Position numbers and translations under genes: made by a program. Shown here piece by piece: positions 1-64,000 of a stretch of DNA of 64,000 nt. The stretch lies in NCBI GenBank assembly GCA_045538455.1, contig JAZSRL010000009.1:14875-78874 (forward strand), written 5' to 3'. Source of the DNA: Clostridia bacterium (GTDB lineage Bacteria > Bacillota > Clostridia > Christensenellales > UBA1242). Below the pieces are notes generated by a model that saw nothing but the letters and a program-made list of their open reading frames with translations, was not told the DNA's origin and did not search any database. Each line of letters begins with the position of its first letter. Position 1 is the first letter of the stretch.

Positions 1-299
1 TAATCGGCCAACAGACCGGATTCAATCACTGTGATAAAATCGGCAGGCTCGCGACCAAAAAGTTGCACCACCTGTCGCACCCCGTCTCTGTGTTCGGTTT
101 TTAACATGCCAATTGTCTTTGCATTATCACGCACTAGCGCAGTGGCGTTAATCATTTCGGTCCAAACTTCGCGTGCGCCACATTCCATTAAGACCGCACG
201 AAAAGCGTAGTCCGTCCAGCCAGCTAAGGGTGCCGCCAAAATTTGTGGCTCACACGGAACGCACTTTGGTGTTTGGTTTGACGGACTGCTTAGTTTCAT
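1..299 (-). CDS. dus: tRNA-dihydrouridine synthase, N-terminal part (gene runs off the left edge)
   Basis: My own minus-strand translation from the ATG at 299 gives MKLSSPSNQTPKCVPCEPQILAAPLAGWTDYAFRAVLMECGAREVWTEMINATALVRD... and stays open to position 1. LAPxAGxTDxxFR is the conserved Dus N-terminal signature. It is absent from the ORF track because there is no stop in the window. It overlaps the 3' end of the transporter gene by about 50 nt. Confidence 0.6.
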   Translation of the reverse strand, partial: MKLSSPSNQTPKCVPCEPQILAAPLAGWTDYAFRAVLMECGAREVWTEMINATALVRDNAKTIGMLKTEHRDGVRQVVQLFGREPADFITVIESGLLAD

Positions 300-1656
300 C
301 TTGATAAGATACCACATTGTCACGGGCTTTGTCTTGATATTTCCCAAACAAAAACCACGCAATCACAGCCGACACGGTCACCCCGCCCACCAGTAACCAA
401 CCCAGTGCCGTACTAACATGCAAAGTCTGGGTCGCGATACCACTTTGAAAACCCACCCAATCCAACATCAAACCCACTAAAAAAGTCACGACCGCATTCG
501 TACATTTGGTACAAAATGTTAAAAACCCCGTTGCCATCGCAGTGCTTTCACTTTTAATGTTGTCGGCAAACATACTAATCGGCAGTGAATAAATACAGCC
601 AACTCCACTGCTAATAATAAAAATATTCAACGCCAACAACCACAGCACACAGTTATGTGGCAAAAAAATACGCGCCGTGAGTAATAAAGCAAAACCAGTC
701 ACTCCCAGCAGAACCACCCACAAGGCTGTTTGTATCGTATTTTTTTTACCAATGCGGTTGCTCACAAAACACCACAAGGGTTGCCCGGCAATCACGCCCA
801 CAACCAAGCAACCCAGCACAAAAGAAATTTGCCACGATGTGAAATGAAAAGTGTAGGTAAAAACATGCATACCCAAAGTGGTTAAAAACGCACTACACGA
901 TAACGCAATCGCGTAAGCCGCAATTAAAAAAACATTGTTGCGGTTGTCCAAAACGGCAAAGAACTCGCCCAGCACGGAAACTTTCTTAGCGGACGGCAAG
1001 ACACTTTGTGGTTGTGTGGTAGGTTGGGTACGAAAATGCCGTGTACCGAAAATTGCAAGCAAACCAGTTAACAAACACAGACAACTGGTAATCAAAGCAA
1101 TCAAGTGATAGCCCCCCGCCGCGGTATGCATAGTCGCCAGCATCTTGGGATTTAAAACCAAACCCATTAACAATGACGGCACCATGAGTGAAGCGGATTG
1201 AAACACAGTTTTGTAACTTTGAATACTGGTGCGTTCGTGATAAGTTTGACTCATGTCAAAACCGAGCGCGGCGTACGGTGTAGAATAAACAGTATTGAAT
1301 GTTTCAATCAGTAACAGGATACCCAACAACGCTAAAAATTTAATGGTTTCGTTCCAGGCGGGATTAATGCCCCAAATTAACAAATTCAAAAAGGCAACAC
1401 CTAAACAACCCACAAACATGAACAAGTGACGCTTACCCAAACGGCCGCGGTAATTATCCGATAAGGCGCCAACCAATGGGTCCGTAACTGCGTCCCAAAC
1501 GGTTGAAATTGCTATGGCCAAACCCATTAAAGTTCCTGACAAACCCAAAATTCCCGTGCCAAAAAACATGAGAAAATTATTGAGCATCTGGTTAACCGTG
1601 CCATAACCAAAAGCACCAACGCCGTAAGCTAACTTGTCACGCTGCGTCACTTTCAT
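250..1656 (-). CDS. GPH/MFS-type sugar:cation symporter family permease
   Basis: 468-aa ORF with about 12 hydrophobic segments. DAVTDPLVGALSDN...RLGKR is typical of glycoside-pentoside-hexuronide transporters. It ends in a TGA stop. Confidence 0.7.
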   Translation of the reverse strand: MKVTQRDKLAYGVGAFGYGTVNQMLNNFLMFFGTGILGLSGTLMGLAIAISTVWDAVTDPLVGALSDNYRGRLGKRHLFMFVGCLGVAFLNLLIWGINPAWNETIKFLALLGILLLIETFNTVYSTPYAALGFDMSQTYHERTSIQSYKTVFQSASLMVPSLLMGLVLNPKMLATMHTAAGGYHLIALITSCLCLLTGLLAIFGTRHFRTQPTTQPQSVLPSAKKVSVLGEFFAVLDNRNNVFLIAAYAIALSCSAFLTTLGMHVFTYTFHFTSWQISFVLGCLVVGVIAGQPLWCFVSNRIGKKNTIQTALWVVLLGVTGFALLLTARIFLPHNCVLWLLALNIFIISSGVGCIYSLPISMFADNIKSESTAMATGFLTFCTKCTNAVVTFLVGLMLDWVGFQSGIATQTLHVSTALGWLLVGGVTVSAVIAWFLFGKYQDKARDNVVSYQDETKQSVKPNTKVRSV

Positions 1657-1713
1657 CTGTTAATATTCTATTTGCTAAAAATGTAATTTATCAGCATACT
1701 ATATATAAATCTT

Positions 1714-2211
1714 ATGGGGACAAATACAGACAAACCAAAGTTTGATTTGATTACGGCTTCGCGTACAAAGAAGTATCGCATTATTACCGCTGTCGTTTTG
1801 GTTTTTGGGTTATTGTTAATGGGTTTGGGATTATTACTACGCGGATTTGTAACGGAAACCAAGGCCCCGAACGATTTACAAATTAGTGAGTTATCCGGCT
1901 TAAACTACGGCAATTATACTTGTAACATTACCACAGACCAAAGTTTTATTTTGCGTACAGGCACTGAAATGGACCAAGCGTTATCCACCCCGATTACATT
2001 TAAAGTTTATGGCGGCGCCGAACAATTTTTAGAAGTTCAAGACATGCACCATAATCCGATTACGCGCGCTTTCCATCCTGGTATGTTTTATTTACATGTG
2101 CGCACTAACTGCCCAGAGTTTACCGAATACAATGAACGACCAACGGGTAAACTACTCATCACTTGCGGTTCTTTCAGCAAGGAAATTACTTTCACTTACT
2201 ATAAAAATTAA
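1714..2211 (+). CDS. hypothetical membrane-anchored protein
   Basis: 165-aa ORF with one N-terminal hydrophobic segment (IITAVVLVFGLLLMGLGLLL). No recognisable motif. Confidence 0.5.
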   Translation: MGTNTDKPKFDLITASRTKKYRIITAVVLVFGLLLMGLGLLLRGFVTETKAPNDLQISELSGLNYGNYTCNITTDQSFILRTGTEMDQALSTPITFKVYGGAEQFLEVQDMHHNPITRAFHPGMFYLHVRTNCPEFTEYNERPTGKLLITCGSFSKEITFTYYKN

Positions 2212-2259
2212 TCCGACATTTTTTGCATATTGTGCTATGTAAACCCATAGATATGGACT

Positions 2260-3009
2260 ATGAAACGCAAAAAATTTTTCAACAAAAAAGTTTGGCTGGG
2301 CATTGGTATTGTAGCCTTAGCCGCCGTCATTAGTATTATTGGTATCATAAATTTTAGCCGTGGAGATACTTACCAAATGGCGCTGGAAAACATCGCCGAA
2401 GCTCGCTTTTACTTAAAAACCGCCGGCACTGATAACCCGATTGGCAATGTTCAATTATACAGCGGTATCCGCGAAACCGATTATCAAGCGGACGGTATTG
2501 CCACACCAACAGTCGCTTTTACCGTTTTATCAGTCGAACCAACTAACGACAAAATTGTTTACAATGGCTGCATCACAACCGTAATCCAAATTGATGACCA
2601 AGCGCCCAAGACTTTGGTTTTGGAAAAAAATCCTTACGGCAATAATTACGCAGGTGACTTAGAAAACGCGTTAGATGTGAATGCCAAAGTTTCTGTGACC
2701 TTTCAAGCTAACGGCGAAACCATTGGCACCGTTGACTTAAACCCTGTCATGCCCGCAGAAGCAATCAGCTGGGAAACCGCTTTGGAAATTGCGTGCCAAG
2801 CTTTGAACGGTGTAATTAGTACGGACACACGCATGGAAAGTTCGACCAAAATTTTATGCGATAACAGCACAATTAATACACCCTACTGGTTTGTCTCATT
2901 CGTCACCGAAACCGGCAACCGTCATTTTGTGGTCATCAGCCATGATGGTAAAGTTATTGGTACCAGCGAAAAAACCGCAGATGAAATACCTGCGGAAAAA
3001 GTTGCTTAA
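2260..3009 (+). CDS. hypothetical membrane-anchored or secreted protein
   Basis: 249-aa ORF with an N-terminal basic stretch plus a hydrophobic segment (KKVWLGIGIVALAAVISIIGII). Confidence 0.5.
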   Translation: MKRKKFFNKKVWLGIGIVALAAVISIIGIINFSRGDTYQMALENIAEARFYLKTAGTDNPIGNVQLYSGIRETDYQADGIATPTVAFTVLSVEPTNDKIVYNGCITTVIQIDDQAPKTLVLEKNPYGNNYAGDLENALDVNAKVSVTFQANGETIGTVDLNPVMPAEAISWETALEIACQALNGVISTDTRMESSTKILCDNSTINTPYWFVSFVTETGNRHFVVISHDGKVIGTSEKTADEIPAEKVA

Positions 3010-3019
3010 TTCATCAACC

Positions 3020-3958
3020 TTAAATATTTAACCACAAGAATGCATAGCCTACCAACAAACTTACGGTTAATAACCAACCAATTACAAAGAATTTTTCACG
3101 CCATAATTTCTTTTGGCGTAACAAGAAAATAATCCCCAAACCAGCATTGACACATAATCCACCCAACAAAGCGCTAAAAGTCAAACCGCCGACCAAATAA
3201 AATTCCGTCAAAACTACACTCGCGGCACAATTCGGAATTAAACCAACAAAAACAGCTAATAACGGTTGTAACCAGATATTCGCATTCAAGAACGCAGTTA
3301 AGCGGTCATGACCAACCCAAACATCAGCAATGCAACCAAACAAGAAACTAACCGCAAAAATGAAAATCCAAATTTTCAAACTGTGCAGTAAAGGGTGTTT
3401 CCAGTCAAAATGTTTTTCATCCACACTATGATGACAACAGCCGTTATGCAAAACATGTGCATGTTCTTCATGTTCCACAGTCGTTTCTTTGACCGCGTCT
3501 TGATTATCATTGTGAGCATGACGGCAAGCGAGTTCTGTCATCACAGGCGAACGGCGATAAAACAAACGGAAGGTCCAATTCGCCAAATAACCAACCACAA
3601 TCGCGATAACAATTTTAGCAACTAGCAATACAACAATCGCTAACCAGTTTTCTGGATGCGCCATTAACAACGGCAAAGCTTCATCACTGGTTGCCACAAA
3701 AATCGACAATAACGCACCAATCGGAATGATACCATGCGTGAACAAATCGGTCGCTACAACCGAAAAACCACACTGTGGCACAGAGCCAACCAAAGCACCT
3801 AAAATCGGACTGGCTTTCCCCCGCAATAAATGGTTATTGTGTATCTTATTTGCCCATTTATCTTCAATGAATTCAATCAAGAAATAAACCACCAATAAAA
3901 TCGGCAAGGCCTTGCTGCTGTCAATTAAAGCTTCTAAAAATACTTCCCAATAAGCCAT
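3020..3958 (-). CDS. multi-pass membrane protein with a His/Cys-rich loop (putative metal-ion permease)
   Basis: 312-aa ORF with many TM segments and a central loop HAHNDNQDAVKETTVEHEEHAHVLHNGCCHHSVDEKHFDWKH. The family assignment (ArsP_2-like) is from memory only. Confidence 0.45.
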   Translation of the reverse strand: MAYWEVFLEALIDSSKALPILLVVYFLIEFIEDKWANKIHNNHLLRGKASPILGALVGSVPQCGFSVVATDLFTHGIIPIGALLSIFVATSDEALPLLMAHPENWLAIVVLLVAKIVIAIVVGYLANWTFRLFYRRSPVMTELACRHAHNDNQDAVKETTVEHEEHAHVLHNGCCHHSVDEKHFDWKHPLLHSLKIWIFIFAVSFLFGCIADVWVGHDRLTAFLNANIWLQPLLAVFVGLIPNCAASVVLTEFYLVGGLTFSALLGGLCVNAGLGIIFLLRQKKLWREKFFVIGWLLTVSLLVGYAFLWLNI

Positions 3959-4051
3959 TGTGCAATATTATAAAATTAAATGCCCAAAATCACAAGGGCA
4001 AATTTATCGACATTTTTATACATTGGAACACATTCTCTTGCTACTTGTTTG

Positions 4052-4126
4052 TGGTCGGAGCGGCGGGAATTGAACCCACGACCTCAAGCCCCCCAGACTT
4101 GCGCGATACCACTACGCTACGCCCCG
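4052..4126 (-). tRNA. tRNA-Pro (anticodon GGG)
   Basis: The reverse complement folds by hand as a cloverleaf: acceptor CGGGGCG/CGCTCCG, anticodon stem CAAGT/GCTTG, loop CTGGGGG, T-arm GTGGG-TTCAATT-CCCGC, with an encoded CCA. Confidence 0.85.
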
Positions 4127-4175
4127 AATATGTTTAAACATTATCAACGGTATCTGGACGCCGCAGGTGGACAGC

Positions 4176-4196
4176 TACCACTACGCTACGCCCCGA
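4176..4196 (-). repeat. 21-nt exact duplicate of the tRNA-Pro 5' end (truncated tRNA remnant)
   Basis: TACCACTACGCTACGCCCCGA occurs at 4107-4127 (inside the tRNA) and again at 4176-4196. The second copy has no T-arm or acceptor 3' strand downstream. Confidence 0.7.
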
Positions 4197-4242
4197 TTAG
4201 ATAACGCTTCATCGTAACATAAGGCGCTGAAAACTTCAACCG

Positions 4243-4977
4243 TTAATATTCGACATTGTACAAGGTCAGTCCTTTGGCGGGCGCGGTCTTGCCAGCACGG
4301 CGGCGGTCACACGATTTTAACACCGCTTGCACATCGGACTTTTCCAACAAAGTTCCCACGATAATCCGCACCATATTATGTAAAAATCCGTTGCCACGAA
4401 TCACAAACCAAATCTCATGCGGTGTCGGTGTTTGAATGTCAAGACTGTAAATTGTCCGTATCGGACTCTTATCACGCAACTCGGCACAGAACGCAGTAAA
4501 ATCATGTGTACCCACCAAAACTTGGGCTTGGGTGCGCAGGCGTTCGATATCAACTGGTTTATAAAGTTGCCAATGGTCAACATCCATGGACGGATGACGA
4601 GTCGGCGAAACATAACATTTATAAATGTAAGTCTTGGCTTTGGCATCACTGCGCGCGTTAAATTTAGGTAAAATTTCCGCCGCCGTCACCGCGATATCGG
4701 ACGGTAAGTAACTGTTGACGCCCAACAAAAACTGATAGATTTTCACATCTTCGCGCGGACACAAACAAGACACAACCTGCCCGACCGCATGCACACCGGC
4801 ATCGGTACGACCGCTACCGACAACTTTTACCGGCACAGCAAAATAACGCGAAATCGCTTTTTCTAATTCGTGCTGAATAGTGCGTTGCCCAATTTGTGTT
4901 TGGAAACCCGCATACTTGGTACCAATATATTCACATTGAATTTTTAAATGCACACCGCAGTTTAACACATCGTCCAA
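4243..4977 (-). CDS. truA: tRNA pseudouridine(38-40) synthase
   Basis: 244 aa, with the catalytic GSGRTDAGVHA motif and TruA-like length and layout. Confidence 0.9.
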   Translation of the reverse strand: MDDVLNCGVHLKIQCEYIGTKYAGFQTQIGQRTIQHELEKAISRYFAVPVKVVGSGRTDAGVHAVGQVVSCLCPREDVKIYQFLLGVNSYLPSDIAVTAAEILPKFNARSDAKAKTYIYKCYVSPTRHPSMDVDHWQLYKPVDIERLRTQAQVLVGTHDFTAFCAELRDKSPIRTIYSLDIQTPTPHEIWFVIRGNGFLHNMVRIIVGTLLEKSDVQAVLKSCDRRRAGKTAPAKGLTLYNVEY

Positions 4978-4988
4978 GTGGTCGGCAA

Positions 4989-6053
4989 TTATGATTTTAT
5001 TAAAATGCCGCCGCCTAAGACGATGTCGTCTTGGTACAGCACCGCCGCTTGTCCAGGCGTTACCGCGCGTTGTGGCTCGTCAAAAATAATTTGCACTTGG
5101 TCGGCGGATATAATCTGTACGGTCGCGGGTTGTTCTTTTTGATTATAACGAATTTTGACATGACAGCGGAAAGTCTTTTCGTGCGGCGCGCCATTAATCC
5201 AATGAAATTCGTTAGCTGTGGCTTGACTTTGCAATAAGCCATCGCGTTCACACAAACAAACTGTGTTATTCGCAGGACAAATCGAGCGCACATACAAACG
5301 CTGTGCCGCCGAAATATTCAAGCCTTTGCGTTGTCCCACTGTGTAATGAATAATACCGCGGTGCTGTCCTAATACTTTGCCGTCCGCATCTACAAAGTTC
5401 CCACAAGGATAAGTCTTGCCCGTGTAATTTTGAATCACAGCCGCATAATCGCCGTTCGGCACGAAGCAGATATCTTGACTTTCTTTTTTGTCGGCGTTCG
5501 CGAAACCATGTTTGGCTGCCAAAGCCCGTACTTGTGTTTTGGTTAATGCTCCTAATGGAAACTGGGTACGCGCCAGTTGTTCCGCGGATAAATGGTACAA
5601 GAAATAGCTTTGGTCTTTGCTGACATCTACTGCTTTTTTTAAATAATATTGCTCCCCGCTTTTTTCAATCCGTGCATAATGTCCAGTCACAATCACTTCA
5701 CACCCCAAATCACGCGCGCAGTCGTACAAGCGGTCAAACTTCATATAACGGTTACAATCAATGCACGGGTTAGGTGTTATCCCTTGTTCATAGCTTTGAA
5801 TAAATTTATCAATCACATGGCTTTTAAAATCCGCGGTAAAATCAAACACATGAAAAGGTACCTGTAAGCGTTTCGCAACTGCGCGTGCATCGGCGACATC
5901 TTGATTGCTGCCACAGGTTTCCGCCGCCGCATCGCCACGCAACAACATGGTACACCCAATGCGTTCATAACCTGCTTCCCCAGCCAACAACGCTGCGACA
6001 CTGGAATCCACGCCGCCACTCATCGCAATCAACGCTTTCTTTTTCATTTTCAT
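4989..6053 (-). CDS. mnmA: tRNA 2-thiouridine(34) synthase
   Basis: PP-loop ALIAMSGGVDSSVAA, plus the CIDCN and QSYFL motifs. I chose the start at MKMKKK. The ORF is open up to 6101, but that start would overlap the upstream stop. Confidence 0.9.
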   Translation of the reverse strand: MKMKKKALIAMSGGVDSSVAALLAGEAGYERIGCTMLLRGDAAAETCGSNQDVADARAVAKRLQVPFHVFDFTADFKSHVIDKFIQSYEQGITPNPCIDCNRYMKFDRLYDCARDLGCEVIVTGHYARIEKSGEQYYLKKAVDVSKDQSYFLYHLSAEQLARTQFPLGALTKTQVRALAAKHGFANADKKESQDICFVPNGDYAAVIQNYTGKTYPCGNFVDADGKVLGQHRGIIHYTVGQRKGLNISAAQRLYVRSICPANNTVCLCERDGLLQSQATANEFHWINGAPHEKTFRCHVKIRYNQKEQPATVQIISADQVQIIFDEPQRAVTPGQAAVLYQDDIVLGGGILIKS

Positions 6054-6100
6054 TGGTTTAATTATATAAGTAAGCCCGTAATTTGTAAATAATACAGACA

Positions 6101-7873
6101 CTATAATTCAATGCCGAGTTCTTGTGCTGTTTGTTGGGTCTGCTTCCCTGCCATAGCTAAGATAGAGTTTTTCTCTGGTGAAGTTAAAACTTGGACTTCG
6201 GGCAAGAGATATTCGACACCCAAGAAATCATTTTGCTTTAAGTACGCAATCGCATCTTCCAAAGAGTTAGCATTGTTCAGCGTATCCACCATTTCTTCAA
6301 AAGTCGGTACTTGCACATACTGCATTTTATATTTGTTACACATCTCTAATGCTTGCTTTTTAATTTTATATAAATCCACGAGCGTGGCTTTTTGTCCGTT
6401 GGTTAAATAGTTCATGTGCGGTAAAAAGTCGCTCACCTGGTAATCGCAGCGGTCCATAATTTTTAAAACCGACGGAAAACTCTGGTCACATTGTTCTAAA
6501 TCCGTGATGCATTGTTGAAACAATACATGGCGGTCTGCTTGCGGCAAAGATTTATTTTCTTGTGCGATGCGCAGAATTAACTTTTGTTCATCTGTTAAAA
6601 ATTTTAATTGTGACACAATAGCAGCTGTGTGTTGATAGTCGTACTTTTCACAAATTATCATGACTTCTTTAAATTTGGTAGCATTGCTCAATTCACGCGC
6701 GACAACTTCTGGTGAAACCGGAACATGAATTTGCTTAGCTAAATCTAACTTTTTTTGTTCGCGTAAAAAATTGAAATCGTTTTTACGCAACATAGATTCG
6801 CGTAGCATATTTTTGGATAATTTTTTATGTCCGTAGCTGTTGATAATAGACTTAAAATCACTGGTGAATTCCTGCCAATAATCATTGGGAAGATACTTGT
6901 CTGCTTGGAAATTTTGAAGACTATTTTCCACGCCTTTACACAAAGCCCATGCCATCATCTGCGAAACACAATCGGCATTAGACGAACGATGTGGCACATC
7001 GTCAATGATGGTCGGCTGTAAATTCCAATCGTGGTCTCTGGCAGTAACTGCAATCATATGGTCATTATTTTTGCGATTTGGTTGATTGCTGTCAAAAAAA
7101 GTATTAACTAAACCGCTGGAAATAATTTGAATACTCTGCGCCGTAGCTTTATCGTTTGTGCTGCCATAAAAAGTTCCTGGTGCGTCTTGATGCAAATGAA
7201 TACCGTTTAGCTGGTCAAATTGACTTTCGGTGATGACACCACCAAATCTCAGCGCGTAAAGATGCCTCATACCGACAACACCATCATGTTGGCTAAGCAC
7301 GCGTACGCTAGGAATGCGGTTATACATGACATTTTCGGGAGCATATGACACTTCTAAACTCGCACGGTTAATCGCATAGATTTCATCCGCTTCATAACCG
7401 ACATCGGCCAATTTTTGATTTAAAGTGCCAATCACTTTGACTAATTCTTGATTACCCGCGCAGAAGGTAAAGAAAGTAATCCGCGACATGTTTTGCTTGG
7501 CTTGCTGTAAATTCAAGCGTTGCCCCCTACCATCGACCAGCAATGAAAATATGCCATTCGCAATTTGTTCCACCGCCGATTCATCCAGGCAACCGATATT
7601 TTTTGATAATCGAGCATATTTAACCCCTAGAATATCAACATGGTCAAAAAGATGATAATCTTGTTTGGGCGTAAACATCAAACCCAAATAATTTTCCACC
7701 ATTTTGGCTAAACCATTCGCATCTTCATTTGTCAAAGTGGCATTTCCGGAAAAACACAAAACTGTTGGTTTTTCAAATTTTAAATTGTCTAAATCAAGTA
7801 ATTCCCAATGGTTTTCGGCATTTAAATTGCGTTTCCCAATTTCCACGGTTGATTGATTGTTTTCTTGTGTCAT
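6101..7873 (-). CDS. hypothetical protein, paralog A (shared ~340-aa N-domain plus three C-terminal repeats)
   Basis: 590 aa with no TM segment or signal peptide. The N-terminal ~340 aa are colinear with the 23040-24143 product (VEIGKRNLNAENHWELLDL..., NADCVSQMMAWALCKGVENSLQNFQA). It ends in ...ELGIEL. Confidence 0.75.
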   Translation of the reverse strand: MTQENNQSTVEIGKRNLNAENHWELLDLDNLKFEKPTVLCFSGNATLTNEDANGLAKMVENYLGLMFTPKQDYHLFDHVDILGVKYARLSKNIGCLDESAVEQIANGIFSLLVDGRGQRLNLQQAKQNMSRITFFTFCAGNQELVKVIGTLNQKLADVGYEADEIYAINRASLEVSYAPENVMYNRIPSVRVLSQHDGVVGMRHLYALRFGGVITESQFDQLNGIHLHQDAPGTFYGSTNDKATAQSIQIISSGLVNTFFDSNQPNRKNNDHMIAVTARDHDWNLQPTIIDDVPHRSSNADCVSQMMAWALCKGVENSLQNFQADKYLPNDYWQEFTSDFKSIINSYGHKKLSKNMLRESMLRKNDFNFLREQKKLDLAKQIHVPVSPEVVARELSNATKFKEVMIICEKYDYQHTAAIVSQLKFLTDEQKLILRIAQENKSLPQADRHVLFQQCITDLEQCDQSFPSVLKIMDRCDYQVSDFLPHMNYLTNGQKATLVDLYKIKKQALEMCNKYKMQYVQVPTFEEMVDTLNNANSLEDAIAYLKQNDFLGVEYLLPEVQVLTSPEKNSILAMAGKQTQQTAQELGIEL

Positions 7874-7963
7874 ACTTTTATTATAACTGACGACAAAACA
7901 ATTATCAACAAATGATATAAAATCTTTAATGGCTTTTTTATTGATTTATGTTATATTTAATTA

Positions 7964-9016
7964 ATGAACGGGGATATATTGGCAAACTGTCCTAACTTTG
8001 ATTTAGGTACGGCGCTTGAAAGTTACATTCCGAATGACGCACAAGAAAAAAGTGATTTAATTGAAACAAAAAAGTTTCTAGCAAACAACACAAATTTATA
8101 TTCAAGAACTAATTTACAAGGACACATTACTGGTTCAGGTTTTTTATTTAATCAAGATTACAGCAAGGTATTGCTAACACATCACAAAATTTTAAATGAC
8201 TGGTTTCAATTTGGTGGACACAGCGATGGCGATGCGAACACATTAAGAGTTGCCTTGCGCGAAACTTTGGAAGAAAGTGGCTGTGATGAAATTATTACAT
8301 TAAACGATAAAATCTTTGATGTCGACTTGCAACATATTCCAGCTAACGAAAAGAAAAAGGAACCCGCCCATATTCATTATGATATTCGTTTTATTTTCCA
8401 AACAAACAATGAAAATTTTTGTATCTCCGACGAAAGTAACGAACTGCGTTGGTTCACCATGGAAGATTATGCCAAACTCCCCCAGACTGCTCCACGCCAC
8501 CGTTTCTTACAGAAATGGCGCGAATTACGCCACCAAGAATTTTGTCGCATCATGGATTTTCACTCGTACTTAATCAAGACAGCCAAGGAAGAAGGAATAC
8601 AAAAAATTGTCGCGGGTGGCATTGTTTTAAACAAACAACGCGAAATTTTGGTTTTAACGAGAAAACCCGACGACTTCTTGGGCGGCATTGACGAATTACC
8701 CAGTGGACATCTAGAAGACGGCGAAACATTATTGCAAGGCATGACGCGCGAAATTAAAGAAGAAACCGGTATGGATATCGCTCAAATTGAGTGTTATCTT
8801 GACCACTTTGATTATTTATCCGGTAGCGGTAAAAAGACTCGTCAATTTAATTTTGTCATTATCCCCAAAGATTGCCGCACCGTAACCCTAACCGAACATG
8901 ATGCTTACCAATGGCAAACTGCGGCACAAGCACTAGCCAATCCCAAAATTACCCCAGAAGTAAAAAAATGCATTCAACTTTTCCAACTCATCGAAAGTAT
9001 TAAACAGACTCATTAA
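7964..9016 (+). CDS. tandem-domain NUDIX hydrolase
   Basis: Two Nudix boxes: GGHSDGDANTLRVALRETLEESG and PSGHLEDGETLLQGMTREIKEETG. Confidence 0.85.
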   Translation: MNGDILANCPNFDLGTALESYIPNDAQEKSDLIETKKFLANNTNLYSRTNLQGHITGSGFLFNQDYSKVLLTHHKILNDWFQFGGHSDGDANTLRVALRETLEESGCDEIITLNDKIFDVDLQHIPANEKKKEPAHIHYDIRFIFQTNNENFCISDESNELRWFTMEDYAKLPQTAPRHRFLQKWRELRHQEFCRIMDFHSYLIKTAKEEGIQKIVAGGIVLNKQREILVLTRKPDDFLGGIDELPSGHLEDGETLLQGMTREIKEETGMDIAQIECYLDHFDYLSGSGKKTRQFNFVIIPKDCRTVTLTEHDAYQWQTAAQALANPKITPEVKKCIQLFQLIESIKQTH

Positions 9017-9048
9017 CTGCTTCATGGGTAAGAGCAAAATTTACTTTT

Positions 9049-9123
9049 TGGCAGGGGTAGCAGGATTCGAACCTACGAATGCGAGAGTCAAAGTCTCGTG
9101 CCTTACCGCTTGGCGACACCCCT
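9049..9123 (-). tRNA. tRNA-Gln (anticodon UUG)
   Basis: The reverse complement is AGGGGTGTCGCCAAGCGGTAAGGCACGAGACTTTGACTCTCG...GTAGGTTCGAATCCTGCTACCCCTGCCA. The anticodon loop is CTTTGAC. Confidence 0.9.
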
Positions 9124-9263
9124 TTGGTAACAATATGTATTATACATGACAGTATTCAATTTGTAAAGAATATAAATTAATCAGAAAATGTCCCCGCATT
9201 TTTGATTGTCATCGGCAGGTGATTGGCATTATATTATATTGTTCGCGTGCCACATGTGTACAC

Positions 9264-9337
9264 AGGGGTATGGCCAAGCGGTAAGGCAAATGGCTCTGAC
9301 CCATTGATCGTAGGTTCGAATCCTGCTACCCCTGCCA
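9264..9337 (+). tRNA. tRNA-Gln (anticodon CUG)
   Basis: AGGGGTATGGCCAAGCGGTAAGGCAAATGGCTCTGACCCATT...GTAGGTTCGAATCCTGCTACCCCTGCCA. The anticodon loop is CTCTGAC. Confidence 0.9.
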
Positions 9338-9519
9338 ATTCAATCCACATACACAATTATCCCTTGTTTGCTCAAATCGTTGATGGCAAATTTTTTATTG
9401 AGCCAATCACAACGGATAACTGCCCGCGTTCACAACAAGAACTGCTGTGGCGGTTATTTGTGGTGAAATCCGTTATCCACAAATCCGAACTGATTAACAT
9501 TAAATTTATTAAGAAATCT

Positions 9520-9550
9520 TGTCAGGTGTACCAGGGTTTGAACCTACGGT
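9520..9550 (-). pseudogene. decayed tRNA-Gln-like 3' fragment
   Basis: The minus strand reads ACCGTAGGTTCAAACCCTGGTACACCTGACA, compared with the genuine tRNA-Gln 3' part CGTAGGTTCGAATCCTGCTACCCCTGCCA. It abuts the point where the sequence turns AT-rich. Confidence 0.5.
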
Positions 9551-9570
9551 AAATTGAGAACAAAACTTTT

Positions 9571-11025
9571 TTATTTTATTCTTTGGTATTCGACAAGCCC
9601 TAACAAGTATAAAAAAGCTGGTGCGGGAATCTTATAAATACTTTTGTTCCCGTATTTGAACTCACCAAAATCGTTAGCCCTTTTTGTTATTATAATTCCT
9701 GGAAGCATATCATTGCCTTCTGTGACAATCGCATCACCTTCTGTAATTTTAGATTGTTCTCGATATTTTACTTCAATTAAAATTGATGGAACCTTAATAG
9801 ATTTAACAACAATATCAATTTCTTTTTCTTTCTTATCACCACGGTAATATCCTATTTGGGTGTTGTCATTATAATAAAATGATTTTATATGCTTATAAAC
9901 TGCAGTCTCAGCGATAACGCCCAATTCGTCTGGGTCATTTGTTATATCATCTTTTAGTAATACTGCATTTCGCATTGCAGCATCTGCTATATAAATTTTG
10001 TTTTGTCCTTTTAGAACTTGCTTTGGGCCAGTGCTAATTGAAGGACTAACATAAATCAAATTTGCACTTTCGAGATATTCAATATATTTATCAATTGTAT
10101 TTCTGCTAACCCCATCAAGTTCTTTTGAAATTGTAGCAATATTAATTATGTTGGAAGATGTATAGCAAAGATACAAGAATAATTTTTCAATATCAGTAAT
10201 ATTCCTAATGCCATAGATTGAAGGCAAATCTCTTTTTAAGGCTTTGTCAACAATGTCTTCCCTTAGAATTCGTTGGGCATAAATATCGTCATGGCTTAAA
10301 GCTAGTTCAGGGAAACCTCCAACTTGTAAATACCTTATAAAGTGCACCTGCAAACAAGAAAGTTTATTAAAAATATCAGTTTGTTCCTGTTTTGATTTTT
10401 GATACAATTGGGTAGGTTTTACAACCTGAGATAACGCGGGAACTGAAATATTTAATAATTGACAATACTCATAAAAGGATAATGTAGGTACATGGATAAT
10501 TGTCCATCTGCCTAATCCACTTTCGGAAACCTTATCTTTTAAAATTGGACTTGCTGACCCTGTTGCCATTATGTGCATATGGGGATTAGTATCATATAAG
10601 ATTTTTAACCATTTATTCCATTCTGAGGCATATTGAATTTCATCAAAAAAACAATATATTTCACTGTCTGATGAAATATTGCTACGATATATTTCAATTA
10701 CCTTATCGATTGAACATAATTTCAACAAAGGATGGTCAAAAGAAACAAATATTATGTTTTTAGGAGAAATACCATCATTAATCAATTTATCAATTGTCTG
10801 ATACATAACAGTTGTTTTGCCTGTTCTTCTTGCACCACATAAAATTACGGAACGTCTAATATCGGTCTTTAACATTGTTCTTATTGCTTCGTAATAAGCA
10901 AATCTTTTCATCTCCTTAATGAATTCTTTTTGTACCACACCTGTTTGCCACCATGGATTATAAGAAAACAGCAAGTTTAAAACATTTTCACTGGTTGCTA
11001 ATTCCAAATTACACTCCTTTAACAA
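9571..11025 (-). CDS. AAA+ ATPase (AAA_14/DUF4143-type)
   Basis: 484 aa with Walker A GARRTGKTT, Walker B-like YCFFDEIQY and the N-terminal NPWW motif common in this family. Confidence 0.75.
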   Translation of the reverse strand: MLKECNLELATSENVLNLLFSYNPWWQTGVVQKEFIKEMKRFAYYEAIRTMLKTDIRRSVILCGARRTGKTTVMYQTIDKLINDGISPKNIIFVSFDHPLLKLCSIDKVIEIYRSNISSDSEIYCFFDEIQYASEWNKWLKILYDTNPHMHIMATGSASPILKDKVSESGLGRWTIIHVPTLSFYEYCQLLNISVPALSQVVKPTQLYQKSKQEQTDIFNKLSCLQVHFIRYLQVGGFPELALSHDDIYAQRILREDIVDKALKRDLPSIYGIRNITDIEKLFLYLCYTSSNIINIATISKELDGVSRNTIDKYIEYLESANLIYVSPSISTGPKQVLKGQNKIYIADAAMRNAVLLKDDITNDPDELGVIAETAVYKHIKSFYYNDNTQIGYYRGDKKEKEIDIVVKSIKVPSILIEVKYREQSKITEGDAIVTEGNDMLPGIIITKRANDFGEFKYGNKSIYKIPAPAFLYLLGLVEYQRIK

Positions 11026-11200
11026 AAAAAATAATTTAAATTATTATATACAAAAATATATAAAAGTCAACCTTATTGAGCATATTTTCGTATTTTATGC
11101 TCAGTATATTGAGCATTAAACCTGTGAAATATAATCACTACCAAATAGAAAAATTTTGATAACCACTTAAATCTTCAGCAAATTCTGTGTTACAATAAAT

Positions 11201-11905
11201 ATGAACATGAAAGATATCAAAAAACAGAGGGAAAAAGATGTTGAATTAGTTGATAATTTCTTTTTAAAGAAAATCTCTAAAAAGAAATTTTATATACAAC
11301 CCATTTATACATTTATATTATTTATTTTTATTTCATTTGTCATTTATAAATACGCACCTGAATTAATTATTGATTCGCTTAGTGCAATAACAACAGCAAA
11401 TGTAACATTATTTGCTGTAAATTTAGCATTGTTAGTTTTTATTGTTCCTTATTTTATAAACGATAGAATTAAATATATTGAAATCAGAGAGCAAATTAAA
11501 GAATTAAGAATTCGAAAAGCAGCAAGGCAGTCTCATTTAGAAAAACTTAAGAAGGTTGATGTTAGAATTGTTACAGATAGTCAAGCGTTAAATTACCTTT
11601 ATTTTCAAACTGTTTTACTTGTAACAACATTTTGCATAAGTGTGTTGTTTCTTGCTTTTGTATCAAATAAATTACTTGTTACCGCTGTGAACAGTAGTCA
11701 TATCGTTATCGAAATTATTTATATAATAAATCTACTTATAACATTAGGAATATGGATGTATACCAAAGGTTTAGATAAAATCTACGCAGAAATGATTTCT
11801 TATGAAACAAATTTATTAAATAATTCTGGTACTTTTGTACAAGTACTTACAAACAAAGATATAAAAGAAATTAAACGGAAATGTAAACAAAACACTAAAC
11901 TATAA
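11201..11905 (+). CDS. hypothetical membrane protein
   Basis: 234 aa with about four hydrophobic segments separated by a charged coiled stretch (REQIKELRIRKAARQSHLEKLKK). Confidence 0.5.
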   Translation: MNMKDIKKQREKDVELVDNFFLKKISKKKFYIQPIYTFILFIFISFVIYKYAPELIIDSLSAITTANVTLFAVNLALLVFIVPYFINDRIKYIEIREQIKELRIRKAARQSHLEKLKKVDVRIVTDSQALNYLYFQTVLLVTTFCISVLFLAFVSNKLLVTAVNSSHIVIEIIYIINLLITLGIWMYTKGLDKIYAEMISYETNLLNNSGTFVQVLTNKDIKEIKRKCKQNTKL

Positions 11906-12235
11906 ACAGATAACCTGTGATGATTATCTATAGGTAAATTTCCACCTTTTTGTCTCTCAATAGATTTAGCGGAAACTTTTTTCATTGAAGTACACTCAAT
12001 TTGAATTTTTGCCATAATAAAGTCTGACCGACCAATTTCGCTTGTGTCGGTTTTTACTAACAATTTTGTCATTTACCAAGATGATTTATTGTGGACTAAA
12101 AACTTTTCCAAGATTTTTCTTGTGTTAAACCACTAAAAATTGTTGCATTGCATTTTAATTATATAAATTAAACATTAAATACGGAAAACTTTATTATTAG
12201 TGATTCTAATTAATCAACTGGTAAATCTTTTTTTG

Positions 12236-13054
12236 CTAGTAATAAAAAGTTCGTTCAACATTTTTTACTCTAACTCCATTGATGTATGATATAGAATAAA
12301 CTTGATGATAGTGGGTAAGTCCCATTTCTTCAGCAAGTTCTTTTCCAAAGTATTTATCAGTATTAACAATAACTTTAACATCATCAGTGATTGGCAAGTT
12401 TCTACTTGTTGAAATAAGTTTCATTCCATAATCATAGTGTGAATACATCACTCCATCTTGCATAAAGAATTCGTGTTTTTCAGATTTACAGATATAGTTC
12501 TTTATTCCTTCGTAGTTATAAATTTTTTGTACGTCTACACTGGTTCCAAGTGTCCAATGATTTTGCACCCATGGTCTCGTGAATTCTCTTGGAGTATTGT
12601 TACCTTTAAAGAAAAGTATTAAGTGAGCATGTTTATATAAATCTTCGCTTAATTCTAATCTTCTAATGTAGGCAAAATAATTATCGAAATTGTAAGAGAC
12701 TTTATCTAAAAATGATTTAACTTGTTTATCTAATTCATTAAAGGTTAAATCTTTATTATCAGTGGTTAATGTTACATAAAGCATTGGATAACTTGTATCA
12801 ACAAATGTTAGTGTGCGTTCCCAACCTCTCAGTTGTCTTTTTACATTGCGTTTTAATGAATATAGTTGGTCTTTTTTTCGACAATGATAGCCACCCATAC
12901 CATCGGGTAAGTATGAGGCGTACTTGAATTTTTTTCTTTCCGTCATAATTCTTGCACCCTCAATAATGTAATGCCGATATTCTTGTATCGCCTCTGGTAA
13001 AATATATAAATTAAAATAATTTGAATTTTCTAATACGTTTAAATTAGTTTGCAT
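12236..13054 (-). CDS. HUH-type rolling-circle replication initiator / relaxase-like protein
   Basis: 272 aa with the three RCR motifs in order: MLYVTLTTDN (motif I, xLTLT-like), KHAHLILFF (HUH) and NYICKSEKH (YxxK). Confidence 0.55.
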   Translation of the reverse strand: MQTNLNVLENSNYFNLYILPEAIQEYRHYIIEGARIMTERKKFKYASYLPDGMGGYHCRKKDQLYSLKRNVKRQLRGWERTLTFVDTSYPMLYVTLTTDNKDLTFNELDKQVKSFLDKVSYNFDNYFAYIRRLELSEDLYKHAHLILFFKGNNTPREFTRPWVQNHWTLGTSVDVQKIYNYEGIKNYICKSEKHEFFMQDGVMYSHYDYGMKLISTSRNLPITDDVKVIVNTDKYFGKELAEEMGLTHYHQVYSISYINGVRVKNVERTFYY

Positions 13055-13432
13055 AATTTACATCTCCTGGTTATCTTATAAAATCTAAATTTTTTGCATA
13101 TTAAAGTATGCTCATCGCTTACGATGATTTTTTATTGACAGCCTGAACAATAATCTTTTGTTATTGTCCCAATATTTTTAAAACCAAGTGTTACGGTTCA
13201 GTTAATAAAATTATTGATATTCCCATAATTTTCTCCTTTTGTTTTTTTCTCTATATCAATATACAGTTTGTCTTATGCTAACTTTGAGTTAATGGGGGTT
13301 TACCCCATGTTTTTGCATAAAAAAATGTTAAAAAACCATTAAAAATTAGTTTCCCTATTATATATTACAGTATTTGTTCAAAAAACTGATTTTGGCACCG
13401 GTCACAATGATTAAATCTTGATTTTTAGCAAT

Positions 13433-13474
13433 AAAAAAGAGCCTTAATCAAATTTCGATTTTAAGGCTCTTTTT
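13433..13474. terminator. bidirectional rho-independent terminator
   Basis: AAAAAAGAGCCTTAA-(13 nt)-TTAAGGCTCTTTTT: a 10-bp stem flanked by an A-run and a T-run. Confidence 0.7.
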
Positions 13475-13510
13475 ATAATTTATGTAATTTGTATCAAGTG
13501 AACTGATTCT

Positions 13511-13536
13511 GTTGGTCCTGGTCAATTTGGTGGACT
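13511..13536 (+). repeat. direct repeat, copy 1 (GTTGGTCCTGGTCAATTTGGTGGACT)
   Basis: 23 of 26 positions match copy 2 at 16377-16402. Both copies lie about 35-40 nt after a terminator hairpin and an ATAATTTA string. Confidence 0.75.
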
Positions 13537-13553
13537 CTAGTGCTAGTTTTTAA

Positions 13554-13853
13554 TCAATTTTCATAAAGATTCAAAATGGCATCTTTTTGTCTTGATGTTA
13601 GTTTAGAGAAATAGTCAATTAAAGTTTTATCTTTTTGATAAGCCAGTAAATCACGGTGAAAAAATTCTTCGGGGGTGCTGTTACAACATTCAATAATTTG
13701 CATCAACATATTAATCGGTGGATCAAATTGTAAACTTTCTATTTTGTTAATGTAGCAATCATTTTTGCCTAAACGCAAAGACAATTCCCGTGCAGATAAA
13801 TTGGCTCTATCTCTAATTTGTTTGATTCTTATCACAATTTCTTTTTTATCCAT
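13554..13853 (-). CDS. XRE-family helix-turn-helix regulator
   Basis: 99 aa. IKQIRDRANLSARELSLRLGKNDCYINKIES is a classic HTH_3 pattern. It is divergent from the methyltransferase gene. Confidence 0.7.
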   Translation of the reverse strand: MDKKEIVIRIKQIRDRANLSARELSLRLGKNDCYINKIESLQFDPPINMLMQIIECCNSTPEEFFHRDLLAYQKDKTLIDYFSKLTSRQKDAILNLYEN

Positions 13854-14078
13854 AGCTACCTCTGTTTTGTTTACTAATATTATAAATTCCGCTCTGTTTA
13901 TAGGTTGTGATAATTACTGCGTAATTTTACTTAATAATCATAAATCTATGGATTATTACTTTTGAATAGGAAATTTATTTGACCTTATAATCAATATTTT
14001 TTATATTTGTATTATAAATATTGACTTTTAAGGATAAACAATCTAAAAAGTTGATTTAATCATCACAAAGGATTTTGA

Positions 14079-15176
14079 ATGGAAAAACAACAAAAGGTTT
14101 TGAATAAAATTAAATACGACAGTGGGCAGAAAACACCATTGGGAACTGTGCCAAATGACGAATGTTATACATCGATGCAAGACATTGTTAATGAGCTTTC
14201 GTATTGGGCAGATAAATTTAAAAACAAAAATATTATTTGTCCTTGTGATTGGGATATTGTTGATGATGAAGACGGTATTTATTCTTTAAGAATCGATTTT
14301 GATAAAGACGAAATGCACGGACATACAAACACGGTTAAATCTGTAAGATGTTTATACATTAAAGATGTGGATAATACTGAATCGAAAGAAATTCCTAAGG
14401 ATAAAGTTGATGAATTTTTAAGCAAGCGCTTAAAATGTAATTTTGTTCGGACCTTTGTGGAACATGCTAAAGAATGGCAAATTAAAAGTATTACCGCTAG
14501 TGGATACAATCCCGCAACCGGGAAAGGAATTCGGTTCCAAGAAGTTGATTTTACACAATATGATATTTGTGTAACTAATCCACCATTTAGCGCATATAAA
14601 AATGGCTTATTTCTAAATACCCTGCTAAATAGCAAAATTGATTTTATTGTACTAGCTCCATTTTTAAATAGAACAAATCCATGTGTTGGATTGCCCTTAA
14701 TGCTAAAAACATGTTATTTAGGTTATGGAAGACATTTAAGTTTAAATTTTTACAATCCAACTGAAAACAATCAATTTAAAACTAAAACAGTTGCAGTCGA
14801 TTGGCTCACTTCGTTTTCTGATGCACAAGATGAAATAAACAAACAACAACTTCGTAACGGATTCAAATATGAGAATTACAAAAACGATTTTACTGCAATG
14901 AAGAATATGACTATGAAAGATGGAACTCACCCTATAAGGGCTGATAAATTTAGTGGAATACCTGATGATTACTTCGGTTGGATTTTCTGTTCGGTTGGCG
15001 TGTTAGATGTTTTGAGTAATGATGAATTTGAGTGGCACATTACCAATGCCAAAGGTTATTACAACAAAGTCAATCCAAGTGCTAATCCATTTGCTCATCG
15101 AGCATCAAACGAAATGGTTTCAAATCCAGGAGAAAAAAGTTTTCACGGTGTAGTAATAAGGAGAATAAAAAAATGA
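14079..15176 (+). CDS. N6-adenine DNA methyltransferase (EcoRI-methylase-like family)
   Basis: 365 aa with catalytic motif IV ICVTNPPFS and N-terminal NDECYTS...NIICPCDWD, which resembles that family (from memory). The stop overlaps the next start (ATGA). Confidence 0.65.
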   Translation: MEKQQKVLNKIKYDSGQKTPLGTVPNDECYTSMQDIVNELSYWADKFKNKNIICPCDWDIVDDEDGIYSLRIDFDKDEMHGHTNTVKSVRCLYIKDVDNTESKEIPKDKVDEFLSKRLKCNFVRTFVEHAKEWQIKSITASGYNPATGKGIRFQEVDFTQYDICVTNPPFSAYKNGLFLNTLLNSKIDFIVLAPFLNRTNPCVGLPLMLKTCYLGYGRHLSLNFYNPTENNQFKTKTVAVDWLTSFSDAQDEINKQQLRNGFKYENYKNDFTAMKNMTMKDGTHPIRADKFSGIPDDYFGWIFCSVGVLDVLSNDEFEWHITNAKGYYNKVNPSANPFAHRASNEMVSNPGEKSFHGVVIRRIKK

Positions 15177-16297
15177 AAAAAACAGTTAAAGAAATTTTTG
15201 AAATGATTAGTAGTGGAAAATTACATTATGACCAATCCACACAACGCAAATTTATTTATTACACAGAGAATCAAAACACAGAAGATGGTCAAATGACACG
15301 AGCCGGAAATGTGATACGCTCAATCTTACAATTTGACATTCAGTTACCTGCTCTTTATTTTTGGGACCTTGGTAATGATGAATACAATATTCATGATGGA
15401 AAACAAAGGGTTTTAAGTCTTTATTATTTTTGTAATCCGACTAGAGAAATTAATGTAGTAACCAGAATCAATGGACGAGAAACAACATTTATTGGATTAA
15501 CCCAAGAACAAAAAGATAAACTTCTGAATTACACTTTTGATATAGTGGTTAAACAAGGAAGTCAGGACCAAGAAGAAGTTTCATTTTACATGATAAATAC
15601 AAACTCATTAGCTTTAACACCATACGAAAGTTTACGAGGTATGTTCCATGGAACCTGGATTTACGAATTTGAACAGTTTATAGAAGAAAAAGCAAGGGTT
15701 ATTGATAATATCAAAAAAATCGGGCGTGGCGAACAAGCAATTCAGTTTTTGTATAATTGCTTTGACTTACTTGGAGATAGAATGGCGCCAAACAAGATTC
15801 GAACACATCTAAGAGATGTACGAAATACTTCTTTTGATGCCAATACTTACAAACTAAATGAAATCCTTGAAGTTTATTCTGAATTCATTAAAATTACATC
15901 AGTTGATAGCGAAAAAGCATTAATGGTAGCAAGTTTTATTGTCAACAAGGGTTGGGATAAAGATTCAATTCTTGATTATTACCGAAAAATCATGAGAAAT
16001 GCAAATGATGTTAAAAAATGGAAAATTGAAACCCATAAAACTGCAATTACCAAATTAATTCAAGATAACATTGAATGCGATGGTAAACGATTATTTAATG
16101 ACGAAGATAAAAGTTCTCTATATCGTCGCTCACAAAAATGTGCAGGTGCAAATTGCACGGTTACAAATTATAAAGAACTAGAAGTTGACCATATTACACC
16201 TTGGAGCAAAGGCGGTAGAACTATTTTAGATAATGCCCGATTGCTTTGCAAATCACACAATGCCAGCAAGGGCGACGACGATGGAATTAAAGGTTAA
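15173..16297 (+). CDS. DUF262 (ParB-like NTPase) - HNH nuclease fusion
   Basis: 374 aa. The N-terminal part has QRKFIY and HDGKQRV (a DGQQR-like DUF262 signature). The C-terminus EVDHITPWSKGGRTILDNARLLCKSHNASKG is an HNH motif. Confidence 0.75.
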   Translation: MKKTVKEIFEMISSGKLHYDQSTQRKFIYYTENQNTEDGQMTRAGNVIRSILQFDIQLPALYFWDLGNDEYNIHDGKQRVLSLYYFCNPTREINVVTRINGRETTFIGLTQEQKDKLLNYTFDIVVKQGSQDQEEVSFYMINTNSLALTPYESLRGMFHGTWIYEFEQFIEEKARVIDNIKKIGRGEQAIQFLYNCFDLLGDRMAPNKIRTHLRDVRNTSFDANTYKLNEILEVYSEFIKITSVDSEKALMVASFIVNKGWDKDSILDYYRKIMRNANDVKKWKIETHKTAITKLIQDNIECDGKRLFNDEDKSSLYRRSQKCAGANCTVTNYKELEVDHITPWSKGGRTILDNARLLCKSHNASKGDDDGIKG

Positions 16298-16313
16298 TAA
16301 TTAACTCAACAAT

Positions 16314-16349
16314 AAAAAAGAACCCCAGGTTTTAATTCTGGGGTTTTTT
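16314..16349 (+). terminator. rho-independent terminator
   Basis: AACCCCAG-(9 nt)-CTGGGGTT followed by TTTT. Confidence 0.75.
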
Positions 16350-16376
16350 GCATAATTTACCAATCCAAGCATATCC

Positions 16377-16402
16377 GTTGGTCCTGGTTGATTTGGTGGG
16401 CT
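16377..16402 (+). repeat. direct repeat, copy 2 (GTTGGTCCTGGTTGATTTGGTGGGCT)
   Basis: See copy 1. The two copies are 2866 bp apart. Confidence 0.75.
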
Positions 16403-16449
16403 TAAAACAGCGTTTTTATTAGAAAATATGCCGTAAGGGTGAAATTTGT

Positions 16450-16478
16450 TTGACTAAAACGGGATTCTCATGTATAAT
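16450..16478 (+). promoter_or_regulatory. sigma-70-type promoter (TTGACT-17 nt-TATAAT)
   Basis: Near-consensus -35 and -10 boxes with a 17-nt spacer, about 18 nt upstream of the riboswitch P1 helix. Confidence 0.6.
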
Positions 16479-16494
16479 GAAAATACAATTAAAT

Positions 16495-16646
16495 AGCTAT
16501 CAAGAGTGTTAGATGTTAAGGGACCAGCCCAATGCTAACCAGCAACCTGTCGGGAAAGACAAGGTGCTAAAACTGAGTGATAGGCGTAAACCATTTTACG
16601 AATCATGTTTTCCTTCGGCTCTATCACTCTTGGTAGGGTTTTTTAA
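16495..16646 (+). promoter_or_regulatory. SAM-I (S-box) riboswitch aptamer plus expression platform
   Basis: The aptamer (~16495-16585) has the conserved strings in order: CTATCAAGAG ... GGGACCAGCCCAATG ... CCAGCAACC ... AAGGTGCTAA ... GAGTGATAG. Downstream, CTATCACTCTTGGTAG can pair with either P1 strand and is followed by GGTTTTTT. Confidence 0.7.
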
Positions 16647-16663
16647 TTGTTAAGGAGGAAAAT

Positions 16664-17188
16664 ATGAAAGACACTTATGAAAAATTTTTACAACTGGAAA
16701 AGGAAGACAATCTGACCGAACAAAGAATCTTGGAACATTTGAACTGCTCCAAAGTTAAGGCACGGATGTTGTATCAACAACTCATTCGCAAAAAAATTAT
16801 TGTCAAAGGCAAAGTGGTTAACCCAGAAGAATTTCGCGGATGGGGATTAGCATTTTTAGTTTATGATGAGTACGCCGAAATTGAAGTCGGGCTGGAATCC
16901 ATCATTGACAATGTTTTAATCGATGACGAAAAATTTATTCGTTTAATTCACAACAAAGTTGACCCTGCTTTCCGTAAGGAACTTTCGTCTGAAATGCGTA
17001 AAAACACGCTTAAAATTTTATTAGGACTAGGCGAAGACCAAAAATACTTAATTTATCAACTAGCCGTTCAAGCGCTGGCAGAATCGCTACGAACCAGTAA
17101 GGATTTAATCGCACCGCAAGATACCCCCGAAGAATTGCCTGATGCAGATGGAGTTGTAATTACGTTGGATATGCCCAAAGGGAAATAA
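16664..17188 (+). CDS. hypothetical protein downstream of the SAM riboswitch
   Basis: 174 aa with a strong RBS (AAGGAGG). The N-terminal ~50 aa look winged-helix-like. No catalytic motif recognised. Confidence 0.6.
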   Translation: MKDTYEKFLQLEKEDNLTEQRILEHLNCSKVKARMLYQQLIRKKIIVKGKVVNPEEFRGWGLAFLVYDEYAEIEVGLESIIDNVLIDDEKFIRLIHNKVDPAFRKELSSEMRKNTLKILLGLGEDQKYLIYQLAVQALAESLRTSKDLIAPQDTPEELPDADGVVITLDMPKGK

Positions 17189-17373
17189 CCCCTTGAATTA
17201 AATAATGATTTAAATACTGTATAATATTATAGAGAAATAAAATTTCGTCTAATTTAAGGAGTATCAGTGAAAATTTGATTAATTTACCGACGGATAAAAA
17301 TTTATCCATAAAACTTAAATCGAAGATGGTAAGATAAATACTTTATCAAGCAAATTAAAAGGAATTTAACATC

Positions 17374-17940
17374 ATGAGATTTATTAAAGAAAAATTAAAT
17401 GAAAATAAATTATTTGAAACAGGTCTTGCAAGACTTTGGCAACATACCAAAGATACATCTACTTTTGCAATTATTGGTACACAAGACCAAGATACTAAAG
17501 AAAGTAGATACAATGACATGATGGACTTAATTTTGAAATTATCAAGAAAGAAAGCAGGCATTGGATTTAATAATATAGATGGGTTATACACTTATGATAA
17601 TGGACAACAAGGTCGTGAAGATTCTATCATTATTTATAATCTATCCAAGGAAGATGCTCTTGATATTGGTAGAAAACTAAATCAAGAAAGTATTGTTTGG
17701 AAAGATGACAGTTTCTTTGGGTTAATTTATTGTAAAGATGGCAGTGTTGATATGACCTTTAAGAATAACTTAAAAAATATGAAGTTCAGTGAAGAAGATA
17801 TAAAAAATTTTGCTTCAAAGATTGCTGGCAAAGGTCATGCCAAGAATGCACCATTTGTTTTTGAATCATATTTCAGAGAATATAATAAACAAATTCACAA
17901 AGCTGAAAACCATCTTATTTTTAGATGTAAATGTAATTAA
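17374..17940 (+). CDS. hypothetical protein (first of the small-gene series)
   Basis: 188-aa ORF starting MRFIKEKL. Its TAA stop is part of the conserved junction 18-mer. Confidence 0.55.
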   Translation: MRFIKEKLNENKLFETGLARLWQHTKDTSTFAIIGTQDQDTKESRYNDMMDLILKLSRKKAGIGFNNIDGLYTYDNGQQGREDSIIIYNLSKEDALDIGRKLNQESIVWKDDSFFGLIYCKDGSVDMTFKNNLKNMKFSEEDIKNFASKIAGKGHAKNAPFVFESYFREYNKQIHKAENHLIFRCKCN

Positions 17941-17955
17941 GGAGATAAATTAAAG

Positions 17956-18297
17956 ATGAAATTGATTAAAGAAGAATTGCTAATGGAAATGTCTAACTTA
18001 TTACCAAGAAGAACTGGGTTACCTTATTCAGTCTGGGTAGATGATGCTGGCATGGATAGAGAAGTTTCACATAATATCCTTAGATTGAAATATGGCCCAT
18101 CATATGATGATTGTGTTACAATTCCGTTTTTTGATAAAAAAGATTTATATGAAGCTATTGGTGAGCTTAAAAAAGGCAAACTAAATATGAAGCAAATATC
18201 CAAGTGGATAAATCTTAATTATACTAATCTAATTAAATTTTATACTAATGCTGATTATGACTTTAAGGATTTTATAGATAATATGAAAACTATTTAA
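17956..18297 (+). CDS. hypothetical protein
   Basis: 113-aa ORF starting MKLIKEEL, preceded by the conserved junction. Confidence 0.55.
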   Translation: MKLIKEELLMEMSNLLPRRTGLPYSVWVDDAGMDREVSHNILRLKYGPSYDDCVTIPFFDKKDLYEAIGELKKGKLNMKQISKWINLNYTNLIKFYTNADYDFKDFIDNMKTI

Positions 18298-18348
18298 AGT
18301 AAGTGTAGAATTATAATTATATATCAATCATAAGGAGATAAATTAAAG

Positions 18349-18717
18349 GTGGGATTTATTAAAGAACACAGTTTAATTGAACAAGCTCATATTGCTGATA
18401 TAAACGAAAAGGAAGTAATTGTTTATACTCGTGAAGGTGGTAATATCCCTCACATTCATATTTTAAATCCACAAGATAAAACATTTGAATGTTGTGTGCG
18501 ATTGGATAAGGCTGAATATTTTTGTCATGGTAATAAGCAAAATACACTGAATACAAAAGACAAAAAAGAATTTGTTGCATGTATGAATAAATCAACTAAA
18601 ACTAGAGTTGGTCATTTTACAAATTGGGAAATAGCGGTACTGATTTGGAATCAAGGAAATTCTCAAGCACAAATCTCTGATGAAATTAAAATGCCTAATT
18701 ATTTACAATTAAAATAA
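18349..18717 (+). CDS. hypothetical protein (GTG start)
   Basis: 122-aa ORF starting (M)GFIKEHS, preceded by the conserved junction. GNIPHIHI weakly recalls the DUF4160 PPHFH motif. Confidence 0.5.
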   Translation: MGFIKEHSLIEQAHIADINEKEVIVYTREGGNIPHIHILNPQDKTFECCVRLDKAEYFCHGNKQNTLNTKDKKEFVACMNKSTKTRVGHFTNWEIAVLIWNQGNSQAQISDEIKMPNYLQLK

Positions 18718-18739
18718 TAAATAAGGAGATAAATTAAAG

Positions 18740-19207
18740 ATGAAATTTTTATTAGTAGAACAAGCTTTGTCTATTAGGGAAATTAAAAGACAATTAGATG
18801 GGTTAGGAAAAAACCTGCGTTTACATTTAATTAAATTATTCATTTGGCGAGATGTAGTTAATACCAGTGACTACTGGGAAGATGAGGTAGTTGGCATGAT
18901 TGATGACTTGCCTTATGTAAAGGGGTCTAAAAAATTCCCTAAAACTTCTGTAATCTACAACAGCATTTGGGGTAACTACAAAGATAGTTTTAATACAAAA
19001 CTGCCTAACACTATAAAGAGGTTAATGTATGATTACTCAAGTTTTCCTAAAATTACTATAGAAGATATTTCAGTGGATAATTTATTTACATTTTGTGAAG
19101 AGTATTGTTTATGGTTATCTGAGTATTTATCAAAATATGGTAGTCTAGATGTAGAAGAAGCTCACAACAGGTTAATAGGACTCTTAAAGAAATACCCTAT
19201 AAAATAA
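18740..19207 (+). CDS. hypothetical protein
   Basis: 155-aa ORF starting MKFLLVEQ, preceded by the conserved junction. Confidence 0.55.
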   Translation: MKFLLVEQALSIREIKRQLDGLGKNLRLHLIKLFIWRDVVNTSDYWEDEVVGMIDDLPYVKGSKKFPKTSVIYNSIWGNYKDSFNTKLPNTIKRLMYDYSSFPKITIEDISVDNLFTFCEEYCLWLSEYLSKYGSLDVEEAHNRLIGLLKKYPIK

Positions 19208-19222
19208 GGAGATAAATTAAAG

Positions 19223-19647
19223 ATGATACAAGAAATAATTACAGATGAAGAAATCTTAGGTCAACGTTCAGATGAAATTGATAATGGAGAAACTTATGCA
19301 GAAAAATAACTTACAACAATTAGTTGTTGTCAAAAGTTGAGTTCGTAAAAATAGTCAAATTGAGCCCAACGACAACAAATGAACAGCAATTAAAGAAAAC
19401 AAAGTAGCAAAAGAAATCATTCAACTGCTGATAGATGAATTAGATAAAAATTATAATGATGAGGAGAAAAATACAAATGACAACAAATAGTAAAACAAAT
19501 TATGCAGTAGCAGACTGCAATGAAAATAATAAGCAAATTTATAAATCCCCTGAAGACGAATTGATGGAAAATATTATAAACATTTTTAATTCCTGACTTG
19601 AAAAACTTGCCGAACATTATGATATAAAGGAGAAAACCAATGAATAA
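19223..19647 (+). pseudogene. short ORFs interrupted only by frame change and TGA codons (decayed genes, or genes that originated under a TGA=Trp code)
   Basis: 19223-19309 encodes 28 aa behind the conserved junction. The ORF from the ATG at 19272 has in-frame TGAs at 19338 and 19380 and ends with TAG at 19488. The ORF from the ATG at 19477 has an in-frame TGA at 19594 and ends with TAA at 19645-19647, overlapping the recombinase ATG at 19640. Confidence 0.4.
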
Positions 19648-21358
19648 CAACGAAACAATTACAAGAGCTGTTGCCTATTGCAGGTTTAGTAGCCACAATC
19701 AAAGAGAAGAAAGTATTGATGCTCAACTAAGAGCAATTCACGAATATGCACGACAAAACAATATGGTCATCATTAAAGCATATTGCGACAGTGCTATCAG
19801 CGGAACAGGTAGTGCTGACCGTAAACAATTCCAACAAATGATTTCTGATGCTGGCAAAAGAGAATTTACTAAGGTCATTGTTCATAAATTGGACCGCTTT
19901 GCCAGAAATCGTAATGATTCTTTTGGTTATAAATTAGAACTCAAAAAACATGGTGTTGATGTAGTTTCCGTTTTGGAACACATTGATGACAGTCCTGAAG
20001 GCTTTTTAATGGAAGGTCTTTTGGATATGTTAGCCGATTTCTATTCAAGAAACTTGGGTCGTGAAGTTATCAAAGGCATGAAAGAAAATGCCTACAAATC
20101 TAAATTCAATGGCAGTCGCCCACCTTTGGGTTACTGCCTTGTCCCACGAAAAGATGAATATGGCAATTTGGTATTAAGCCAAAGAACGGGTACCGAACTG
20201 CACGATTTAGCCATTGATAAGGAAAAGGCAATTATCATTAAAAAGATTTTTGATATGGTACTTGAACGCAAAACTTATCCTGAAATTGTTGCCTATTTGA
20301 AAGAAAACGATTATAAGACAAACTCTAATAAGGATTTTACCTACGAAGATTTGTTGAGAATTTTACGCAACGAAAGGTATACGGGTACTTACATCTTTAA
20401 TCGTCGTAAAAAGATTATTGGTAAAAATGGTCGCTATACTTATGACCGCACCAATGCCGAAGAAACTATTAAAAACGAAAATGCGTTTCCTGCCATTGTT
20501 TCCCGCGAACAATTTAATGCTGTGCAAAAACTTTTGGATTCGCGTGTTAGGAAAACACCAGGATTAAGAATTGTTGATTATTTACTTGCTGGTAAAATTA
20601 TTTGTGGTGAATGCGGGCATCCTTTTAGCGGAGAAAGAAAACGCAAGAACTTTGCCGATGGTACAACTTATTGGATTTACTATCGCTGCAAAAGCAATCA
20701 CAACAAAACAGATAAACTAACAACCAAAGCCAATTGTCATAATAGCAGTATCCGCAAAGATGAAATTGAAGCCTTTGTGTTACAACAAATTACTGACTTA
20801 ATTTTCAGCGAAAAGAACTTTGACAAGATTTTTGAATTTTATCAAAACTATAAAACAGAACTTTTGTCTAACGAACATGCTACTTCGGCGATTGAAAAAG
20901 AAATCAGCAACATTGAAAAGAAAATTCAAAACCTTTACAATGCCATTGCTGACATGGGTTACACCGAACAAATCAAATTGCAAATTTCTGGTTACGAAAA
21001 GAAGAAATTAGACTTAACGGAAAAACTTGCCGAAGCCAAATCTTTTCAACTACCAACGATTAACAAAGACAAATTGAAAGCATCTTACGATAAATTCAAA
21101 TACGAATTTCAAAACAACATATTGCCAAACAACAAAGATTTGGTTGATATTTTCTTAAACAAAGTTGTGGTTTATAAAGACCATGTCGAAGTTTATCTCA
21201 ATGTGTTGCCTGCACTGAAATGTGAAGACTATGGCTTAGAGATTGACTTAAACCTATTAAAAAGCGAAGAGGACGGAGAAAATCCATCCTCTTTGTTGTT
21301 TTTATCCCCAGAACGTGTATCTGCAGGCTCTAACTCTGCCAACACAAACTTAATTTGA
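19640..21358 (+). CDS. large serine recombinase (integrase)
   Basis: 572 aa with an N-terminal resolvase domain (AVAYCRFSSHNQREESIDAQ, VHKLDRFARN), a recombinase domain, a zinc ribbon (CGECGHPF...YYRC) and a C-terminal coiled coil. Confidence 0.9.
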   Translation: MNNNETITRAVAYCRFSSHNQREESIDAQLRAIHEYARQNNMVIIKAYCDSAISGTGSADRKQFQQMISDAGKREFTKVIVHKLDRFARNRNDSFGYKLELKKHGVDVVSVLEHIDDSPEGFLMEGLLDMLADFYSRNLGREVIKGMKENAYKSKFNGSRPPLGYCLVPRKDEYGNLVLSQRTGTELHDLAIDKEKAIIIKKIFDMVLERKTYPEIVAYLKENDYKTNSNKDFTYEDLLRILRNERYTGTYIFNRRKKIIGKNGRYTYDRTNAEETIKNENAFPAIVSREQFNAVQKLLDSRVRKTPGLRIVDYLLAGKIICGECGHPFSGERKRKNFADGTTYWIYYRCKSNHNKTDKLTTKANCHNSSIRKDEIEAFVLQQITDLIFSEKNFDKIFEFYQNYKTELLSNEHATSAIEKEISNIEKKIQNLYNAIADMGYTEQIKLQISGYEKKKLDLTEKLAEAKSFQLPTINKDKLKASYDKFKYEFQNNILPNNKDLVDIFLNKVVVYKDHVEVYLNVLPALKCEDYGLEIDLNLLKSEEDGENPSSLLFLSPERVSAGSNSANTNLI

Positions 21359-21417
21359 ATCAAAAGAAATAGTCTGTGATAAGAGTAGACTGTTTTCTTT
21401 AATTACATATTCACGAT

Positions 21418-22824
21418 TTACAGTTTTTCACAAGTAGTCTTGTTATCTTTTGATGTTTGGTTTAAGGCATTAATTTTAACCAAAGCAACCTGGAAAAATT
21501 TTCTAATCTGTTCTGAACGCTCAGAATCGTACTTTAAATTTTCTTTTTCGGTTAAATCACAAAAATATTTGTTATCCAATGTTTTTCTAACTTGATCAAA
21601 AGCATTGAATTTAGGAATGCCATTTTCATTTTTAATTGATGTAAAAACAAAAGTTCCTTCATCAAAACTGGCACTATGAACCAGTTTGTTTCCGTCCATC
21701 AAAGCGACTCCGTCAAAATAATGTGCCGGACTTTCTCCGTTTTCGCAGTTTTGTGCCACCAGACTACGCCAGTACTCAACCATAGCAGCATCTGATAATT
21801 CTTCTTTGCCAAATGGTCTGCGGATATGTAAATTGGGTTGGAGGTTCTCGGGTAGTTTTTCAATGTGCATACCCATATCCCAAGCAAAAGTCGGCATACC
21901 ACTAAGCTGACTTAATGCCGCTGCTTTGATAATCGCATTTTCAACCGCTGTCGTTCCATTTTCCTCGACATTAAGTTTCAAACCAAGTTCTTTCGGGGTA
22001 TGGAAATTTATGCCTAATCCATTGGCAGCCATTTTAATAAACTCGATTTTATGTTTATTATTGGTTGCAAGTAAAATATCCATGCGGAAATCTTTCTCGT
22101 GATTGATATTTGTTTTTGGGAATGTCGATTTTTTTGTTGGTTGATAATCCTGTCTGACTAAATCAATACGGCCCGGTTCTTCGCAAACTTTATGCTTTCT
22201 GGATTTGATGCGATTGATTTTGCAATACTCTTCTTTAAATTTATCCGGTTGCTTTAAGAGATTTCGCATATCGACAAGAAATTTTTTATAAACCTCATCT
22301 TCATAAAACATATTTTCTGGATTATCTTCACTGTACTTTTTCGCTAGTCTTTTAATTGTATAGTCCAAATAATCTTCAATGTTCATTTCGGGCATTCTTT
22401 CATGTGCCACAAAAAAGCTACGAATGAAAACAATTTCTATTGATGTGTTACGATCTGCTGACGATATCAGTTTACCATAAGGCGACCGTGGGTTATCTTC
22501 CTTCGACGAACGATGATCCTCAATCGCTTCTTTAATGATTAAGCGTTGTTCGTCATTAAAAAAATTGGACATATTTTTATCTTCAAAAAACATTTGACCA
22601 GCAATTAAATGATGTTGCTCATGGTCAAGATACTTTCCTAAATCATGGTACGAAGCTATCGCATAAAGCATATTCTCATCAAGGTTTAATTGAAATGTTT
22701 GATTCAAAACAAAACATCTTCTAATTACTTCTTTGATGTGAACAATATTATGCCCCAAATCGTTTTTTTCGTATAATGGCAAAATATTTTTGATAATATA
22801 ATTTTCCAAAAGCTGATTAACCAT
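21418..22824 (-). CDS. HD phosphohydrolase - Ham1/ITPase-like (non-canonical NTP pyrophosphatase) fusion protein
   Basis: 468 aa. The N-half has HNIVH...SYHDLGK...EDHR (HD-domain metal ligands). The C-half has ILLATNNKHKIEF and VEENGTTAVENAIIKA...GMPTFAWDMG (RdgB/Ham1 pattern). Confidence 0.6.
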   Translation of the reverse strand: MVNQLLENYIIKNILPLYEKNDLGHNIVHIKEVIRRCFVLNQTFQLNLDENMLYAIASYHDLGKYLDHEQHHLIAGQMFFEDKNMSNFFNDEQRLIIKEAIEDHRSSKEDNPRSPYGKLISSADRNTSIEIVFIRSFFVAHERMPEMNIEDYLDYTIKRLAKKYSEDNPENMFYEDEVYKKFLVDMRNLLKQPDKFKEEYCKINRIKSRKHKVCEEPGRIDLVRQDYQPTKKSTFPKTNINHEKDFRMDILLATNNKHKIEFIKMAANGLGINFHTPKELGLKLNVEENGTTAVENAIIKAAALSQLSGMPTFAWDMGMHIEKLPENLQPNLHIRRPFGKEELSDAAMVEYWRSLVAQNCENGESPAHYFDGVALMDGNKLVHSASFDEGTFVFTSIKNENGIPKFNAFDQVRKTLDNKYFCDLTEKENLKYDSERSEQIRKFFQVALVKINALNQTSKDNKTTCEKL

Positions 22825-22917
22825 AAAATCATTCTCCTGTTTTTTAGTATAACATATACTATCAGTTTTTGATTAAAGTTTTTAGTTCTATACCGTATAA
22901 ATTAGCGGAGTTCATTT

Positions 22918-22938
22918 TAGGTTAGCCGACCCCTGCCA
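22918..22938 (+). pseudogene. decayed tRNA-Gln 3'-end remnant (candidate right attachment-site scar)
   Basis: TAGGTTAGCCGACCCCTGCCA compared with the tRNA 3' part TAGGTTCGAATCCTGCTACCCCTGCCA. Confidence 0.45.
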
Positions 22939-22943
22939 TTCAT

Positions 22944-22980
22944 AACCTAATCCGCGCTGCGGGTTGGGTTTTTATTTTTT
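22944..22980 (+). terminator. rho-independent terminator with no upstream plus-strand gene
   Basis: AACCTAATCCGC-GCT-GCGGGTTGGGTT: a 12-bp stem that includes two G-U pairs (valid only on the plus-strand RNA), followed by TTTATTTTTT. Confidence 0.65.
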
Positions 22981-22989
22981 TGGGGGCTA

Positions 22990-23018
22990 TTGAAAAAGCG
23001 TGGGCAGTCATTTATAAT
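22990..23018 (+). promoter_or_regulatory. sigma-70-type promoter (TTGAAA-17 nt-TATAAT)
   Basis: Consensus-like boxes 22 nt upstream of the paralog B start, with RBS AAGGAAG in between. Confidence 0.6.
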
Positions 23019-23039
23019 ACAGTAAGGAAGCAAAAGTTT

Positions 23040-24143
23040 ATGCTGGAAGGATATCAAGTTGAAATTGGTAAAAGAAATTTAAATGCGGAAAACCATTGGG
23101 AATTGTTGGATTTGGCTAATTTAAGGTTTGAAAAGCCAACAGTTTTGTGTTTATCAGGCGATGGGACACGGACCAACCAGCAAGCTAATGCTTTTGCGAA
23201 ACAAGCCGAACGGCATTTAGATTTGATGTTTTCCGCACAACACAACTATCGGACTTTGGACCAAGTTGATATTTTAGGTGTTAAATATGCACCCTTAATT
23301 GGAACGCTGACCAAACCGGCAACCAAGCAACTGGTTGATGCTATGATGAAGTTATGCGTAGATTCAAATGGCAACCGATTGAGTTTGGAACAAGCCAAGC
23401 AAAATATGTCGCGTTTAACATTTTTTACTTACTGTTATGGTCATAGTGCTTTGAATTTTATCATCTTTGATTTGAATAAAGAACTGGCAGAAGTTGGCTA
23501 TCGGGAAGATGAAATTACCGCGATTAACAACGCCACAAGCGAAGTATGTTATGCACCGCTGGCAACTTGGAACAAAGTTCCGAGTGTACGCGTCATTAGT
23601 TTACGAGATAATGAAATGACTTTGCCTTTAAGTAACGGGTTGGGACAATTTACCGACAGTCAATTACACCAATTATTAAATGGCGTCCATTTACACCAAG
23701 ATGCAGCAGGTTTAATGTATGGAAAGACTATGGACGAAGACACAAACACCGCTGGCAGTATTCAAATTATTTCATCGGGGTTATTAAATTCTTACAGCGG
23801 TGAAATCAACGAACACGCGGTTAGTTTGACAGCACGCGACCAAGATTGGCAGCTTAAACCAACAAATATGTATGGCGAATTTTATTACGCACCAAATGCC
23901 GATTGTGTTTCGCAGATGATGGCATGGGCTTTGTGCAAAGGTGTGGAAAATAGTCTTCAAAATTTCCAAGCCCCAAAATATATTCCCAATACTTACTGGC
24001 AAGAATTGATACCTGATTTTAAATCGATCATTCACAGTTTTGGTCGGAAAAAATTATCGAAAAATATTATTCGTGAAAAAAGATTTTACCAAGCAATCAA
24101 CCAAGACATGCCAACCGCAAAAGATATTGGCATCGAAATTTGA
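23040..24143 (+). CDS. hypothetical protein, paralog B (N-domain only)
   Basis: 367 aa from the ATG behind the AAGGAAG RBS; I consider the track's TTG start at 22980 unlikely. It is colinear with the N-domain of paralog A and ends in ...DIGIEI with a TGA stop. Confidence 0.75.
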   Translation: MLEGYQVEIGKRNLNAENHWELLDLANLRFEKPTVLCLSGDGTRTNQQANAFAKQAERHLDLMFSAQHNYRTLDQVDILGVKYAPLIGTLTKPATKQLVDAMMKLCVDSNGNRLSLEQAKQNMSRLTFFTYCYGHSALNFIIFDLNKELAEVGYREDEITAINNATSEVCYAPLATWNKVPSVRVISLRDNEMTLPLSNGLGQFTDSQLHQLLNGVHLHQDAAGLMYGKTMDEDTNTAGSIQIISSGLLNSYSGEINEHAVSLTARDQDWQLKPTNMYGEFYYAPNADCVSQMMAWALCKGVENSLQNFQAPKYIPNTYWQELIPDFKSIIHSFGRKKLSKNIIREKRFYQAINQDMPTAKDIGIEI

Positions 24144-24148
24144 AAAGA

Positions 24149-24904
24149 TTATTTATCTAAGCGGTTTTCTTTTTTAGTACGGCGGATAAATTCTGGACTA
24201 AATTCCATTTTGCCCAGCTCATTACAGCGGTTTAATAAAAGTGTCGCAATCTCTTCTTTCGTGCGTCCATGTGCTAGTTCGGAATATTGCACTGGTTTGT
24301 CAATAATGTAAACTTTATCCGACTTGCGATAATAGGTAACATAGACCGGTAAATCAATCCCCCGCTTTAAGCAGGTTTCAGCCAAAACGATAAAACCATA
24401 ATGGAAAGCTTCCAATTCAGCCAAATAACCTTTTTCACTGTTTTCGGGATAAATAACAATACTCTCACCTTTTTTTAGGGCGGTAATACTTTCTCTTAAA
24501 GTTTTAATCAATCGGGCATCTCGGTAGGTAGAAATTAAATTTAGACCCTTGTAAAAAAGGTTGGTTAGTGGACTGGCAAGTAAACAAAACAAACGCGCTA
24601 AATGAATGTTCCAGTGTTTCTTCTCGTGATAATAAACTTGGGTTTGATACTGATACATCATTTTCAAGCCAGAATTCATTTCGTGAGCACCCCACATCCG
24701 TGTCGGGTGGTTATGATAAATTTCCAAAGACATGGGGGCATCGGTGCCTTCATGATTGCTTAAAATTAAACTACCGTTTTGAAATTTTTCGCCAAGATAA
24801 ATAAACGCTGGTCGTTTGTAACGAATTTTCATAATCGTTTTCAAAAATCGAAACCATAATTTTCGCTTTTTTTTGACCACCGTTGTTTGTTCTTTTGTTT
24901 GCAT
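24149..24904 (-). CDS. PlsC-like lysophospholipid acyltransferase family protein
   Basis: 251 aa with the HX4D motif (SNHEGTDAP) and IVIYPEN (an FPEG-like motif). Confidence 0.6.
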   Translation of the reverse strand: MQTKEQTTVVKKKRKLWFRFLKTIMKIRYKRPAFIYLGEKFQNGSLILSNHEGTDAPMSLEIYHNHPTRMWGAHEMNSGLKMMYQYQTQVYYHEKKHWNIHLARLFCLLASPLTNLFYKGLNLISTYRDARLIKTLRESITALKKGESIVIYPENSEKGYLAELEAFHYGFIVLAETCLKRGIDLPVYVTYYRKSDKVYIIDKPVQYSELAHGRTKEEIATLLLNRCNELGKMEFSPEFIRRTKKENRLDK

Positions 24905-25031
24905 TTTTATCTCCTGTATTTGTTAAATTGTATACCACCCCAAAATGATTATCAACTAAACACAAGCTAACTCCAAAAATTATTCGCTTTCGTTCGGAGT
25001 TTATGTTATAATAGGTTAAGGAGATAACCTT

Positions 25032-25469
25032 ATGAAATTTTTAAGAAGTTTATTTTTGACTTGCGCCAGCATTGCTTTGGGGTTAGCCGTGGGAGCTTAC
25101 CTTACAACGAATGTGACCGCTATTGATAAAAAATTATTAATTTTGATTGCTGGTATTGTTTGCGGTGTTGGTTATTTAATTGGCATTATTTTGGCGATTG
25201 TGGTGGCACATATGACTAAACAACGCAAAAATTTAAGTGTAAACTTACAAAAAAATGATTTAGTTTTACAATGTGGGGTTGAATATGTCGTTAAAAAACG
25301 CGGGACTGTGCGTCCAGGCGAATACACTGTTTTGGCTACTGATGAAAACAACCGCAGTTTTACTTTGCGCGTGAACAACTATGTAAAAGAATATCAACAC
25401 AATACCAATTTAATTTTATCTGAGGGTGACACAATTTCTGCGCGTTCCAGCAATGTAATTTTACGCTAA
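25032..25469 (+). CDS. hypothetical membrane protein
   Basis: 145 aa with two N-terminal TM segments. Confidence 0.5.
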   Translation: MKFLRSLFLTCASIALGLAVGAYLTTNVTAIDKKLLILIAGIVCGVGYLIGIILAIVVAHMTKQRKNLSVNLQKNDLVLQCGVEYVVKKRGTVRPGEYTVLATDENNRSFTLRVNNYVKEYQHNTNLILSEGDTISARSSNVILR

Positions 25470-25508
25470 TTGACATTTTAGGTAAATCTTGCCATATTGA
25501 TAGAGTAA

Positions 25509-26225
25509 ATGAAAAAGCCCAGTTCGATAAAACTTGTTATGATTGTAATCGTCATTTTGTTGGCTGATGTTGGTTTAGTTTTTGGGGTAACCGTAGCTTC
25601 CATGTTTTCGGATTGGAAAATTTTTAACGATGAAAGTACAGAATTTTACGCACAAGCTAATCCTTACGAAACAGTAGTTTTTTTATATCCCGAAGACGGT
25701 GTCGATTTTACCACACAAAATTTGACCGCTTGGCAAGCTGATGTGGAACGCTTGATAACTTTAACCGCGGGACAAACAGATGTGCCCAAAATTGTCGACA
25801 TTGATTGCGACTTAACTTTTTTGGAAAATGAAGCGGTGCAAGCTTATCCTGTGTTAATTACTTTTGCCAATTTGCCAGAAGTAACCGTAGATAAAAAAGT
25901 AAGTCCGTTAAAAATTGAATATACACAAACTGTTTTTAATCCGTTATCGTTGTTACCAGCAAGCGGACATTTTGATTACGGCATCACTTATATGTTTGAA
26001 CGCCGCCACAGCTCATCAAACGCCGCGTTAGTTACCGAAGATGAAAATTCTGGTGCAAGCGTTTACATGTGGACAAACACAGACCCGATTATAATCACAG
26101 ATGTATATCCCAACCGCCTACTCCCCTATCTTTTAATTTTGTTGGCAGCACCGGCGTTAGGCGTAATAACTTATTTGACTTGTCGATATTGTGATTGTAA
26201 AAAAGCTACAAATCCTGTACAATAA
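25509..26225 (+). CDS. hypothetical protein with N- and C-terminal TM anchors
   Basis: 238 aa with hydrophobic segments at both ends. Confidence 0.5.
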   Translation: MKKPSSIKLVMIVIVILLADVGLVFGVTVASMFSDWKIFNDESTEFYAQANPYETVVFLYPEDGVDFTTQNLTAWQADVERLITLTAGQTDVPKIVDIDCDLTFLENEAVQAYPVLITFANLPEVTVDKKVSPLKIEYTQTVFNPLSLLPASGHFDYGITYMFERRHSSSNAALVTEDENSGASVYMWTNTDPIIITDVYPNRLLPYLLILLAAPALGVITYLTCRYCDCKKATNPVQ

Positions 26226-26228
26226 GTT

Positions 26229-26987
26229 ATGGCTATTGCAGTATTCGGAGATATTCATGGCAACCTAGAAGCCTTGGAAGCAATTTTAAAAGACATTAAA
26301 CGCAATCGTAAAATTACAGATGTTTATTATTTGGGCGATGCCATTGTGTTTGGCCCAGACAGTGCAGCTTGTATAAAATTATTACGCAAACACAAAGTTA
26401 AATGTGTTTTAGGTAACCACGAACAACGCATTACAAAATATGATGAATCCGCAACCGCACAAACTTATGCGGATAAAGAGTTGATTGAAAAAACTTTTGC
26501 ATCTTTGGATCGCGAAGATTTGGAATTTATTGCGCAAATGCCGTTGGAAATTAAAATTAATTACAAAGGTGCCAATATTCTGTTTACGCACTACTGCCAC
26601 GACTCCAATGAAAAAGTTTTGGATACGCAAATTGAATTTACCGAAAAAGATTTACAAAAACACTTCAAAAACAAAAAGTGCGATGTTGTTTTCTTCGGTC
26701 ATTTACACAAACGCAAAATCTTAATTGATGAAGAAAAACATTCATACATCTTACAAGGCAGTTCGGGTTGTGTAAAATCAGACAACACTTTCTATACTTT
26801 GTTTGATATAATTGACAATTACGGCGTAGACGATAATTTCAACATTTATCGCGTCGATGTCAAATTTAATCGCAAAAAATTCGTCACCAAAATGCAAAAT
26901 GCCGACTTACCGGGCAAAGAAGTTTTTGCTCCGTTTTGTTTCGGTATTTCATTTGATGATGATAAAAATAAAGGGAGTTTAGCATGA
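26229..26987 (+). CDS. metallophosphoesterase
   Basis: AVFGDIHGN, YLGDAIVFGPD and GNHE, the calcineurin-like phosphoesterase motifs. Confidence 0.85.
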   Translation: MAIAVFGDIHGNLEALEAILKDIKRNRKITDVYYLGDAIVFGPDSAACIKLLRKHKVKCVLGNHEQRITKYDESATAQTYADKELIEKTFASLDREDLEFIAQMPLEIKINYKGANILFTHYCHDSNEKVLDTQIEFTEKDLQKHFKNKKCDVVFFGHLHKRKILIDEEKHSYILQGSSGCVKSDNTFYTLFDIIDNYGVDDNFNIYRVDVKFNRKKFVTKMQNADLPGKEVFAPFCFGISFDDDKNKGSLA

Positions 26988-27430
26988 ACGAACATATCAA
27001 AGAAATCGCAGAAAAATTTTTGGAAGAAGAAGGCATTCCAACCAAAGCATCAATCTTAATGGCCAGCTTAGGTTTGAATAAAAGCGCGGGCGATATCGCA
27101 GACATTGCTTACGGAATTAACTTCAACCAACATGCATATAACGAAGAACGCCAAAAACAAATGGTTGAATATTTGGGTTACGCCATGTTGAATTGGCAAA
27201 TTTTGGCGCTCAGTACCGGATTAAGTGCGGACGAAATTGCCAAACGCTTTGCGGCCGAATGGTTGACGAAACGCACAGGCAAAGCTTCAATCAAAGACTT
27301 GTTAAAACATTTAAAAACACCGACGCGCGCCCCCGAAATGACGCAACATTTCAATCGTCCCACAACGACAGCACAACCAACACCCACCAAAGCAAAAACA
27401 TCAATTCGTGAATTTACACGCGATTTATAA
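26984..27430 (+). CDS. hypothetical protein
   Basis: 148-aa ORF with an ATGA overlap on the preceding gene. Confidence 0.5.
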   Translation: MNEHIKEIAEKFLEEEGIPTKASILMASLGLNKSAGDIADIAYGINFNQHAYNEERQKQMVEYLGYAMLNWQILALSTGLSADEIAKRFAAEWLTKRTGKASIKDLLKHLKTPTRAPEMTQHFNRPTTTAQPTPTKAKTSIREFTRDL

Positions 27431-27432
27431 AC

Positions 27433-28179
27433 TTACAACCAAATAAGTAATCCGACACCCAGCACAAACAAATAGACCGCAAACCAGCGTAGGTCTATTT
27501 TTTTTGTCATGTTCAGCATCATTTTAATGGCAACAATTCCCGACACAAAAGCCGTTACAAACGCTAATATCACATTACCGAAACCCAACATTTGAATTGT
27601 TCCGCCTTGCAATAATTCATACACCAACGAAGCTAAAATAATCGGAATTGACATTAAAAATGAAAAGTCGGTAGCTGCCGCCGAACTCATACCTGTTAAA
27701 CGCCCCGTCGTAATTGTGACCCCACTGCGTGATAATCCCGGCACCACGGCAATTCCTTGCGCAAAGCCCATGGCGAAACTTTGCACCCACGAGCGTGCTG
27801 TTTCACGCGGACGCCAAAGAGTTGGCAACAACAGGTAACAACCACACAATAAAAATAAATAAGGCAGGGCTGCCAATGTAAATAAGCTATCAATCAAATC
27901 TTTGCAAACCACGACTATGCCACAAGTTATAACAGTCGCCAACAGCAGTTGCTCTGTTTGTTTTTGCCACGGGTGGCGCATAAGCTGCCACAAGCGTTGA
28001 CGGTAAACAACAACTACCGCCAGTAAAGTTGCTAAATGCAAAATCAGGGTTAATAATAATCCACCGTCCGTAATACCACACAAGTGTTCAAACAATAACA
28101 AATGCCCACTGGACGAAATCGGCAAAAATTCAGCTAACCCTTGTACCAATCCTAAAAAAATTGCAGTATACCATGCCAT
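27433..28179 (-). CDS. uppP: undecaprenyl-diphosphate phosphatase
   Basis: GLVQGLAEFLPISSSGHLLL and PGLSRSG, the BacA/UppP signatures. Confidence 0.9.
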   Translation of the reverse strand: MAWYTAIFLGLVQGLAEFLPISSSGHLLLFEHLCGITDGGLLLTLILHLATLLAVVVVYRQRLWQLMRHPWQKQTEQLLLATVITCGIVVVCKDLIDSLFTLAALPYLFLLCGCYLLLPTLWRPRETARSWVQSFAMGFAQGIAVVPGLSRSGVTITTGRLTGMSSAAATDFSFLMSIPIILASLVYELLQGGTIQMLGFGNVILAFVTAFVSGIVAIKMMLNMTKKIDLRWFAVYLFVLGVGLLIWL

Positions 28180-28236
28180 GATTTATGTTTATGTTTTCGT
28201 TTGGCAAAAAATGGCTGGCAGTGTATTCTATAATTA

Positions 28237-28461
28237 ATGCAACAAGAAGACTTACTCAAACGCATTCGATTGTTTGCCACCATGACAACCGTGGCTTTTG
28301 TGGTCTTGATTGTGACTTTGTTAATTCAATTTGGATTCATTGCTTTTTATCATACACAACTCACAAATTTGGAAAGAAATAACATACAAATGCAACAAGA
28401 AATTGAAGAACTGCGCGCCGAAATTGAGTACGAGAAAAACCCCGACAATCAAAACCAATAA
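28237..28461 (+). CDS. small TM plus coiled-coil protein (DivIC/FtsB-like septation protein?)
   Basis: 74 aa with one TM segment followed by LERNNIQMQQEIEELRAEIEYEK. Confidence 0.45.
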   Translation: MQQEDLLKRIRLFATMTTVAFVVLIVTLLIQFGFIAFYHTQLTNLERNNIQMQQEIEELRAEIEYEKNPDNQNQ

Positions 28462-28469
28462 GGATTTTC

Positions 28470-29195
28470 ATGGAACATACGAAAGAAAGTTTGAACCAGC
28501 ACATACATCATGGGCGGCGTAAAAAATTGCGCGCCCGCTTTTTAGATAATGGTTTAGACACTTTCAATGAATGTGAAGTTTTAGAATTTGCGTTGGGCTT
28601 CTGTATTCCGCGGCAAGATACAAATCCCGCTGCCCACAGTTTGCTGGACAAATTCGAATCTTTGCAAGCTGTGATTGATGCCAAACCAGCAGACCTGACC
28701 CAAGCTTACGGTATCGGTGAACAAGCTGCGGTCTTTTTGCATTTTTTAAAACAGTTAACTTCGTACCTAGCGAAACAAACGGTCACCAAAGCCAAGATTA
28801 CTTCTCCGCAACAAGCCGTAGATTTTTTAGCGCCTTTGTTACGGACTTATACTGTGGAACAATATGTGGTCGTTTGTTTGGACACGGCCGGCAAAGTCAA
28901 GAAAGTACACAACATTACGAACCATGAGTTAGACATGGTACATGTGAATGTGCGTGAAATTGTTTCCATGATTACCGCCACAAAAACCGCGCAAGTTGTG
29001 TTAGCACATAATCATTTGAATGATGACCCGCGTCCATCAATGGACGATATGCAATTAACGCGCCGTTTGTGTTTGACTTTTCAAAATTTGGGCATTAAAT
29101 TTTTAGACCATGTTATTATTGCGGGCGAACACGATTACTCGTTCCACATGAGCGGATTGTTAGACCAATTAAAAACTAATACCCCGCATAAATAA
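28470..29195 (+). CDS. radC: RadC-family JAMM protein
   Basis: HGRRKKLRARFL...ECEVLEFAL, a helix-hairpin-helix GIGEQAA, and a variant JAMM motif AHNHLNDDPRPS. Confidence 0.85.
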   Translation: MEHTKESLNQHIHHGRRKKLRARFLDNGLDTFNECEVLEFALGFCIPRQDTNPAAHSLLDKFESLQAVIDAKPADLTQAYGIGEQAAVFLHFLKQLTSYLAKQTVTKAKITSPQQAVDFLAPLLRTYTVEQYVVVCLDTAGKVKKVHNITNHELDMVHVNVREIVSMITATKTAQVVLAHNHLNDDPRPSMDDMQLTRRLCLTFQNLGIKFLDHVIIAGEHDYSFHMSGLLDQLKTNTPHK

Positions 29196-29283
29196 GCAAA
29201 GACAAACAAATTGAAAGATAAATCCAGAAATGAAACATAGTTAAAATATTGACAAAAAAGCCAATCGCGATAATAATAAATCA

Positions 29284-30204
29284 ATGGCAAAAGAATTTGT
29301 CGGTCAAGAGTACATGGCGGCTACGCACGGCAAGGGCTTACATCAAGAGTCCAAAACTTCGCGTGTTGTTTCGCGCTTGACTGTCGCAGGTTCGATTATT
29401 GTGACTATGTTTTCCGTTGTTATTATTGCCTTTTGTGTTATTTTTGCCATGTGTCCGATTGTCGGAACTTCAATGATGACGACCTTAAATGCAACCGGTA
29501 ATAATACCGACAGCGCCATTACTTGCATCTTAGGCGAACCAGAGCACAGCGATATTATCGTATATAAACTCTACGCCAAACAAAATACACGCTATCGTGA
29601 TTATTATATTGATGCCGCTTATGGCAACCCGATTGCGATTGATGTGATTCGTGAAGTAGAAAAAACCTACGACAAGGTTGATGAGAACGGTCATTATATG
29701 TACATCATTAAACGCTTAATCGGCAAACCCGGTGACCAAATTAGCATGACCCGCGTTGATAATAATTACTATATTTATTTAAATGGACAAAAATTAGACG
29801 AAACTTATTTAGATCCCATGGTTGCGCAACCTGATGCCATGAACTTTCAACAGCTGTGGAATGTTTTGAACGATAAAAAATCTGCCGATATGCAAGACTG
29901 GGTCACCGTTAGCTACAACGATTGCATTACGACTAACCTATACAAATCAACAGACAGTGATGTACAAAGCAGTCGTTATATGTTAGTTGTCCCGAAAGAC
30001 CACTACTTTATGATGGGCGATAATCGCGGCTCGGCGAATACGAAATACAACCACAGCTGGGATTCAACTTACTTTGGACCATTACCAACATCAAGCTATG
30101 TCAGCAAGTGTGTTGATGTAATCAATGAAGATATTACTTTGGCACAATATTTGTGGCAAAAATTTGTGTACTATGTGGGTTTTGGTTGGGTTTGGCAACG
30201 ATGA
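29284..30204 (+). CDS. lepB: signal peptidase I
   Basis: GTSMMTTL (catalytic Ser box), IKRLIGKPGD and GDNRGSANTKYNHSWDS. Confidence 0.85.
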   Translation: MAKEFVGQEYMAATHGKGLHQESKTSRVVSRLTVAGSIIVTMFSVVIIAFCVIFAMCPIVGTSMMTTLNATGNNTDSAITCILGEPEHSDIIVYKLYAKQNTRYRDYYIDAAYGNPIAIDVIREVEKTYDKVDENGHYMYIIKRLIGKPGDQISMTRVDNNYYIYLNGQKLDETYLDPMVAQPDAMNFQQLWNVLNDKKSADMQDWVTVSYNDCITTNLYKSTDSDVQSSRYMLVVPKDHYFMMGDNRGSANTKYNHSWDSTYFGPLPTSSYVSKCVDVINEDITLAQYLWQKFVYYVGFGWVWQR

Positions 30205-30938
30205 AACCAAAAATTGTAGTCATTAGTGGTGTCACAGCCAGCGGCAAAACAGCTCTGTCCATTTTGTTAGCGAAACAATTTAACGCGGAAATTATCTCGG
30301 CGGACAGTCGTCAAGTTTATCAAGGTTTGGATATTGGCTCGGCGAAAATTACCGCAGACGAAATGCAAGGTGTGCCACACCACTGCTTAGACATTGTCGA
30401 CCCCGCGCAAAACATACGCTATTCGGTCGGCGATTTTCAGCGTGATGCATACGCGAAAATTGATGAAATTATTGCACGCGGGAAATTACCCATGTTGGTC
30501 GGCGGAACTGGTTTATATTCGCGTGCCGTGATTAACGGTTATGGCTTTGACGGGCAACCCAATGACCCGCGCTATGATGTTTTACAAATTTGCTTAGTGC
30601 CACCGAACACAATTCTGGCGCCCAAAGTAAAACAACGCAACATGGAACGCGTCGAACAAGGTATGTTTGACGAAACGCGTAATTTATTAGCGCGTGGCGT
30701 TAAGACCGATTTTTTGTATAAACTGGGTTTAGAATACCGTTTGAATGTGCGTTACTTACAAGGGGAAATTAATTTGGAAACTTATTATGACGAACTGTAC
30801 CACCAAACGATGCAATTTATCAAACGCCAACGCACTTGGTACCGCAAAGAAAATCCTGTTTATACACATTACCTTACCGAACCGACAACTTATTACAGTG
30901 AAGCAAGCACTTTAATCAAACAATTTTTAACAAAATAA
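30201..30938 (+). CDS. miaA: tRNA dimethylallyltransferase
   Basis: KIVVISGVTASGKTALS...ISADSRQVYQGLDIGSAK. The start at MKPK gives an ATGA overlap with the lepB stop. Confidence 0.9.
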   Translation: MKPKIVVISGVTASGKTALSILLAKQFNAEIISADSRQVYQGLDIGSAKITADEMQGVPHHCLDIVDPAQNIRYSVGDFQRDAYAKIDEIIARGKLPMLVGGTGLYSRAVINGYGFDGQPNDPRYDVLQICLVPPNTILAPKVKQRNMERVEQGMFDETRNLLARGVKTDFLYKLGLEYRLNVRYLQGEINLETYYDELYHQTMQFIKRQRTWYRKENPVYTHYLTEPTTYYSEASTLIKQFLTK

Positions 30939-30996
30939 TTAATTTTTTTACGGTGAAGTCTTGATTTTGATTTTTTTTGTGTGGTAAAATTGTAGC

Positions 30997-31401
30997 ATGA
31001 AAAAAAGACAACTTTATCCATTTAATAAAAACGCTTTGAAAGGAATTTCACTTGCTGTTGCGATTGGTACAATCGGTTATTGTACAATTGATAAACACAT
31101 CAAACAAATAAAGCGATATAAACATATTAATCACTTTACAAACGAATTACTTAAAAACAAAGCAAATACCAAAACTAATGACCAAACATCAGACGCTGTT
31201 GCCAATGTCCATGAAAAATTTCCACCCATGGCAATTCTCTACCTCGAAAATGGCGAAATTGCTTTGTTAATCAACCGAGAATATTTATCCCTTGAAGCTG
31301 CGATTCAAAAATATCCCCACTTGACCGCCAACATTCGCGAATACATTGCCGAAACACACGGCACCAAGACAACAACTGCCGAAAACATTTTGGAAAAATA
31401 A
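30997..31401 (+). CDS. hypothetical membrane-anchored protein
   Basis: 134-aa ORF with one N-terminal hydrophobic segment. Confidence 0.45.
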   Translation: MKKRQLYPFNKNALKGISLAVAIGTIGYCTIDKHIKQIKRYKHINHFTNELLKNKANTKTNDQTSDAVANVHEKFPPMAILYLENGEIALLINREYLSLEAAIQKYPHLTANIREYIAETHGTKTTTAENILEK

Positions 31402-31476
31402 AATTAGCAAAGAAAAAACACCTTAATCATTTTGTTAAAGTGTTTTTTTATTTTTTTTTGATATTCGATTTTACAA

Positions 31477-33867
31477 TTATTTCGCAACAATAAAGTTGAC
31501 CAATTTATTTTTAACATAAATCGTTTTCTTGATGTCGGTCGGTAAATTTTTGATTGCCGCACGACATTTTTCAACAACCGTTGCTTCGTCATCACTGGTG
31601 TTAATGGTTAAGCGTCCCACAATTTTTGCGTTGACTTGCACCACAATTTCGACCGTATCTTGCACCAGAGCCGCAGCATCAACGGTTGGCCAAGTTGCGT
31701 CTTTAATCGCTGGCCAAAGTTCTTCGGTGATGTGTGGCGCAAACGGATTTAACAAAGTCAAAAGTGTTTGATATTCATGTCGGTTTAAAGAGCCTTGTTT
31801 TTCAATCGCGTTCATTAAAATCATGATTTGAGATACCGCGGTGTTGTACTTCATAGATTCCATATCGGCGGTAATTTTTTGAATCGAATAATTGAAAATG
31901 TATTTCAAAGCTGGACTGTACTCCGTACCTGCGGTAACTTTGTCTTGTAATGCCCAAACGCGTTGTAACAAACGGTGACAAGCTTTCACACCATCATTGC
32001 TCCAAACCGCAACTTCTTGATAGTCACCAATGAACAAAACCCACAGACGCAAAGCATCGGTACCGTATTGGTCGGCGACATCGCGTGGATCCACAGTATT
32101 GCCCAAGCTCTTACTCATTTTCACGCCGCCTTCACCTAAGATGATACCTTGTGAAATACGGGCTTTACAGAATTCGTTGAGCGGGAATAAACCTTGGTCA
32201 TGTAAGAATTTTGTCCAGAAACGCGCATACAGCAAGTGGCGTGTCGTGTGTTCATTACCGCCATTGTACAAAGTAATCGGCAACCATGCTTTCATTTTTT
32301 CGGGGTCGGCAAAAGCTTTGTCGTTGTGTGGGTCGCAGTAACGGATAAAGTACCAACAACTGCCCGCCCAGCCTGGCATCGTGTCGGTTTCGCGTTTGGC
32401 ATCAGCGCCACATTCCGGACATTTAACATTGACCCAGTCGGCAATTTTGGCTAGCGGACTTTGACCATCGTGCGTAGCTTCATAACTTTGCGTGGTTGGC
32501 AACAAGACTGGCAAATCTTTTTCGGGAACAGGTACCATACCACATTTTGGACAATGAATAATTGGAATGGGTTCGCCCCAGTAACGCTGACGGGCAAAGA
32601 CCCAATCATGCATTTTATAGTTTTTGGTTTCACGAGCCACACCTTGCGCGGACAACCATTGCGTAATGTTGGTTTTAGCTTCTTGCACGGTTTGACCATT
32701 GAACTGTTCCGAATTCATGAGTTTGGCTTTTTGTTCGAGGTAGACTTGTTTTTCCAAAGCCGCACCATCAATGTTGCCTTCGATGACTTGAATCATCGGT
32801 ATCTTGTGTTTGGTTGCGAATTCGTAATCGCGTTGGTCGTGTGATGGAACCGCCATGACGGCACCTGTTCCGTAATTGCATAACACAAAATCGGCAATAT
32901 AGACAGGGACTTCGCGGCCGTTCACAGGGTTAATTGCGGTAATACCTTCCAAACAGCAACCGTTCTTGTCTTTCACCATTTGGGAACGCTCAAATTCGCT
33001 TTTACGGCTGGCTTGTTGACAATAAGCTTGCACCGCGTCCCAGTTTTTAATTTGTGGTTGTAAAGTTTTTAACAATGGATGTTCGGGCGCCAAGACCACG
33101 AATGTACAACCAAAAATGGTTTCAATACAAGTGGTGAAAATTTTAATTTGTCCGCCTTGTTTAATTTTAAAATCAACTTCGACACCGTAGCTGCGTCCGA
33201 CATAATTGATTTGGCTGGTTTTAATGTGCGGTAAGTAATCAGTTTCCGCTAAGTCATCAATCAAGCGGTCAGCATAAGCTGTCATTCTCATCATCCATTG
33301 CGGAATCGTTTTTTGTTCGGTTTCCGCGTGGCATTGGCAGCAGGTGCCGCTTTCCACTTCTTCATTGGCTAAAATACCGCAGTTCGGACAGTAATTAACA
33401 TTGGCTGTGCCTTTGTAAGCAATACCCTTTTTGAAAAATTGCAAAAATTGCCATTGTGTCCATTTGTAATATTCAGGGTCACAAGTCGAAATAAAACGCG
33501 ACCAGTCAATCGACAAACCGACACGCGATAATTGTTCACGGAAAGTTGCGGTATTACGCGCAACCACCTGTTGTGGCGGAATGTGTTCACGAATGGCGGT
33601 ACGCTCGGCTTCCAAACCAAAAGCATCAATCCCCATCGGGAACAACACATTCTTTCCTTGTAAACGCAGACGGCGCGCCAAAGCATCGAGCGCCGTATAA
33701 CTGCGCATATGTCCGATATGCAAACCTTTGCCGCTTGGGTACGGGAACTCAATCAAAATGTAAGCATTTTCTTTCCCGTCAACTTTGTCTTTGGTTTCAA
33801 AGCGTTTATCTTGCGCCCAAACGGCTTGCCATTTTTTTTCAATAGCGCGAAAATCATAGGTTTCCAT
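31477..33867 (-). CDS. leuS: leucine--tRNA ligase
   Basis: 796 aa with PYPSGKGLHIGH (HIGH) and VKMSKS (KMSKS). Confidence 0.95.
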   Translation of the reverse strand: METYDFRAIEKKWQAVWAQDKRFETKDKVDGKENAYILIEFPYPSGKGLHIGHMRSYTALDALARRLRLQGKNVLFPMGIDAFGLEAERTAIREHIPPQQVVARNTATFREQLSRVGLSIDWSRFISTCDPEYYKWTQWQFLQFFKKGIAYKGTANVNYCPNCGILANEEVESGTCCQCHAETEQKTIPQWMMRMTAYADRLIDDLAETDYLPHIKTSQINYVGRSYGVEVDFKIKQGGQIKIFTTCIETIFGCTFVVLAPEHPLLKTLQPQIKNWDAVQAYCQQASRKSEFERSQMVKDKNGCCLEGITAINPVNGREVPVYIADFVLCNYGTGAVMAVPSHDQRDYEFATKHKIPMIQVIEGNIDGAALEKQVYLEQKAKLMNSEQFNGQTVQEAKTNITQWLSAQGVARETKNYKMHDWVFARQRYWGEPIPIIHCPKCGMVPVPEKDLPVLLPTTQSYEATHDGQSPLAKIADWVNVKCPECGADAKRETDTMPGWAGSCWYFIRYCDPHNDKAFADPEKMKAWLPITLYNGGNEHTTRHLLYARFWTKFLHDQGLFPLNEFCKARISQGIILGEGGVKMSKSLGNTVDPRDVADQYGTDALRLWVLFIGDYQEVAVWSNDGVKACHRLLQRVWALQDKVTAGTEYSPALKYIFNYSIQKITADMESMKYNTAVSQIMILMNAIEKQGSLNRHEYQTLLTLLNPFAPHITEELWPAIKDATWPTVDAAALVQDTVEIVVQVNAKIVGRLTINTSDDEATVVEKCRAAIKNLPTDIKKTIYVKNKLVNFIVAK

Positions 33868-33889
33868 ATTTTTTTACACTCCCCGAATT

Positions 33890-36370
33890 TTATTCGTCAC
33901 CGTTTTCTTCGTCTTCTTCTTGTGGTTCGGCCACAGCCACAGCCACAATCTTCGCACCTTCGCCGACACGCATGATGCGGACGCCTTGGGTATCACGGCT
34001 AATTTTTGAAATGTAACTTGCTTTTGTACGAATCATAGTTCCGTTGTCACCAATTAACATAATGTCTTGGTCAGCGCGGACTTGTTTCAAGTTAACCAAT
34101 GGTCCGGTTTTTTCGTTGAACACACCAGCTTTAATCCCTTTACCGGCACGCGATTGCAAACGATAATCGTCTGGGTCGCTGCGTTTTCCGTAACCATTTG
34201 CCGATACCGTCAAGATTTCACAACCTGGTTCAATGACACTCATATCCACGATGGTTTCGGTTTCGCGGTCAATGTTCATACTCTTTACACCAGCTGCACC
34301 GCGTCCCATTGGACGAACATCTTCTTCACTGAAACGGATACATTTACCCGAGCTGGACGCCATAATAATTTCATCGGCACCAGTGGTATGCGCAGCGGCA
34401 ATTAATTGGTCGCCTTCGTTCAAGCCAATCGCAATCTTACCAGTACGCGCAATACGCGCAAATTCGCTACATTTGGTTTTCTTAATCATGCCGTAAGTCG
34501 TTGCCAACATGATGTGACCGATGTCGTAATCTTCCATTGGAATGACGGCAGCCACGCGTTCTTCATTCGCCAATTGTAACAAGTTAACAATCGCACGGCC
34601 TTTGGAACCCTTCGCCGCCTCTGGAACTTCAAACGCTTTAATACGGTACACTTTACCTAAGTTCGTGAAGAACAACAAGTCGTGGTGAGTGTTGGTAACA
34701 AACATGCGTTCCACAAAGTCTTCTTCTTTGGTTGCGTGTGTGTTCGAACCTTTACCGCCGCGGCGTTGTGCTTTGTATTCGGTCAATGGTAAGCGTTTAA
34801 TATAACCGCAGTGGGTCATCGAAACAGCAACATCTTCTTTTTCAATCAAGTCGGCGATGTCGATGTCACCGTAGTCAGTGGTCAATTCTGTTACGCGTTC
34901 CACACCGTATTTTTCTTTAATTTCCAATAATTCTTTTTTAATCAAAGCCAATAATTTTGGTTGGCTGGCGATGATTGATTTCAATTCGATAATCAAGACG
35001 CGCAATTCTTCCAATTCGGCTTTTAATTTTTCAACTTCCAAGCTGGTTAAGCGTTGTAAGCGCATTTCCAAAATTGCGTTCGCTTGACGGTCGGTCAAAA
35101 TGAAACGCTTCATCAATTTTTCGCAAGCTTCAATTTTGTCTTTTGATTTCTTGATGATAGCAACAACTTCGTCAATGTTAGCCAAAGCTTTAACCAAACC
35201 TTCCAAAATGTGAGCGCGTTCTTCGGCTTTTTCCAAATCAAATTTGGTACGGCGTAAAACGACTTCTTTTTGGTGTTCCAAGTAGTAGTACAACATTTCT
35301 TTCAAGTTCAAGACTTTTGGTTCGTTACCAACCAAAGCCAAGAAATTGATACCCATAGAAATTTGTAATTGGCTTAATTTAAACAAATTGGTTAACACAA
35401 CTTGTGCTTGCGCGTCTTTTTTCAAGGTAATCACGATACGCATACCATGACGGTCGGATTCTTCATCCACACTGGTAATACCGTCAATGCGTTTGTCGCG
35501 CACTAACAAGGCAATGCTTTCCACCAATTTAGCTTTATTAACTTGGTATGGAATTTCGGTCACAATGATGCGGTTACGGCCGTTATGTTCTTCAATTTCG
35601 GTCGTTGCACGCAAGACAATGCTGCCGTGTCCGGTTTTGTATGCGTGACGCAAAGCTGCACGGCCCATAATTATACCACCGGTTGGATAATCCGGAGCAG
35701 GAATAATCCGCAATAATTGGTCGATTTCGATGTCTGGGTTTTCAATTAATGCCACAACACCGTCAATAACTTCACTTAAATTGTGTGGCGGAATATTGGT
35801 CGCCATACCAACCGCAATACCATCACTACCGTTAACCAACAAGTTTGGGAAACGCGATGGCAAAACAATTGGTTCTTGTTCGGTTTCGTCAAAGTTCGGA
35901 CGGAAGTCAACGGTATTTTTATCGATGTCGCGCAACATTTCACTCGCCACAGCCGACAAACGCGCCTCGGTATAACGCATCGCAGCCGGTGGGTCCGCGT
36001 CCACAGAACCAAAGTTTCCGTGTCCATCAATCAAAGGCATATTAATCGTAAATGGTTGTGCCAAACGCACTAACGCATCATAAACCGAGCTGTCACCGTG
36101 GGGGTGATATTTACCCAAACATTCACCAACGATACGCGCACATTTTTTGAATGGTTTGTCGTGGGTTAAGCCCAATTCACTCATGGAATACAAAATACGG
36201 CGGTGAACTGGTTTCAAGCCGTCACGCACATCAGGAATCGCACGGCTCATATTAACCATCATCGCGTAAGACATAAACGACTTGTGAATTTCGTCTTCAA
36301 TCTTAACTTTGACATATTTAGTATTATCAACAATTTCCTGTAATTCTTCGCTGTAATCTTTCTTTCTCAT
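33890..36370 (-). CDS. gyrA: DNA gyrase subunit A
   Basis: 826 aa with [12 protein letters not shown] and the quinolone-region motif [20 protein letters not shown]. Confidence 0.97.
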
Positions 36371-36379
36371 GATAACTCC

Positions 36380-38317
36380 TTAAATATCCAAATCCTGTGT
36401 GAAGTTCGCAGCATTGCGTTCGATATATTCACGGCGCAATTCTGGCTTTTCACCCATTAATGTGGAGAATATTTCATCTGCGGCAAACGCGTCTTCCAAA
36501 GTAATTTGCACCAAAGTACGATTAGCTGGGTTCATGGTTGTTTCCCACAATTGTTCTGCGTTCATTTCACCCAAACCTTTATAGCGTTGAACATTAGCTT
36601 TACCACGGCCACCCTTACCGGTGATTTGTTCTAATTCGGCATCGCTGTAAGCGTATAATTCTTCGCCGCCGCGTGTGATTTTGTACAACGGTGGTTGAGC
36701 CGCATAAACATAACCGCCTTCAATTAACGGACGCATGAAACGGTACAAGAATGTTAATAACAAGATACGAATGTGGCTACCATCCACATCAGCATCGGAC
36801 ATGGTAATAATTTTGTGGTAGCGCAAACGCGTAATATCAAAGTCTTCTTGGATACCACAACCAAACGCGGTAATCATGTTTTTAATGGTTTCGCTTTCCA
36901 AGACACGCGCCAAACGAGCTTTTTCCACATTCAAGATTTTACCACGCAACGGCAAAATTGCTTGGAAACGGCGGTCACGACCTTGCTTCGCTGTACCACC
37001 CGCACTATCACCCTCGACAATAAAGATTTCACAGAATTTCGGGTCGCGTTCGGTACAGTCGGCTAATTTACCAGGCAAAGTGGTGTTTTCCAAAACGCCT
37101 TTACGGTGAACTAAGTCTTTCGCACGGCGTGCTGCTTCACGAGCGTTACGCGCGGTTTGGCATTTCAAAATCAATTCTTTCGCGGATTTTGGATTTTCTT
37201 CCAAGAATTCACCAAATTTTTCTTGTACGGCTTTTTCCACTTCACCACGCATATAAGCGTTACCAAGTTTAGTTTTGGTTTGACCTTCGAATTGTGGATT
37301 TTCCAATTTAACCGAAATAATCGCTACCACACCTTCCAAGACATCTTCAATCGATAACTTATCTTTGTCTTTTAAGATGTTAGCTTTTTGGCCGTAATCG
37401 TTAATCGCTTTTGCTAACGCATTACGGAAACCGATTAAGTGCACACCACCTTCTTCGGTGTTAATATTGTTCGCGTAAGTGTGGATATTTTCGCTGTAAC
37501 CATCGTTCCATTGGAAAGCGACATCAACTTCGTTCGTTTTGTTCTTTTTGTGAACATAGATAATTTCTGGGATAATTAAATCTTTACCCTTATTCAAACT
37601 TTCAACGAATTCTTTAATGCCACCTTTATAACAGAAAGTATCTTTGTGTTCACGACCCGGACGCAAGTCGGCACATTTAATGACAAGACCTTTATTTAAG
37701 AAAGCCAATTCGCGCAAACGGACTTTCATGGTTTCGTAGTTAAATTCAATCGTATCGAAAATTTCAGCATCTGGGTAGAAAGTAACCTTGGTACCATGTT
37801 TATCAGTTTTACCAATTTCACGCAACGGAGCTTGTGGCACACCGCGGTTATAGGTTTGGTGGTGAATTTTACCATTTTGATAAACTTCGACTTCCAACCA
37901 TTCCGACAAAGCATTAACAACAGAAACACCAACCCCGTGTAAACCACCCGAGATAGAGTAACCACCTTTACCAAATTTACCACCGGCGTGCAGTTTGGTT
38001 AAAACCAATTGAACCGCAGAAATTTTTTCGGTGGGGTGAATACCGGTCGGAATACCACGCCCGTTATCCAAAACCGAAACTGAGCCATCGCGTTCAATCG
38101 TGACATTAATTTCAGTACAATAACCAGCCAAAGCTTCGTCAACACTGTTATCAACAACCTCAGTAATTAAGTGGTGCAAACCATGAGTATCGGTCGAACC
38201 AATGTACATACCGGGACGCTTACGAACAGGGTCTAACCCTTCCAAAACGGTAATGTCTTTTGCTTCATAATTTGTGCTTACGGCAGTTTTTTTCTGCCCT
38301 ACTTTTTCATTACTCAT
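36380..38317 (-). CDS. gyrB: DNA gyrase subunit B
   Basis: 645 aa with LEGLDPVRKRPGMYIG, the Toprim motif EIFIVEGDSAGG and PLRGKILNVEKA. Confidence 0.97.
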   Translation of the reverse strand: MSNEKVGQKKTAVSTNYEAKDITVLEGLDPVRKRPGMYIGSTDTHGLHHLITEVVDNSVDEALAGYCTEINVTIERDGSVSVLDNGRGIPTGIHPTEKISAVQLVLTKLHAGGKFGKGGYSISGGLHGVGVSVVNALSEWLEVEVYQNGKIHHQTYNRGVPQAPLREIGKTDKHGTKVTFYPDAEIFDTIEFNYETMKVRLRELAFLNKGLVIKCADLRPGREHKDTFCYKGGIKEFVESLNKGKDLIIPEIIYVHKKNKTNEVDVAFQWNDGYSENIHTYANNINTEEGGVHLIGFRNALAKAINDYGQKANILKDKDKLSIEDVLEGVVAIISVKLENPQFEGQTKTKLGNAYMRGEVEKAVQEKFGEFLEENPKSAKELILKCQTARNAREAARRAKDLVHRKGVLENTTLPGKLADCTERDPKFCEIFIVEGDSAGGTAKQGRDRRFQAILPLRGKILNVEKARLARVLESETIKNMITAFGCGIQEDFDITRLRYHKIITMSDADVDGSHIRILLLTFLYRFMRPLIEGGYVYAAQPPLYKITRGGEELYAYSDAELEQITGKGGRGKANVQRYKGLGEMNAEQLWETTMNPANRTLVQITLEDAFAADEIFSTLMGEKPELRREYIERNAANFTQDLDI

Positions 38318-38388
38318 AATGAATAATTATAACATTTCCACCTTAAAATTGCAACGCATTTAGGACATCTTCTTATATATATGGGCAT

Positions 38389-38415
38389 GAAAAAACCGCT
38401 TTTCAGGGCGGTTTT
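38389..38415 (-). terminator. rho-independent terminator after jag
   Basis: The minus strand reads AAACCGCCCTGAAAAGCGGTTTTTT. A TTGCAA-17 nt-TATAAT promoter for gyrB follows it. Confidence 0.7.
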
Positions 38416-38444
38416 ACAGCTTTATTGAGCGTTTTAGAAAAAGC

Positions 38445-39260
38445 TTATCTGGCACCCGGCTTAATCACCAAATAGCGTTGCGGTTCGGTGCCTTCACTTT
38501 CGGTAATAATACCTTCAACATCTTGCAATGTTAAGTGCACAATGACGCGTTCACGCGCTGGCATAGGTTTTAAACGCACCGAGCGTCCGGTTTCCTTGAC
38601 TTGTTCTGCTTTGCGTTTGGCCAAGTCGATTAAGTATTCCTTGCGTTTTGCGCGGTAATTACCAATATCAACCGAAACACGGCGTGGTTCATCTGTGTGA
38701 GTATTAATCGCGATGGCATGAATAATTGAGTTAATAGCTGCCATTGTGTGTCCGTTTTTACCAATCAAACGGGAAACATCATCACCTTCAACCGCAATAA
38801 TAAACTCTTGGTCATCATGTGATGTTGTAACTTTTAAGTTATCGCCCATTAATTTAAAGAACTCTTCCGCGAAAGCCAAAGTCTTGGTAAATTTCGGGCA
38901 ATTTGGGTCGAACTCAGTAACTTTGCGTGGTGCTTTGGCTGGGCGCTCTTTTTTAGCTTGTCCGCCAATTTCAAATTCTTCCACTTTGCCTTTTTGTACT
39001 TGTACCACTGGTTCGGCTGGTTCGGCTGGTTGTTCTTCAACGACCTTTTCTTCCACAGGTTGTGCTTCTGTGGCGGTTTCGGTTACCACAACTTCCGCAC
39101 TGTCGGCATTTTTCACCGTTAATTTGACTTGCATTTTACGGAAAACACCGCCTTCATCGACAATTTCAAAATCGACTTCGTCCATAGCAACACCTAATTC
39201 GGCGCAGCCTTTGGTGATGGCTTCATCTACTGTTTTCGCGCTAATAATAATTTCTTTCAT
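38445..39260 (-). CDS. jag: Jag/KhpB RNA-binding protein (Jag_N, KH, R3H)
   Basis: N-terminal AKTVDEAITKGCAELGV, a KH-like LIGKNGHTMAAINSI, and a C-terminal R3H-like region. It sits in the conserved position after yidC. Confidence 0.8.
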   Translation of the reverse strand: MKEIIISAKTVDEAITKGCAELGVAMDEVDFEIVDEGGVFRKMQVKLTVKNADSAEVVVTETATEAQPVEEKVVEEQPAEPAEPVVQVQKGKVEEFEIGGQAKKERPAKAPRKVTEFDPNCPKFTKTLAFAEEFFKLMGDNLKVTTSHDDQEFIIAVEGDDVSRLIGKNGHTMAAINSIIHAIAINTHTDEPRRVSVDIGNYRAKRKEYLIDLAKRKAEQVKETGRSVRLKPMPARERVIVHLTLQDVEGIITESEGTEPQRYLVIKPGAR

Positions 39261-40408
39261 TTTTTTCCTCCTTTGAAATACTTCGCATGCGGATTAATAA
39301 TTTTCGCATCGAAATCTTGGGTAATGTCCGGCTTTTTCATCCGTTTTAAAATGGCATCAATGATAAACGAGAAACTAACAGAAATCACAGTTGAAATCAA
39401 AGATGACGCAATCATGTAAAGTGCAAACGCCGAAGTTTGCATAGTCGCGAACAAAACATAAATAATGGGCATCATCCACATCATCATTTTACCCATTTGC
39501 GCAGGATCCACCATGGGTTGCTCGTTGGTGCTTTGTTGTTTTGCGTCACGCATTGAGTATGTTATGATTGGCTCTTCCTTTTGCACTGCTTTCTTTTGTG
39601 GTGCATTGCGTTTTTGCATCAGGCTATTAACTTTCATAGATAAGAAAATTGTCACCGCAGAAAATACCGCCAAAAGAAAGAAACCATTGGGTTTTTCTGT
39701 AACTTCGATATAACTGTAAATCGTGTTATATTCAGCTTTTTGTTCGTCCGTAGTTAAACGATTAGCTTCGGATTGATTTTTGTTGTAATCATCAACCGAC
39801 ATACCCGCACTGGCCATCGGACTGTCCGGTTGCCAAATATTTTTAATCCAACCGAATGAAACTTTCGTATCTTGGTATTTTTGGTTTAATAATGTACTTA
39901 ATTCGGTTTTTTGGTCGTCGGTCAAATTGGCTGCGTCTTTATCTGCCACATATTCGCGGTAGACACCTTGCAGTTGTTCGTACTGTGCATGCATATTGTG
40001 GTGTGAAATATTATTTAACGCACCCATGACTTGAAAGAAGACAACCATGGTTACAATCACACTGACCAAAGAAATCAAGGAACCGCCTAAACCACCGACA
40101 CCATGTTTTTGGTACAAAGCTTGGCGCGCACGAGTAAATCCCAGCGGGTCATTTTTGTAAATTTTTTCTAAATCGGCAACTTCGGCAGACAATGCTTGTT
40201 GTCTAATTTGCGTACGGCGTGAAAAAAAGCGGTTAAAGAAATCCAACGGCGACAAAATTAATTTAATAAAAATAGTAAAGAAAACGATGGCAAAACCATA
40301 GGAAACCCAACCCCAATCCATAATTTGGGAGAGTAACCAGTAAACAAAACCTTTAATGCCACTACCTGAGGGGAACTGAATATTCATAATAGGTTGATTA
40401 TACCACAA
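39257..40408 (-). CDS. yidC: YidC/Oxa1-family membrane insertase
   Basis: 383 aa, multi-pass, with FAIVFFTIFIKLILSPL. It sits in the conserved rnpA-yidC-jag context. The start may be the internal Met at 40387. Confidence 0.8.
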   Translation of the reverse strand: MWYNQPIMNIQFPSGSGIKGFVYWLLSQIMDWGWVSYGFAIVFFTIFIKLILSPLDFFNRFFSRRTQIRQQALSAEVADLEKIYKNDPLGFTRARQALYQKHGVGGLGGSLISLVSVIVTMVVFFQVMGALNNISHHNMHAQYEQLQGVYREYVADKDAANLTDDQKTELSTLLNQKYQDTKVSFGWIKNIWQPDSPMASAGMSVDDYNKNQSEANRLTTDEQKAEYNTIYSYIEVTEKPNGFFLLAVFSAVTIFLSMKVNSLMQKRNAPQKKAVQKEEPIITYSMRDAKQQSTNEQPMVDPAQMGKMMMWMMPIIYVLFATMQTSAFALYMIASSLISTVISVSFSFIIDAILKRMKKPDITQDFDAKIINPHAKYFKGGKK

Positions 40409-40730
40409 GTCCAGCTTTCTTCAAAGTGTTTTCCAAATCCAATGTAATATATAAGAGATGCTGTAACGGCAATTCGGGTTTTGCAACCACAATCATATTA
40501 GTACGCAAATTGACGCGTTTTAACAACGGACGCATGGCTTCACGCAGCAAACGCACCGAACGGTGACGAATCACACTGTTCCCCACTTTTTTACTGGCAC
40601 TAAAACCCACTTTTAAATTCGTAGCAGCACAAAAATACACCAGCACATATTGTCCGCTAACGCGTTTACCGTGTTGGTGTAAATAGTTAAATGTTTTGCG
40701 CTTCTTTAAGCGATACCTTAAAGGTAACAT
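40398..40730 (-). CDS. rnpA: ribonuclease P protein component
   Basis: 110 aa, basic, starting LRYRLKKRKTFNYL, immediately downstream of rpmH. Confidence 0.85.
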   Translation of the reverse strand: MLPLRYRLKKRKTFNYLHQHGKRVSGQYVLVYFCAATNLKVGFSASKKVGNSVIRHRSVRLLREAMRPLLKRVNLRTNMIVVAKPELPLQHLLYITLDLENTLKKAGLVV

Positions 40731-40732
40731 AA

Positions 40733-40870
40733 TTATTTTGTAGTTAAACGCTTACGACCGCGTGCGCGACGACGGCGAAGAACATTGCGTCCAGCTGCGG
40801 TTTTCATGCGCTTACGAAAACCTACTGTACGACGACGCTTAACTTTACTAGGTTGCCAAGTTCTTTTCAT
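40733..40870 (-). CDS. rpmH: 50S ribosomal protein L34
   Basis: My own translation gives [45 protein letters not shown]. It is too short for the ORF track. Confidence 0.9.
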
Positions 40871-41005
40871 AAGGATTATTCTATCATAGCATAGCACCGC
40901 CGTCAACCTTAACTTTGCGAAAAATGTCGGACTTCTCCGCTGACATATATATATGAAGCAATGATTTATTTACAAAATTGTGAAAAATGTGTTACTATAC
41001 CAATC
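40871..41005. other. candidate replication-origin region (rpmH-dnaA intergenic)
   Basis: Coding-strand switch between the minus-strand block 31.4-40.9 kb and the plus-strand block 41.0-49.2 kb. The region is AT-rich, contains CATATATATATGA, and has only degenerate DnaA-box-like 9-mers (TTATTTACA, TGTGAAAAA), none perfect. Confidence 0.4.
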
Positions 41006-42370
41006 ATGGATGTGAATGAAATTTGGAAACAAGCTTTACCAATTATTGAAAACAATGTTAGTAGTATCTCTTTTGATTTATACATTCAACCATTAATGCC
41101 CGAAGCTTTTGAAGACGGAACTTTTATTTTAAGCGCACTTTCAACCCGTGACGCGAATTATGCGCGCAATGAAAGACACTTCCCCCACATTGATTACGCA
41201 ATTAAAGCTGTGGCGCCATTAGTAGAAAAAGTGGAAATTATTGACGCGGTTGAAAAAGAACGCCGTGACGCACGCAACAACCCCGCACCCGAAGTCCCAG
41301 TTGCTGAACCAATTATTTACAATAACAACATTAACCCACAACAAACTTTCACTAATTTCATCGTGGGTAAATCTAACCAAGAAGTGGCAGCCATGGCCGA
41401 ATTTGTCGCCAAACACCCGGGTAAAAAAATTAATCCGCTCTTTATTTATGGGCGTTCGGGTTTAGGTAAAACCCACTTATTAAACGCGATTGCCAACCAA
41501 ATTTTAGAAGATAGTCCCGCTACCCGTTTAGTTTTAACGACGATTGAAAAATTTACCGATGACTATGTAAGTGTGATTAAACAAAAAGGTGATTTCGGAG
41601 CTTTCCGTGAAAAGTACCGCAATGTCGATGTCTTATTAATTGATGATGTGCAAGAGTTAGCCAGCAAGCAAGCCACCCAAGAAGAATTCTTCCACACTTT
41701 TAATGACTTATTTGAACACCAAAGACAAATTGTTTTAACCAGTGACCGCCACCCCAACGAAATTGCAACCTTATCCGAACGCTTGCAGTCGCGTTTGAAG
41801 AGTGGAATTTTCCAAGATATTCGCAACCCCGACATTGAAATGCGTACCGCAATTTTGCAAAAGAAAGCCGCTTTGGAAGATAAATTCTTGTCTAACGAAG
41901 TTGCGTCTTACATTGCGGAATATTCCAACAAAGTCAACGAAAACATTCGCGATATGGAAGGTCACTTAATTAAGATTATTGTGTATGCTGAACTCAACGG
42001 ACACACGATTCCAACTATCGAAGATTGTGCCGCAGCTTTGGCGGATAATTCGGGTAACGAAGAAAATGCGCGCGTTGGTGATACTGCTGCCCGCGTGATT
42101 GCCACAGTCGCCGCTTATTTCAGTGTCACTCCGGACGAAATTACCGGTAAGCGCCGAACCGAAAAACTAGCCGATGCGCGTATGGTCACAGCTTACTTAT
42201 TAACCGAACGCTTGAAAGATGTACCGTTAACCGAAATCGGTGAAATCTTAGGCGGCCGCACGCACGCTTCGGTAATTTATTCGCGTGACAAGATTGCTAA
42301 TTTAATGAGCGTGGAAGGGAATAAATTAAAAACCGCGGTTGAAGATATTTTAAAACAACTTGAAAAGTAA
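41006..42370 (+). CDS. dnaA: chromosomal replication initiator protein DnaA
   Basis: Walker A GRSGLGKTHLL, LLIDDVQEL, and the C-terminal DNA-binding region ARMVTAYLL...GRTHASVIYS. The start is taken at MDVNEIWKQAL. Confidence 0.95.
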   Translation: MDVNEIWKQALPIIENNVSSISFDLYIQPLMPEAFEDGTFILSALSTRDANYARNERHFPHIDYAIKAVAPLVEKVEIIDAVEKERRDARNNPAPEVPVAEPIIYNNNINPQQTFTNFIVGKSNQEVAAMAEFVAKHPGKKINPLFIYGRSGLGKTHLLNAIANQILEDSPATRLVLTTIEKFTDDYVSVIKQKGDFGAFREKYRNVDVLLIDDVQELASKQATQEEFFHTFNDLFEHQRQIVLTSDRHPNEIATLSERLQSRLKSGIFQDIRNPDIEMRTAILQKKAALEDKFLSNEVASYIAEYSNKVNENIRDMEGHLIKIIVYAELNGHTIPTIEDCAAALADNSGNEENARVGDTAARVIATVAAYFSVTPDEITGKRRTEKLADARMVTAYLLTERLKDVPLTEIGEILGGRTHASVIYSRDKIANLMSVEGNKLKTAVEDILKQLEK

Positions 42371-42390
42371 TTCTTAATATATAAGAAGAA

Positions 42391-42415
42391 ATACCCATCA
42401 TCACGGGTATTTTTT
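42391..42415 (+). terminator. rho-independent terminator after dnaA
   Basis: ATACCC-(8 nt)-GGGTAT followed by TTTTT. Confidence 0.6.
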
Positions 42416-42488
42416 GTGTGCGAAATTTGTCGAATTTTGTAAAACGATTTCGGTTGGTCGAGATACCTTTTTCCGATATAATAAAGGT

Positions 42489-42920
42489 ATGAACAAAACT
42501 CAAGAAGTACACAACAGCACCAATCCAGCTTTTGTCATCGATTTTTTACAAGCGATTATGCGTACTGAAATTACAAACAAAGTGGAACGCGAAAATAATA
42601 CTTTATATGTACATTTAACAGATGGCTCTGTGGGTGTGGTCACTGCCCCCAAAGTGGCACGGGATACTTTACCACCCGAACAAAAGGAAGCCAAAATCCA
42701 AAACATTGCGACTATTCGTTACATTACGCAACATGATTATGGCTACGGCGATGAAAATCGTACCGAGTTAGACCGTTTAGAATTACATAATATGGACGAA
42801 TGCGCGACTTATGTTGATGATGCAGTAGCGACACAATTAAACGCATACTTTACCAACAATTTGATTGAATTTCATTGTAGTGGGGAAAAATTTTTACTAT
42901 CGGTCGAATTAAAGCAATAG
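42489..42920 (+). CDS. hypothetical protein between dnaA and dnaN
   Basis: 143 aa from the ATG at MNKTQEV. No recognisable motif. Confidence 0.45.
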   Translation: MNKTQEVHNSTNPAFVIDFLQAIMRTEITNKVERENNTLYVHLTDGSVGVVTAPKVARDTLPPEQKEAKIQNIATIRYITQHDYGYGDENRTELDRLELHNMDECATYVDDAVATQLNAYFTNNLIEFHCSGEKFLLSVELKQ

Positions 42921-42952
42921 ACACTACCCCAAAATTCCGTTATAATTAGAGT

Positions 42953-44059
42953 ATGAAATTTATTTGTGATGGTGAAGATTTAAAAAGTGCAGTTGCGATT
43001 GTGGCACACGGCACAAACAGTAAGACTGTAAATCAAATTTTGGAAGGCATTAAAATTGTGGCGGAAGGTAATACCGTTACTTTCTTTGCGACGGACTTAG
43101 AATTGTATATTCGCAAAACTATCCACGCTGATGTCAAACAAGATGGAACAGCTTTATTACCCGGTAAATTATTTTGTGAATACATTAGCAAAATCGGCAA
43201 AGGTCAAATTACATTTACCAGCAGCGATACTTCGGCTGTGATTGAACACGGTGAAGGCAATGATGGTAATTTCTCTTGCATGCCTGTTGAAGAATATCCT
43301 GATTTAATTAATTTGGAAGCAAAACCATTATTCTTCTTGAAAGGTGGCGACTTACGCGAAATTATTAACAAAACAACACCATTTACGGCACAAGACAACG
43401 CGCGTCCTGTTTTGCGTGGTGCTTTGTTTGATGTTGATAGCAATAACAACACAATTACGGCTGTAGCTTTGGACGGCTATCGTTTGGCACGCATTACCAA
43501 ACCATTAATTCGTCCCACTGGTTCGGCAAAATTAATCATTCCTTGCCGTGCTTTGGAAGAAATGCGCCGTATGTTGACTGATGACAAAGAAGAAATTGGC
43601 TTAATCGTCGAAAAGAAATTTGTGCAAATTGCTGTGGGTAGCACAGTTTTTGCTTCGCGTTTAATTGATGGTGATTTTGTTAACTACCGCCAAATTATTC
43701 CGACCGAATTTAACTGTAATGTGGTTGTCGAAACAGCGCCATTATTAGCTTCGGTGGGTCGTGCTGGTTTGTTGTCCGGTTCCAACAAAATTAATTTATT
43801 AACCATTACTACCGCCGACAAAAGTTTGGAACTCTACGCCAACAATGACAAAGGTCAAATTAACGAACGCGTACCAGCAAATTTAGACGGTACCAGCATT
43901 AAAATTGCTTTCAATTCGAAATATATGTTTGATGCTTTGAACACAATTGACGATGAATTTGTCAAATTGTCGTTTACTACCCCATTGGCACCTTGTGTAA
44001 TTACCAGTGCAAAACGCGGTGATTATTTATTCTTAGTCTTGCCAGTGAGGTTAGGTTAA
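42953..44059 (+). CDS. dnaN: DNA polymerase III beta sliding clamp
   Basis: 368 aa, starting MKFICDGEDLKSAV, with the three-domain length, LDGYRLA and a C-terminal LPVRL. Confidence 0.9.
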   Translation: MKFICDGEDLKSAVAIVAHGTNSKTVNQILEGIKIVAEGNTVTFFATDLELYIRKTIHADVKQDGTALLPGKLFCEYISKIGKGQITFTSSDTSAVIEHGEGNDGNFSCMPVEEYPDLINLEAKPLFFLKGGDLREIINKTTPFTAQDNARPVLRGALFDVDSNNNTITAVALDGYRLARITKPLIRPTGSAKLIIPCRALEEMRRMLTDDKEEIGLIVEKKFVQIAVGSTVFASRLIDGDFVNYRQIIPTEFNCNVVVETAPLLASVGRAGLLSGSNKINLLTITTADKSLELYANNDKGQINERVPANLDGTSIKIAFNSKYMFDALNTIDDEFVKLSFTTPLAPCVITSAKRGDYLFLVLPVRLG

Positions 44060-44775
44060 TGAATTATCAAAGTTGCGAAGCAATTAATAACAATTTCTCC
44101 GTAAATGCGGAAGGAATTGTGGCTTGTATGTTAACACAAACTTTGGTTAAAAATTCAATGCAAAGGGCGTATATCTTTACGAACTTATTTTTTCATGACA
44201 TTACCGAACGCGAAGTTGGAAAATTGCGCCAAAAGATTCGTAATATGCATGATGTTGTTGTGCGTTCCTCGGACTTCGCACCCGACGATGTCGACCGTTT
44301 ATTTCCCAATATTTCCACACGCTTTGCCAGTGAAGTTGGTAACAATTCGTTAGACCCTTTAATTAAAGAAGAATTAGCGAAAATTAAACCAACTTTAATG
44401 TTGTCTTTAAGCAAAAACGAACAAAAACAAATCGAACAAATGAAAATGTCAATTTTCAACACGGAAGTTAACAAATTCAAAAAAGCTTTGATTATTACTC
44501 AGGACAACAAAGGTAAACCATACGAATTTACTTTATCCGAAAAGTATATCACTAACCTGCCAGAGCGTTGCCGCCGCTTCATGAAACCGACCATTAAAAT
44601 GTTGGCTTATATGGACGGCTTACAATTTGAAACCTTTGAAATTACACCTAATTACAAAATTAAATATACATGGTCAAATATCCACCCACATTTTGATGAA
44701 GAAGCTTTAAAAAACGAAATTAAAGCGATTATGACCAAAAAAGAAACACCAAATCCAATCATGGACGCCGAATAA
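44059..44775 (+). CDS. hypothetical protein translationally coupled to dnaN
   Basis: 238-aa ORF whose ATG overlaps the dnaN TAA (TAATG). Confidence 0.5.
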   Translation: MNYQSCEAINNNFSVNAEGIVACMLTQTLVKNSMQRAYIFTNLFFHDITEREVGKLRQKIRNMHDVVVRSSDFAPDDVDRLFPNISTRFASEVGNNSLDPLIKEELAKIKPTLMLSLSKNEQKQIEQMKMSIFNTEVNKFKKALIITQDNKGKPYEFTLSEKYITNLPERCRRFMKPTIKMLAYMDGLQFETFEITPNYKIKYTWSNIHPHFDEEALKNEIKAIMTKKETPNPIMDAE

Positions 44776-44824
44776 GTTGTGATATACCTTGCCGAGCTTG
44801 CCTTAATTATTGTATAATAAAGTT

Positions 44825-46108
44825 ATGCTTGACATAAATTTAATTCGTAGTAACCCACAATGGGTACAAGAACAATTAGCAAAACGCGGTTGCCAAGTGG
44901 ATTTTAATCCGGTAATAGAATTAGATAACACACGCCGTAATTTAATCCAACGCAACGAAGCACGCCGTCAAAAACGCAACGAAAACAGCGCAATCATCGC
45001 GAAGTTAAAAAAAGAAGGCAAAGACGCAACCAAACAAATTGCCGAAATGAAAGCGATTGGCGACAAAATTGCGAACGGTGATGCCGAATTAGCCAAGATT
45101 AACGAAAAGATTTTTAATGCTTTGGCGGCTTTACCGAATATTCCACTACCCGAAGTTGTGGCTGGCGGTAAAGAAAAAAACCGTGTGGTGACCACTTTTG
45201 GTAAAAAACCAGCCTTGGATTTTGAATGGAAAGACCATGTAACATTGGCGACCAATCTAGGTTTAATTGATTACGAACGCGGTGCTAAATTAAGCGGAGC
45301 GAAGAGCTGGGTTTATACTGGCGCAGGCGCGATGTTAGAATGGGCGTTATTAAACTATTTCATTGATTTCCATATTGCTAACGGTTACAAATTTATATTG
45401 CCACCACATTTATTAAATTGGGACAGCGGTTATGCGGCTGGGCAATTTCCGAAATTTGTAGACGATGTTTTTATCACTAACTTTGACAAAGACCCCAAGA
45501 AAAGTAAATTCTTGTTGCCAACAGCAGAAACAGCTTTGTTAAACTTACACCGCGATGAAATCATCAATCATACACAATTACCAATTAAATATTTTAGCTA
45601 TTCACCTTGTTACCGTAAGGAAGCTGGTTCATATCGTACTGATGAACGCGGTATGATTCGTGGTTATCAATTTAACAAGATTGAGATGTTTATTTACAGT
45701 GCTGCCGAACAAAGTCCAGCTTTATTCAATGAATTATTACGCAACGCAGAAAAATTATTGGAAGGTTTAGGCTTACATTTCCAAACCACTGCTCTGGCGG
45801 CGGGTGATTGCTCGGCAAGTATGGCAAAGACTTACGATGTGGAAGTCTTTATCCCATCAATGAAAGGTTACAAAGAAGTTTCTTCAGTTTCCAATGCTAC
45901 CGATTACCAAGCACGCCGTGCCAATATTCGCACCAAAGATGCGGACGGAAAAACCGTATTATTACACACTTTAAATGGTTCGGGATTAGCTACTTCGCGT
46001 TTAATTCCGGCAATTTTAGAACAATATCAAAATGCCGATGGCAGTGTGAATATTCCCGTAGCTTTACATAAATACATGCACGGCATTACGGTGTTAAAAA
46101 AGAAATAA
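44825..46108 (+). CDS. serS: serine--tRNA ligase
   Basis: MLDINLIRSNPQ, a coiled-coil arm, and the class II motifs (FRTDERGMIRGYQFNKIE-like, TLNGSGLATSR). Confidence 0.95.
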   Translation: MLDINLIRSNPQWVQEQLAKRGCQVDFNPVIELDNTRRNLIQRNEARRQKRNENSAIIAKLKKEGKDATKQIAEMKAIGDKIANGDAELAKINEKIFNALAALPNIPLPEVVAGGKEKNRVVTTFGKKPALDFEWKDHVTLATNLGLIDYERGAKLSGAKSWVYTGAGAMLEWALLNYFIDFHIANGYKFILPPHLLNWDSGYAAGQFPKFVDDVFITNFDKDPKKSKFLLPTAETALLNLHRDEIINHTQLPIKYFSYSPCYRKEAGSYRTDERGMIRGYQFNKIEMFIYSAAEQSPALFNELLRNAEKLLEGLGLHFQTTALAAGDCSASMAKTYDVEVFIPSMKGYKEVSSVSNATDYQARRANIRTKDADGKTVLLHTLNGSGLATSRLIPAILEQYQNADGSVNIPVALHKYMHGITVLKKK

Positions 46109-46117
46109 GGAGTGAAA

Positions 46118-47530
46118 ATGCAAACGACAAATAACGAAAAAGTTTCGATTGAAACCATTATTGCGATGTGTAAAAATCGCGGTTTTGTTTTTCCGGGTTC
46201 GGATATTTACGATGGATTAGCGAATACATGGGATTACGGTCCGTTAGGTGTGGAATTAAAGAACCGTATCAAACAATTATGGTGGCGCGAATTTGTAACG
46301 ACCAATGATAACAGTGTTGGTTTAGACGGTGGAATTTTAATGAACCGTAATGTTTGGGTGGCTAGTGGTCATGTGAGCGGTTTTTCGGATCCATTAATGG
46401 ATTGTAAAGACTGTCAAACCCGTACGCGTGCGGATAAATTAATCGAAAGCCATGACGATAAAATTAACGCAGACGGTTGGACGAACGAAGCTTTAGAAGC
46501 TTACATCAACGAACATAAATTAGTTTGTCCGAAATGTGGCAAGTTTAATTGGACCAATATTCGTCAATTTAACTTAATGTTTGAAACGCACCGCGGTGTT
46601 ACCAAAAACAACACCGACCAAATTTTCTTGCGTCCAGAAACCGCGCAAAGCGAATTTATTAACTTCGTGAATGTACAACGCAGTATGCGCTTGAAAGTAC
46701 CTTTTGGTATCGGTCAAATTGGTAAAGCTTTCCGTAATGAAATTACACCGGGTAATTTTATTTTCCGTACGGTAGAATTTGAACAAATGGAACATCAATT
46801 ATTCTGTCATGCTGATGATGCGATGGCTTTTTACGAAAAATACAAACAAAAAATTTGGAACTTCGTAAGTAATACCTTAGGAATCCGTGCGGAAAATTTG
46901 CGTTTCCACGACCACGAAAAATTAGTTTTCTATGCGAAAGCCGCTTGCGATATGGAATACAACTTTCCATTCGGTTGGGGTGAACTGAACGGGACCCACC
47001 ACCGCGGTGTGCATGATTTAACCAATCACCAAAACTTATCCAAAAAATCAATGGAATATTTGGACCCTATCACAAACCAAAAATACATTCCGACCGTGAT
47101 TGAAAGTTCACAAGGTTTGGAACGCTTATTCTTGGCGATTTTGTGCGATGCTTATCATACCGAAAACTTAGCAGACGGTGACACGCGTGTTGTTTTAAAA
47201 TTGAATCCTAATTTAGCACCTTACCAAATTTGCGTATTACCGTTACAAAAGAAAGGTTTAACTGAAACAGCAACCAAATTATATCGCGATTTACAACAAC
47301 AATTTAATGTTACCTATGATGATGCTGGCTCAATCGGTAAACGCTACCGCCGCCAAGACGAAATCGGCACCCCACTCTGCATTACAGTGGATTATGATAC
47401 TTTAAACGACCAAACAGTTACTATTCGCGACCGCGATACGATGGAACAAACCCGTGTAAAGATTGCAGATTTACCAACAAAAGTTATTGACATATTTACA
47501 AGCTATAATAAGAAAAAAAATATTTTATAA
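46118..47530 (+). CDS. glyQS: glycine--tRNA ligase (dimeric GlyQS type)
   Basis: NRGFVFPGSDIYDGLANTWDYGPLGVELKN, RPETAQ and GIGQIGKAFRNEITP. An AAGGAG RBS lies 5 nt before this ATG. Confidence 0.9.
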   Translation: MQTTNNEKVSIETIIAMCKNRGFVFPGSDIYDGLANTWDYGPLGVELKNRIKQLWWREFVTTNDNSVGLDGGILMNRNVWVASGHVSGFSDPLMDCKDCQTRTRADKLIESHDDKINADGWTNEALEAYINEHKLVCPKCGKFNWTNIRQFNLMFETHRGVTKNNTDQIFLRPETAQSEFINFVNVQRSMRLKVPFGIGQIGKAFRNEITPGNFIFRTVEFEQMEHQLFCHADDAMAFYEKYKQKIWNFVSNTLGIRAENLRFHDHEKLVFYAKAACDMEYNFPFGWGELNGTHHRGVHDLTNHQNLSKKSMEYLDPITNQKYIPTVIESSQGLERLFLAILCDAYHTENLADGDTRVVLKLNPNLAPYQICVLPLQKKGLTETATKLYRDLQQQFNVTYDDAGSIGKRYRRQDEIGTPLCITVDYDTLNDQTVTIRDRDTMEQTRVKIADLPTKVIDIFTSYNKKKNIL

Positions 47531-47565
47531 ATAACTTGTGTTGTGTGTTGGTGAGTTTTTTGAAA

Positions 47566-47594
47566 GTAACCGTGGATAATGGTTACTTTTTTTT
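47566..47594 (+). terminator. rho-independent terminator after glyQS
   Basis: GTAACC-(9 nt)-GGTTAC followed by TTTTTTTT. Confidence 0.7.
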
Positions 47595-47662
47595 ATCAAA
47601 GGGATAAAATTGTGGGTTCCTTGTTAGTTTGACGAAAACCAAAAACCATAATAAGATAATTT

Positions 47663-48217
47663 ATGGAAAAACTTAATCAACGAATTGTTGTCATTGAAGG
47701 ACCAAGTGGAGCTGGTAAAGATACCATTATTAAAACTTTAACCAAAAAATATCCGGACCGTTTTGCAAAATTAATTTCGGTCGCGACACGCGCGATGCGT
47801 CCGCATGAAAGCCAAGGTAATCCTTACCATTTTGTTAGTAACGAAGAATTTGACCAAATGGTAGCCAGCGGTGATATTTTTGAATACACCATGCGCCATG
47901 GCGAAAAACGCGGGATGAGTGAAAAATATATTCAAGACTTATTTACAAAAAACAAGATTCCGTTAAAAGATTGTAATTTAATCGGCGTAAATGCGCTTAA
48001 ATCGCGTTTTAAGAATGTTACAACGATTTTTATTACCGCGGATAAAAATGAAATTGAACAGCGTTTACACCGCCGTGGTGATGCTTTGGCGGATATTGAA
48101 GCGCGCATGAAAGATTATGATGAGTGTATGAAAGAAGCACAATACTTTGATTATGTAATTATCAATGACGATTTGGAAAAAACATTAGACAAAATATTGC
48201 AAATTATTTATAATTGA
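47663..48217 (+). CDS. gmk: guanylate kinase family protein
   Basis: 184 aa with the P-loop GPSGAGKDT and ATRAMRPHESQGNPYHFVS. Confidence 0.75.
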   Translation: MEKLNQRIVVIEGPSGAGKDTIIKTLTKKYPDRFAKLISVATRAMRPHESQGNPYHFVSNEEFDQMVASGDIFEYTMRHGEKRGMSEKYIQDLFTKNKIPLKDCNLIGVNALKSRFKNVTTIFITADKNEIEQRLHRRGDALADIEARMKDYDECMKEAQYFDYVIINDDLEKTLDKILQIIYN

Positions 48218-48221
48218 GGTT

Positions 48222-49244
48222 ATGGAAAGTACAAATAAAAAGGAAATTAAAATCATTTGCACGATTGGTCCTGCAAGTGAAAACAAGGAAACCTTAAAAG
48301 GTTTAATTGATGCTGGAATGTCAATTGCTCGTTGTAATTTCAGCCACGGAACCCATGAAGAACATGGCCGTAAATTCGCATTAGTGCGTGAATTAAATAA
48401 GGAATATGGTTACGATGTAAAAATTGCATTGGATACCAAAGGACCAGATATTCGTTTAGGCGATTTTGAAAATGGTTCTGTAATTGTTAATAAAGGTGAT
48501 TTATTCTCTTTATTCTGCGATGACCGTATTGGTAATCAACAAGGTATTTCTGTTACCTATAAAAACTTATACCAAGATTTGAAAGCTGGTGACCCAGTAA
48601 TGTTCTGCAGCGGTTTAGTTGTTGGTAAAGTTAAAGAAATTAAAGGTAAAGAAATTGTTGTTGAAATTGAAGTTGGTGGAAAATTATCAAACCACAAATG
48701 TGTAAATTTCCCTGGTGTTGATGTCAAATTACCATTCTTAAGCCCTGCTGATTTAGAAGATTTGAAATATGGTGTAGAACAAAAAGTTGACTTCATCATG
48801 GCTTCATTCTTGAATAAAGTTGAAGATTTACGCGAATTGCGTAAAATTATTGGTGATATTCCTGTTATTGCTAAAATTGAAAGCGCTGAAGGTGTTAAAA
48901 ATATGGAAGCAATTATTAAGGAATCTGACGCTGTTATGGTTGCTCGTGGTGGTTTGGGTGATAATAATCCGTTGGAACAATTACCAACCATTCAAAAAGA
49001 AATGATTAAAATTGCAAACAGAGAAAATAAATTTGTTATTGTTGCAACTGAAATGATGTTGAATATGTGTGAAAAACCACGCCCAAGTCGTGCAGAAGTT
49101 TCTGATGTTTACAATGCAGTTTGTGATGGTGCTGATGCAGTTATGACATCAGAAGAAACAGCTATGGGTAATTATCCAGTTGAAACAATTCAATATATGC
49201 GTAAAATTACCAACGGAGCTTGGAATTATAAAAACAATAAATAA
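48222..49244 (+). CDS. pyk: pyruvate kinase, short form (A and B domains only)
   Basis: KIICTIGPAS, ARCNFSHGTHEEH, LDTKGPDIR and MVARGGLG. It ends soon after SEETAMGNYPVE, so the ~130-aa C-domain is absent. Confidence 0.85.
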   Translation: MESTNKKEIKIICTIGPASENKETLKGLIDAGMSIARCNFSHGTHEEHGRKFALVRELNKEYGYDVKIALDTKGPDIRLGDFENGSVIVNKGDLFSLFCDDRIGNQQGISVTYKNLYQDLKAGDPVMFCSGLVVGKVKEIKGKEIVVEIEVGGKLSNHKCVNFPGVDVKLPFLSPADLEDLKYGVEQKVDFIMASFLNKVEDLRELRKIIGDIPVIAKIESAEGVKNMEAIIKESDAVMVARGGLGDNNPLEQLPTIQKEMIKIANRENKFVIVATEMMLNMCEKPRPSRAEVSDVYNAVCDGADAVMTSEETAMGNYPVETIQYMRKITNGAWNYKNNK

Positions 49245-49268
49245 GCCAATCGAAATTTAAAAGAAAAA

Positions 49269-49295
49269 GCGTACCCTAGTGGTGCGTTTTTTTTT
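49269..49295 (+). terminator. rho-independent terminator after pyk
   Basis: GCGTACC-CTAGT-GGTGCGT (with G-U pairs) followed by TTTTTTTT. Confidence 0.6.
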
Positions 49296-49329
49296 ATAAC
49301 AAAAAACCCGGAACGCACTGCCCCGGGTT
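49296..49329 (-). terminator. rho-independent terminator for the convergent minus-strand gene
   Basis: AACCCGG-(11 nt)-CCGGGTT, with a T-run on the minus strand. Confidence 0.6.
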
Positions 49330-49348
49330 CTAATTTGTGATTGATTAA

Positions 49349-50746
49349 TTACGCATTAAAGTTTTCTACATGAACGCGGATTGTTTGTTCAAAGATTCCA
49401 TCACCGTTCCAATCAAAATACCATTCTAAGTCGTTATTCTTTTTTACATCATCAAGATTAATTTCTAATATTGCAAGAACTCCTTTTACAATGTCACCGT
49501 TATAGCTATATTGCGCATTTTCGCTATCGTAGATATCTGGATTTACCAAATTGATTTTAACGGTTTGACCATTGTTTTGACTGTTATTCCAATCTAATCT
49601 GTATAAATCGAAATATTTAAGTATTGTTTTTTCTTCACCATTTTCGTCTTTAATAGTTATTTCTATATGTTCATCATTGCTTACAAAAAGGTCAAGATTT
49701 TCGTTTTTATTTACATTATTTTCAGCAAATAAATTTTGTTTGAATTCACCATCGAAATGGTTACATCCGTCACGGTTACAAATGTTTTCGAAACATAAGT
49801 AACGCTTAGTTGATTTTGTTTTATTTTCAACTGCTACATGATTATGTCCTAATGCATTGATAACATAATCGGTAGTTATTTCTGTGCAAGCTTCATCTGT
49901 GAATTTTCCGTCACATTCACTGCAATGATAATATGCGTGGTTACCAGCGGTTTCACAAGTTGCAGGTGTAGCTTCAACATATTCAATTTCGTGATCAAGT
50001 TTACCAACAGTAACATCAATTGGATTCAAAGCTTGTTCGTTTGCAAATTTTAATCCGCAATCTTTATTTTTACATTTATAGTGTGCAATATGACCTTCTG
50101 TGGTACAAGTTGCAGGTGTAGCTTCAATAAAATCTAAATCATGTTCAATTTCAATTTTCAAAGCTTCCGCAGTAGTGGTTGTTTCACCGTCTTTGTCTGC
50201 GTATTTTTGTCCGCAAACTTTGCATTCATAGTGTTCTGCCATACCTGGTTGATAACATATTGCATCAGTTGCTTTGACAAAAATGATGTCATGTTTGTTA
50301 GTTTTGGGATATTTAATAAAATCGTCACTAACATCTTTTATGCAATTTGCGTCTTCGAAATAATCGCCGCAATACATACAAGTGTAATATTCGATATTAC
50401 CTTCGTGTGCGCAGTTTGCTTTGATTTCTGCTACATGGTGATGTTCATTGGTTTCGTGATGAGCTTTTTTAATCACTTTCCAACTTGCTAATTCGGTAGA
50501 TGTCATTTCTACCAAACCTTCAGCGTCCGCAAAATACTTTGCGCAATCTGGGCATTCCCAGTAATCTTTGATACCTGTTTCTTGGCAGGTTGCCGCATGA
50601 CCAGTAACTTTGGTCAATGGGTGTTCATGTGCGGTAGTATTATCCGCTGCTCCAAGGTTGGGCCATTGCATCGTTGCTACAACACCGAAAACTACCCCGA
50701 TGATTCCGATACAGAAAAAGAGCCCGATTTTTTTAAATGTGTTCAT
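49349..50746 (-). CDS. secreted or membrane-anchored Cys-rich repeat protein
   Basis: 465 aa with an N-terminal hydrophobic anchor and five repeats of A(T/N/I)C..(E/P/A)G....Y.C..C...(F/Y).D. Confidence 0.65.
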   Translation of the reverse strand: MNTFKKIGLFFCIGIIGVVFGVVATMQWPNLGAADNTTAHEHPLTKVTGHAATCQETGIKDYWECPDCAKYFADAEGLVEMTSTELASWKVIKKAHHETNEHHHVAEIKANCAHEGNIEYYTCMYCGDYFEDANCIKDVSDDFIKYPKTNKHDIIFVKATDAICYQPGMAEHYECKVCGQKYADKDGETTTTAEALKIEIEHDLDFIEATPATCTTEGHIAHYKCKNKDCGLKFANEQALNPIDVTVGKLDHEIEYVEATPATCETAGNHAYYHCSECDGKFTDEACTEITTDYVINALGHNHVAVENKTKSTKRYLCFENICNRDGCNHFDGEFKQNLFAENNVNKNENLDLFVSNDEHIEITIKDENGEEKTILKYFDLYRLDWNNSQNNGQTVKINLVNPDIYDSENAQYSYNGDIVKGVLAILEINLDDVKKNNDLEWYFDWNGDGIFEQTIRVHVENFNA

Positions 50747-50896
50747 TTAATTGTCCCCCTTTTTTATTTGTTTATATTTTAACATACCGCCACATAAAAT
50801 CAAGTAGTTCACACAAAATTTTTCAACAATTTTTTTTTGTAGTTTTTTAATGGGTAAAAATTTTACAAATCAAGATTGGTATTATATAATTAAAAC

Positions 50897-51679
50897 ATGA
50901 AAACATCAATCCAAGACGAACCGCAAGTGATTGAATATTGTGATGAATTAAATGATGATTTCAGTGAAACTAAATCTACGAAGTCTTGGGGGCGTCCTTA
51001 CACATATTACCGCCGTAATCCTTTTTATAAATTACATCATTTCTTTTGGTGCCGGATGATTGGTACCCCTGTCGCTTGGTGTCATGCGAAGTTTCGTTTT
51101 CGTTGGAAAATTGTGAACAAGAAAGCTTTCAAACAAGTTAAGAAATCTAGTTACTTTATCTATGGTAATCATACGCAAAATTTCTTTGATGCTGCGATGT
51201 GTAAAATTATTGCTCCGAAAGATAGTTATGTGATTGTCAACGAAAGTAATATTACTTTACCAGGGATTGGTTGGTTAGCAAGGCGTTTGGGGGCGTTACC
51301 AATTTTACCCGATATGGCAAATACAAAAAAATTTATCAAAGCGATTGACGATATTGTAGCCGATAAAAAACCTATCTTAATTTACCCCGAAGCACATATC
51401 TGGCCATACTATACTGGTATCCGTCCGTTTGTGGCGACTTCGTTTCGTTATCCTGTAAAATATAATGTGCCGGCGTTTTGTTTTACAAATACTTATCATA
51501 AACATAAAAATAAAATTAAAATTGTGACTTATGTTGATGGACCTTTTTATCCGAATCGCGAGTTGGATCACAAAACGCAAATCCAAGATTTACGCGACCG
51601 CATTTACGCACAAATGGTAGCTAGAAGCCAAATGAGTACTTATCAAAAAATTATTTATCGCAAAAAGGAGAATGATTAA
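50897..51679 (+). CDS. PlsC-like lysophospholipid acyltransferase family protein
   Basis: HX4D motif (GNHTQNFFDA) and ILIYPEAH. Confidence 0.6.
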   Translation: MKTSIQDEPQVIEYCDELNDDFSETKSTKSWGRPYTYYRRNPFYKLHHFFWCRMIGTPVAWCHAKFRFRWKIVNKKAFKQVKKSSYFIYGNHTQNFFDAAMCKIIAPKDSYVIVNESNITLPGIGWLARRLGALPILPDMANTKKFIKAIDDIVADKKPILIYPEAHIWPYYTGIRPFVATSFRYPVKYNVPAFCFTNTYHKHKNKIKIVTYVDGPFYPNRELDHKTQIQDLRDRIYAQMVARSQMSTYQKIIYRKKEND

Positions 51680-51681
51680 AA

Positions 51682-52512
51682 ATGTATCATGTAATGTATG
51701 CCGGTAATGCTGCGGTGTTTGACGGGATGTTGAGTTCGGTAATTTCGTTAGTGAAATATAATTCAGAACCAATTAACATTATAATTTTAACGATGGATTT
51801 AACGGAGGATAATCCGAAATTTTTGCCAGTCAGTGAAATGCAACGCAAAGTTTTGGAAGATGTTTTACATACCGTTAACACAGAAAGTTCTTGCCGAATT
51901 ATTGATTTAACCGAAACTTTCCGCAAAGACGGTAACTTAACCTGTGGTGAGCGATTTACGCCTTACGCAATGTTGCGTCTTTATGCAAATGAAATTCCCG
52001 ACCTTCCCGACAAGATTTTATATTTAGATACAGATGTTTTAATATTAAATTCGTTAGCCGAATTATTTGCGATTGATTTGAAAGATTATGAATACGCAGC
52101 TTGCCGTGATTATTTTGGGCATTGGTTTTTTGGTTGGAATTACTGTAACTCGGGTGTTTTGTTGATGAACATGCCACAAATTCGCGCCACACATTTAATG
52201 GAAAAGGCGCGTCAGATGTGTATCGAAAAAAACTTATTTTTATCTGACCAAACAGCGTTAAATAAATGTGCTGTAAAAAAAATGATTTTGCATCCGCGTT
52301 ATAATCGCCAACGCCGAATTAATCGCGATACGGTGATTCGTCATTATTGTGCTTCGTGGCGTTTCTTTCCGTATATTCGATTAAAAACAGTAAAGCAATG
52401 GCAGACAGATTTGGTTTTTAAAGACAAGCATAATGTTTATAACAATGCGGCGGTAACTGAAATTTTGCAAGAATACTTACGCATCAAAGCGGCAATGCCA
52501 AGCGAAAAATAA
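51682..52512 (+). CDS. family 8-like glycosyltransferase
   Basis: 276 aa with YLDTDVLIL (DXD) and NSGVLLMN, typical of GT8 enzymes. Confidence 0.7.
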   Translation: MYHVMYAGNAAVFDGMLSSVISLVKYNSEPINIIILTMDLTEDNPKFLPVSEMQRKVLEDVLHTVNTESSCRIIDLTETFRKDGNLTCGERFTPYAMLRLYANEIPDLPDKILYLDTDVLILNSLAELFAIDLKDYEYAACRDYFGHWFFGWNYCNSGVLLMNMPQIRATHLMEKARQMCIEKNLFLSDQTALNKCAVKKMILHPRYNRQRRINRDTVIRHYCASWRFFPYIRLKTVKQWQTDLVFKDKHNVYNNAAVTEILQEYLRIKAAMPSEK

Positions 52513-52555
52513 GGTCATATATTTACAATGCGGAATTGATTAGTGTACACTGCTC

Positions 52556-53863
52556 ATGATGATGCAAGTACAAGCTTTAAAAGAAGTGCAAAATGGCGTA
52601 TTAAGCAAATTTCCGTTGCTAGGGCCTGTAATGCAAAAATTAGTTTTTGAAATTACAGATAAAACAGAAACGGCGGATACGAACGGTAATAATGTATGGG
52701 TATCACCGTCATTTTTAGAGAAGTTAAGTTTTGAAGAAAAAATTGCTTTATTTGCGCATGAAGTAATGCATGTGGCTTTTGACCATATTATCCGCAGTAA
52801 AAATCGTATTGCATACTATTGGAACATTGCCACTGATGCTGTGATTAATCAAATGATTATCGATGCAGGGTTACCACTACCCCAAGGTGGAATTAATCTT
52901 CCTAATGCACGCGGAAAATCCGCGGAAGAAATGTACGAACATGTCTTAATGCATAAAGACCAATTCAAAGAAGAGCCGCAAAGTGACACTAGTCATGACA
53001 ATCATCAAAACACAGGAGAAATGTCGGTTGGTAATCATGAATTGTGGGAAGAAGCCTTAAAACAATTGGAACAAGAACAAGGCGATAAGCAAACACAAAC
53101 AACCAAAGCCGAATTATCCAATGCTCGCGAAAAACAGTTCACACAGGTTAATGAAAAATTGAAACAAAAATTGGCGCGAAAAATTATGGAAGATTTAAAA
53201 GCTGAAAAAGGTCTGGCGCATGGTGAAAATCAAGGTGCTATGAAAACTGATTTAGGAGCTGTTGGTGAAGCACAGCCGATTGAAAATTGGCAAAAAGTTT
53301 TGAGACGAAAATTTAAGGAGTTGGAAGAAGCCTATTGGTCTTACCGCAGAGCTGACCGCAACAATGATTGGCAACCACGCGTTGAGTATAAATATCGTGA
53401 AGACAAAGCTTTGGTGGAAGTTATGTTGGATACCAGTGGCTCGGTTGACGATAATTTGTTGCGTGGTTTTTTAAGGGAGATTAAAAATCTAGTGCGTAAT
53501 GCCGAGTTAAAAGTTGGTTGTTTTGATACCCAATTTTATGGATTTCAAAGTATCAAAAAAGTGTCAGATATTGACCAATTGCAAATTGTAGGGCGTGGCG
53601 GAACCAGTTTTGATGAAGCACTTGCTCATTTTTCAAAAGAGCGTATGCAAAATGTTTATAAAATTATTTTTACTGACGGCTTAGATGTTGTTACCGATAA
53701 AGAAGAAAACCGAAGAATTAAAAATTTATTTTGGTTGGTTTGGCGTGATATTGAGTTCAAACCATGTTGCGGAAAAGTTTTAAAAGTAGATCCTAATGAA
53801 ATCCGTCAAATGTTTAAAGAAAACCAAGCACATCAAAATGATGATCTTGGTCGTACGCGTTAA
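52556..53863 (+). CDS. Zn-metallopeptidase-like / vWA-like two-domain protein (DUF2201-type)
   Basis: 435 aa. The N-half has ADTNGNNVWV, HEVMHVAFDH (HExxH) and WNIATDAVIN. The C-half has VMLDTSGSVDD (MIDAS-like) and GRGGTSF. Confidence 0.75.
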   Translation: MMMQVQALKEVQNGVLSKFPLLGPVMQKLVFEITDKTETADTNGNNVWVSPSFLEKLSFEEKIALFAHEVMHVAFDHIIRSKNRIAYYWNIATDAVINQMIIDAGLPLPQGGINLPNARGKSAEEMYEHVLMHKDQFKEEPQSDTSHDNHQNTGEMSVGNHELWEEALKQLEQEQGDKQTQTTKAELSNAREKQFTQVNEKLKQKLARKIMEDLKAEKGLAHGENQGAMKTDLGAVGEAQPIENWQKVLRRKFKELEEAYWSYRRADRNNDWQPRVEYKYREDKALVEVMLDTSGSVDDNLLRGFLREIKNLVRNAELKVGCFDTQFYGFQSIKKVSDIDQLQIVGRGGTSFDEALAHFSKERMQNVYKIIFTDGLDVVTDKEENRRIKNLFWLVWRDIEFKPCCGKVLKVDPNEIRQMFKENQAHQNDDLGRTR

Positions 53864-53914
53864 AAATTTGGGTCTTGAATTTAGTGGTTTGAATATAATA
53901 TAATAAGAACTTAT

Positions 53915-55045
53915 ATGCAATTATCTGAATTAATCGTTCCTGTAAAATCAAATAACACAACAAATAAACACTTTGTTACGACTGATATGTTTTATTTGCC
54001 ATCTCGTGAAGATATTTTAAAACAGATTGATTTTTATGAAAGAAGGTATACAAGTGATTATGCAAAAATTAATGCTCGGATAGCAAATAACCAACAAACA
54101 AAAACGGTTTATGCTAATTCAATTGTGAACATGTGGACTTGTTCTGGTGTTGATTTAAAAGATGAAAAAAAAGTTTTTACTTTTAATGTAGAAGATTGTA
54201 GTAACCCCAATAGTTGTTTAGAGAAAAGTGAGTTCAAATTACAAAAACCATGGCAACGCGATTTAGGACAAGGTATTTGCCCACAAATAAAAATGGATAT
54301 TGATGCTTTCTTAGCCGTGCAAGATAAATTTTTTAAAACCAAAAAAGATGCAGATAAGTTTAAAATTCAAAATGATTTTTGCATTAAATCATTTTTAATG
54401 GGTGATTATCCAAAAACTCTTTTAGATGAAAGTGATGCTTGGCAATTGGAAAATTTAAGGCATGATGGTTTTTTAGTTCCCACAGGAAAGTTTTATATGG
54501 GTTGTTTTGTTGGTGAAAATAATAAACCGATTCGCCATGCTGAATATGTTTCAAATTTGACCAATACGCGTTATGTTCGTGTCAATCTTGATACACAAAA
54601 AGAGAGTTATTGGTTTACTGTTGAACCATTAGAATGGGATATTTTAAATTGGAGCGATTTACCGCAATCGATTAATCCAAACGGAAACGGAACAGCACAA
54701 CATATTGAATTGGTTTGTAGTTATGTGGTTAACGCAGGAATACCCTTTTTCCCGCACGAAGAAATCAATGCTCATTTATGGCAAAACAGTCCGATTCGTG
54801 GGTACCTCAATGGATATGATTTGAAGCAGTTAAAAAAGAACATCAACCCGCGTTATGCGGTGGGTAATAATTATCAATTCAGTCAACAAAATTTTATTAA
54901 CGAAGCTTTTGCAGAAGAAAAAGAATTGATTCGAGATATTGATATCAAAACTAAACAACAACCAAAAAAATTAAGAATTGTCATTAATCATGGACAAGGT
55001 TTAAAAATTAACCAAACAAGCCAAACGCATAATCAAATTATTTAA
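53915..55045 (+). CDS. array paralog P1 (two-part module only)
   Basis: 376 aa with MQLSELIV..., MFYLPSREDI, ICPQIKMDIDAFL, MGDYPK, PTGKFYMG, YWFTVEPLEWDILNWSDLPQSINPNGNG, GIPFFP and LWQNSPIRGYLNGYDL...NFINEAF. Confidence 0.75.
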   Translation: MQLSELIVPVKSNNTTNKHFVTTDMFYLPSREDILKQIDFYERRYTSDYAKINARIANNQQTKTVYANSIVNMWTCSGVDLKDEKKVFTFNVEDCSNPNSCLEKSEFKLQKPWQRDLGQGICPQIKMDIDAFLAVQDKFFKTKKDADKFKIQNDFCIKSFLMGDYPKTLLDESDAWQLENLRHDGFLVPTGKFYMGCFVGENNKPIRHAEYVSNLTNTRYVRVNLDTQKESYWFTVEPLEWDILNWSDLPQSINPNGNGTAQHIELVCSYVVNAGIPFFPHEEINAHLWQNSPIRGYLNGYDLKQLKKNINPRYAVGNNYQFSQQNFINEAFAEEKELIRDIDIKTKQQPKKLRIVINHGQGLKINQTSQTHNQII

Positions 55046-55130
55046 ACAGAAAAATATTTCATAAAAAATTTTTTTGAATGGGTATTGCAAATTGAAAATT
55101 AAGAGCTTATGCTATGTTAAGGAATTTGAT

Positions 55131-56315
55131 ATGGAATTATCTGATTTAATTATTAAAACAAATTTAAGTAACACGACACCACATGGTTGTATTGGTAACT
55201 CTGCTTGGGATACGCAAGACCAAGTTTTTGTGGAATCAATCCCTGAGTTTGAAGCCCATGCGTCAGAAGAAAGTAGTTTAAATCGATGTTTCCCAACCGC
55301 GTATGCTTTGATTAATCATGCCATACCTTACAAAGGACATGGTGATTTGAATTGGAAATTAATGGAAAATAAAGTTTCTGGAATGAAATCAGCGTGTAAT
55401 TATTATCTGCGTTCTAATCATGAAAATCAAGTTGCGATTGTTGATGCGGAAGGTGAAATTAAATATTCAACTTCACACAGCAATGGAGAAAATATTGGAA
55501 TTCGTCCTTGTTTATTTTTAGATGTACCAACCTTTTTGCAAATTAAAAAAGGTTTAGATCGTATTGGTTATTGGGGTTCAGAATTTCAGATTTGTAAAGA
55601 TTCAAAATGGAATGGTCCATTAATGAAATTGGGAGAATTTCCCCAATCACATTCTTGCCGTAATACAACTTTTTATCAAGAAATAAATTACAATTATTGT
55701 GATGAGGAAAAAGAAGAACAAGTAAGAGCTGGTGATTTAATTCCAACGGGTAAAACTTTTATGGGTAGTTATGATGCTAGTACGGGAAAATTTAGTGAAG
55801 GTGTGGAATATGAATACAATCTTCCCTGGCCCATTAAAATGGTGCGATATTGTTATGATAATCGTAATATCGGTTATTGGTTTGATGTAGAGCCAATTCT
55901 TTGGGATATTGAAAATTGGTCTGATTTACCCAAAGAGATTAATCCGGAAGGTAACGGCACCACTGCTGTAATTAAACTTCGCGCGCAAAAAGCAATTATC
56001 AGTGGTATTCCTTTTAATATTAATCAAAACCACCCTAATGCAAATTTATGGGGAAACAGTTCATTGCGTGGTTATTTAAATGGTTATGATTTGCGCAGTA
56101 TTGAAAATCGTAATATTAGAAACCTTGAACACATTGCTTTGTGTGGTGGAAATTTTAAAGACCATAATTTTTTAAATGAAGCAATGGGACGCGTCAAGGG
56201 TTTAATTCAAGAAATTAATTTATTAAAAGATAATAAAAAATCGCGACAACGCCCAATCAAACAAAACGCATTAAAAATGAATTTAAAAGCAACCGAAATA
56301 GGAAAATCATTATGA
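55131..56315 (+). CDS. array paralog P2 (two-part module only)
   Basis: 394 aa from the ATG behind the AAGGA RBS, with MELSDLII..., YYLRS, GIRPCLFLDVPTFL, LGEFPQ, PTGKTFMG, YWFDVEPILWDIENWSDLPKEINPEGNG and LWGNSSLRGYLNGYDL. Confidence 0.75.
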   Translation: MELSDLIIKTNLSNTTPHGCIGNSAWDTQDQVFVESIPEFEAHASEESSLNRCFPTAYALINHAIPYKGHGDLNWKLMENKVSGMKSACNYYLRSNHENQVAIVDAEGEIKYSTSHSNGENIGIRPCLFLDVPTFLQIKKGLDRIGYWGSEFQICKDSKWNGPLMKLGEFPQSHSCRNTTFYQEINYNYCDEEKEEQVRAGDLIPTGKTFMGSYDASTGKFSEGVEYEYNLPWPIKMVRYCYDNRNIGYWFDVEPILWDIENWSDLPKEINPEGNGTTAVIKLRAQKAIISGIPFNINQNHPNANLWGNSSLRGYLNGYDLRSIENRNIRNLEHIALCGGNFKDHNFLNEAMGRVKGLIQEINLLKDNKKSRQRPIKQNALKMNLKATEIGKSL

Positions 56316-56722
56316 CACAAGCATCGCAAAAAGTTATCCGTGATATTTTAACGAAACTAACTAGTCAGCCATTTGTGATTGGCGGCGTGTCTGCGAAAAA
56401 TTTTCCAGATGCTGTTGTGCTTCCTGCTACTACTCCGTCAGCGGAATTGGGGATTATTCCGCAAGATAAAGGTTATCAACATCCGAAGTGGTTATTAACT
56501 TTGATGATGAAAGCACACGCCAAAAAGAAAATTTTACTCTGTATCGATGGGATTGATGCTTTGCCATTCAGCGAACAAGCAAAGTTTTGTGGCATCTTAA
56601 AATATAAAGGTTTAAATGGTTTCGCTTTCCCGCAAGAAACGCAAATCATTGTAACAGCGAAACAGATTGATAATGTATCCCCAGTAATTAAAGATTTTTG
56701 TTTGCTTTATCAAGCGGAATAA
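56312..56722 (+). CDS. stand-alone degenerate AAA+ core (P3)
   Basis: 136 aa with an ATGA overlap on P2. It aligns by eye with the ATPase core of P4/P5, but Walker A is decayed (PFVIGGVSAKNF vs PVMLHGPSGIGKS) and Walker B is LLCIDGID (vs ILFIDELT). Confidence 0.6.
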   Translation: MTQASQKVIRDILTKLTSQPFVIGGVSAKNFPDAVVLPATTPSAELGIIPQDKGYQHPKWLLTLMMKAHAKKKILLCIDGIDALPFSEQAKFCGILKYKGLNGFAFPQETQIIVTAKQIDNVSPVIKDFCLLYQAE

Positions 56723-56774
56723 TTTGATAACTCTTGAAAATATTGGGTTATCAGTGGTATGCTGCTTATGAAAA

Positions 56775-58769
56775 ATGAGTATGCGTTTAGAAGATATTAT
56801 TGTCTCGACATATTTAGAAGATGCAAAAATTAGCGATCGCATTTTTTTGCCGTCCACAAATGAAATTGCGCAGAGTATTTTATTTGATATTAAAACGGTT
56901 GGTTTAGCTGAAATTGGTTTTAAAAATAATTCTCAAAACAGTTTAGAGAAAAATGGTTCTTTTTGGACGCGTGACCGTGCGGCGTTTGAAACGGATAAAC
57001 TTAATTATTATGATGTAAAATTTGGACTGCGTACAACTTTTTACGATGATATAAATGTTGGTTTGCGTCCGTGCATGAATTTAGATATTAATGCTTATTT
57101 AGATTTACAAGAAGCTATGAAAAAGCGTCATGATGATGAAAAGTACGCTTTTTATCGAGACACTGAAGATAAAGAACATGATTATATGTTATTAGATTTT
57201 GGTGAATATCCGCGGGTTGTTGTAAACGGCGATAGGAATTTTGAAAATGAAAAAGACCGTTTAGTGAAAACCAATCGTAAATATCTGTTAGCTTTTGATA
57301 AAATTGTTGGGCGACCTGTTTTGTGTTCTGAGAGTGAATTAGACGGTCAAAAATATGTCAAGGTTGCCACAAACAATCGCATCTATTATTTAGCGAATAA
57401 ACCGTTGGCTTGGATTGTAACCAATTGGCACGAGATGCCGCGTGAAATTAATGCACTAGGAAATGGCAAAGCGCAAACAATTAAGCTAATCACGCGCAAT
57501 GTGATTAATTTTGGTGTTCCATTTTATCGTACGAGTAATTTTGATCCGGCAAAGTTTAAATTCAAAAATAATAAGACGCTATGGCAAAATAGTACCCTGC
57601 GTGGCTATTTAAATGGTTATGATTTATCGACATTGAACGCTGGTAATTTTACAGAATACAATTTTATCGAGGAAGCATTTACCAAAGAAAGAGAAATATT
57701 ACAAACCATTGAATGTCGAAATAAAATTAATCACAAAGGTTGGGATGTTAAATTTGGTGAACAACCTTTAAATGAAATGGAGCAATTACGCAAGTATGTG
57801 GAGCATGGATATCCTGTGATGTTACATGGTCCTAGTGGGATTGGTAAATCGCGGCGCGTGCAAGAAATTGACCCAAACTATGTTTCAATAACTTTGCGGA
57901 ATGGAATGTTGCCGGAAGAGATTATTGGCAAAAATATTTTTATTAATGAAAAAGATGTAAAAGCGGGACAATGGCAAGCGCCAGCTTGGTATACAGATTT
58001 ATGTGAAAAATGTGCCAAAGAACCCGAGAAGCAACATATTTTATTTATTGATGAGTTGACGAATGTGCGTGAACAAGAACAATCAAGTATTTTTCATCTT
58101 GTATTAAATCGTTCTGTGATGCCAAACTGCGGCAAACTGCCAGAGAATGTTTCCATTGTGGCGGCCGGTAATAGCATGGAAGAAAGTACGGCAGCTTATC
58201 AAATGGCGGAACCTTTGGAGCGAAGATTTTATGGTCACATTTATTTTGAACCCAATATTGCGGATTGGTTAGATTGGGCCAGTCGTATGAACGAAAATAA
58301 AGGACATTTAAATGTGCATCCATTAGTGACGGCTTTCGTGGCTTCCATGAGAGATGCCGTCTTCTGTCCGCAGCAAGACCCAAATGATACCAAGAAATAT
58401 AATTATAAAATTGACCCACGCGCTTGGGAACAAGTGAGTGATTTAATTTATGATAACGGTGGCATGATTTACAAAGAAATTATCGCGAATAAAATCGGAC
58501 CGTTATTGACAAATGCTTTGGTGGCGTTTGCGAAGAACCCACCACTCACGGCAGAAGATATTGTGAGCGGAAATTATTCCCAAGTTGAGATACCGCGAAA
58601 AATTGACCAGCAATATATTTTAGCTATGGCGTGGCGTTATGCGAAACCAGAACAAGTTCCAGCTATTCGTGAATTTATTAGCCGTGAATTTGGTGATGAA
58701 ATTTTATCCGTTTATGATGGCGCGCGAGCTTTGGTAGCAAAAAGCATAAAATCTGAATTAGAGAAATAA
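56775..58769 (+). CDS. array paralog P4: two-part module fused to a MoxR/AAA_5-type ATPase
   Basis: 664 aa with RIFLPSTNEI, GLRPCMNLDINAYL, FGEYPR and LWQNSTLRGYLNGYDL, followed by VMLHGPSGIGKS (Walker A), ILFIDELTNV (Walker B), VAAGNS and EPLERRF. Confidence 0.8.
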   Translation: MSMRLEDIIVSTYLEDAKISDRIFLPSTNEIAQSILFDIKTVGLAEIGFKNNSQNSLEKNGSFWTRDRAAFETDKLNYYDVKFGLRTTFYDDINVGLRPCMNLDINAYLDLQEAMKKRHDDEKYAFYRDTEDKEHDYMLLDFGEYPRVVVNGDRNFENEKDRLVKTNRKYLLAFDKIVGRPVLCSESELDGQKYVKVATNNRIYYLANKPLAWIVTNWHEMPREINALGNGKAQTIKLITRNVINFGVPFYRTSNFDPAKFKFKNNKTLWQNSTLRGYLNGYDLSTLNAGNFTEYNFIEEAFTKEREILQTIECRNKINHKGWDVKFGEQPLNEMEQLRKYVEHGYPVMLHGPSGIGKSRRVQEIDPNYVSITLRNGMLPEEIIGKNIFINEKDVKAGQWQAPAWYTDLCEKCAKEPEKQHILFIDELTNVREQEQSSIFHLVLNRSVMPNCGKLPENVSIVAAGNSMEESTAAYQMAEPLERRFYGHIYFEPNIADWLDWASRMNENKGHLNVHPLVTAFVASMRDAVFCPQQDPNDTKKYNYKIDPRAWEQVSDLIYDNGGMIYKEIIANKIGPLLTNALVAFAKNPPLTAEDIVSGNYSQVEIPRKIDQQYILAMAWRYAKPEQVPAIREFISREFGDEILSVYDGARALVAKSIKSELEK

Positions 58770-58833
58770 ACTTGGTTTGACTCTTGAATTTGAATGATTG
58801 AAATGTTAATCTATGAAGAAAGGATTTGATGGT

Positions 58834-60954
58834 ATGTTAATTAATGATTTGTTAAGTTCCAAGGTTTTATTAAATACGGATTTAAGTGGCTATTGGGGAA
58901 GCCAAGATTTTAATACGCGTGATATGTTTTTTATTGAGGGAGATTATGATGACCCACAATTAACGCAAGCCACAGATTTTGCAATTTTAAATAAAGCATT
59001 AAACACGCAAGATGAAAATTTTAATCCTGAGGTTTTGGGTAAGTTTCCGTCTTGCCGTGTTTGGTTACGAACAGGTGGACAAGATGGTTTAGGGATTGGT
59101 CGTGTTTATATTCGCAATGAAGCAGGTAAAAAATTTTTTGTCACACCATACGAAAGAAATTTATCGCAAGGTATATCTCCGCGCACGCGCATGGATTTGT
59201 CAGCATTTTTGAAAGTGCGAAGTTGGTTGGACAAGAATCGAAAAGATGACCAACAGACTTTAAGTGTTCAGCCTGTTGAAGGTCAAAACGGTGTTTTGTT
59301 GTTTGGTGAGTATCCGCAAAAATATGTTGGCGATAATTTTAACAAACAACTAGAAGAAGCTTTGGAACATCGCGTGATTGTTCCGACAGGGAAAACTTAC
59401 ACTGGTTGTTTTGATAAAAAAAATGACAAACCAAATTATTACTTTGAATACGAAGTTAACGGTAAACGCTATGTGCGGGTGAATAAAGGACCACGCAATG
59501 ATGGTTACTGGGTAGAAGTTACGCCTTTGGTTTGGGAAATTGAAAATTGGAACGATTTACCAGTTTCGATTAATCCGCAAGGTAGCGGTACCGCAGTATG
59601 TTTGGATTTAGCGTCAAAATATGTATTAATGGCGGGAATTCCTTTTTATCCAAATCTTACCGATGATAATAATAACTTATGGCAAAATAGTTCGCTGCGT
59701 GGATTTTTGAACGGTATTAATGTTAACAACATTAAAGAAAATGGAAATACGAATTACACTGCTCCGCGTGGTGGCGATTTTACGCATTATAATTTTATCC
59801 AACAAGCTTTTGCCAGTGAAATTGAAATATTAAAAATGGTTGATTCTTATCAAAAAAAGTCTCGATTGGGTTGGGGAATTAAAATCGAAGAAAAACCTTT
59901 GTCGGTTAATGAGCAATTACAAAAATATATCCAAAACGGACACACGGTCATGTTACATGGTCCCAGTGGGATTGGTAAATCACATCGTGTGAAAAAAATT
60001 GACCCCGACTTTGTTTCCATTACATTACGCAATGGAATGTTGCCGGAAGAAATTATTGGCAAGAATATTTTTCTTGATGAAAAGAATGTGAACTCTGCTC
60101 AATGGCAGGCACCAGCATGGTATAACGATTTGTGTGAAAAGTGCGCGCAAGAGCCAAACAGGCAACATGTGTTGTTTATTGATGAGATTACGAATGTGCG
60201 CGAGCAAGAACAATCTGCGGTATTCCATATTATTTTGGAACACTCAATTGGGCCCAATATTGGTAAATTGCCAGCTAATGTCTCGGTTGTGGCGGCGGGT
60301 AATAGTTTAGAAGAAAGTTTGGCCGCTTATCAAATGGCGGAACCGTTAGAGCGTCGTTTCTTCGGTCATGTTTACATTAAGCCTAACATTCCGGAGTGGT
60401 TAGAATGGGCAAGCGAGCCCAATGAAGACCCCCATAAAGCGCAACAAGGTCGTCTCAATATTCACCCGTTGGTAGCGGCCTTTGTGGCTTCGGTTGGTAT
60501 GGAATATTTTTGTCCACAGTATGAGCAGGACAATCCGCCTAAATATAAGATTGATCCGCGTGGTTGGCAACAAATCAGTGATATGATTTATGATAACGGT
60601 AATACAATTTATTTAGAATTAATCCGTAATAAAATTGGACCGATGTTAGCGGATACTTTTATGACATTTGCGAAGACACCTGCCCTCACGGTACAAGATA
60701 TCGTCAGTGGTAATTATGCTCGGCACGAAATTCCCCATAATTTAGATATGCAATATGCGATGGCTATGATGTGGCGTTATGCGAAAATGGATGAAGTGGC
60801 TGCTGTGCGTCAATTTATTGACAAAGAGTTCAACCATGAAATTTTAGCGGTTTTCGATGAAGCATGGGCAAACACTCCGGAAAAAGCAATCTTTTTAAAT
60901 CAATTAAAACAACAAGAAGTTAGAGCGGAAAAACCCAGTCTTGAAAAAAACTGA
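58834..60954 (+). CDS. array paralog P5: two-part module fused to a MoxR/AAA_5-type ATPase
   Basis: 706 aa from the ATG behind the AAAGGA RBS (the track start at 58813 lies inside the predicted -10 region). The N-module resembles P6, and the ATPase half is about 80% identical to P4. Confidence 0.8.
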   Translation: MLINDLLSSKVLLNTDLSGYWGSQDFNTRDMFFIEGDYDDPQLTQATDFAILNKALNTQDENFNPEVLGKFPSCRVWLRTGGQDGLGIGRVYIRNEAGKKFFVTPYERNLSQGISPRTRMDLSAFLKVRSWLDKNRKDDQQTLSVQPVEGQNGVLLFGEYPQKYVGDNFNKQLEEALEHRVIVPTGKTYTGCFDKKNDKPNYYFEYEVNGKRYVRVNKGPRNDGYWVEVTPLVWEIENWNDLPVSINPQGSGTAVCLDLASKYVLMAGIPFYPNLTDDNNNLWQNSSLRGFLNGINVNNIKENGNTNYTAPRGGDFTHYNFIQQAFASEIEILKMVDSYQKKSRLGWGIKIEEKPLSVNEQLQKYIQNGHTVMLHGPSGIGKSHRVKKIDPDFVSITLRNGMLPEEIIGKNIFLDEKNVNSAQWQAPAWYNDLCEKCAQEPNRQHVLFIDEITNVREQEQSAVFHIILEHSIGPNIGKLPANVSVVAAGNSLEESLAAYQMAEPLERRFFGHVYIKPNIPEWLEWASEPNEDPHKAQQGRLNIHPLVAAFVASVGMEYFCPQYEQDNPPKYKIDPRGWQQISDMIYDNGNTIYLELIRNKIGPMLADTFMTFAKTPALTVQDIVSGNYARHEIPHNLDMQYAMAMMWRYAKMDEVAAVRQFIDKEFNHEILAVFDEAWANTPEKAIFLNQLKQQEVRAEKPSLEKN

Positions 60955-61006
60955 TAAAAAAAAGGCGCTACTTGAAATTGATGGCAAAATTTGGTAAATT
61001 ATCTTA

Positions 61007-62146
61007 ATGGATTTTGGTGATTTAATTTCGATTACGACTTTGGGTAATACTGATAACTTTGGTTGTGAGTTTGATTATAGATTTGATACTCATGACTATT
61101 TTTATTTGGACTCGCAACATGAAGCTGCGATGCGTTTGTTTCAGTGCAATTTAGGAGATAAAGCCAATTTAACTTTTCCAACAGATTACGCGCTTTTAAA
61201 CAAAGCAGTTTATTTTGAAGACCGTAATGATTTACACGCAAAACTGGCTATCAATCAAACAAAATCAAGAGTTGGTTGCCGTACATGGCTGCGTACTGCG
61301 GAGCGAGATGTTTTTGACAATGATTTACGCCGCGTAAGTGTGATTGATGAGTCTGGGCGGATTGATTCAGTTAATATGAAAGAAAATATTTTGCCACACG
61401 CAATTCGTCCGTGTGTGCAATTAGAAATTGACGCGTGTTTGGCTGTTTTAAAATACCAAGCAAAACAAAACAAACATAATAATTGTTTTGCTTTGGGTAT
61501 GGGTCAGATGAATTTGGGGACATACCCTACTTCGTATGTGGGTGAAGAAATAAATTGTGAGTTAGAAAAAAAATGGGAAGATGGGATTTTAAAATCAACT
61601 GGCAAAACTTATACTGGCCGCTATAATAACAAGCGTCAGTGTCTATCGCAATATGACGAATATGAAATTGATGGCGAAAAGTATGTGCGTGTTGATAAAG
61701 GTTTCAAAGGTAATGATGGTTATTGGGTAAAGGTTGAACCGATTGTTTGGGAAATCGAAAATTGGAACGATTTGCCCACGGCATTAAATCCCAAAGGTAC
61801 AAACCAAGCCGATACAATTAAATTACGCACGAAATCAGCTATCATAGCAGGAATTCCTTTTTATCCGAACACAGAAGATAAATACAATCATTTATGGCAA
61901 AACAGTACATTACGCGGTTATTTAAACGGCTATAATGTTAATTATATTCAGCATAATGGTTCACAGATTTACGGTGCGCCGCGTGGTGGAAACTTTGTCC
62001 AACAAAGCTTTATAAATGAAGCGATGGATAGTGTCATTGAACATATCCGCGCAGTTCGTTTTTACGGAAAGAAAAAGTTCATACCGACGATTGAAGCGAA
62101 TCCAAATGTTTTAAAAAATAAGCAAAATTTACAACAAGAAATTTAA
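61007..62146 (+). CDS. array paralog P6 (two-part module only, closest to the P5 N-half)
   Basis: 379 aa with CRTWLRT, AIRPCVQLEIDACL, LGTYPT, STGKTYTG, YWVKVEPIVWEIENWNDLPTALNPKG, GIPFYPN and LWQNSTLRGYLNGYNV. Confidence 0.75.
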   Translation: MDFGDLISITTLGNTDNFGCEFDYRFDTHDYFYLDSQHEAAMRLFQCNLGDKANLTFPTDYALLNKAVYFEDRNDLHAKLAINQTKSRVGCRTWLRTAERDVFDNDLRRVSVIDESGRIDSVNMKENILPHAIRPCVQLEIDACLAVLKYQAKQNKHNNCFALGMGQMNLGTYPTSYVGEEINCELEKKWEDGILKSTGKTYTGRYNNKRQCLSQYDEYEIDGEKYVRVDKGFKGNDGYWVKVEPIVWEIENWNDLPTALNPKGTNQADTIKLRTKSAIIAGIPFYPNTEDKYNHLWQNSTLRGYLNGYNVNYIQHNGSQIYGAPRGGNFVQQSFINEAMDSVIEHIRAVRFYGKKKFIPTIEANPNVLKNKQNLQQEI

Positions 62147-62224
62147 ATTAAAAAGTGAAATGTAGCTCTTGAAATATGATTTGTAATTATGATAAAATAT
62201 AAAAAATTAAAGGGATAATATGAT

Positions 62225-63163
62225 ATGGAGTTAAGAGAATTTATTGTACCAACAAAGGTTGGTTATGGGGATAACGAAGTTACAAATCGAATTTATTTAC
62301 CGAGTTACGAGGAGCTTGTGGAAAAATATAATTTCACAGCCCAAGATTTTATTGTCAAACAAGTAAACGATTCAAAAAATGAAACACTAAATACTTATTG
62401 GTTGCGCAATGATGCTTTGACGAAAATTTATTCGGGCTCAAAAGCGGAAGGTAGTGTTGGTGTTGATGGTAATCAACTCTCTATTCGCGTAATGCGTGAT
62501 GGTGTTTATTGTTTTGAAAAGATTGCGCTAAAAAAAACAGATATTGAAAGCGTTCATGATTATTTTAAAAATACATTACGCATGGTGCGCCCTTGTATGC
62601 GTGTTGACCTTGCGGCATATTTAGCGTTGGTTGAAAAATATAATAGCTATTTACCTTATAAACATGAAGATGAACACAAAAATTGTCAGTGTGTAAGCAT
62701 TGGTAAAAAGTTTGATATTTATGCGGGTAAAAAAACAAACAAAAGAATTGAATGGCGAATTTTAAATTGGGAAGATTTACCCAAATCAATCAATCCCGAA
62801 GGAAAAGATACAGCAACGACGCTCGATTTAATTAGTTTAAACGCGATAGGTTGTTCGCCTTTTATCGAAGACAGAAATGACCTGCAAAAAGACTTATGGA
62901 AAAATAGTGTCATCTGTCAAAAATTGAACGGTGAGAAAAACAAAAAATATAGTTTTATCGACCATGCTTTTAAAGAGGAAGAAATTTTATTACGCGGCAT
63001 TGAAAAACAAGATCATAAAAAGAAAACAACTTTAATCATTAACACTAACTCTGCGTACATAAAAGAAGATTTTATCAGAAGCCTTAGGGCTAATCCAAAA
63101 GTATTAAATGAATTGGTCCCAGCAATGAAATTATTAATCCAGGAAGCAGAAAAAATAAAATAA
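62225..63163 (+). CDS. array paralog P7 (shortened module)
   Basis: 312 aa with MELREFIV, RIYLPSYEEL, TYWLRND, MVRPCMRVDLAAYL, IEWRILNWEDLPKSINPEGK and LWKNSVICQKLNG. It lacks the GEYPQ segment. Confidence 0.7.
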   Translation: MELREFIVPTKVGYGDNEVTNRIYLPSYEELVEKYNFTAQDFIVKQVNDSKNETLNTYWLRNDALTKIYSGSKAEGSVGVDGNQLSIRVMRDGVYCFEKIALKKTDIESVHDYFKNTLRMVRPCMRVDLAAYLALVEKYNSYLPYKHEDEHKNCQCVSIGKKFDIYAGKKTNKRIEWRILNWEDLPKSINPEGKDTATTLDLISLNAIGCSPFIEDRNDLQKDLWKNSVICQKLNGEKNKKYSFIDHAFKEEEILLRGIEKQDHKKKTTLIINTNSAYIKEDFIRSLRANPKVLNELVPAMKLLIQEAEKIK

Positions 63164-63165
63164 TC

Positions 63166-63194
63166 AAAAAAGACACCGAAATGGTGTCTTTTTT
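63166..63194. terminator. strong bidirectional terminator closing the array
   Basis: AAAAAAGACACC-GAAAT-GGTGTCTTTTTT. Confidence 0.8.
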
Positions 63195-63330
63195 AGATAA
63201 GTGTTTTGCATTTTACATCGTGTTTGCTGCACTAATCTTTCTCACAGGCATGATTTTATAAATAAAGTTCAAGTCGAAAAAAAGTCCTGACGATAACAGT
63301 CGGGGCTTTTTGTTTTATAGCGAATATGAT

Positions 63331-63777
63331 CTAATAGTCAATCCCGAGTTCGTCTAATAGTGGCGCTTTCATTTCCCACTGTTTAACTTGATTGCGTTTT
63401 TCAAACAAAGTTTCGGCTTCTAAATAATGTTTAGTTAAAGTTTCTAAACCACATTGATTGACTTGCATAAAATGATGTTTGGCTTGTTCACCATAACCAA
63501 TGCGCACGGAATTACGAAAATGTTTGACGCCATGACAGGCGGGACATAGCGCTTTAATTTCAACCAAAATCTGCGTACAACTGGGGATATCAAAATCCCA
63601 AACTTCATGGGCTTCCAAAGTTTCTGGCTTAGCACCACAAATCTCACATTGATAATCGGCAGCTTTGTAAGTTACACGACGCAATTGATTCCAGTTTCTT
63701 TTTGGTAAGGTAATACTAAAATCCTTACCCCAAGCACCTTTGGGCAATAAATCAATTGTTAATTTTAAATTATGCAT
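63331..63777 (-). CDS. Cys4/His zinc-ribbon protein (HNH-nuclease-like?)
   Basis: 148 aa with CEICGAK...LEAHEVWDF...CPACHGVKHF. The resemblance to small phage-type HNH proteins is from memory only. Confidence 0.4.
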   Translation of the reverse strand: MHNLKLTIDLLPKGAWGKDFSITLPKRNWNQLRRVTYKAADYQCEICGAKPETLEAHEVWDFDIPSCTQILVEIKALCPACHGVKHFRNSVRIGYGEQAKHHFMQVNQCGLETLTKHYLEAETLFEKRNQVKQWEMKAPLLDELGIDY

Positions 63778-63788
63778 ATTTTCTCCAC

Positions 63789-64000
63789 TTACCGAGACGG
63801 ATATAACTCGCCATTGGCAAGTTTTTCATTAAAAGTTTCTTCGCCTAACTGAGCAATTAAAAATTCACGGTCAAAAGGGTCAATGGCTTTAATCTTGCCA
63901 CGCATTTCTGGGAATGGGGTTCCGTAACAAATCACCGCGCTTGGTTCAATTGTATCGAACATAGCATTGTAACCGTCCATAAAGCCTTCCTTATTATTTT
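63789..64000 (-). CDS. hypothetical protein (possibly the C-terminal part of a gene running off the right edge)
   Basis: The ORF is open to the window end. An internal ATG at 63980 is preceded by AAGGAAGG, so a 63-aa product is also possible. It appears to form an operon with the downstream zinc-ribbon gene. Confidence 0.4.
   Translation of the reverse strand, partial: NNKEGFMDGYNAMFDTIEPSAVICYGTPFPEMRGKIKAIDPFDREFLIAQLGEETFNEKLANGELYPSR

Follow-up and report, generated by a model that had tools for sequence, protein, structure and literature searches.

The window, i.e. the whole 64-kb stretch of DNA analyzed here, comes from the genome of an uncultured gut Clostridia. Between positions 52556 and 63163 of its + strand, it carries an array of eight genes, and all eight open reading frames announced by the original prediction were found at the expected coordinates. 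They encode one DUF2201 metallopeptidase-vWA protein, six paralogs sharing a module of about 330 aa and one 136-aa protein; in two of the six paralogs, the module is fused to a MoxR/AAA_5-like ATPase. The genes and the terminator are listed below, with the evidence for each.

52556..53863, + strand: metallopeptidase-vWA protein, 435 aa (Pfam, PHROG, homologue alignment)
53915..55045, + strand: M1, module-only paralog, 376 aa, permuted DUF6273-like domain and short tail (paralog alignment, AF2)
55131..56315, + strand: M2, module-only paralog, 394 aa from ATG (Pfam DUF6273, paralog alignment)
56312..56722, + strand: putative small pseudo-AAA+ subunit, 136 aa (hhalign, AF2, Foldseek, linkage)
56775..58769, + strand: F1, module-ATPase fusion, 664 aa (Pfam DUF6273 and AAA_5, phrog_1297)
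58834..60954, + strand: F2, module-ATPase fusion, 706 aa from ATG 58834, F1-like architecture (phrog_1297)
61007..62146, + strand: M3, module-only paralog, 379 aa (paralog alignment, sub-threshold DUF6273)
62225..63163, + strand: M4, shorter module-only paralog, 312 aa, devoid of the beta-rich insert of half 2 (paralog alignment, DUF6273)
63166..63194, + strand: intrinsic terminator hairpin closing the array, AAAAAAGACACC-GAAAT-GGTGTCTTTTTT, immediately 3′ of the last stop codon, as predicted

The mechanically delimited ORF of M2 begins at TTG 55074, and the 394-aa gene call in the close relative L061 matches the ATG start; that of F2 begins at 58813. The end of M2 overlaps the start of the small gene (56312-56315), and such overlaps and short gaps imply co-translation. 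Since the terminator is palindromic with A and T runs, it may act bidirectionally. In L061, homology to the array region stops at 63171. The downstream flank varies: it corresponds in L061 to a DpnII restriction-modification system and an AAA_21/23 ATPase, and an HNH endonuclease gene (phrog_5200, 2.5e-31) lies just downstream of the array in the window. Directly upstream, on the same strand, the window carries an acyltransferase gene and a GT8 glycosyltransferase gene that are not kept at other loci. The M1 cassette is cleanly missing in L061, a 96%-identical relative, and present in L007.

The shared module

The six paralogs align over about 330 aa with 30-36% identity and 24 invariant columns, which bears out the claim of a module common to six genes, and they are also visible as DNA-level repeat families (D2-D4, D6, D8). 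A resemblance to DUF6273-type domains with reversed halves had also been claimed. Pfam coordinates agree with it: the N-terminal ~130 aa of the module correspond to positions 56-171 of the profile and residues ~283-350 to positions 27-69. In native order, DUF6273 exceeds the Pfam cutoff for two paralogs, F1 (30.9 bits) and M2 (28.3 bits, residues 5-131 aligned with profile 56-171). Permuting the sequences raises the scores of M2 to 34.3 bits (profile 25-171), of M3 from a sub-threshold 18.4 to 21.8 bits and of M4 from 20.4 to 24.9 bits, exceeding the cutoff. Furthermore, the module aligns collinearly across the boundary between tandem canonical DUF6273 copies of the secreted protein P0215, i.e. 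it corresponds to the C-half of one copy followed by the N-half of the next; such tandem homologues, found in the same protein search, are secreted Flg_new-repeat proteins. These profile data indicate that the module is a circularly permuted DUF6273 (C-type-lectin-like) domain, and no profile places it in a housekeeping enzyme family. Structural comparison did not follow the profiles: Foldseek found no counterpart in PDB or BFVD for the high-confidence AF2 model of M1 (pLDDT 87.1, pTM 0.86). The proposed lectin fold therefore comes from sequence profiles and from the literature, which reports DUF6273 as a C-lectin-like receptor-binding domain diversified by diversity-generating retroelements (DGRs) whose variable region is located in its C-terminal part (PMC10743442; bioRxiv 10.1101/2024.10.15.618418).

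Canonical DUF6273 domains (PF19789) are found in tentaclin and Mtd-like receptor-binding proteins of gut phages, in the N-terminal domain of the IgA protease ThomasA and as tandem copies in Flg_new-repeat surface proteins. The module of the array shares their motifs (FGxYPQ, WxNSxLRxYLN, (F/Y)LPSxxE, WLR, RPC/RPA) but differs from them by its swapped halves, the extra beta-rich insert in half 2, the lack of signal peptide and of Ig-like partners, its fusion to an ATPase and a predicted structure devoid of Foldseek match. As anticipated, hydropathy revealed neither a transmembrane segment nor a signal-like N-terminus in the array proteins (maximum KD19 1.30), which are thus predicted to be cytoplasmic. 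Module-only paralogs retain the linker leading into the ATPase, and M4 orthologues of about 310 aa come after the vWA gene at four other loci (L001, L009, L012, L030). Permuted modules also have other partners elsewhere, such as a BspA-type LRR in P0276.

The two halves evolve at different rates. Across the family, mean pairwise identity drops from 74% in the ATPase core to 41.7% in module half 2 and 29.5% in half 1. The latter, the fastest-evolving one, corresponds to DUF6273 profile positions 56-171, the part carrying the reported DGR variable region. Likewise, the ATPase cores of F1 and F2 are 74% identical and their module halves 1 only 14.5%. All genes of the array are under purifying selection (dN/dS about 0.06-0.6), with dN/dS >1 in one small segment only. 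In the comparison with L007, the nonsynonymous:synonymous ratio of half 1 exceeds those of half 2 (odds ratio 2.2, p = 0.004) and of the ATPase (odds ratio 2.8, p = 0.0004); the same contrasts are not significant in the comparison with L061 (p = 0.38 and 0.16).

The ATPase, the small protein and the metallopeptidase-vWA protein

In F1, the module (~56775-57719) precedes a MoxR/AAA_5-like ATPase with a C-terminal helical region (~57735-58769). The P-loop ATPase announced in two paralogs is present in both, with the Walker A (GPSGIGKS), Walker B (ILFIDE), sensor-1 (AAGN) and EPLERRF motifs. The AAA_5 score is above the Pfam cutoff of 22 for F1 (22.9 bits) and amounts to 18.9 bits for F2, and both match the "ATPase" family phrog_1297 (3.6e-36 and 1.3e-36, respectively). 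Walker A and B are intact in 58 of 58 ATPases of the family. A metagenomic protein (P0001, 706 aa) is 98% identical to F2, whose dN/dS is 0.06-0.16.

The first gene encodes, as proposed, an N-terminal zincin-like HExxH domain followed by a MIDAS-bearing vWA domain. Both Pfam matches exceed gathering cutoffs (DUF2201_N, 2.8e-25; DUF2201/vWA-like, 8.2e-12), and phrog_1314 matches over the full length (7.8e-63). Residues H68, E69, H72, H77, D292, S294, S296 and D374 are invariant in 25 of 25 homologues and T350 is found in 23 of them; dN/dS against close strains is 0.15-0.20.

The 136-aa ORF was counted in the original prediction but left uninterpreted, so that a conserved third component was missed. 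Its product has an AAA+ alpha/beta core devoid of Walker A and with DG instead of DE in Walker B. Comparison of its family with the ATPase family by hhalign aligned 61 columns over the Walker B-sensor-1 segment (E 6.6e-5, probability 64%). With its AF2 model (pLDDT 92.4), every one of the top 50 PDB matches listed by Foldseek is an AAA+ protein (dynein, RFC, Lon, McrB, Rea1; probability 0.99-1.00, TMq 0.44-0.64), and 23 matches have E<=1e-3. The model thus points to a catalytically dead stand-alone AAA+ core, encoded by a gene with a dN/dS of 0-0.13.

A survey of 54 related loci (genome contigs) from MAGs of gut Clostridia showed that the ATPase, small and vWA-peptidase genes constitute a conserved triad and are the only gene families recurring around the ATPase. 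The vWA-peptidase gene adjoins the ATPase gene at 22 loci, 21 of which carry the small gene between them in the fixed order ATPase, small, vWA-peptidase; these 21 loci span fusions 33-68% identical to F2 as well as module-less ATPases. The predicted association of fusion homologues with a vWA-peptidase thus holds at 22 of the 54 loci. At the 32 others, the ATPase, nearly always a module fusion, has no adjacent small or vWA gene, and the vWA-peptidase is therefore not an obligate neighbour. Some genomes carry three to five loci, and orphan ATPases, which also retain intact Walker motifs, are numerous in MGBC144555, 8-6_110307.18 and the Lapin bins. Conversely, small and vWA genes were never found at these loci without an adjacent ATPase of the family.

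Relation to described systems and possible function

The layout of the array appears to be undescribed, since the literature search found no published description of its gene content. However, the novelty initially claimed applies to the lectin fusion, the pseudo-AAA+ subunit and the paralog array and not to the core pair: a MoxR ATPase and a protein with an N-terminal metallopeptidase and a vWA domain have already been described in jumbo phages, where they are predicted to pair as chaperone and co-chaperone (Iyer et al. 2021, PMC7824862). Jumbo and N4-like phages share with the array both protein families (PHROGs 1297 and 1314), with full-length profile matches, and the metallopeptidase-then-vWA order in one protein. 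In Erwinia phage MIF8 (gp7, gp6, gp5, gp4), the ATPase gene is also upstream with small genes in between. In contrast, the phage ATPases lack the N-terminal lectin-like module, the intervening small proteins of MIF8, the one phage checked, are not pseudo-AAA+ proteins, no paralog array is present, and identities to the array proteins are only 24-28%. The role of the phage pair in virion assembly is predicted rather than demonstrated.

The array also resembles the vWA-MoxR ternary conflict systems of the VMAP, iSTAND, FtsH and beta-propeller types (Kaur et al. 2020, PMC7159879) and the DGR-diversified C-lectin sensors linked to MoxR or STAND NTPases (bioRxiv 10.1101/2023.09.22.558884). Common traits are the association of a MoxR-type ATPase with a vWA protein and one more conserved component (with iSTAND as a precedent for an inactive P-loop NTPase in this position), peptidase domains joined to the vWA component, and C-type-lectin-fold domains, probably cytoplasmic in the array, that are proposed sensors. 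However, the four third components by which the ternary systems are defined were not seen in the array, whose own is a bare 136-aa AAA+ core most closely related to the neighbouring ATPase. Its lectin domain is of the DUF6273 type, circularly permuted, and borne by the N-terminus of the ATPase instead of the vWA or VMAP protein; effector-associated domains, DGR and PADLOC matches are lacking; and its hosts are unicellular-type gut Clostridia instead of multicellular actinobacteria or cyanobacteria.

In Mg-chelatase, an active AAA+ ring (BchI) works with a partner (BchD) that joins an inactive AAA+ domain to a MIDAS-bearing vWA domain. BchI/BchD and the related CobS/CobT and NorQ/NorD provide the best structural analogy for a pseudo-AAA+ protein coupling a ring to a vWA protein. 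However, the inactive AAA+ of the array is a separate 136-aa gene product, its vWA protein bears a metallopeptidase, and no chelatase H-type substrate subunit is present. No sequence membership was detected, and at the sequence level the best match in PDB is CbbQ (E 0.016).

We tentatively propose that the array encodes a recognition-module-guided AAA+/protease machine, the likeliest role of which would be cytoplasmic surveillance for foreign (phage) molecules with a proteolytic output. In its favour are the recurrent linkage of the three core genes, their intact catalytic motifs, the purifying selection on every gene and a sensor-like evolution of the modules, with a poorly conserved half 1, a cassette present or absent between close strains, a variable downstream flank and several loci in some genomes. 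For MoxR/vWA and STAND conflict systems, a sensor role of cytoplasmic C-lectin domains has already been suggested (PMC7159879; bioRxiv 10.1101/2023.09.22.558884), and we likewise infer the sensor/adaptor function and the conflict role suggested by the original prediction. Several results argue against surveillance: none of the eight proteins matches a PADLOC model (sole weak match in the AAA region, E 0.0039), the array includes no classical toxic effector, and most annotated neighbourhoods are housekeeping (dnaA/dnaN/gyrAB, uvrC, transporters), to which are added the 32 orphan ATPases, the non-significant contrast in L061, the restriction of dN/dS >1 to one small segment and the module model devoid of Foldseek match. 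Moreover, MoxR-vWA pairs are classically assembly chaperones. A defence-island context was not consistently found either: defence genes are adjacent in only one of seven annotated contexts. Even in a relative with a fusion of only ~42% identity, the locus occupies a syntenic position beside gmk-pyk, near oriC, which suggests stable transmission by vertical descent instead of a mobile defence island.

Somewhat unlikely, but consistent with this chromosomal, syntenic location under purifying selection and with the lack of PADLOC match, would be a housekeeping chaperone-protease in which a MoxR-like ring and a vWA co-chaperone mature, assemble or quality-control endogenous clients, modules and free paralogs being substrate adaptors, each for other proteins of the host. 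NorQ/NorD, CbbQ/CbbO, BchI/BchD and RavA/ViaA are established maturation or assembly factors (PMC7159879). Candidate clients would be very large DUF6273-bearing surface proteins before export, or glycosylated or lipid-linked precursors. The homology of the module with the tandem DUF6273 of secreted proteins and the upstream acyltransferase and GT8 genes of the window also favour this reading; however, these two neighbours are not conserved elsewhere. In two tandem copies whose motors are 74% identical, housekeeping adaptors would not be expected to share only 14.5% identity, nor would they be expected to be present or absent as cassettes in near-identical strains or to exist as three to five orphan paralogs per genome.

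The orphan-rich genomes, the intact Walker motifs of orphan ATPases and the other partners of permuted modules could also mean that modules and fusions work alone, e.g. in ATP-driven binding or remodelling, and that the vWA-peptidase and the small protein form a separable unit, brought together by duplication history only. This is improbable, given that small and vWA genes never lack an adjacent ATPase, that gene order is fixed at 21 loci with divergent ATPases and that co-translation is implied by the M2/small gene overlap.

It is very unlikely that the array is a domesticated or decaying phage module made of virion-assembly chaperones and leftover prophage receptor-binding proteins. The strongest family matches are indeed phage ones, a role in virion assembly has been predicted for the phage pair (PMC7824862), phages use DUF6273 for receptor binding (PMC10743442) and an HNH endonuclease gene is close. 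However, no capsid, tail, terminase or integrase gene adjoins the array, the fusion is absent from the phage records and IMG/VR contigs searched, identity to phage proteins is low, the small proteins of MIF8 are unrelated to the pseudo-AAA+ one, and the chromosomal site is stable, with purifying selection acting on every gene. Lastly, although DGRs are documented to target DUF6273 and the most variable part of the module corresponds to the half bearing the variable region (PMC10743442; bioRxiv 10.1101/2024.10.15.618418), diversification of the paralogs by a DGR, as in canonical DUF6273 proteins of gut phages, is effectively refuted for the window: its 64 kb contain no template/variable repeat pair (repeats of the array are only paralogous coding regions, 60-80% identical), no annotated flank encodes a reverse transcriptase, and strain differences are ordinary point substitutions with dN/dS mostly <1.

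The surveillance reading would rely on one cytoplasmic machine built on a three-gene core: the active MoxR/AAA_5-like ATPase, the dead 136-aa AAA+ protein and the zinc metallopeptidase-MIDAS vWA protein, which we infer to form a physical complex. In this lineage, the ATPase would have acquired an N-terminal ligand-binding domain, the circular permutant of DUF6273, subsequently copied into ATPase-less paralogs. Lectin modules, on the ring and on free paralogs, may differ in the protein or glycan that each binds with its fast-evolving half. The ATP-driven ring would remodel the captured client. The dead AAA+ subunit would bridge ring and vWA protein, much like BchD, whose inactive AAA+ domain connects BchI with the vWA domain; the MIDAS site would grip the client and the attached metallopeptidase would cleave it. 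Overall, these gut Clostridia may possess a germline-encoded repertoire of lectin-type sensors sharing one motor.

Composition of the array and its core gene pair

The array is made of eight consecutive genes, which overlap or are separated by short gaps in the list of ORFs, and its last stop codon is directly followed by a terminator hairpin:

52556-63163, + strand, whole array
52556-53863, + strand, gene 1, vWA-peptidase (435 aa)
53915 and 55131 (starts), + strand, module-only paralogs M1 and M2
56312-56722, + strand, small protein (136 aa) with an AAA+ core devoid of Walker A
56775 and 58834 (starts), + strand, module-ATPase fusions F1 and F2
61007 and 62225 (starts), + strand, module-only paralogs M3 and M4
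63166-63194, terminator hairpin AAAAAAGACACC-GAAAT-GGTGTCTTTTTT

All the observations that the original prediction had made on the sequence of this array were confirmed by the ORFs, the Pfam matches, the module alignment, the hydropathy and the hairpin. None of the eight proteins has a TM segment or a signal-like N-terminus (maximum 19-residue Kyte-Doolittle mean of 1.30). Gene 1, previously read as a peptidase joined to a vWA half, matches from N- to C-terminus the Pfam families DUF2201_N (PF13203, putative metallopeptidase; 2.8e-25, 89.9 bits for a cutoff of 23.2) and DUF2201 (PF09967, vWA-like; 8.2e-12, 45.8 bits for a cutoff of 26.4), both above the gathering score. Among 25 vWA-peptidases, the zincin HExxH residues H68, E69 and H72 as well as H77 are invariant, and the MIDAS (DxSxS...T...D) is complete, with D292, S294, S296 and D374 in all sequences and T350 in 23 of them.

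The ATPase of F1 and F2 carries a Walker A (GPSGIGKS), a Walker B (ILFIDE(L/I)), a sensor 1 (VAAGNS) and an AEPLERRF motif. The latter corresponds to the motif 'N..E......(P/A)E(A/P)L..RF' that MoxR proteins have after sensor 1. These motif columns show little or no variation across 64 family members, and Walker A and Walker B are intact in 58 ATPases out of 58. The scores for the proposed assignment to AAA_5 (PF07728, cutoff of 22 bits) are borderline, just above for F1 (22.9 bits) and below for F2 (18.9 bits); AAA_3 and Sigma54_activat give weak scores comparable to those of AAA_5. Among solved structures, the closest by sequence are CbbQ (E 0.016) and McrB (E 0.87). No Pfam domain was found in the C-terminal extensions of module-less or long ATPases.

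Both proteins of the core pair have phage relatives: the vWA-peptidase matches the phage family phrog_1314 (7.8e-63), F1 and F2 clearly match phrog_1297 'ATPase' (about 1e-36), and homologues with 24-28% identity are present in N4-like and jumbo phages. The MoxR and metallopeptidase-vWA pair reported by Iyer et al. in jumbo phages is the same as the core pair found here, and a role in virion assembly was predicted for it, with the MoxR-vWA pair of Acidianus two-tailed virus as the analogue (PMC7824862). Kaur et al. described vWA-MoxR ternary conflict systems whose third component is VMAP, iSTAND, FtsH or a beta-propeller and which occasionally carry C-lectin (FGS) or metallopeptidase effector domains (PMC7159879). 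In such systems, cytoplasmic C-lectin domains diversified by DGRs were proposed as antigen sensors by Doré et al. (bioRxiv 10.1101/2023.09.22.558884). Compared to the systems of these three studies, a permuted DUF6273 carried by the ATPase, a bare pseudo-AAA+ third subunit and a tandem array of module paralogs were found here only. Furthermore, the ternary systems need VMAP, iSTAND, FtsH or a vWA-fused beta-propeller, and none of these was seen in the array; for FtsH and the beta-propellers, the two with Pfam models to compare, the eight proteins have no match at E<=0.1. The architecture of the array was not found described in the literature on DUF6273, DUF2201, vWA-MoxR and MoxR with C-type lectins. 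The novelty claimed by the original prediction thus has to be restricted: it applies to the lectin fusion, to the pseudo-AAA+ subunit and to the paralog array, but not to the MoxR and peptidase-vWA core pair, which is already known from jumbo phages (PMC7824862).

Nature of the module shared by the six paralogs

The four module-only paralogs and the two fusions share a module of about 330 aa (30-36% identity, 24 invariant columns), for which a resemblance to DUF6273 with its two halves in opposite order had been proposed. The N-terminal ~130 residues of the native module (half 1) correspond to positions 56-171 of the 172 positions of the DUF6273 profile (PF19789), and residues ~283-350 (in half 2) to positions 27-69. 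The DUF6273 assignment is supported by scores above the cutoff of 23.5 bits for F1 (30.9) and M2 (28.3) but not for M1 (19), M3 (18.4) and M4 (20.4); F2 has no Pfam match to this family, although it is clearly homologous to the other five paralogs. No collinear match to the whole DUF6273 model was found with Pfam in the native module sequences. When half 2 was placed before half 1 in silico and the sequences were rescored, five of the six gave one collinear alignment spanning profile positions ~24-171; scores were 2-7 bits higher, which lifted M4 above the cutoff.

The exhaustive profile search also retrieved the module, in the same order, within two secreted giant proteins (P0207 and P0215), in which canonical DUF6273 domains occur in tandem, together with Listeria-Bacteroides repeats. 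The motifs of P0215 follow the order WxNSxLR, LPSxxE, WLR, FGxY, WxNSxLR, LPSxxE, WLR, RPA, and the module profile aligns on residues 483-807, i.e. on the C-terminal half of copy 1 and the N-terminal half of copy 2. At the sequence level, this alignment is the signature of a permutation by duplication and truncation. Taken together, the split match of the native sequences, their collinearity only when permuted and their correspondence to a tandem junction indicate that the module is a circular permutant and not a standard member of DUF6273.

DUF6273 was reported as C-type-lectin-like (PMC10743442). In gut phages, it serves for receptor binding and is diversified by DGRs in a C-terminal variable region (PMC10743442; bioRxiv 10.1101/2024.10.15.618418), and the IgA protease ThomasA has it at its N-terminus (PMC12402451). 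For M1, AF2 gave a confident model (pLDDT 87.1, pTM 0.86), and Foldseek gave no usable match for it (best E of 0.1 in PDB and 0.056 in BFVD). An order-dependent search may miss a permuted lectin fold bearing inserts; since Foldseek gave no match, the assignment of the module to the lectin fold rests on profiles and on the literature.

The module-only paralogs retain the linker and the first helix toward the ATPase, and the Pro after the NFxxEAF helix is invariant. This retention suggests that they are former fusions that have lost the motor, and they may still dock to it. The permuted module is also located at the N-terminus of other large proteins (P0276, 973 aa; P0221; P0270), one of which carries BspA-type leucine-rich repeats and lacks a signal peptide, an indication that the module is used in other cytoplasmic architectures as well.

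Small AAA+-like protein and distribution of the triad

The 136-aa protein has no match in Pfam, NCBIfam, PHROG or PADLOC. The alignment of 22 homologues taken from related loci shows the pattern LVIDGID...EQxKF...TQII and no P-loop motif (GxxxxGK[ST]). Comparison of this family with that of the neighbouring ATPases by hhalign matched 61 columns from Walker B to sensor 1 (E 6.6e-5, probability 64%). The AF2 model has a pLDDT of 92.4, and the best 50 PDB matches listed by Foldseek belong without exception to AAA+ proteins (among them dynein AAA modules, RFC, Lon, McrB and Rea1; probability 0.99-1.00, TMq 0.44-0.64); 23 matches have E<=1e-3. At the position of Walker B, the homologues display (L/V)(C/V)ID(G/E/K/S), and the protein of the window has DG, not DE. 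Because it combines AAA+ matches in profile and structure comparisons with the lack of Walker A and this DG, the small protein is predicted to be a stand-alone, catalytically inactive pseudo-AAA+ subunit. BLASTP against F1 gave nothing, the AAA+ kinship being seen only by profile-profile and structure comparisons, and small proteins of phage MIF8 were rejected as homologues, as no relation was found. A few homologues have marginal NACHT or NPHP3_N matches (E 0.01-0.03), so that a distant iSTAND-like relation of the small protein is conceivable.

The detectable homologues of the small protein (n = 30) all have about 112-141 aa. The protein of the window shares 100% identity with 'hypothetical protein IKT33_02210 [Clostridia bacterium]', and this sole named match and every mapped locus carrying the gene belong to MAGs of gut Clostridia. 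The fusions have at least 237 relatives, and the named matches all come from uncultured Clostridia of animal and human guts, some of the MAGs being labelled Christensenella, Catabacter or Eubacteriales. An exhaustive search of representatives with the alignment of the six paralogs (A1) gave 302 clusters (50% identity) at E<=1e-30, a count that mixes relatives of the module and of the ATPase, the A1 profile having kept ATPase columns. A word-indexed search with a module-only alignment (A5) was too insensitive and returned only five proteins, and the look-up of the exact sequence of M1 (P0121) found no contig.

The neighbourhoods were mapped by ORF calling and phmmer on 54 loci from species-representative genomes. 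The ATPase (with or without module), the small protein and the vWA-peptidase follow each other in this fixed order in 21 loci, and one further locus carries the vWA gene without the small gene. Therefore, as the original prediction had expected of homologues of the fusions, a vWA-peptidase adjoins the ATPase in 22 of the 54 related loci as well as in the window. One or two module-only paralogs often follow these triads. Clustering of all flanking ORFs revealed no fourth conserved neighbour family, the pseudo-AAA+ protein and the module paralogs being the only other conserved neighbours of the ATPase/vWA pair. In some triads, the ATPase is bare or carries a C-terminal extension without domain match. 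Thus, the triad exists without the module, and the lectin fusion is read as an add-on. The gene order of the window (vWA first, eight genes) is common only to its close relatives L007 (96%) and L008 (68%).

In 32 of the 54 loci, the ATPase is an orphan and nearly always a module fusion, and some genomes harbour three to five family loci each. Three to five orphan ATPases per genome were observed in MGBC144555, MGBC157798, MGBC121240, 8-6_110307.18 and the Lapin bins; most of them are module fusions, their Walker motifs are intact, and neither a small nor a vWA gene adjoins them in the loci covered (L020, L022, L025, L028, L029, L031, L032, L034-L041, L044, L046, L047, L049, L050, L053, L056, L058-L060). 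In another locus (L064, 12796-22148), a fusion and a small gene are followed, at the expected site of the vWA-peptidase, by a prophage-like block encoding a large serine recombinase, HTH repressors, RecT and an ERCC4 nuclease. The block seems to have integrated into the vWA-peptidase gene or to have replaced it.

Variation, genomic context and possible roles

The mean pairwise identity of 64 fusions is 74% for the ATPase core, 54% for the C-terminal region, 41.7% for half 2 and 29.5% for half 1 (74%, 56%, 40% and 14.5%, respectively, between F1 and F2), and conservation is lowest in the block that separates the WLR and RPC motifs. Compared to two strains that are about 96% identical (L007 and L061), every gene of the array has a dN/dS of 0.06-0.6, indicating that all are functional. 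In the comparison with L007, half 1 exceeds both half 2 (odds ratio 2.2, p = 0.004) and the ATPase (odds ratio 2.8, p = 0.0004) in its pooled ratio of nonsynonymous to synonymous changes. This excess is not significant in the comparison with L061; the evidence for positive selection is suggestive in one strain pair only. Furthermore, the M1 gene is present or absent between 96%-identical strains by a clean indel: L061, which lacks it, has 84 nt (6141-6224) in place of the 1193 nt at 53864-55056 of the window. The homology between the window and L061 ends at 63171. Beyond it, the flank of L061 (14393-19622) encodes a Dam-type methylase, a DpnII endonuclease, an N6/N4 methylase and an AAA_23/AAA_21 ATPase, and the flank of the window an HNH endonuclease:

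63331-63777, - strand, HNH endonuclease (phrog_5200, 2.5e-31), downstream flank

The window corresponds to an oriC region (gyrB/gyrA, dnaA, dnaN, serS, glyS, gmk, pyk), and a relative whose fusion is about 42% identical carries a triad at the same site, right after pyk. Other family loci adjoin gyrAB, uvrC, transporter or surface-protein genes. No consistent defence-island context, for which the original prediction had suggested a survey, was seen, defence genes being found in only one of seven annotated contexts. Eight of the nine proteins tested have no match in PADLOC-DB v2, and F2 has one weak match of its AAA region (PDC-S01, E 0.0039). Several other features were observed in the window:

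6797-7846 and 23058-24077, inverted paralogous stretches of about 1 kb, 74-82% complementary
9571-21358, low-GC (0.28-0.33) integrated element adjoining a divergent tRNA-Gln pair
16492-19207, SAM-I/IV riboswitch (50.3 bits) followed by four small ORFs without Pfam match
49349-50746, - strand, 465-aa protein with a hydrophobic N-terminus and repeated Cys-x2-Cys / His-rich units, without Pfam match

The integrated element encodes an AAA_14/DUF4143 ATPase, a rolling-circle Rep-like protein, a large serine recombinase and, next to an HNH nuclease, an EcoRI-like adenine methylase. Around three starts of the riboswitch run (~17957, 18349 and 18740), the sequences for ribosome binding and initiation are nearly identical (repeat family D5). 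The inverted stretches, located in ORFs without Pfam match (6101-7873, - strand, and 22980-24143, + strand), flank the tRNA genes and the mobile element on both sides. The gene of the 465-aa protein lies between pyk and an acyltransferase/GT8 pair and is kept in L061.

The operon architecture supports one predicted machine, which would combine an active AAA+ ring, a dead AAA+ adaptor, a vWA-tethered zinc peptidase and diversified lectin-like recognition modules equipping it. BchI/BchD is an established precedent for the coupling of an AAA+ ring to a vWA protein, and by this analogy the pseudo-AAA+ protein probably couples the ATPase ring to the vWA protein. The role that we tentatively favour, together with the mechanism in its generic form, is cytoplasmic surveillance in the sense of a conflict with phages, because of the sensor-like evolutionary pattern, the cassette turnover, the paralog expansion and the design precedents. 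A housekeeping chaperone-protease guided by adaptors is nearly as likely, though itself somewhat unlikely; the stable housekeeping-gene context and the lack of matches in defence databases speak for it. That the genes are functionally unlinked neighbours is improbable. A prophage remnant is less likely still, as the fusion was found in none of the phage records and IMG/VR contigs searched and the array has no structural phage genes beside it. DGR targeting of the paralogs was rejected, since the 64-kb window contains no template/variable repeat pair and the annotated flanks of the relatives no reverse transcriptase.

Within the favoured surveillance role, a more specific and rather doubtful proposal is a new class of cytoplasmic innate-immune receptor. 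A germline-encoded and rapidly diversifying repertoire of permuted C-type lectins would be carried by, or dock to, a shared MoxR-type ring, and ligand recognition would be relayed by this ring and the pseudo-AAA+ adaptor to switch on the vWA-tethered metalloprotease. If true, it would be a lectin-based counterpart, with a protease output, of NLR/Avs sensors, built on two genes that virulent phages also possess.

The hosts, some of whose MAGs are labelled Christensenella or Catabacter, are uncultured Clostridia of the gut on which hardly any molecular work exists. The module provides a clean natural case of circular permutation by tandem duplication in DUF6273, a family important for phage-host recognition in the gut. 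MoxR-vWA pairs are widespread and their clients mostly unknown; the array makes client recognition approachable by experiment through a ligand-binding domain fused to the motor, a free-standing dead AAA+ subunit and a protease on the vWA partner. If the array is an immune system, it would assign a role to two genes that N4-like and jumbo phages have conserved and reveal a new sensor logic, based on arrays of permuted C-lectin paralogs instead of DGR hypermutation or repeat-domain sensors.
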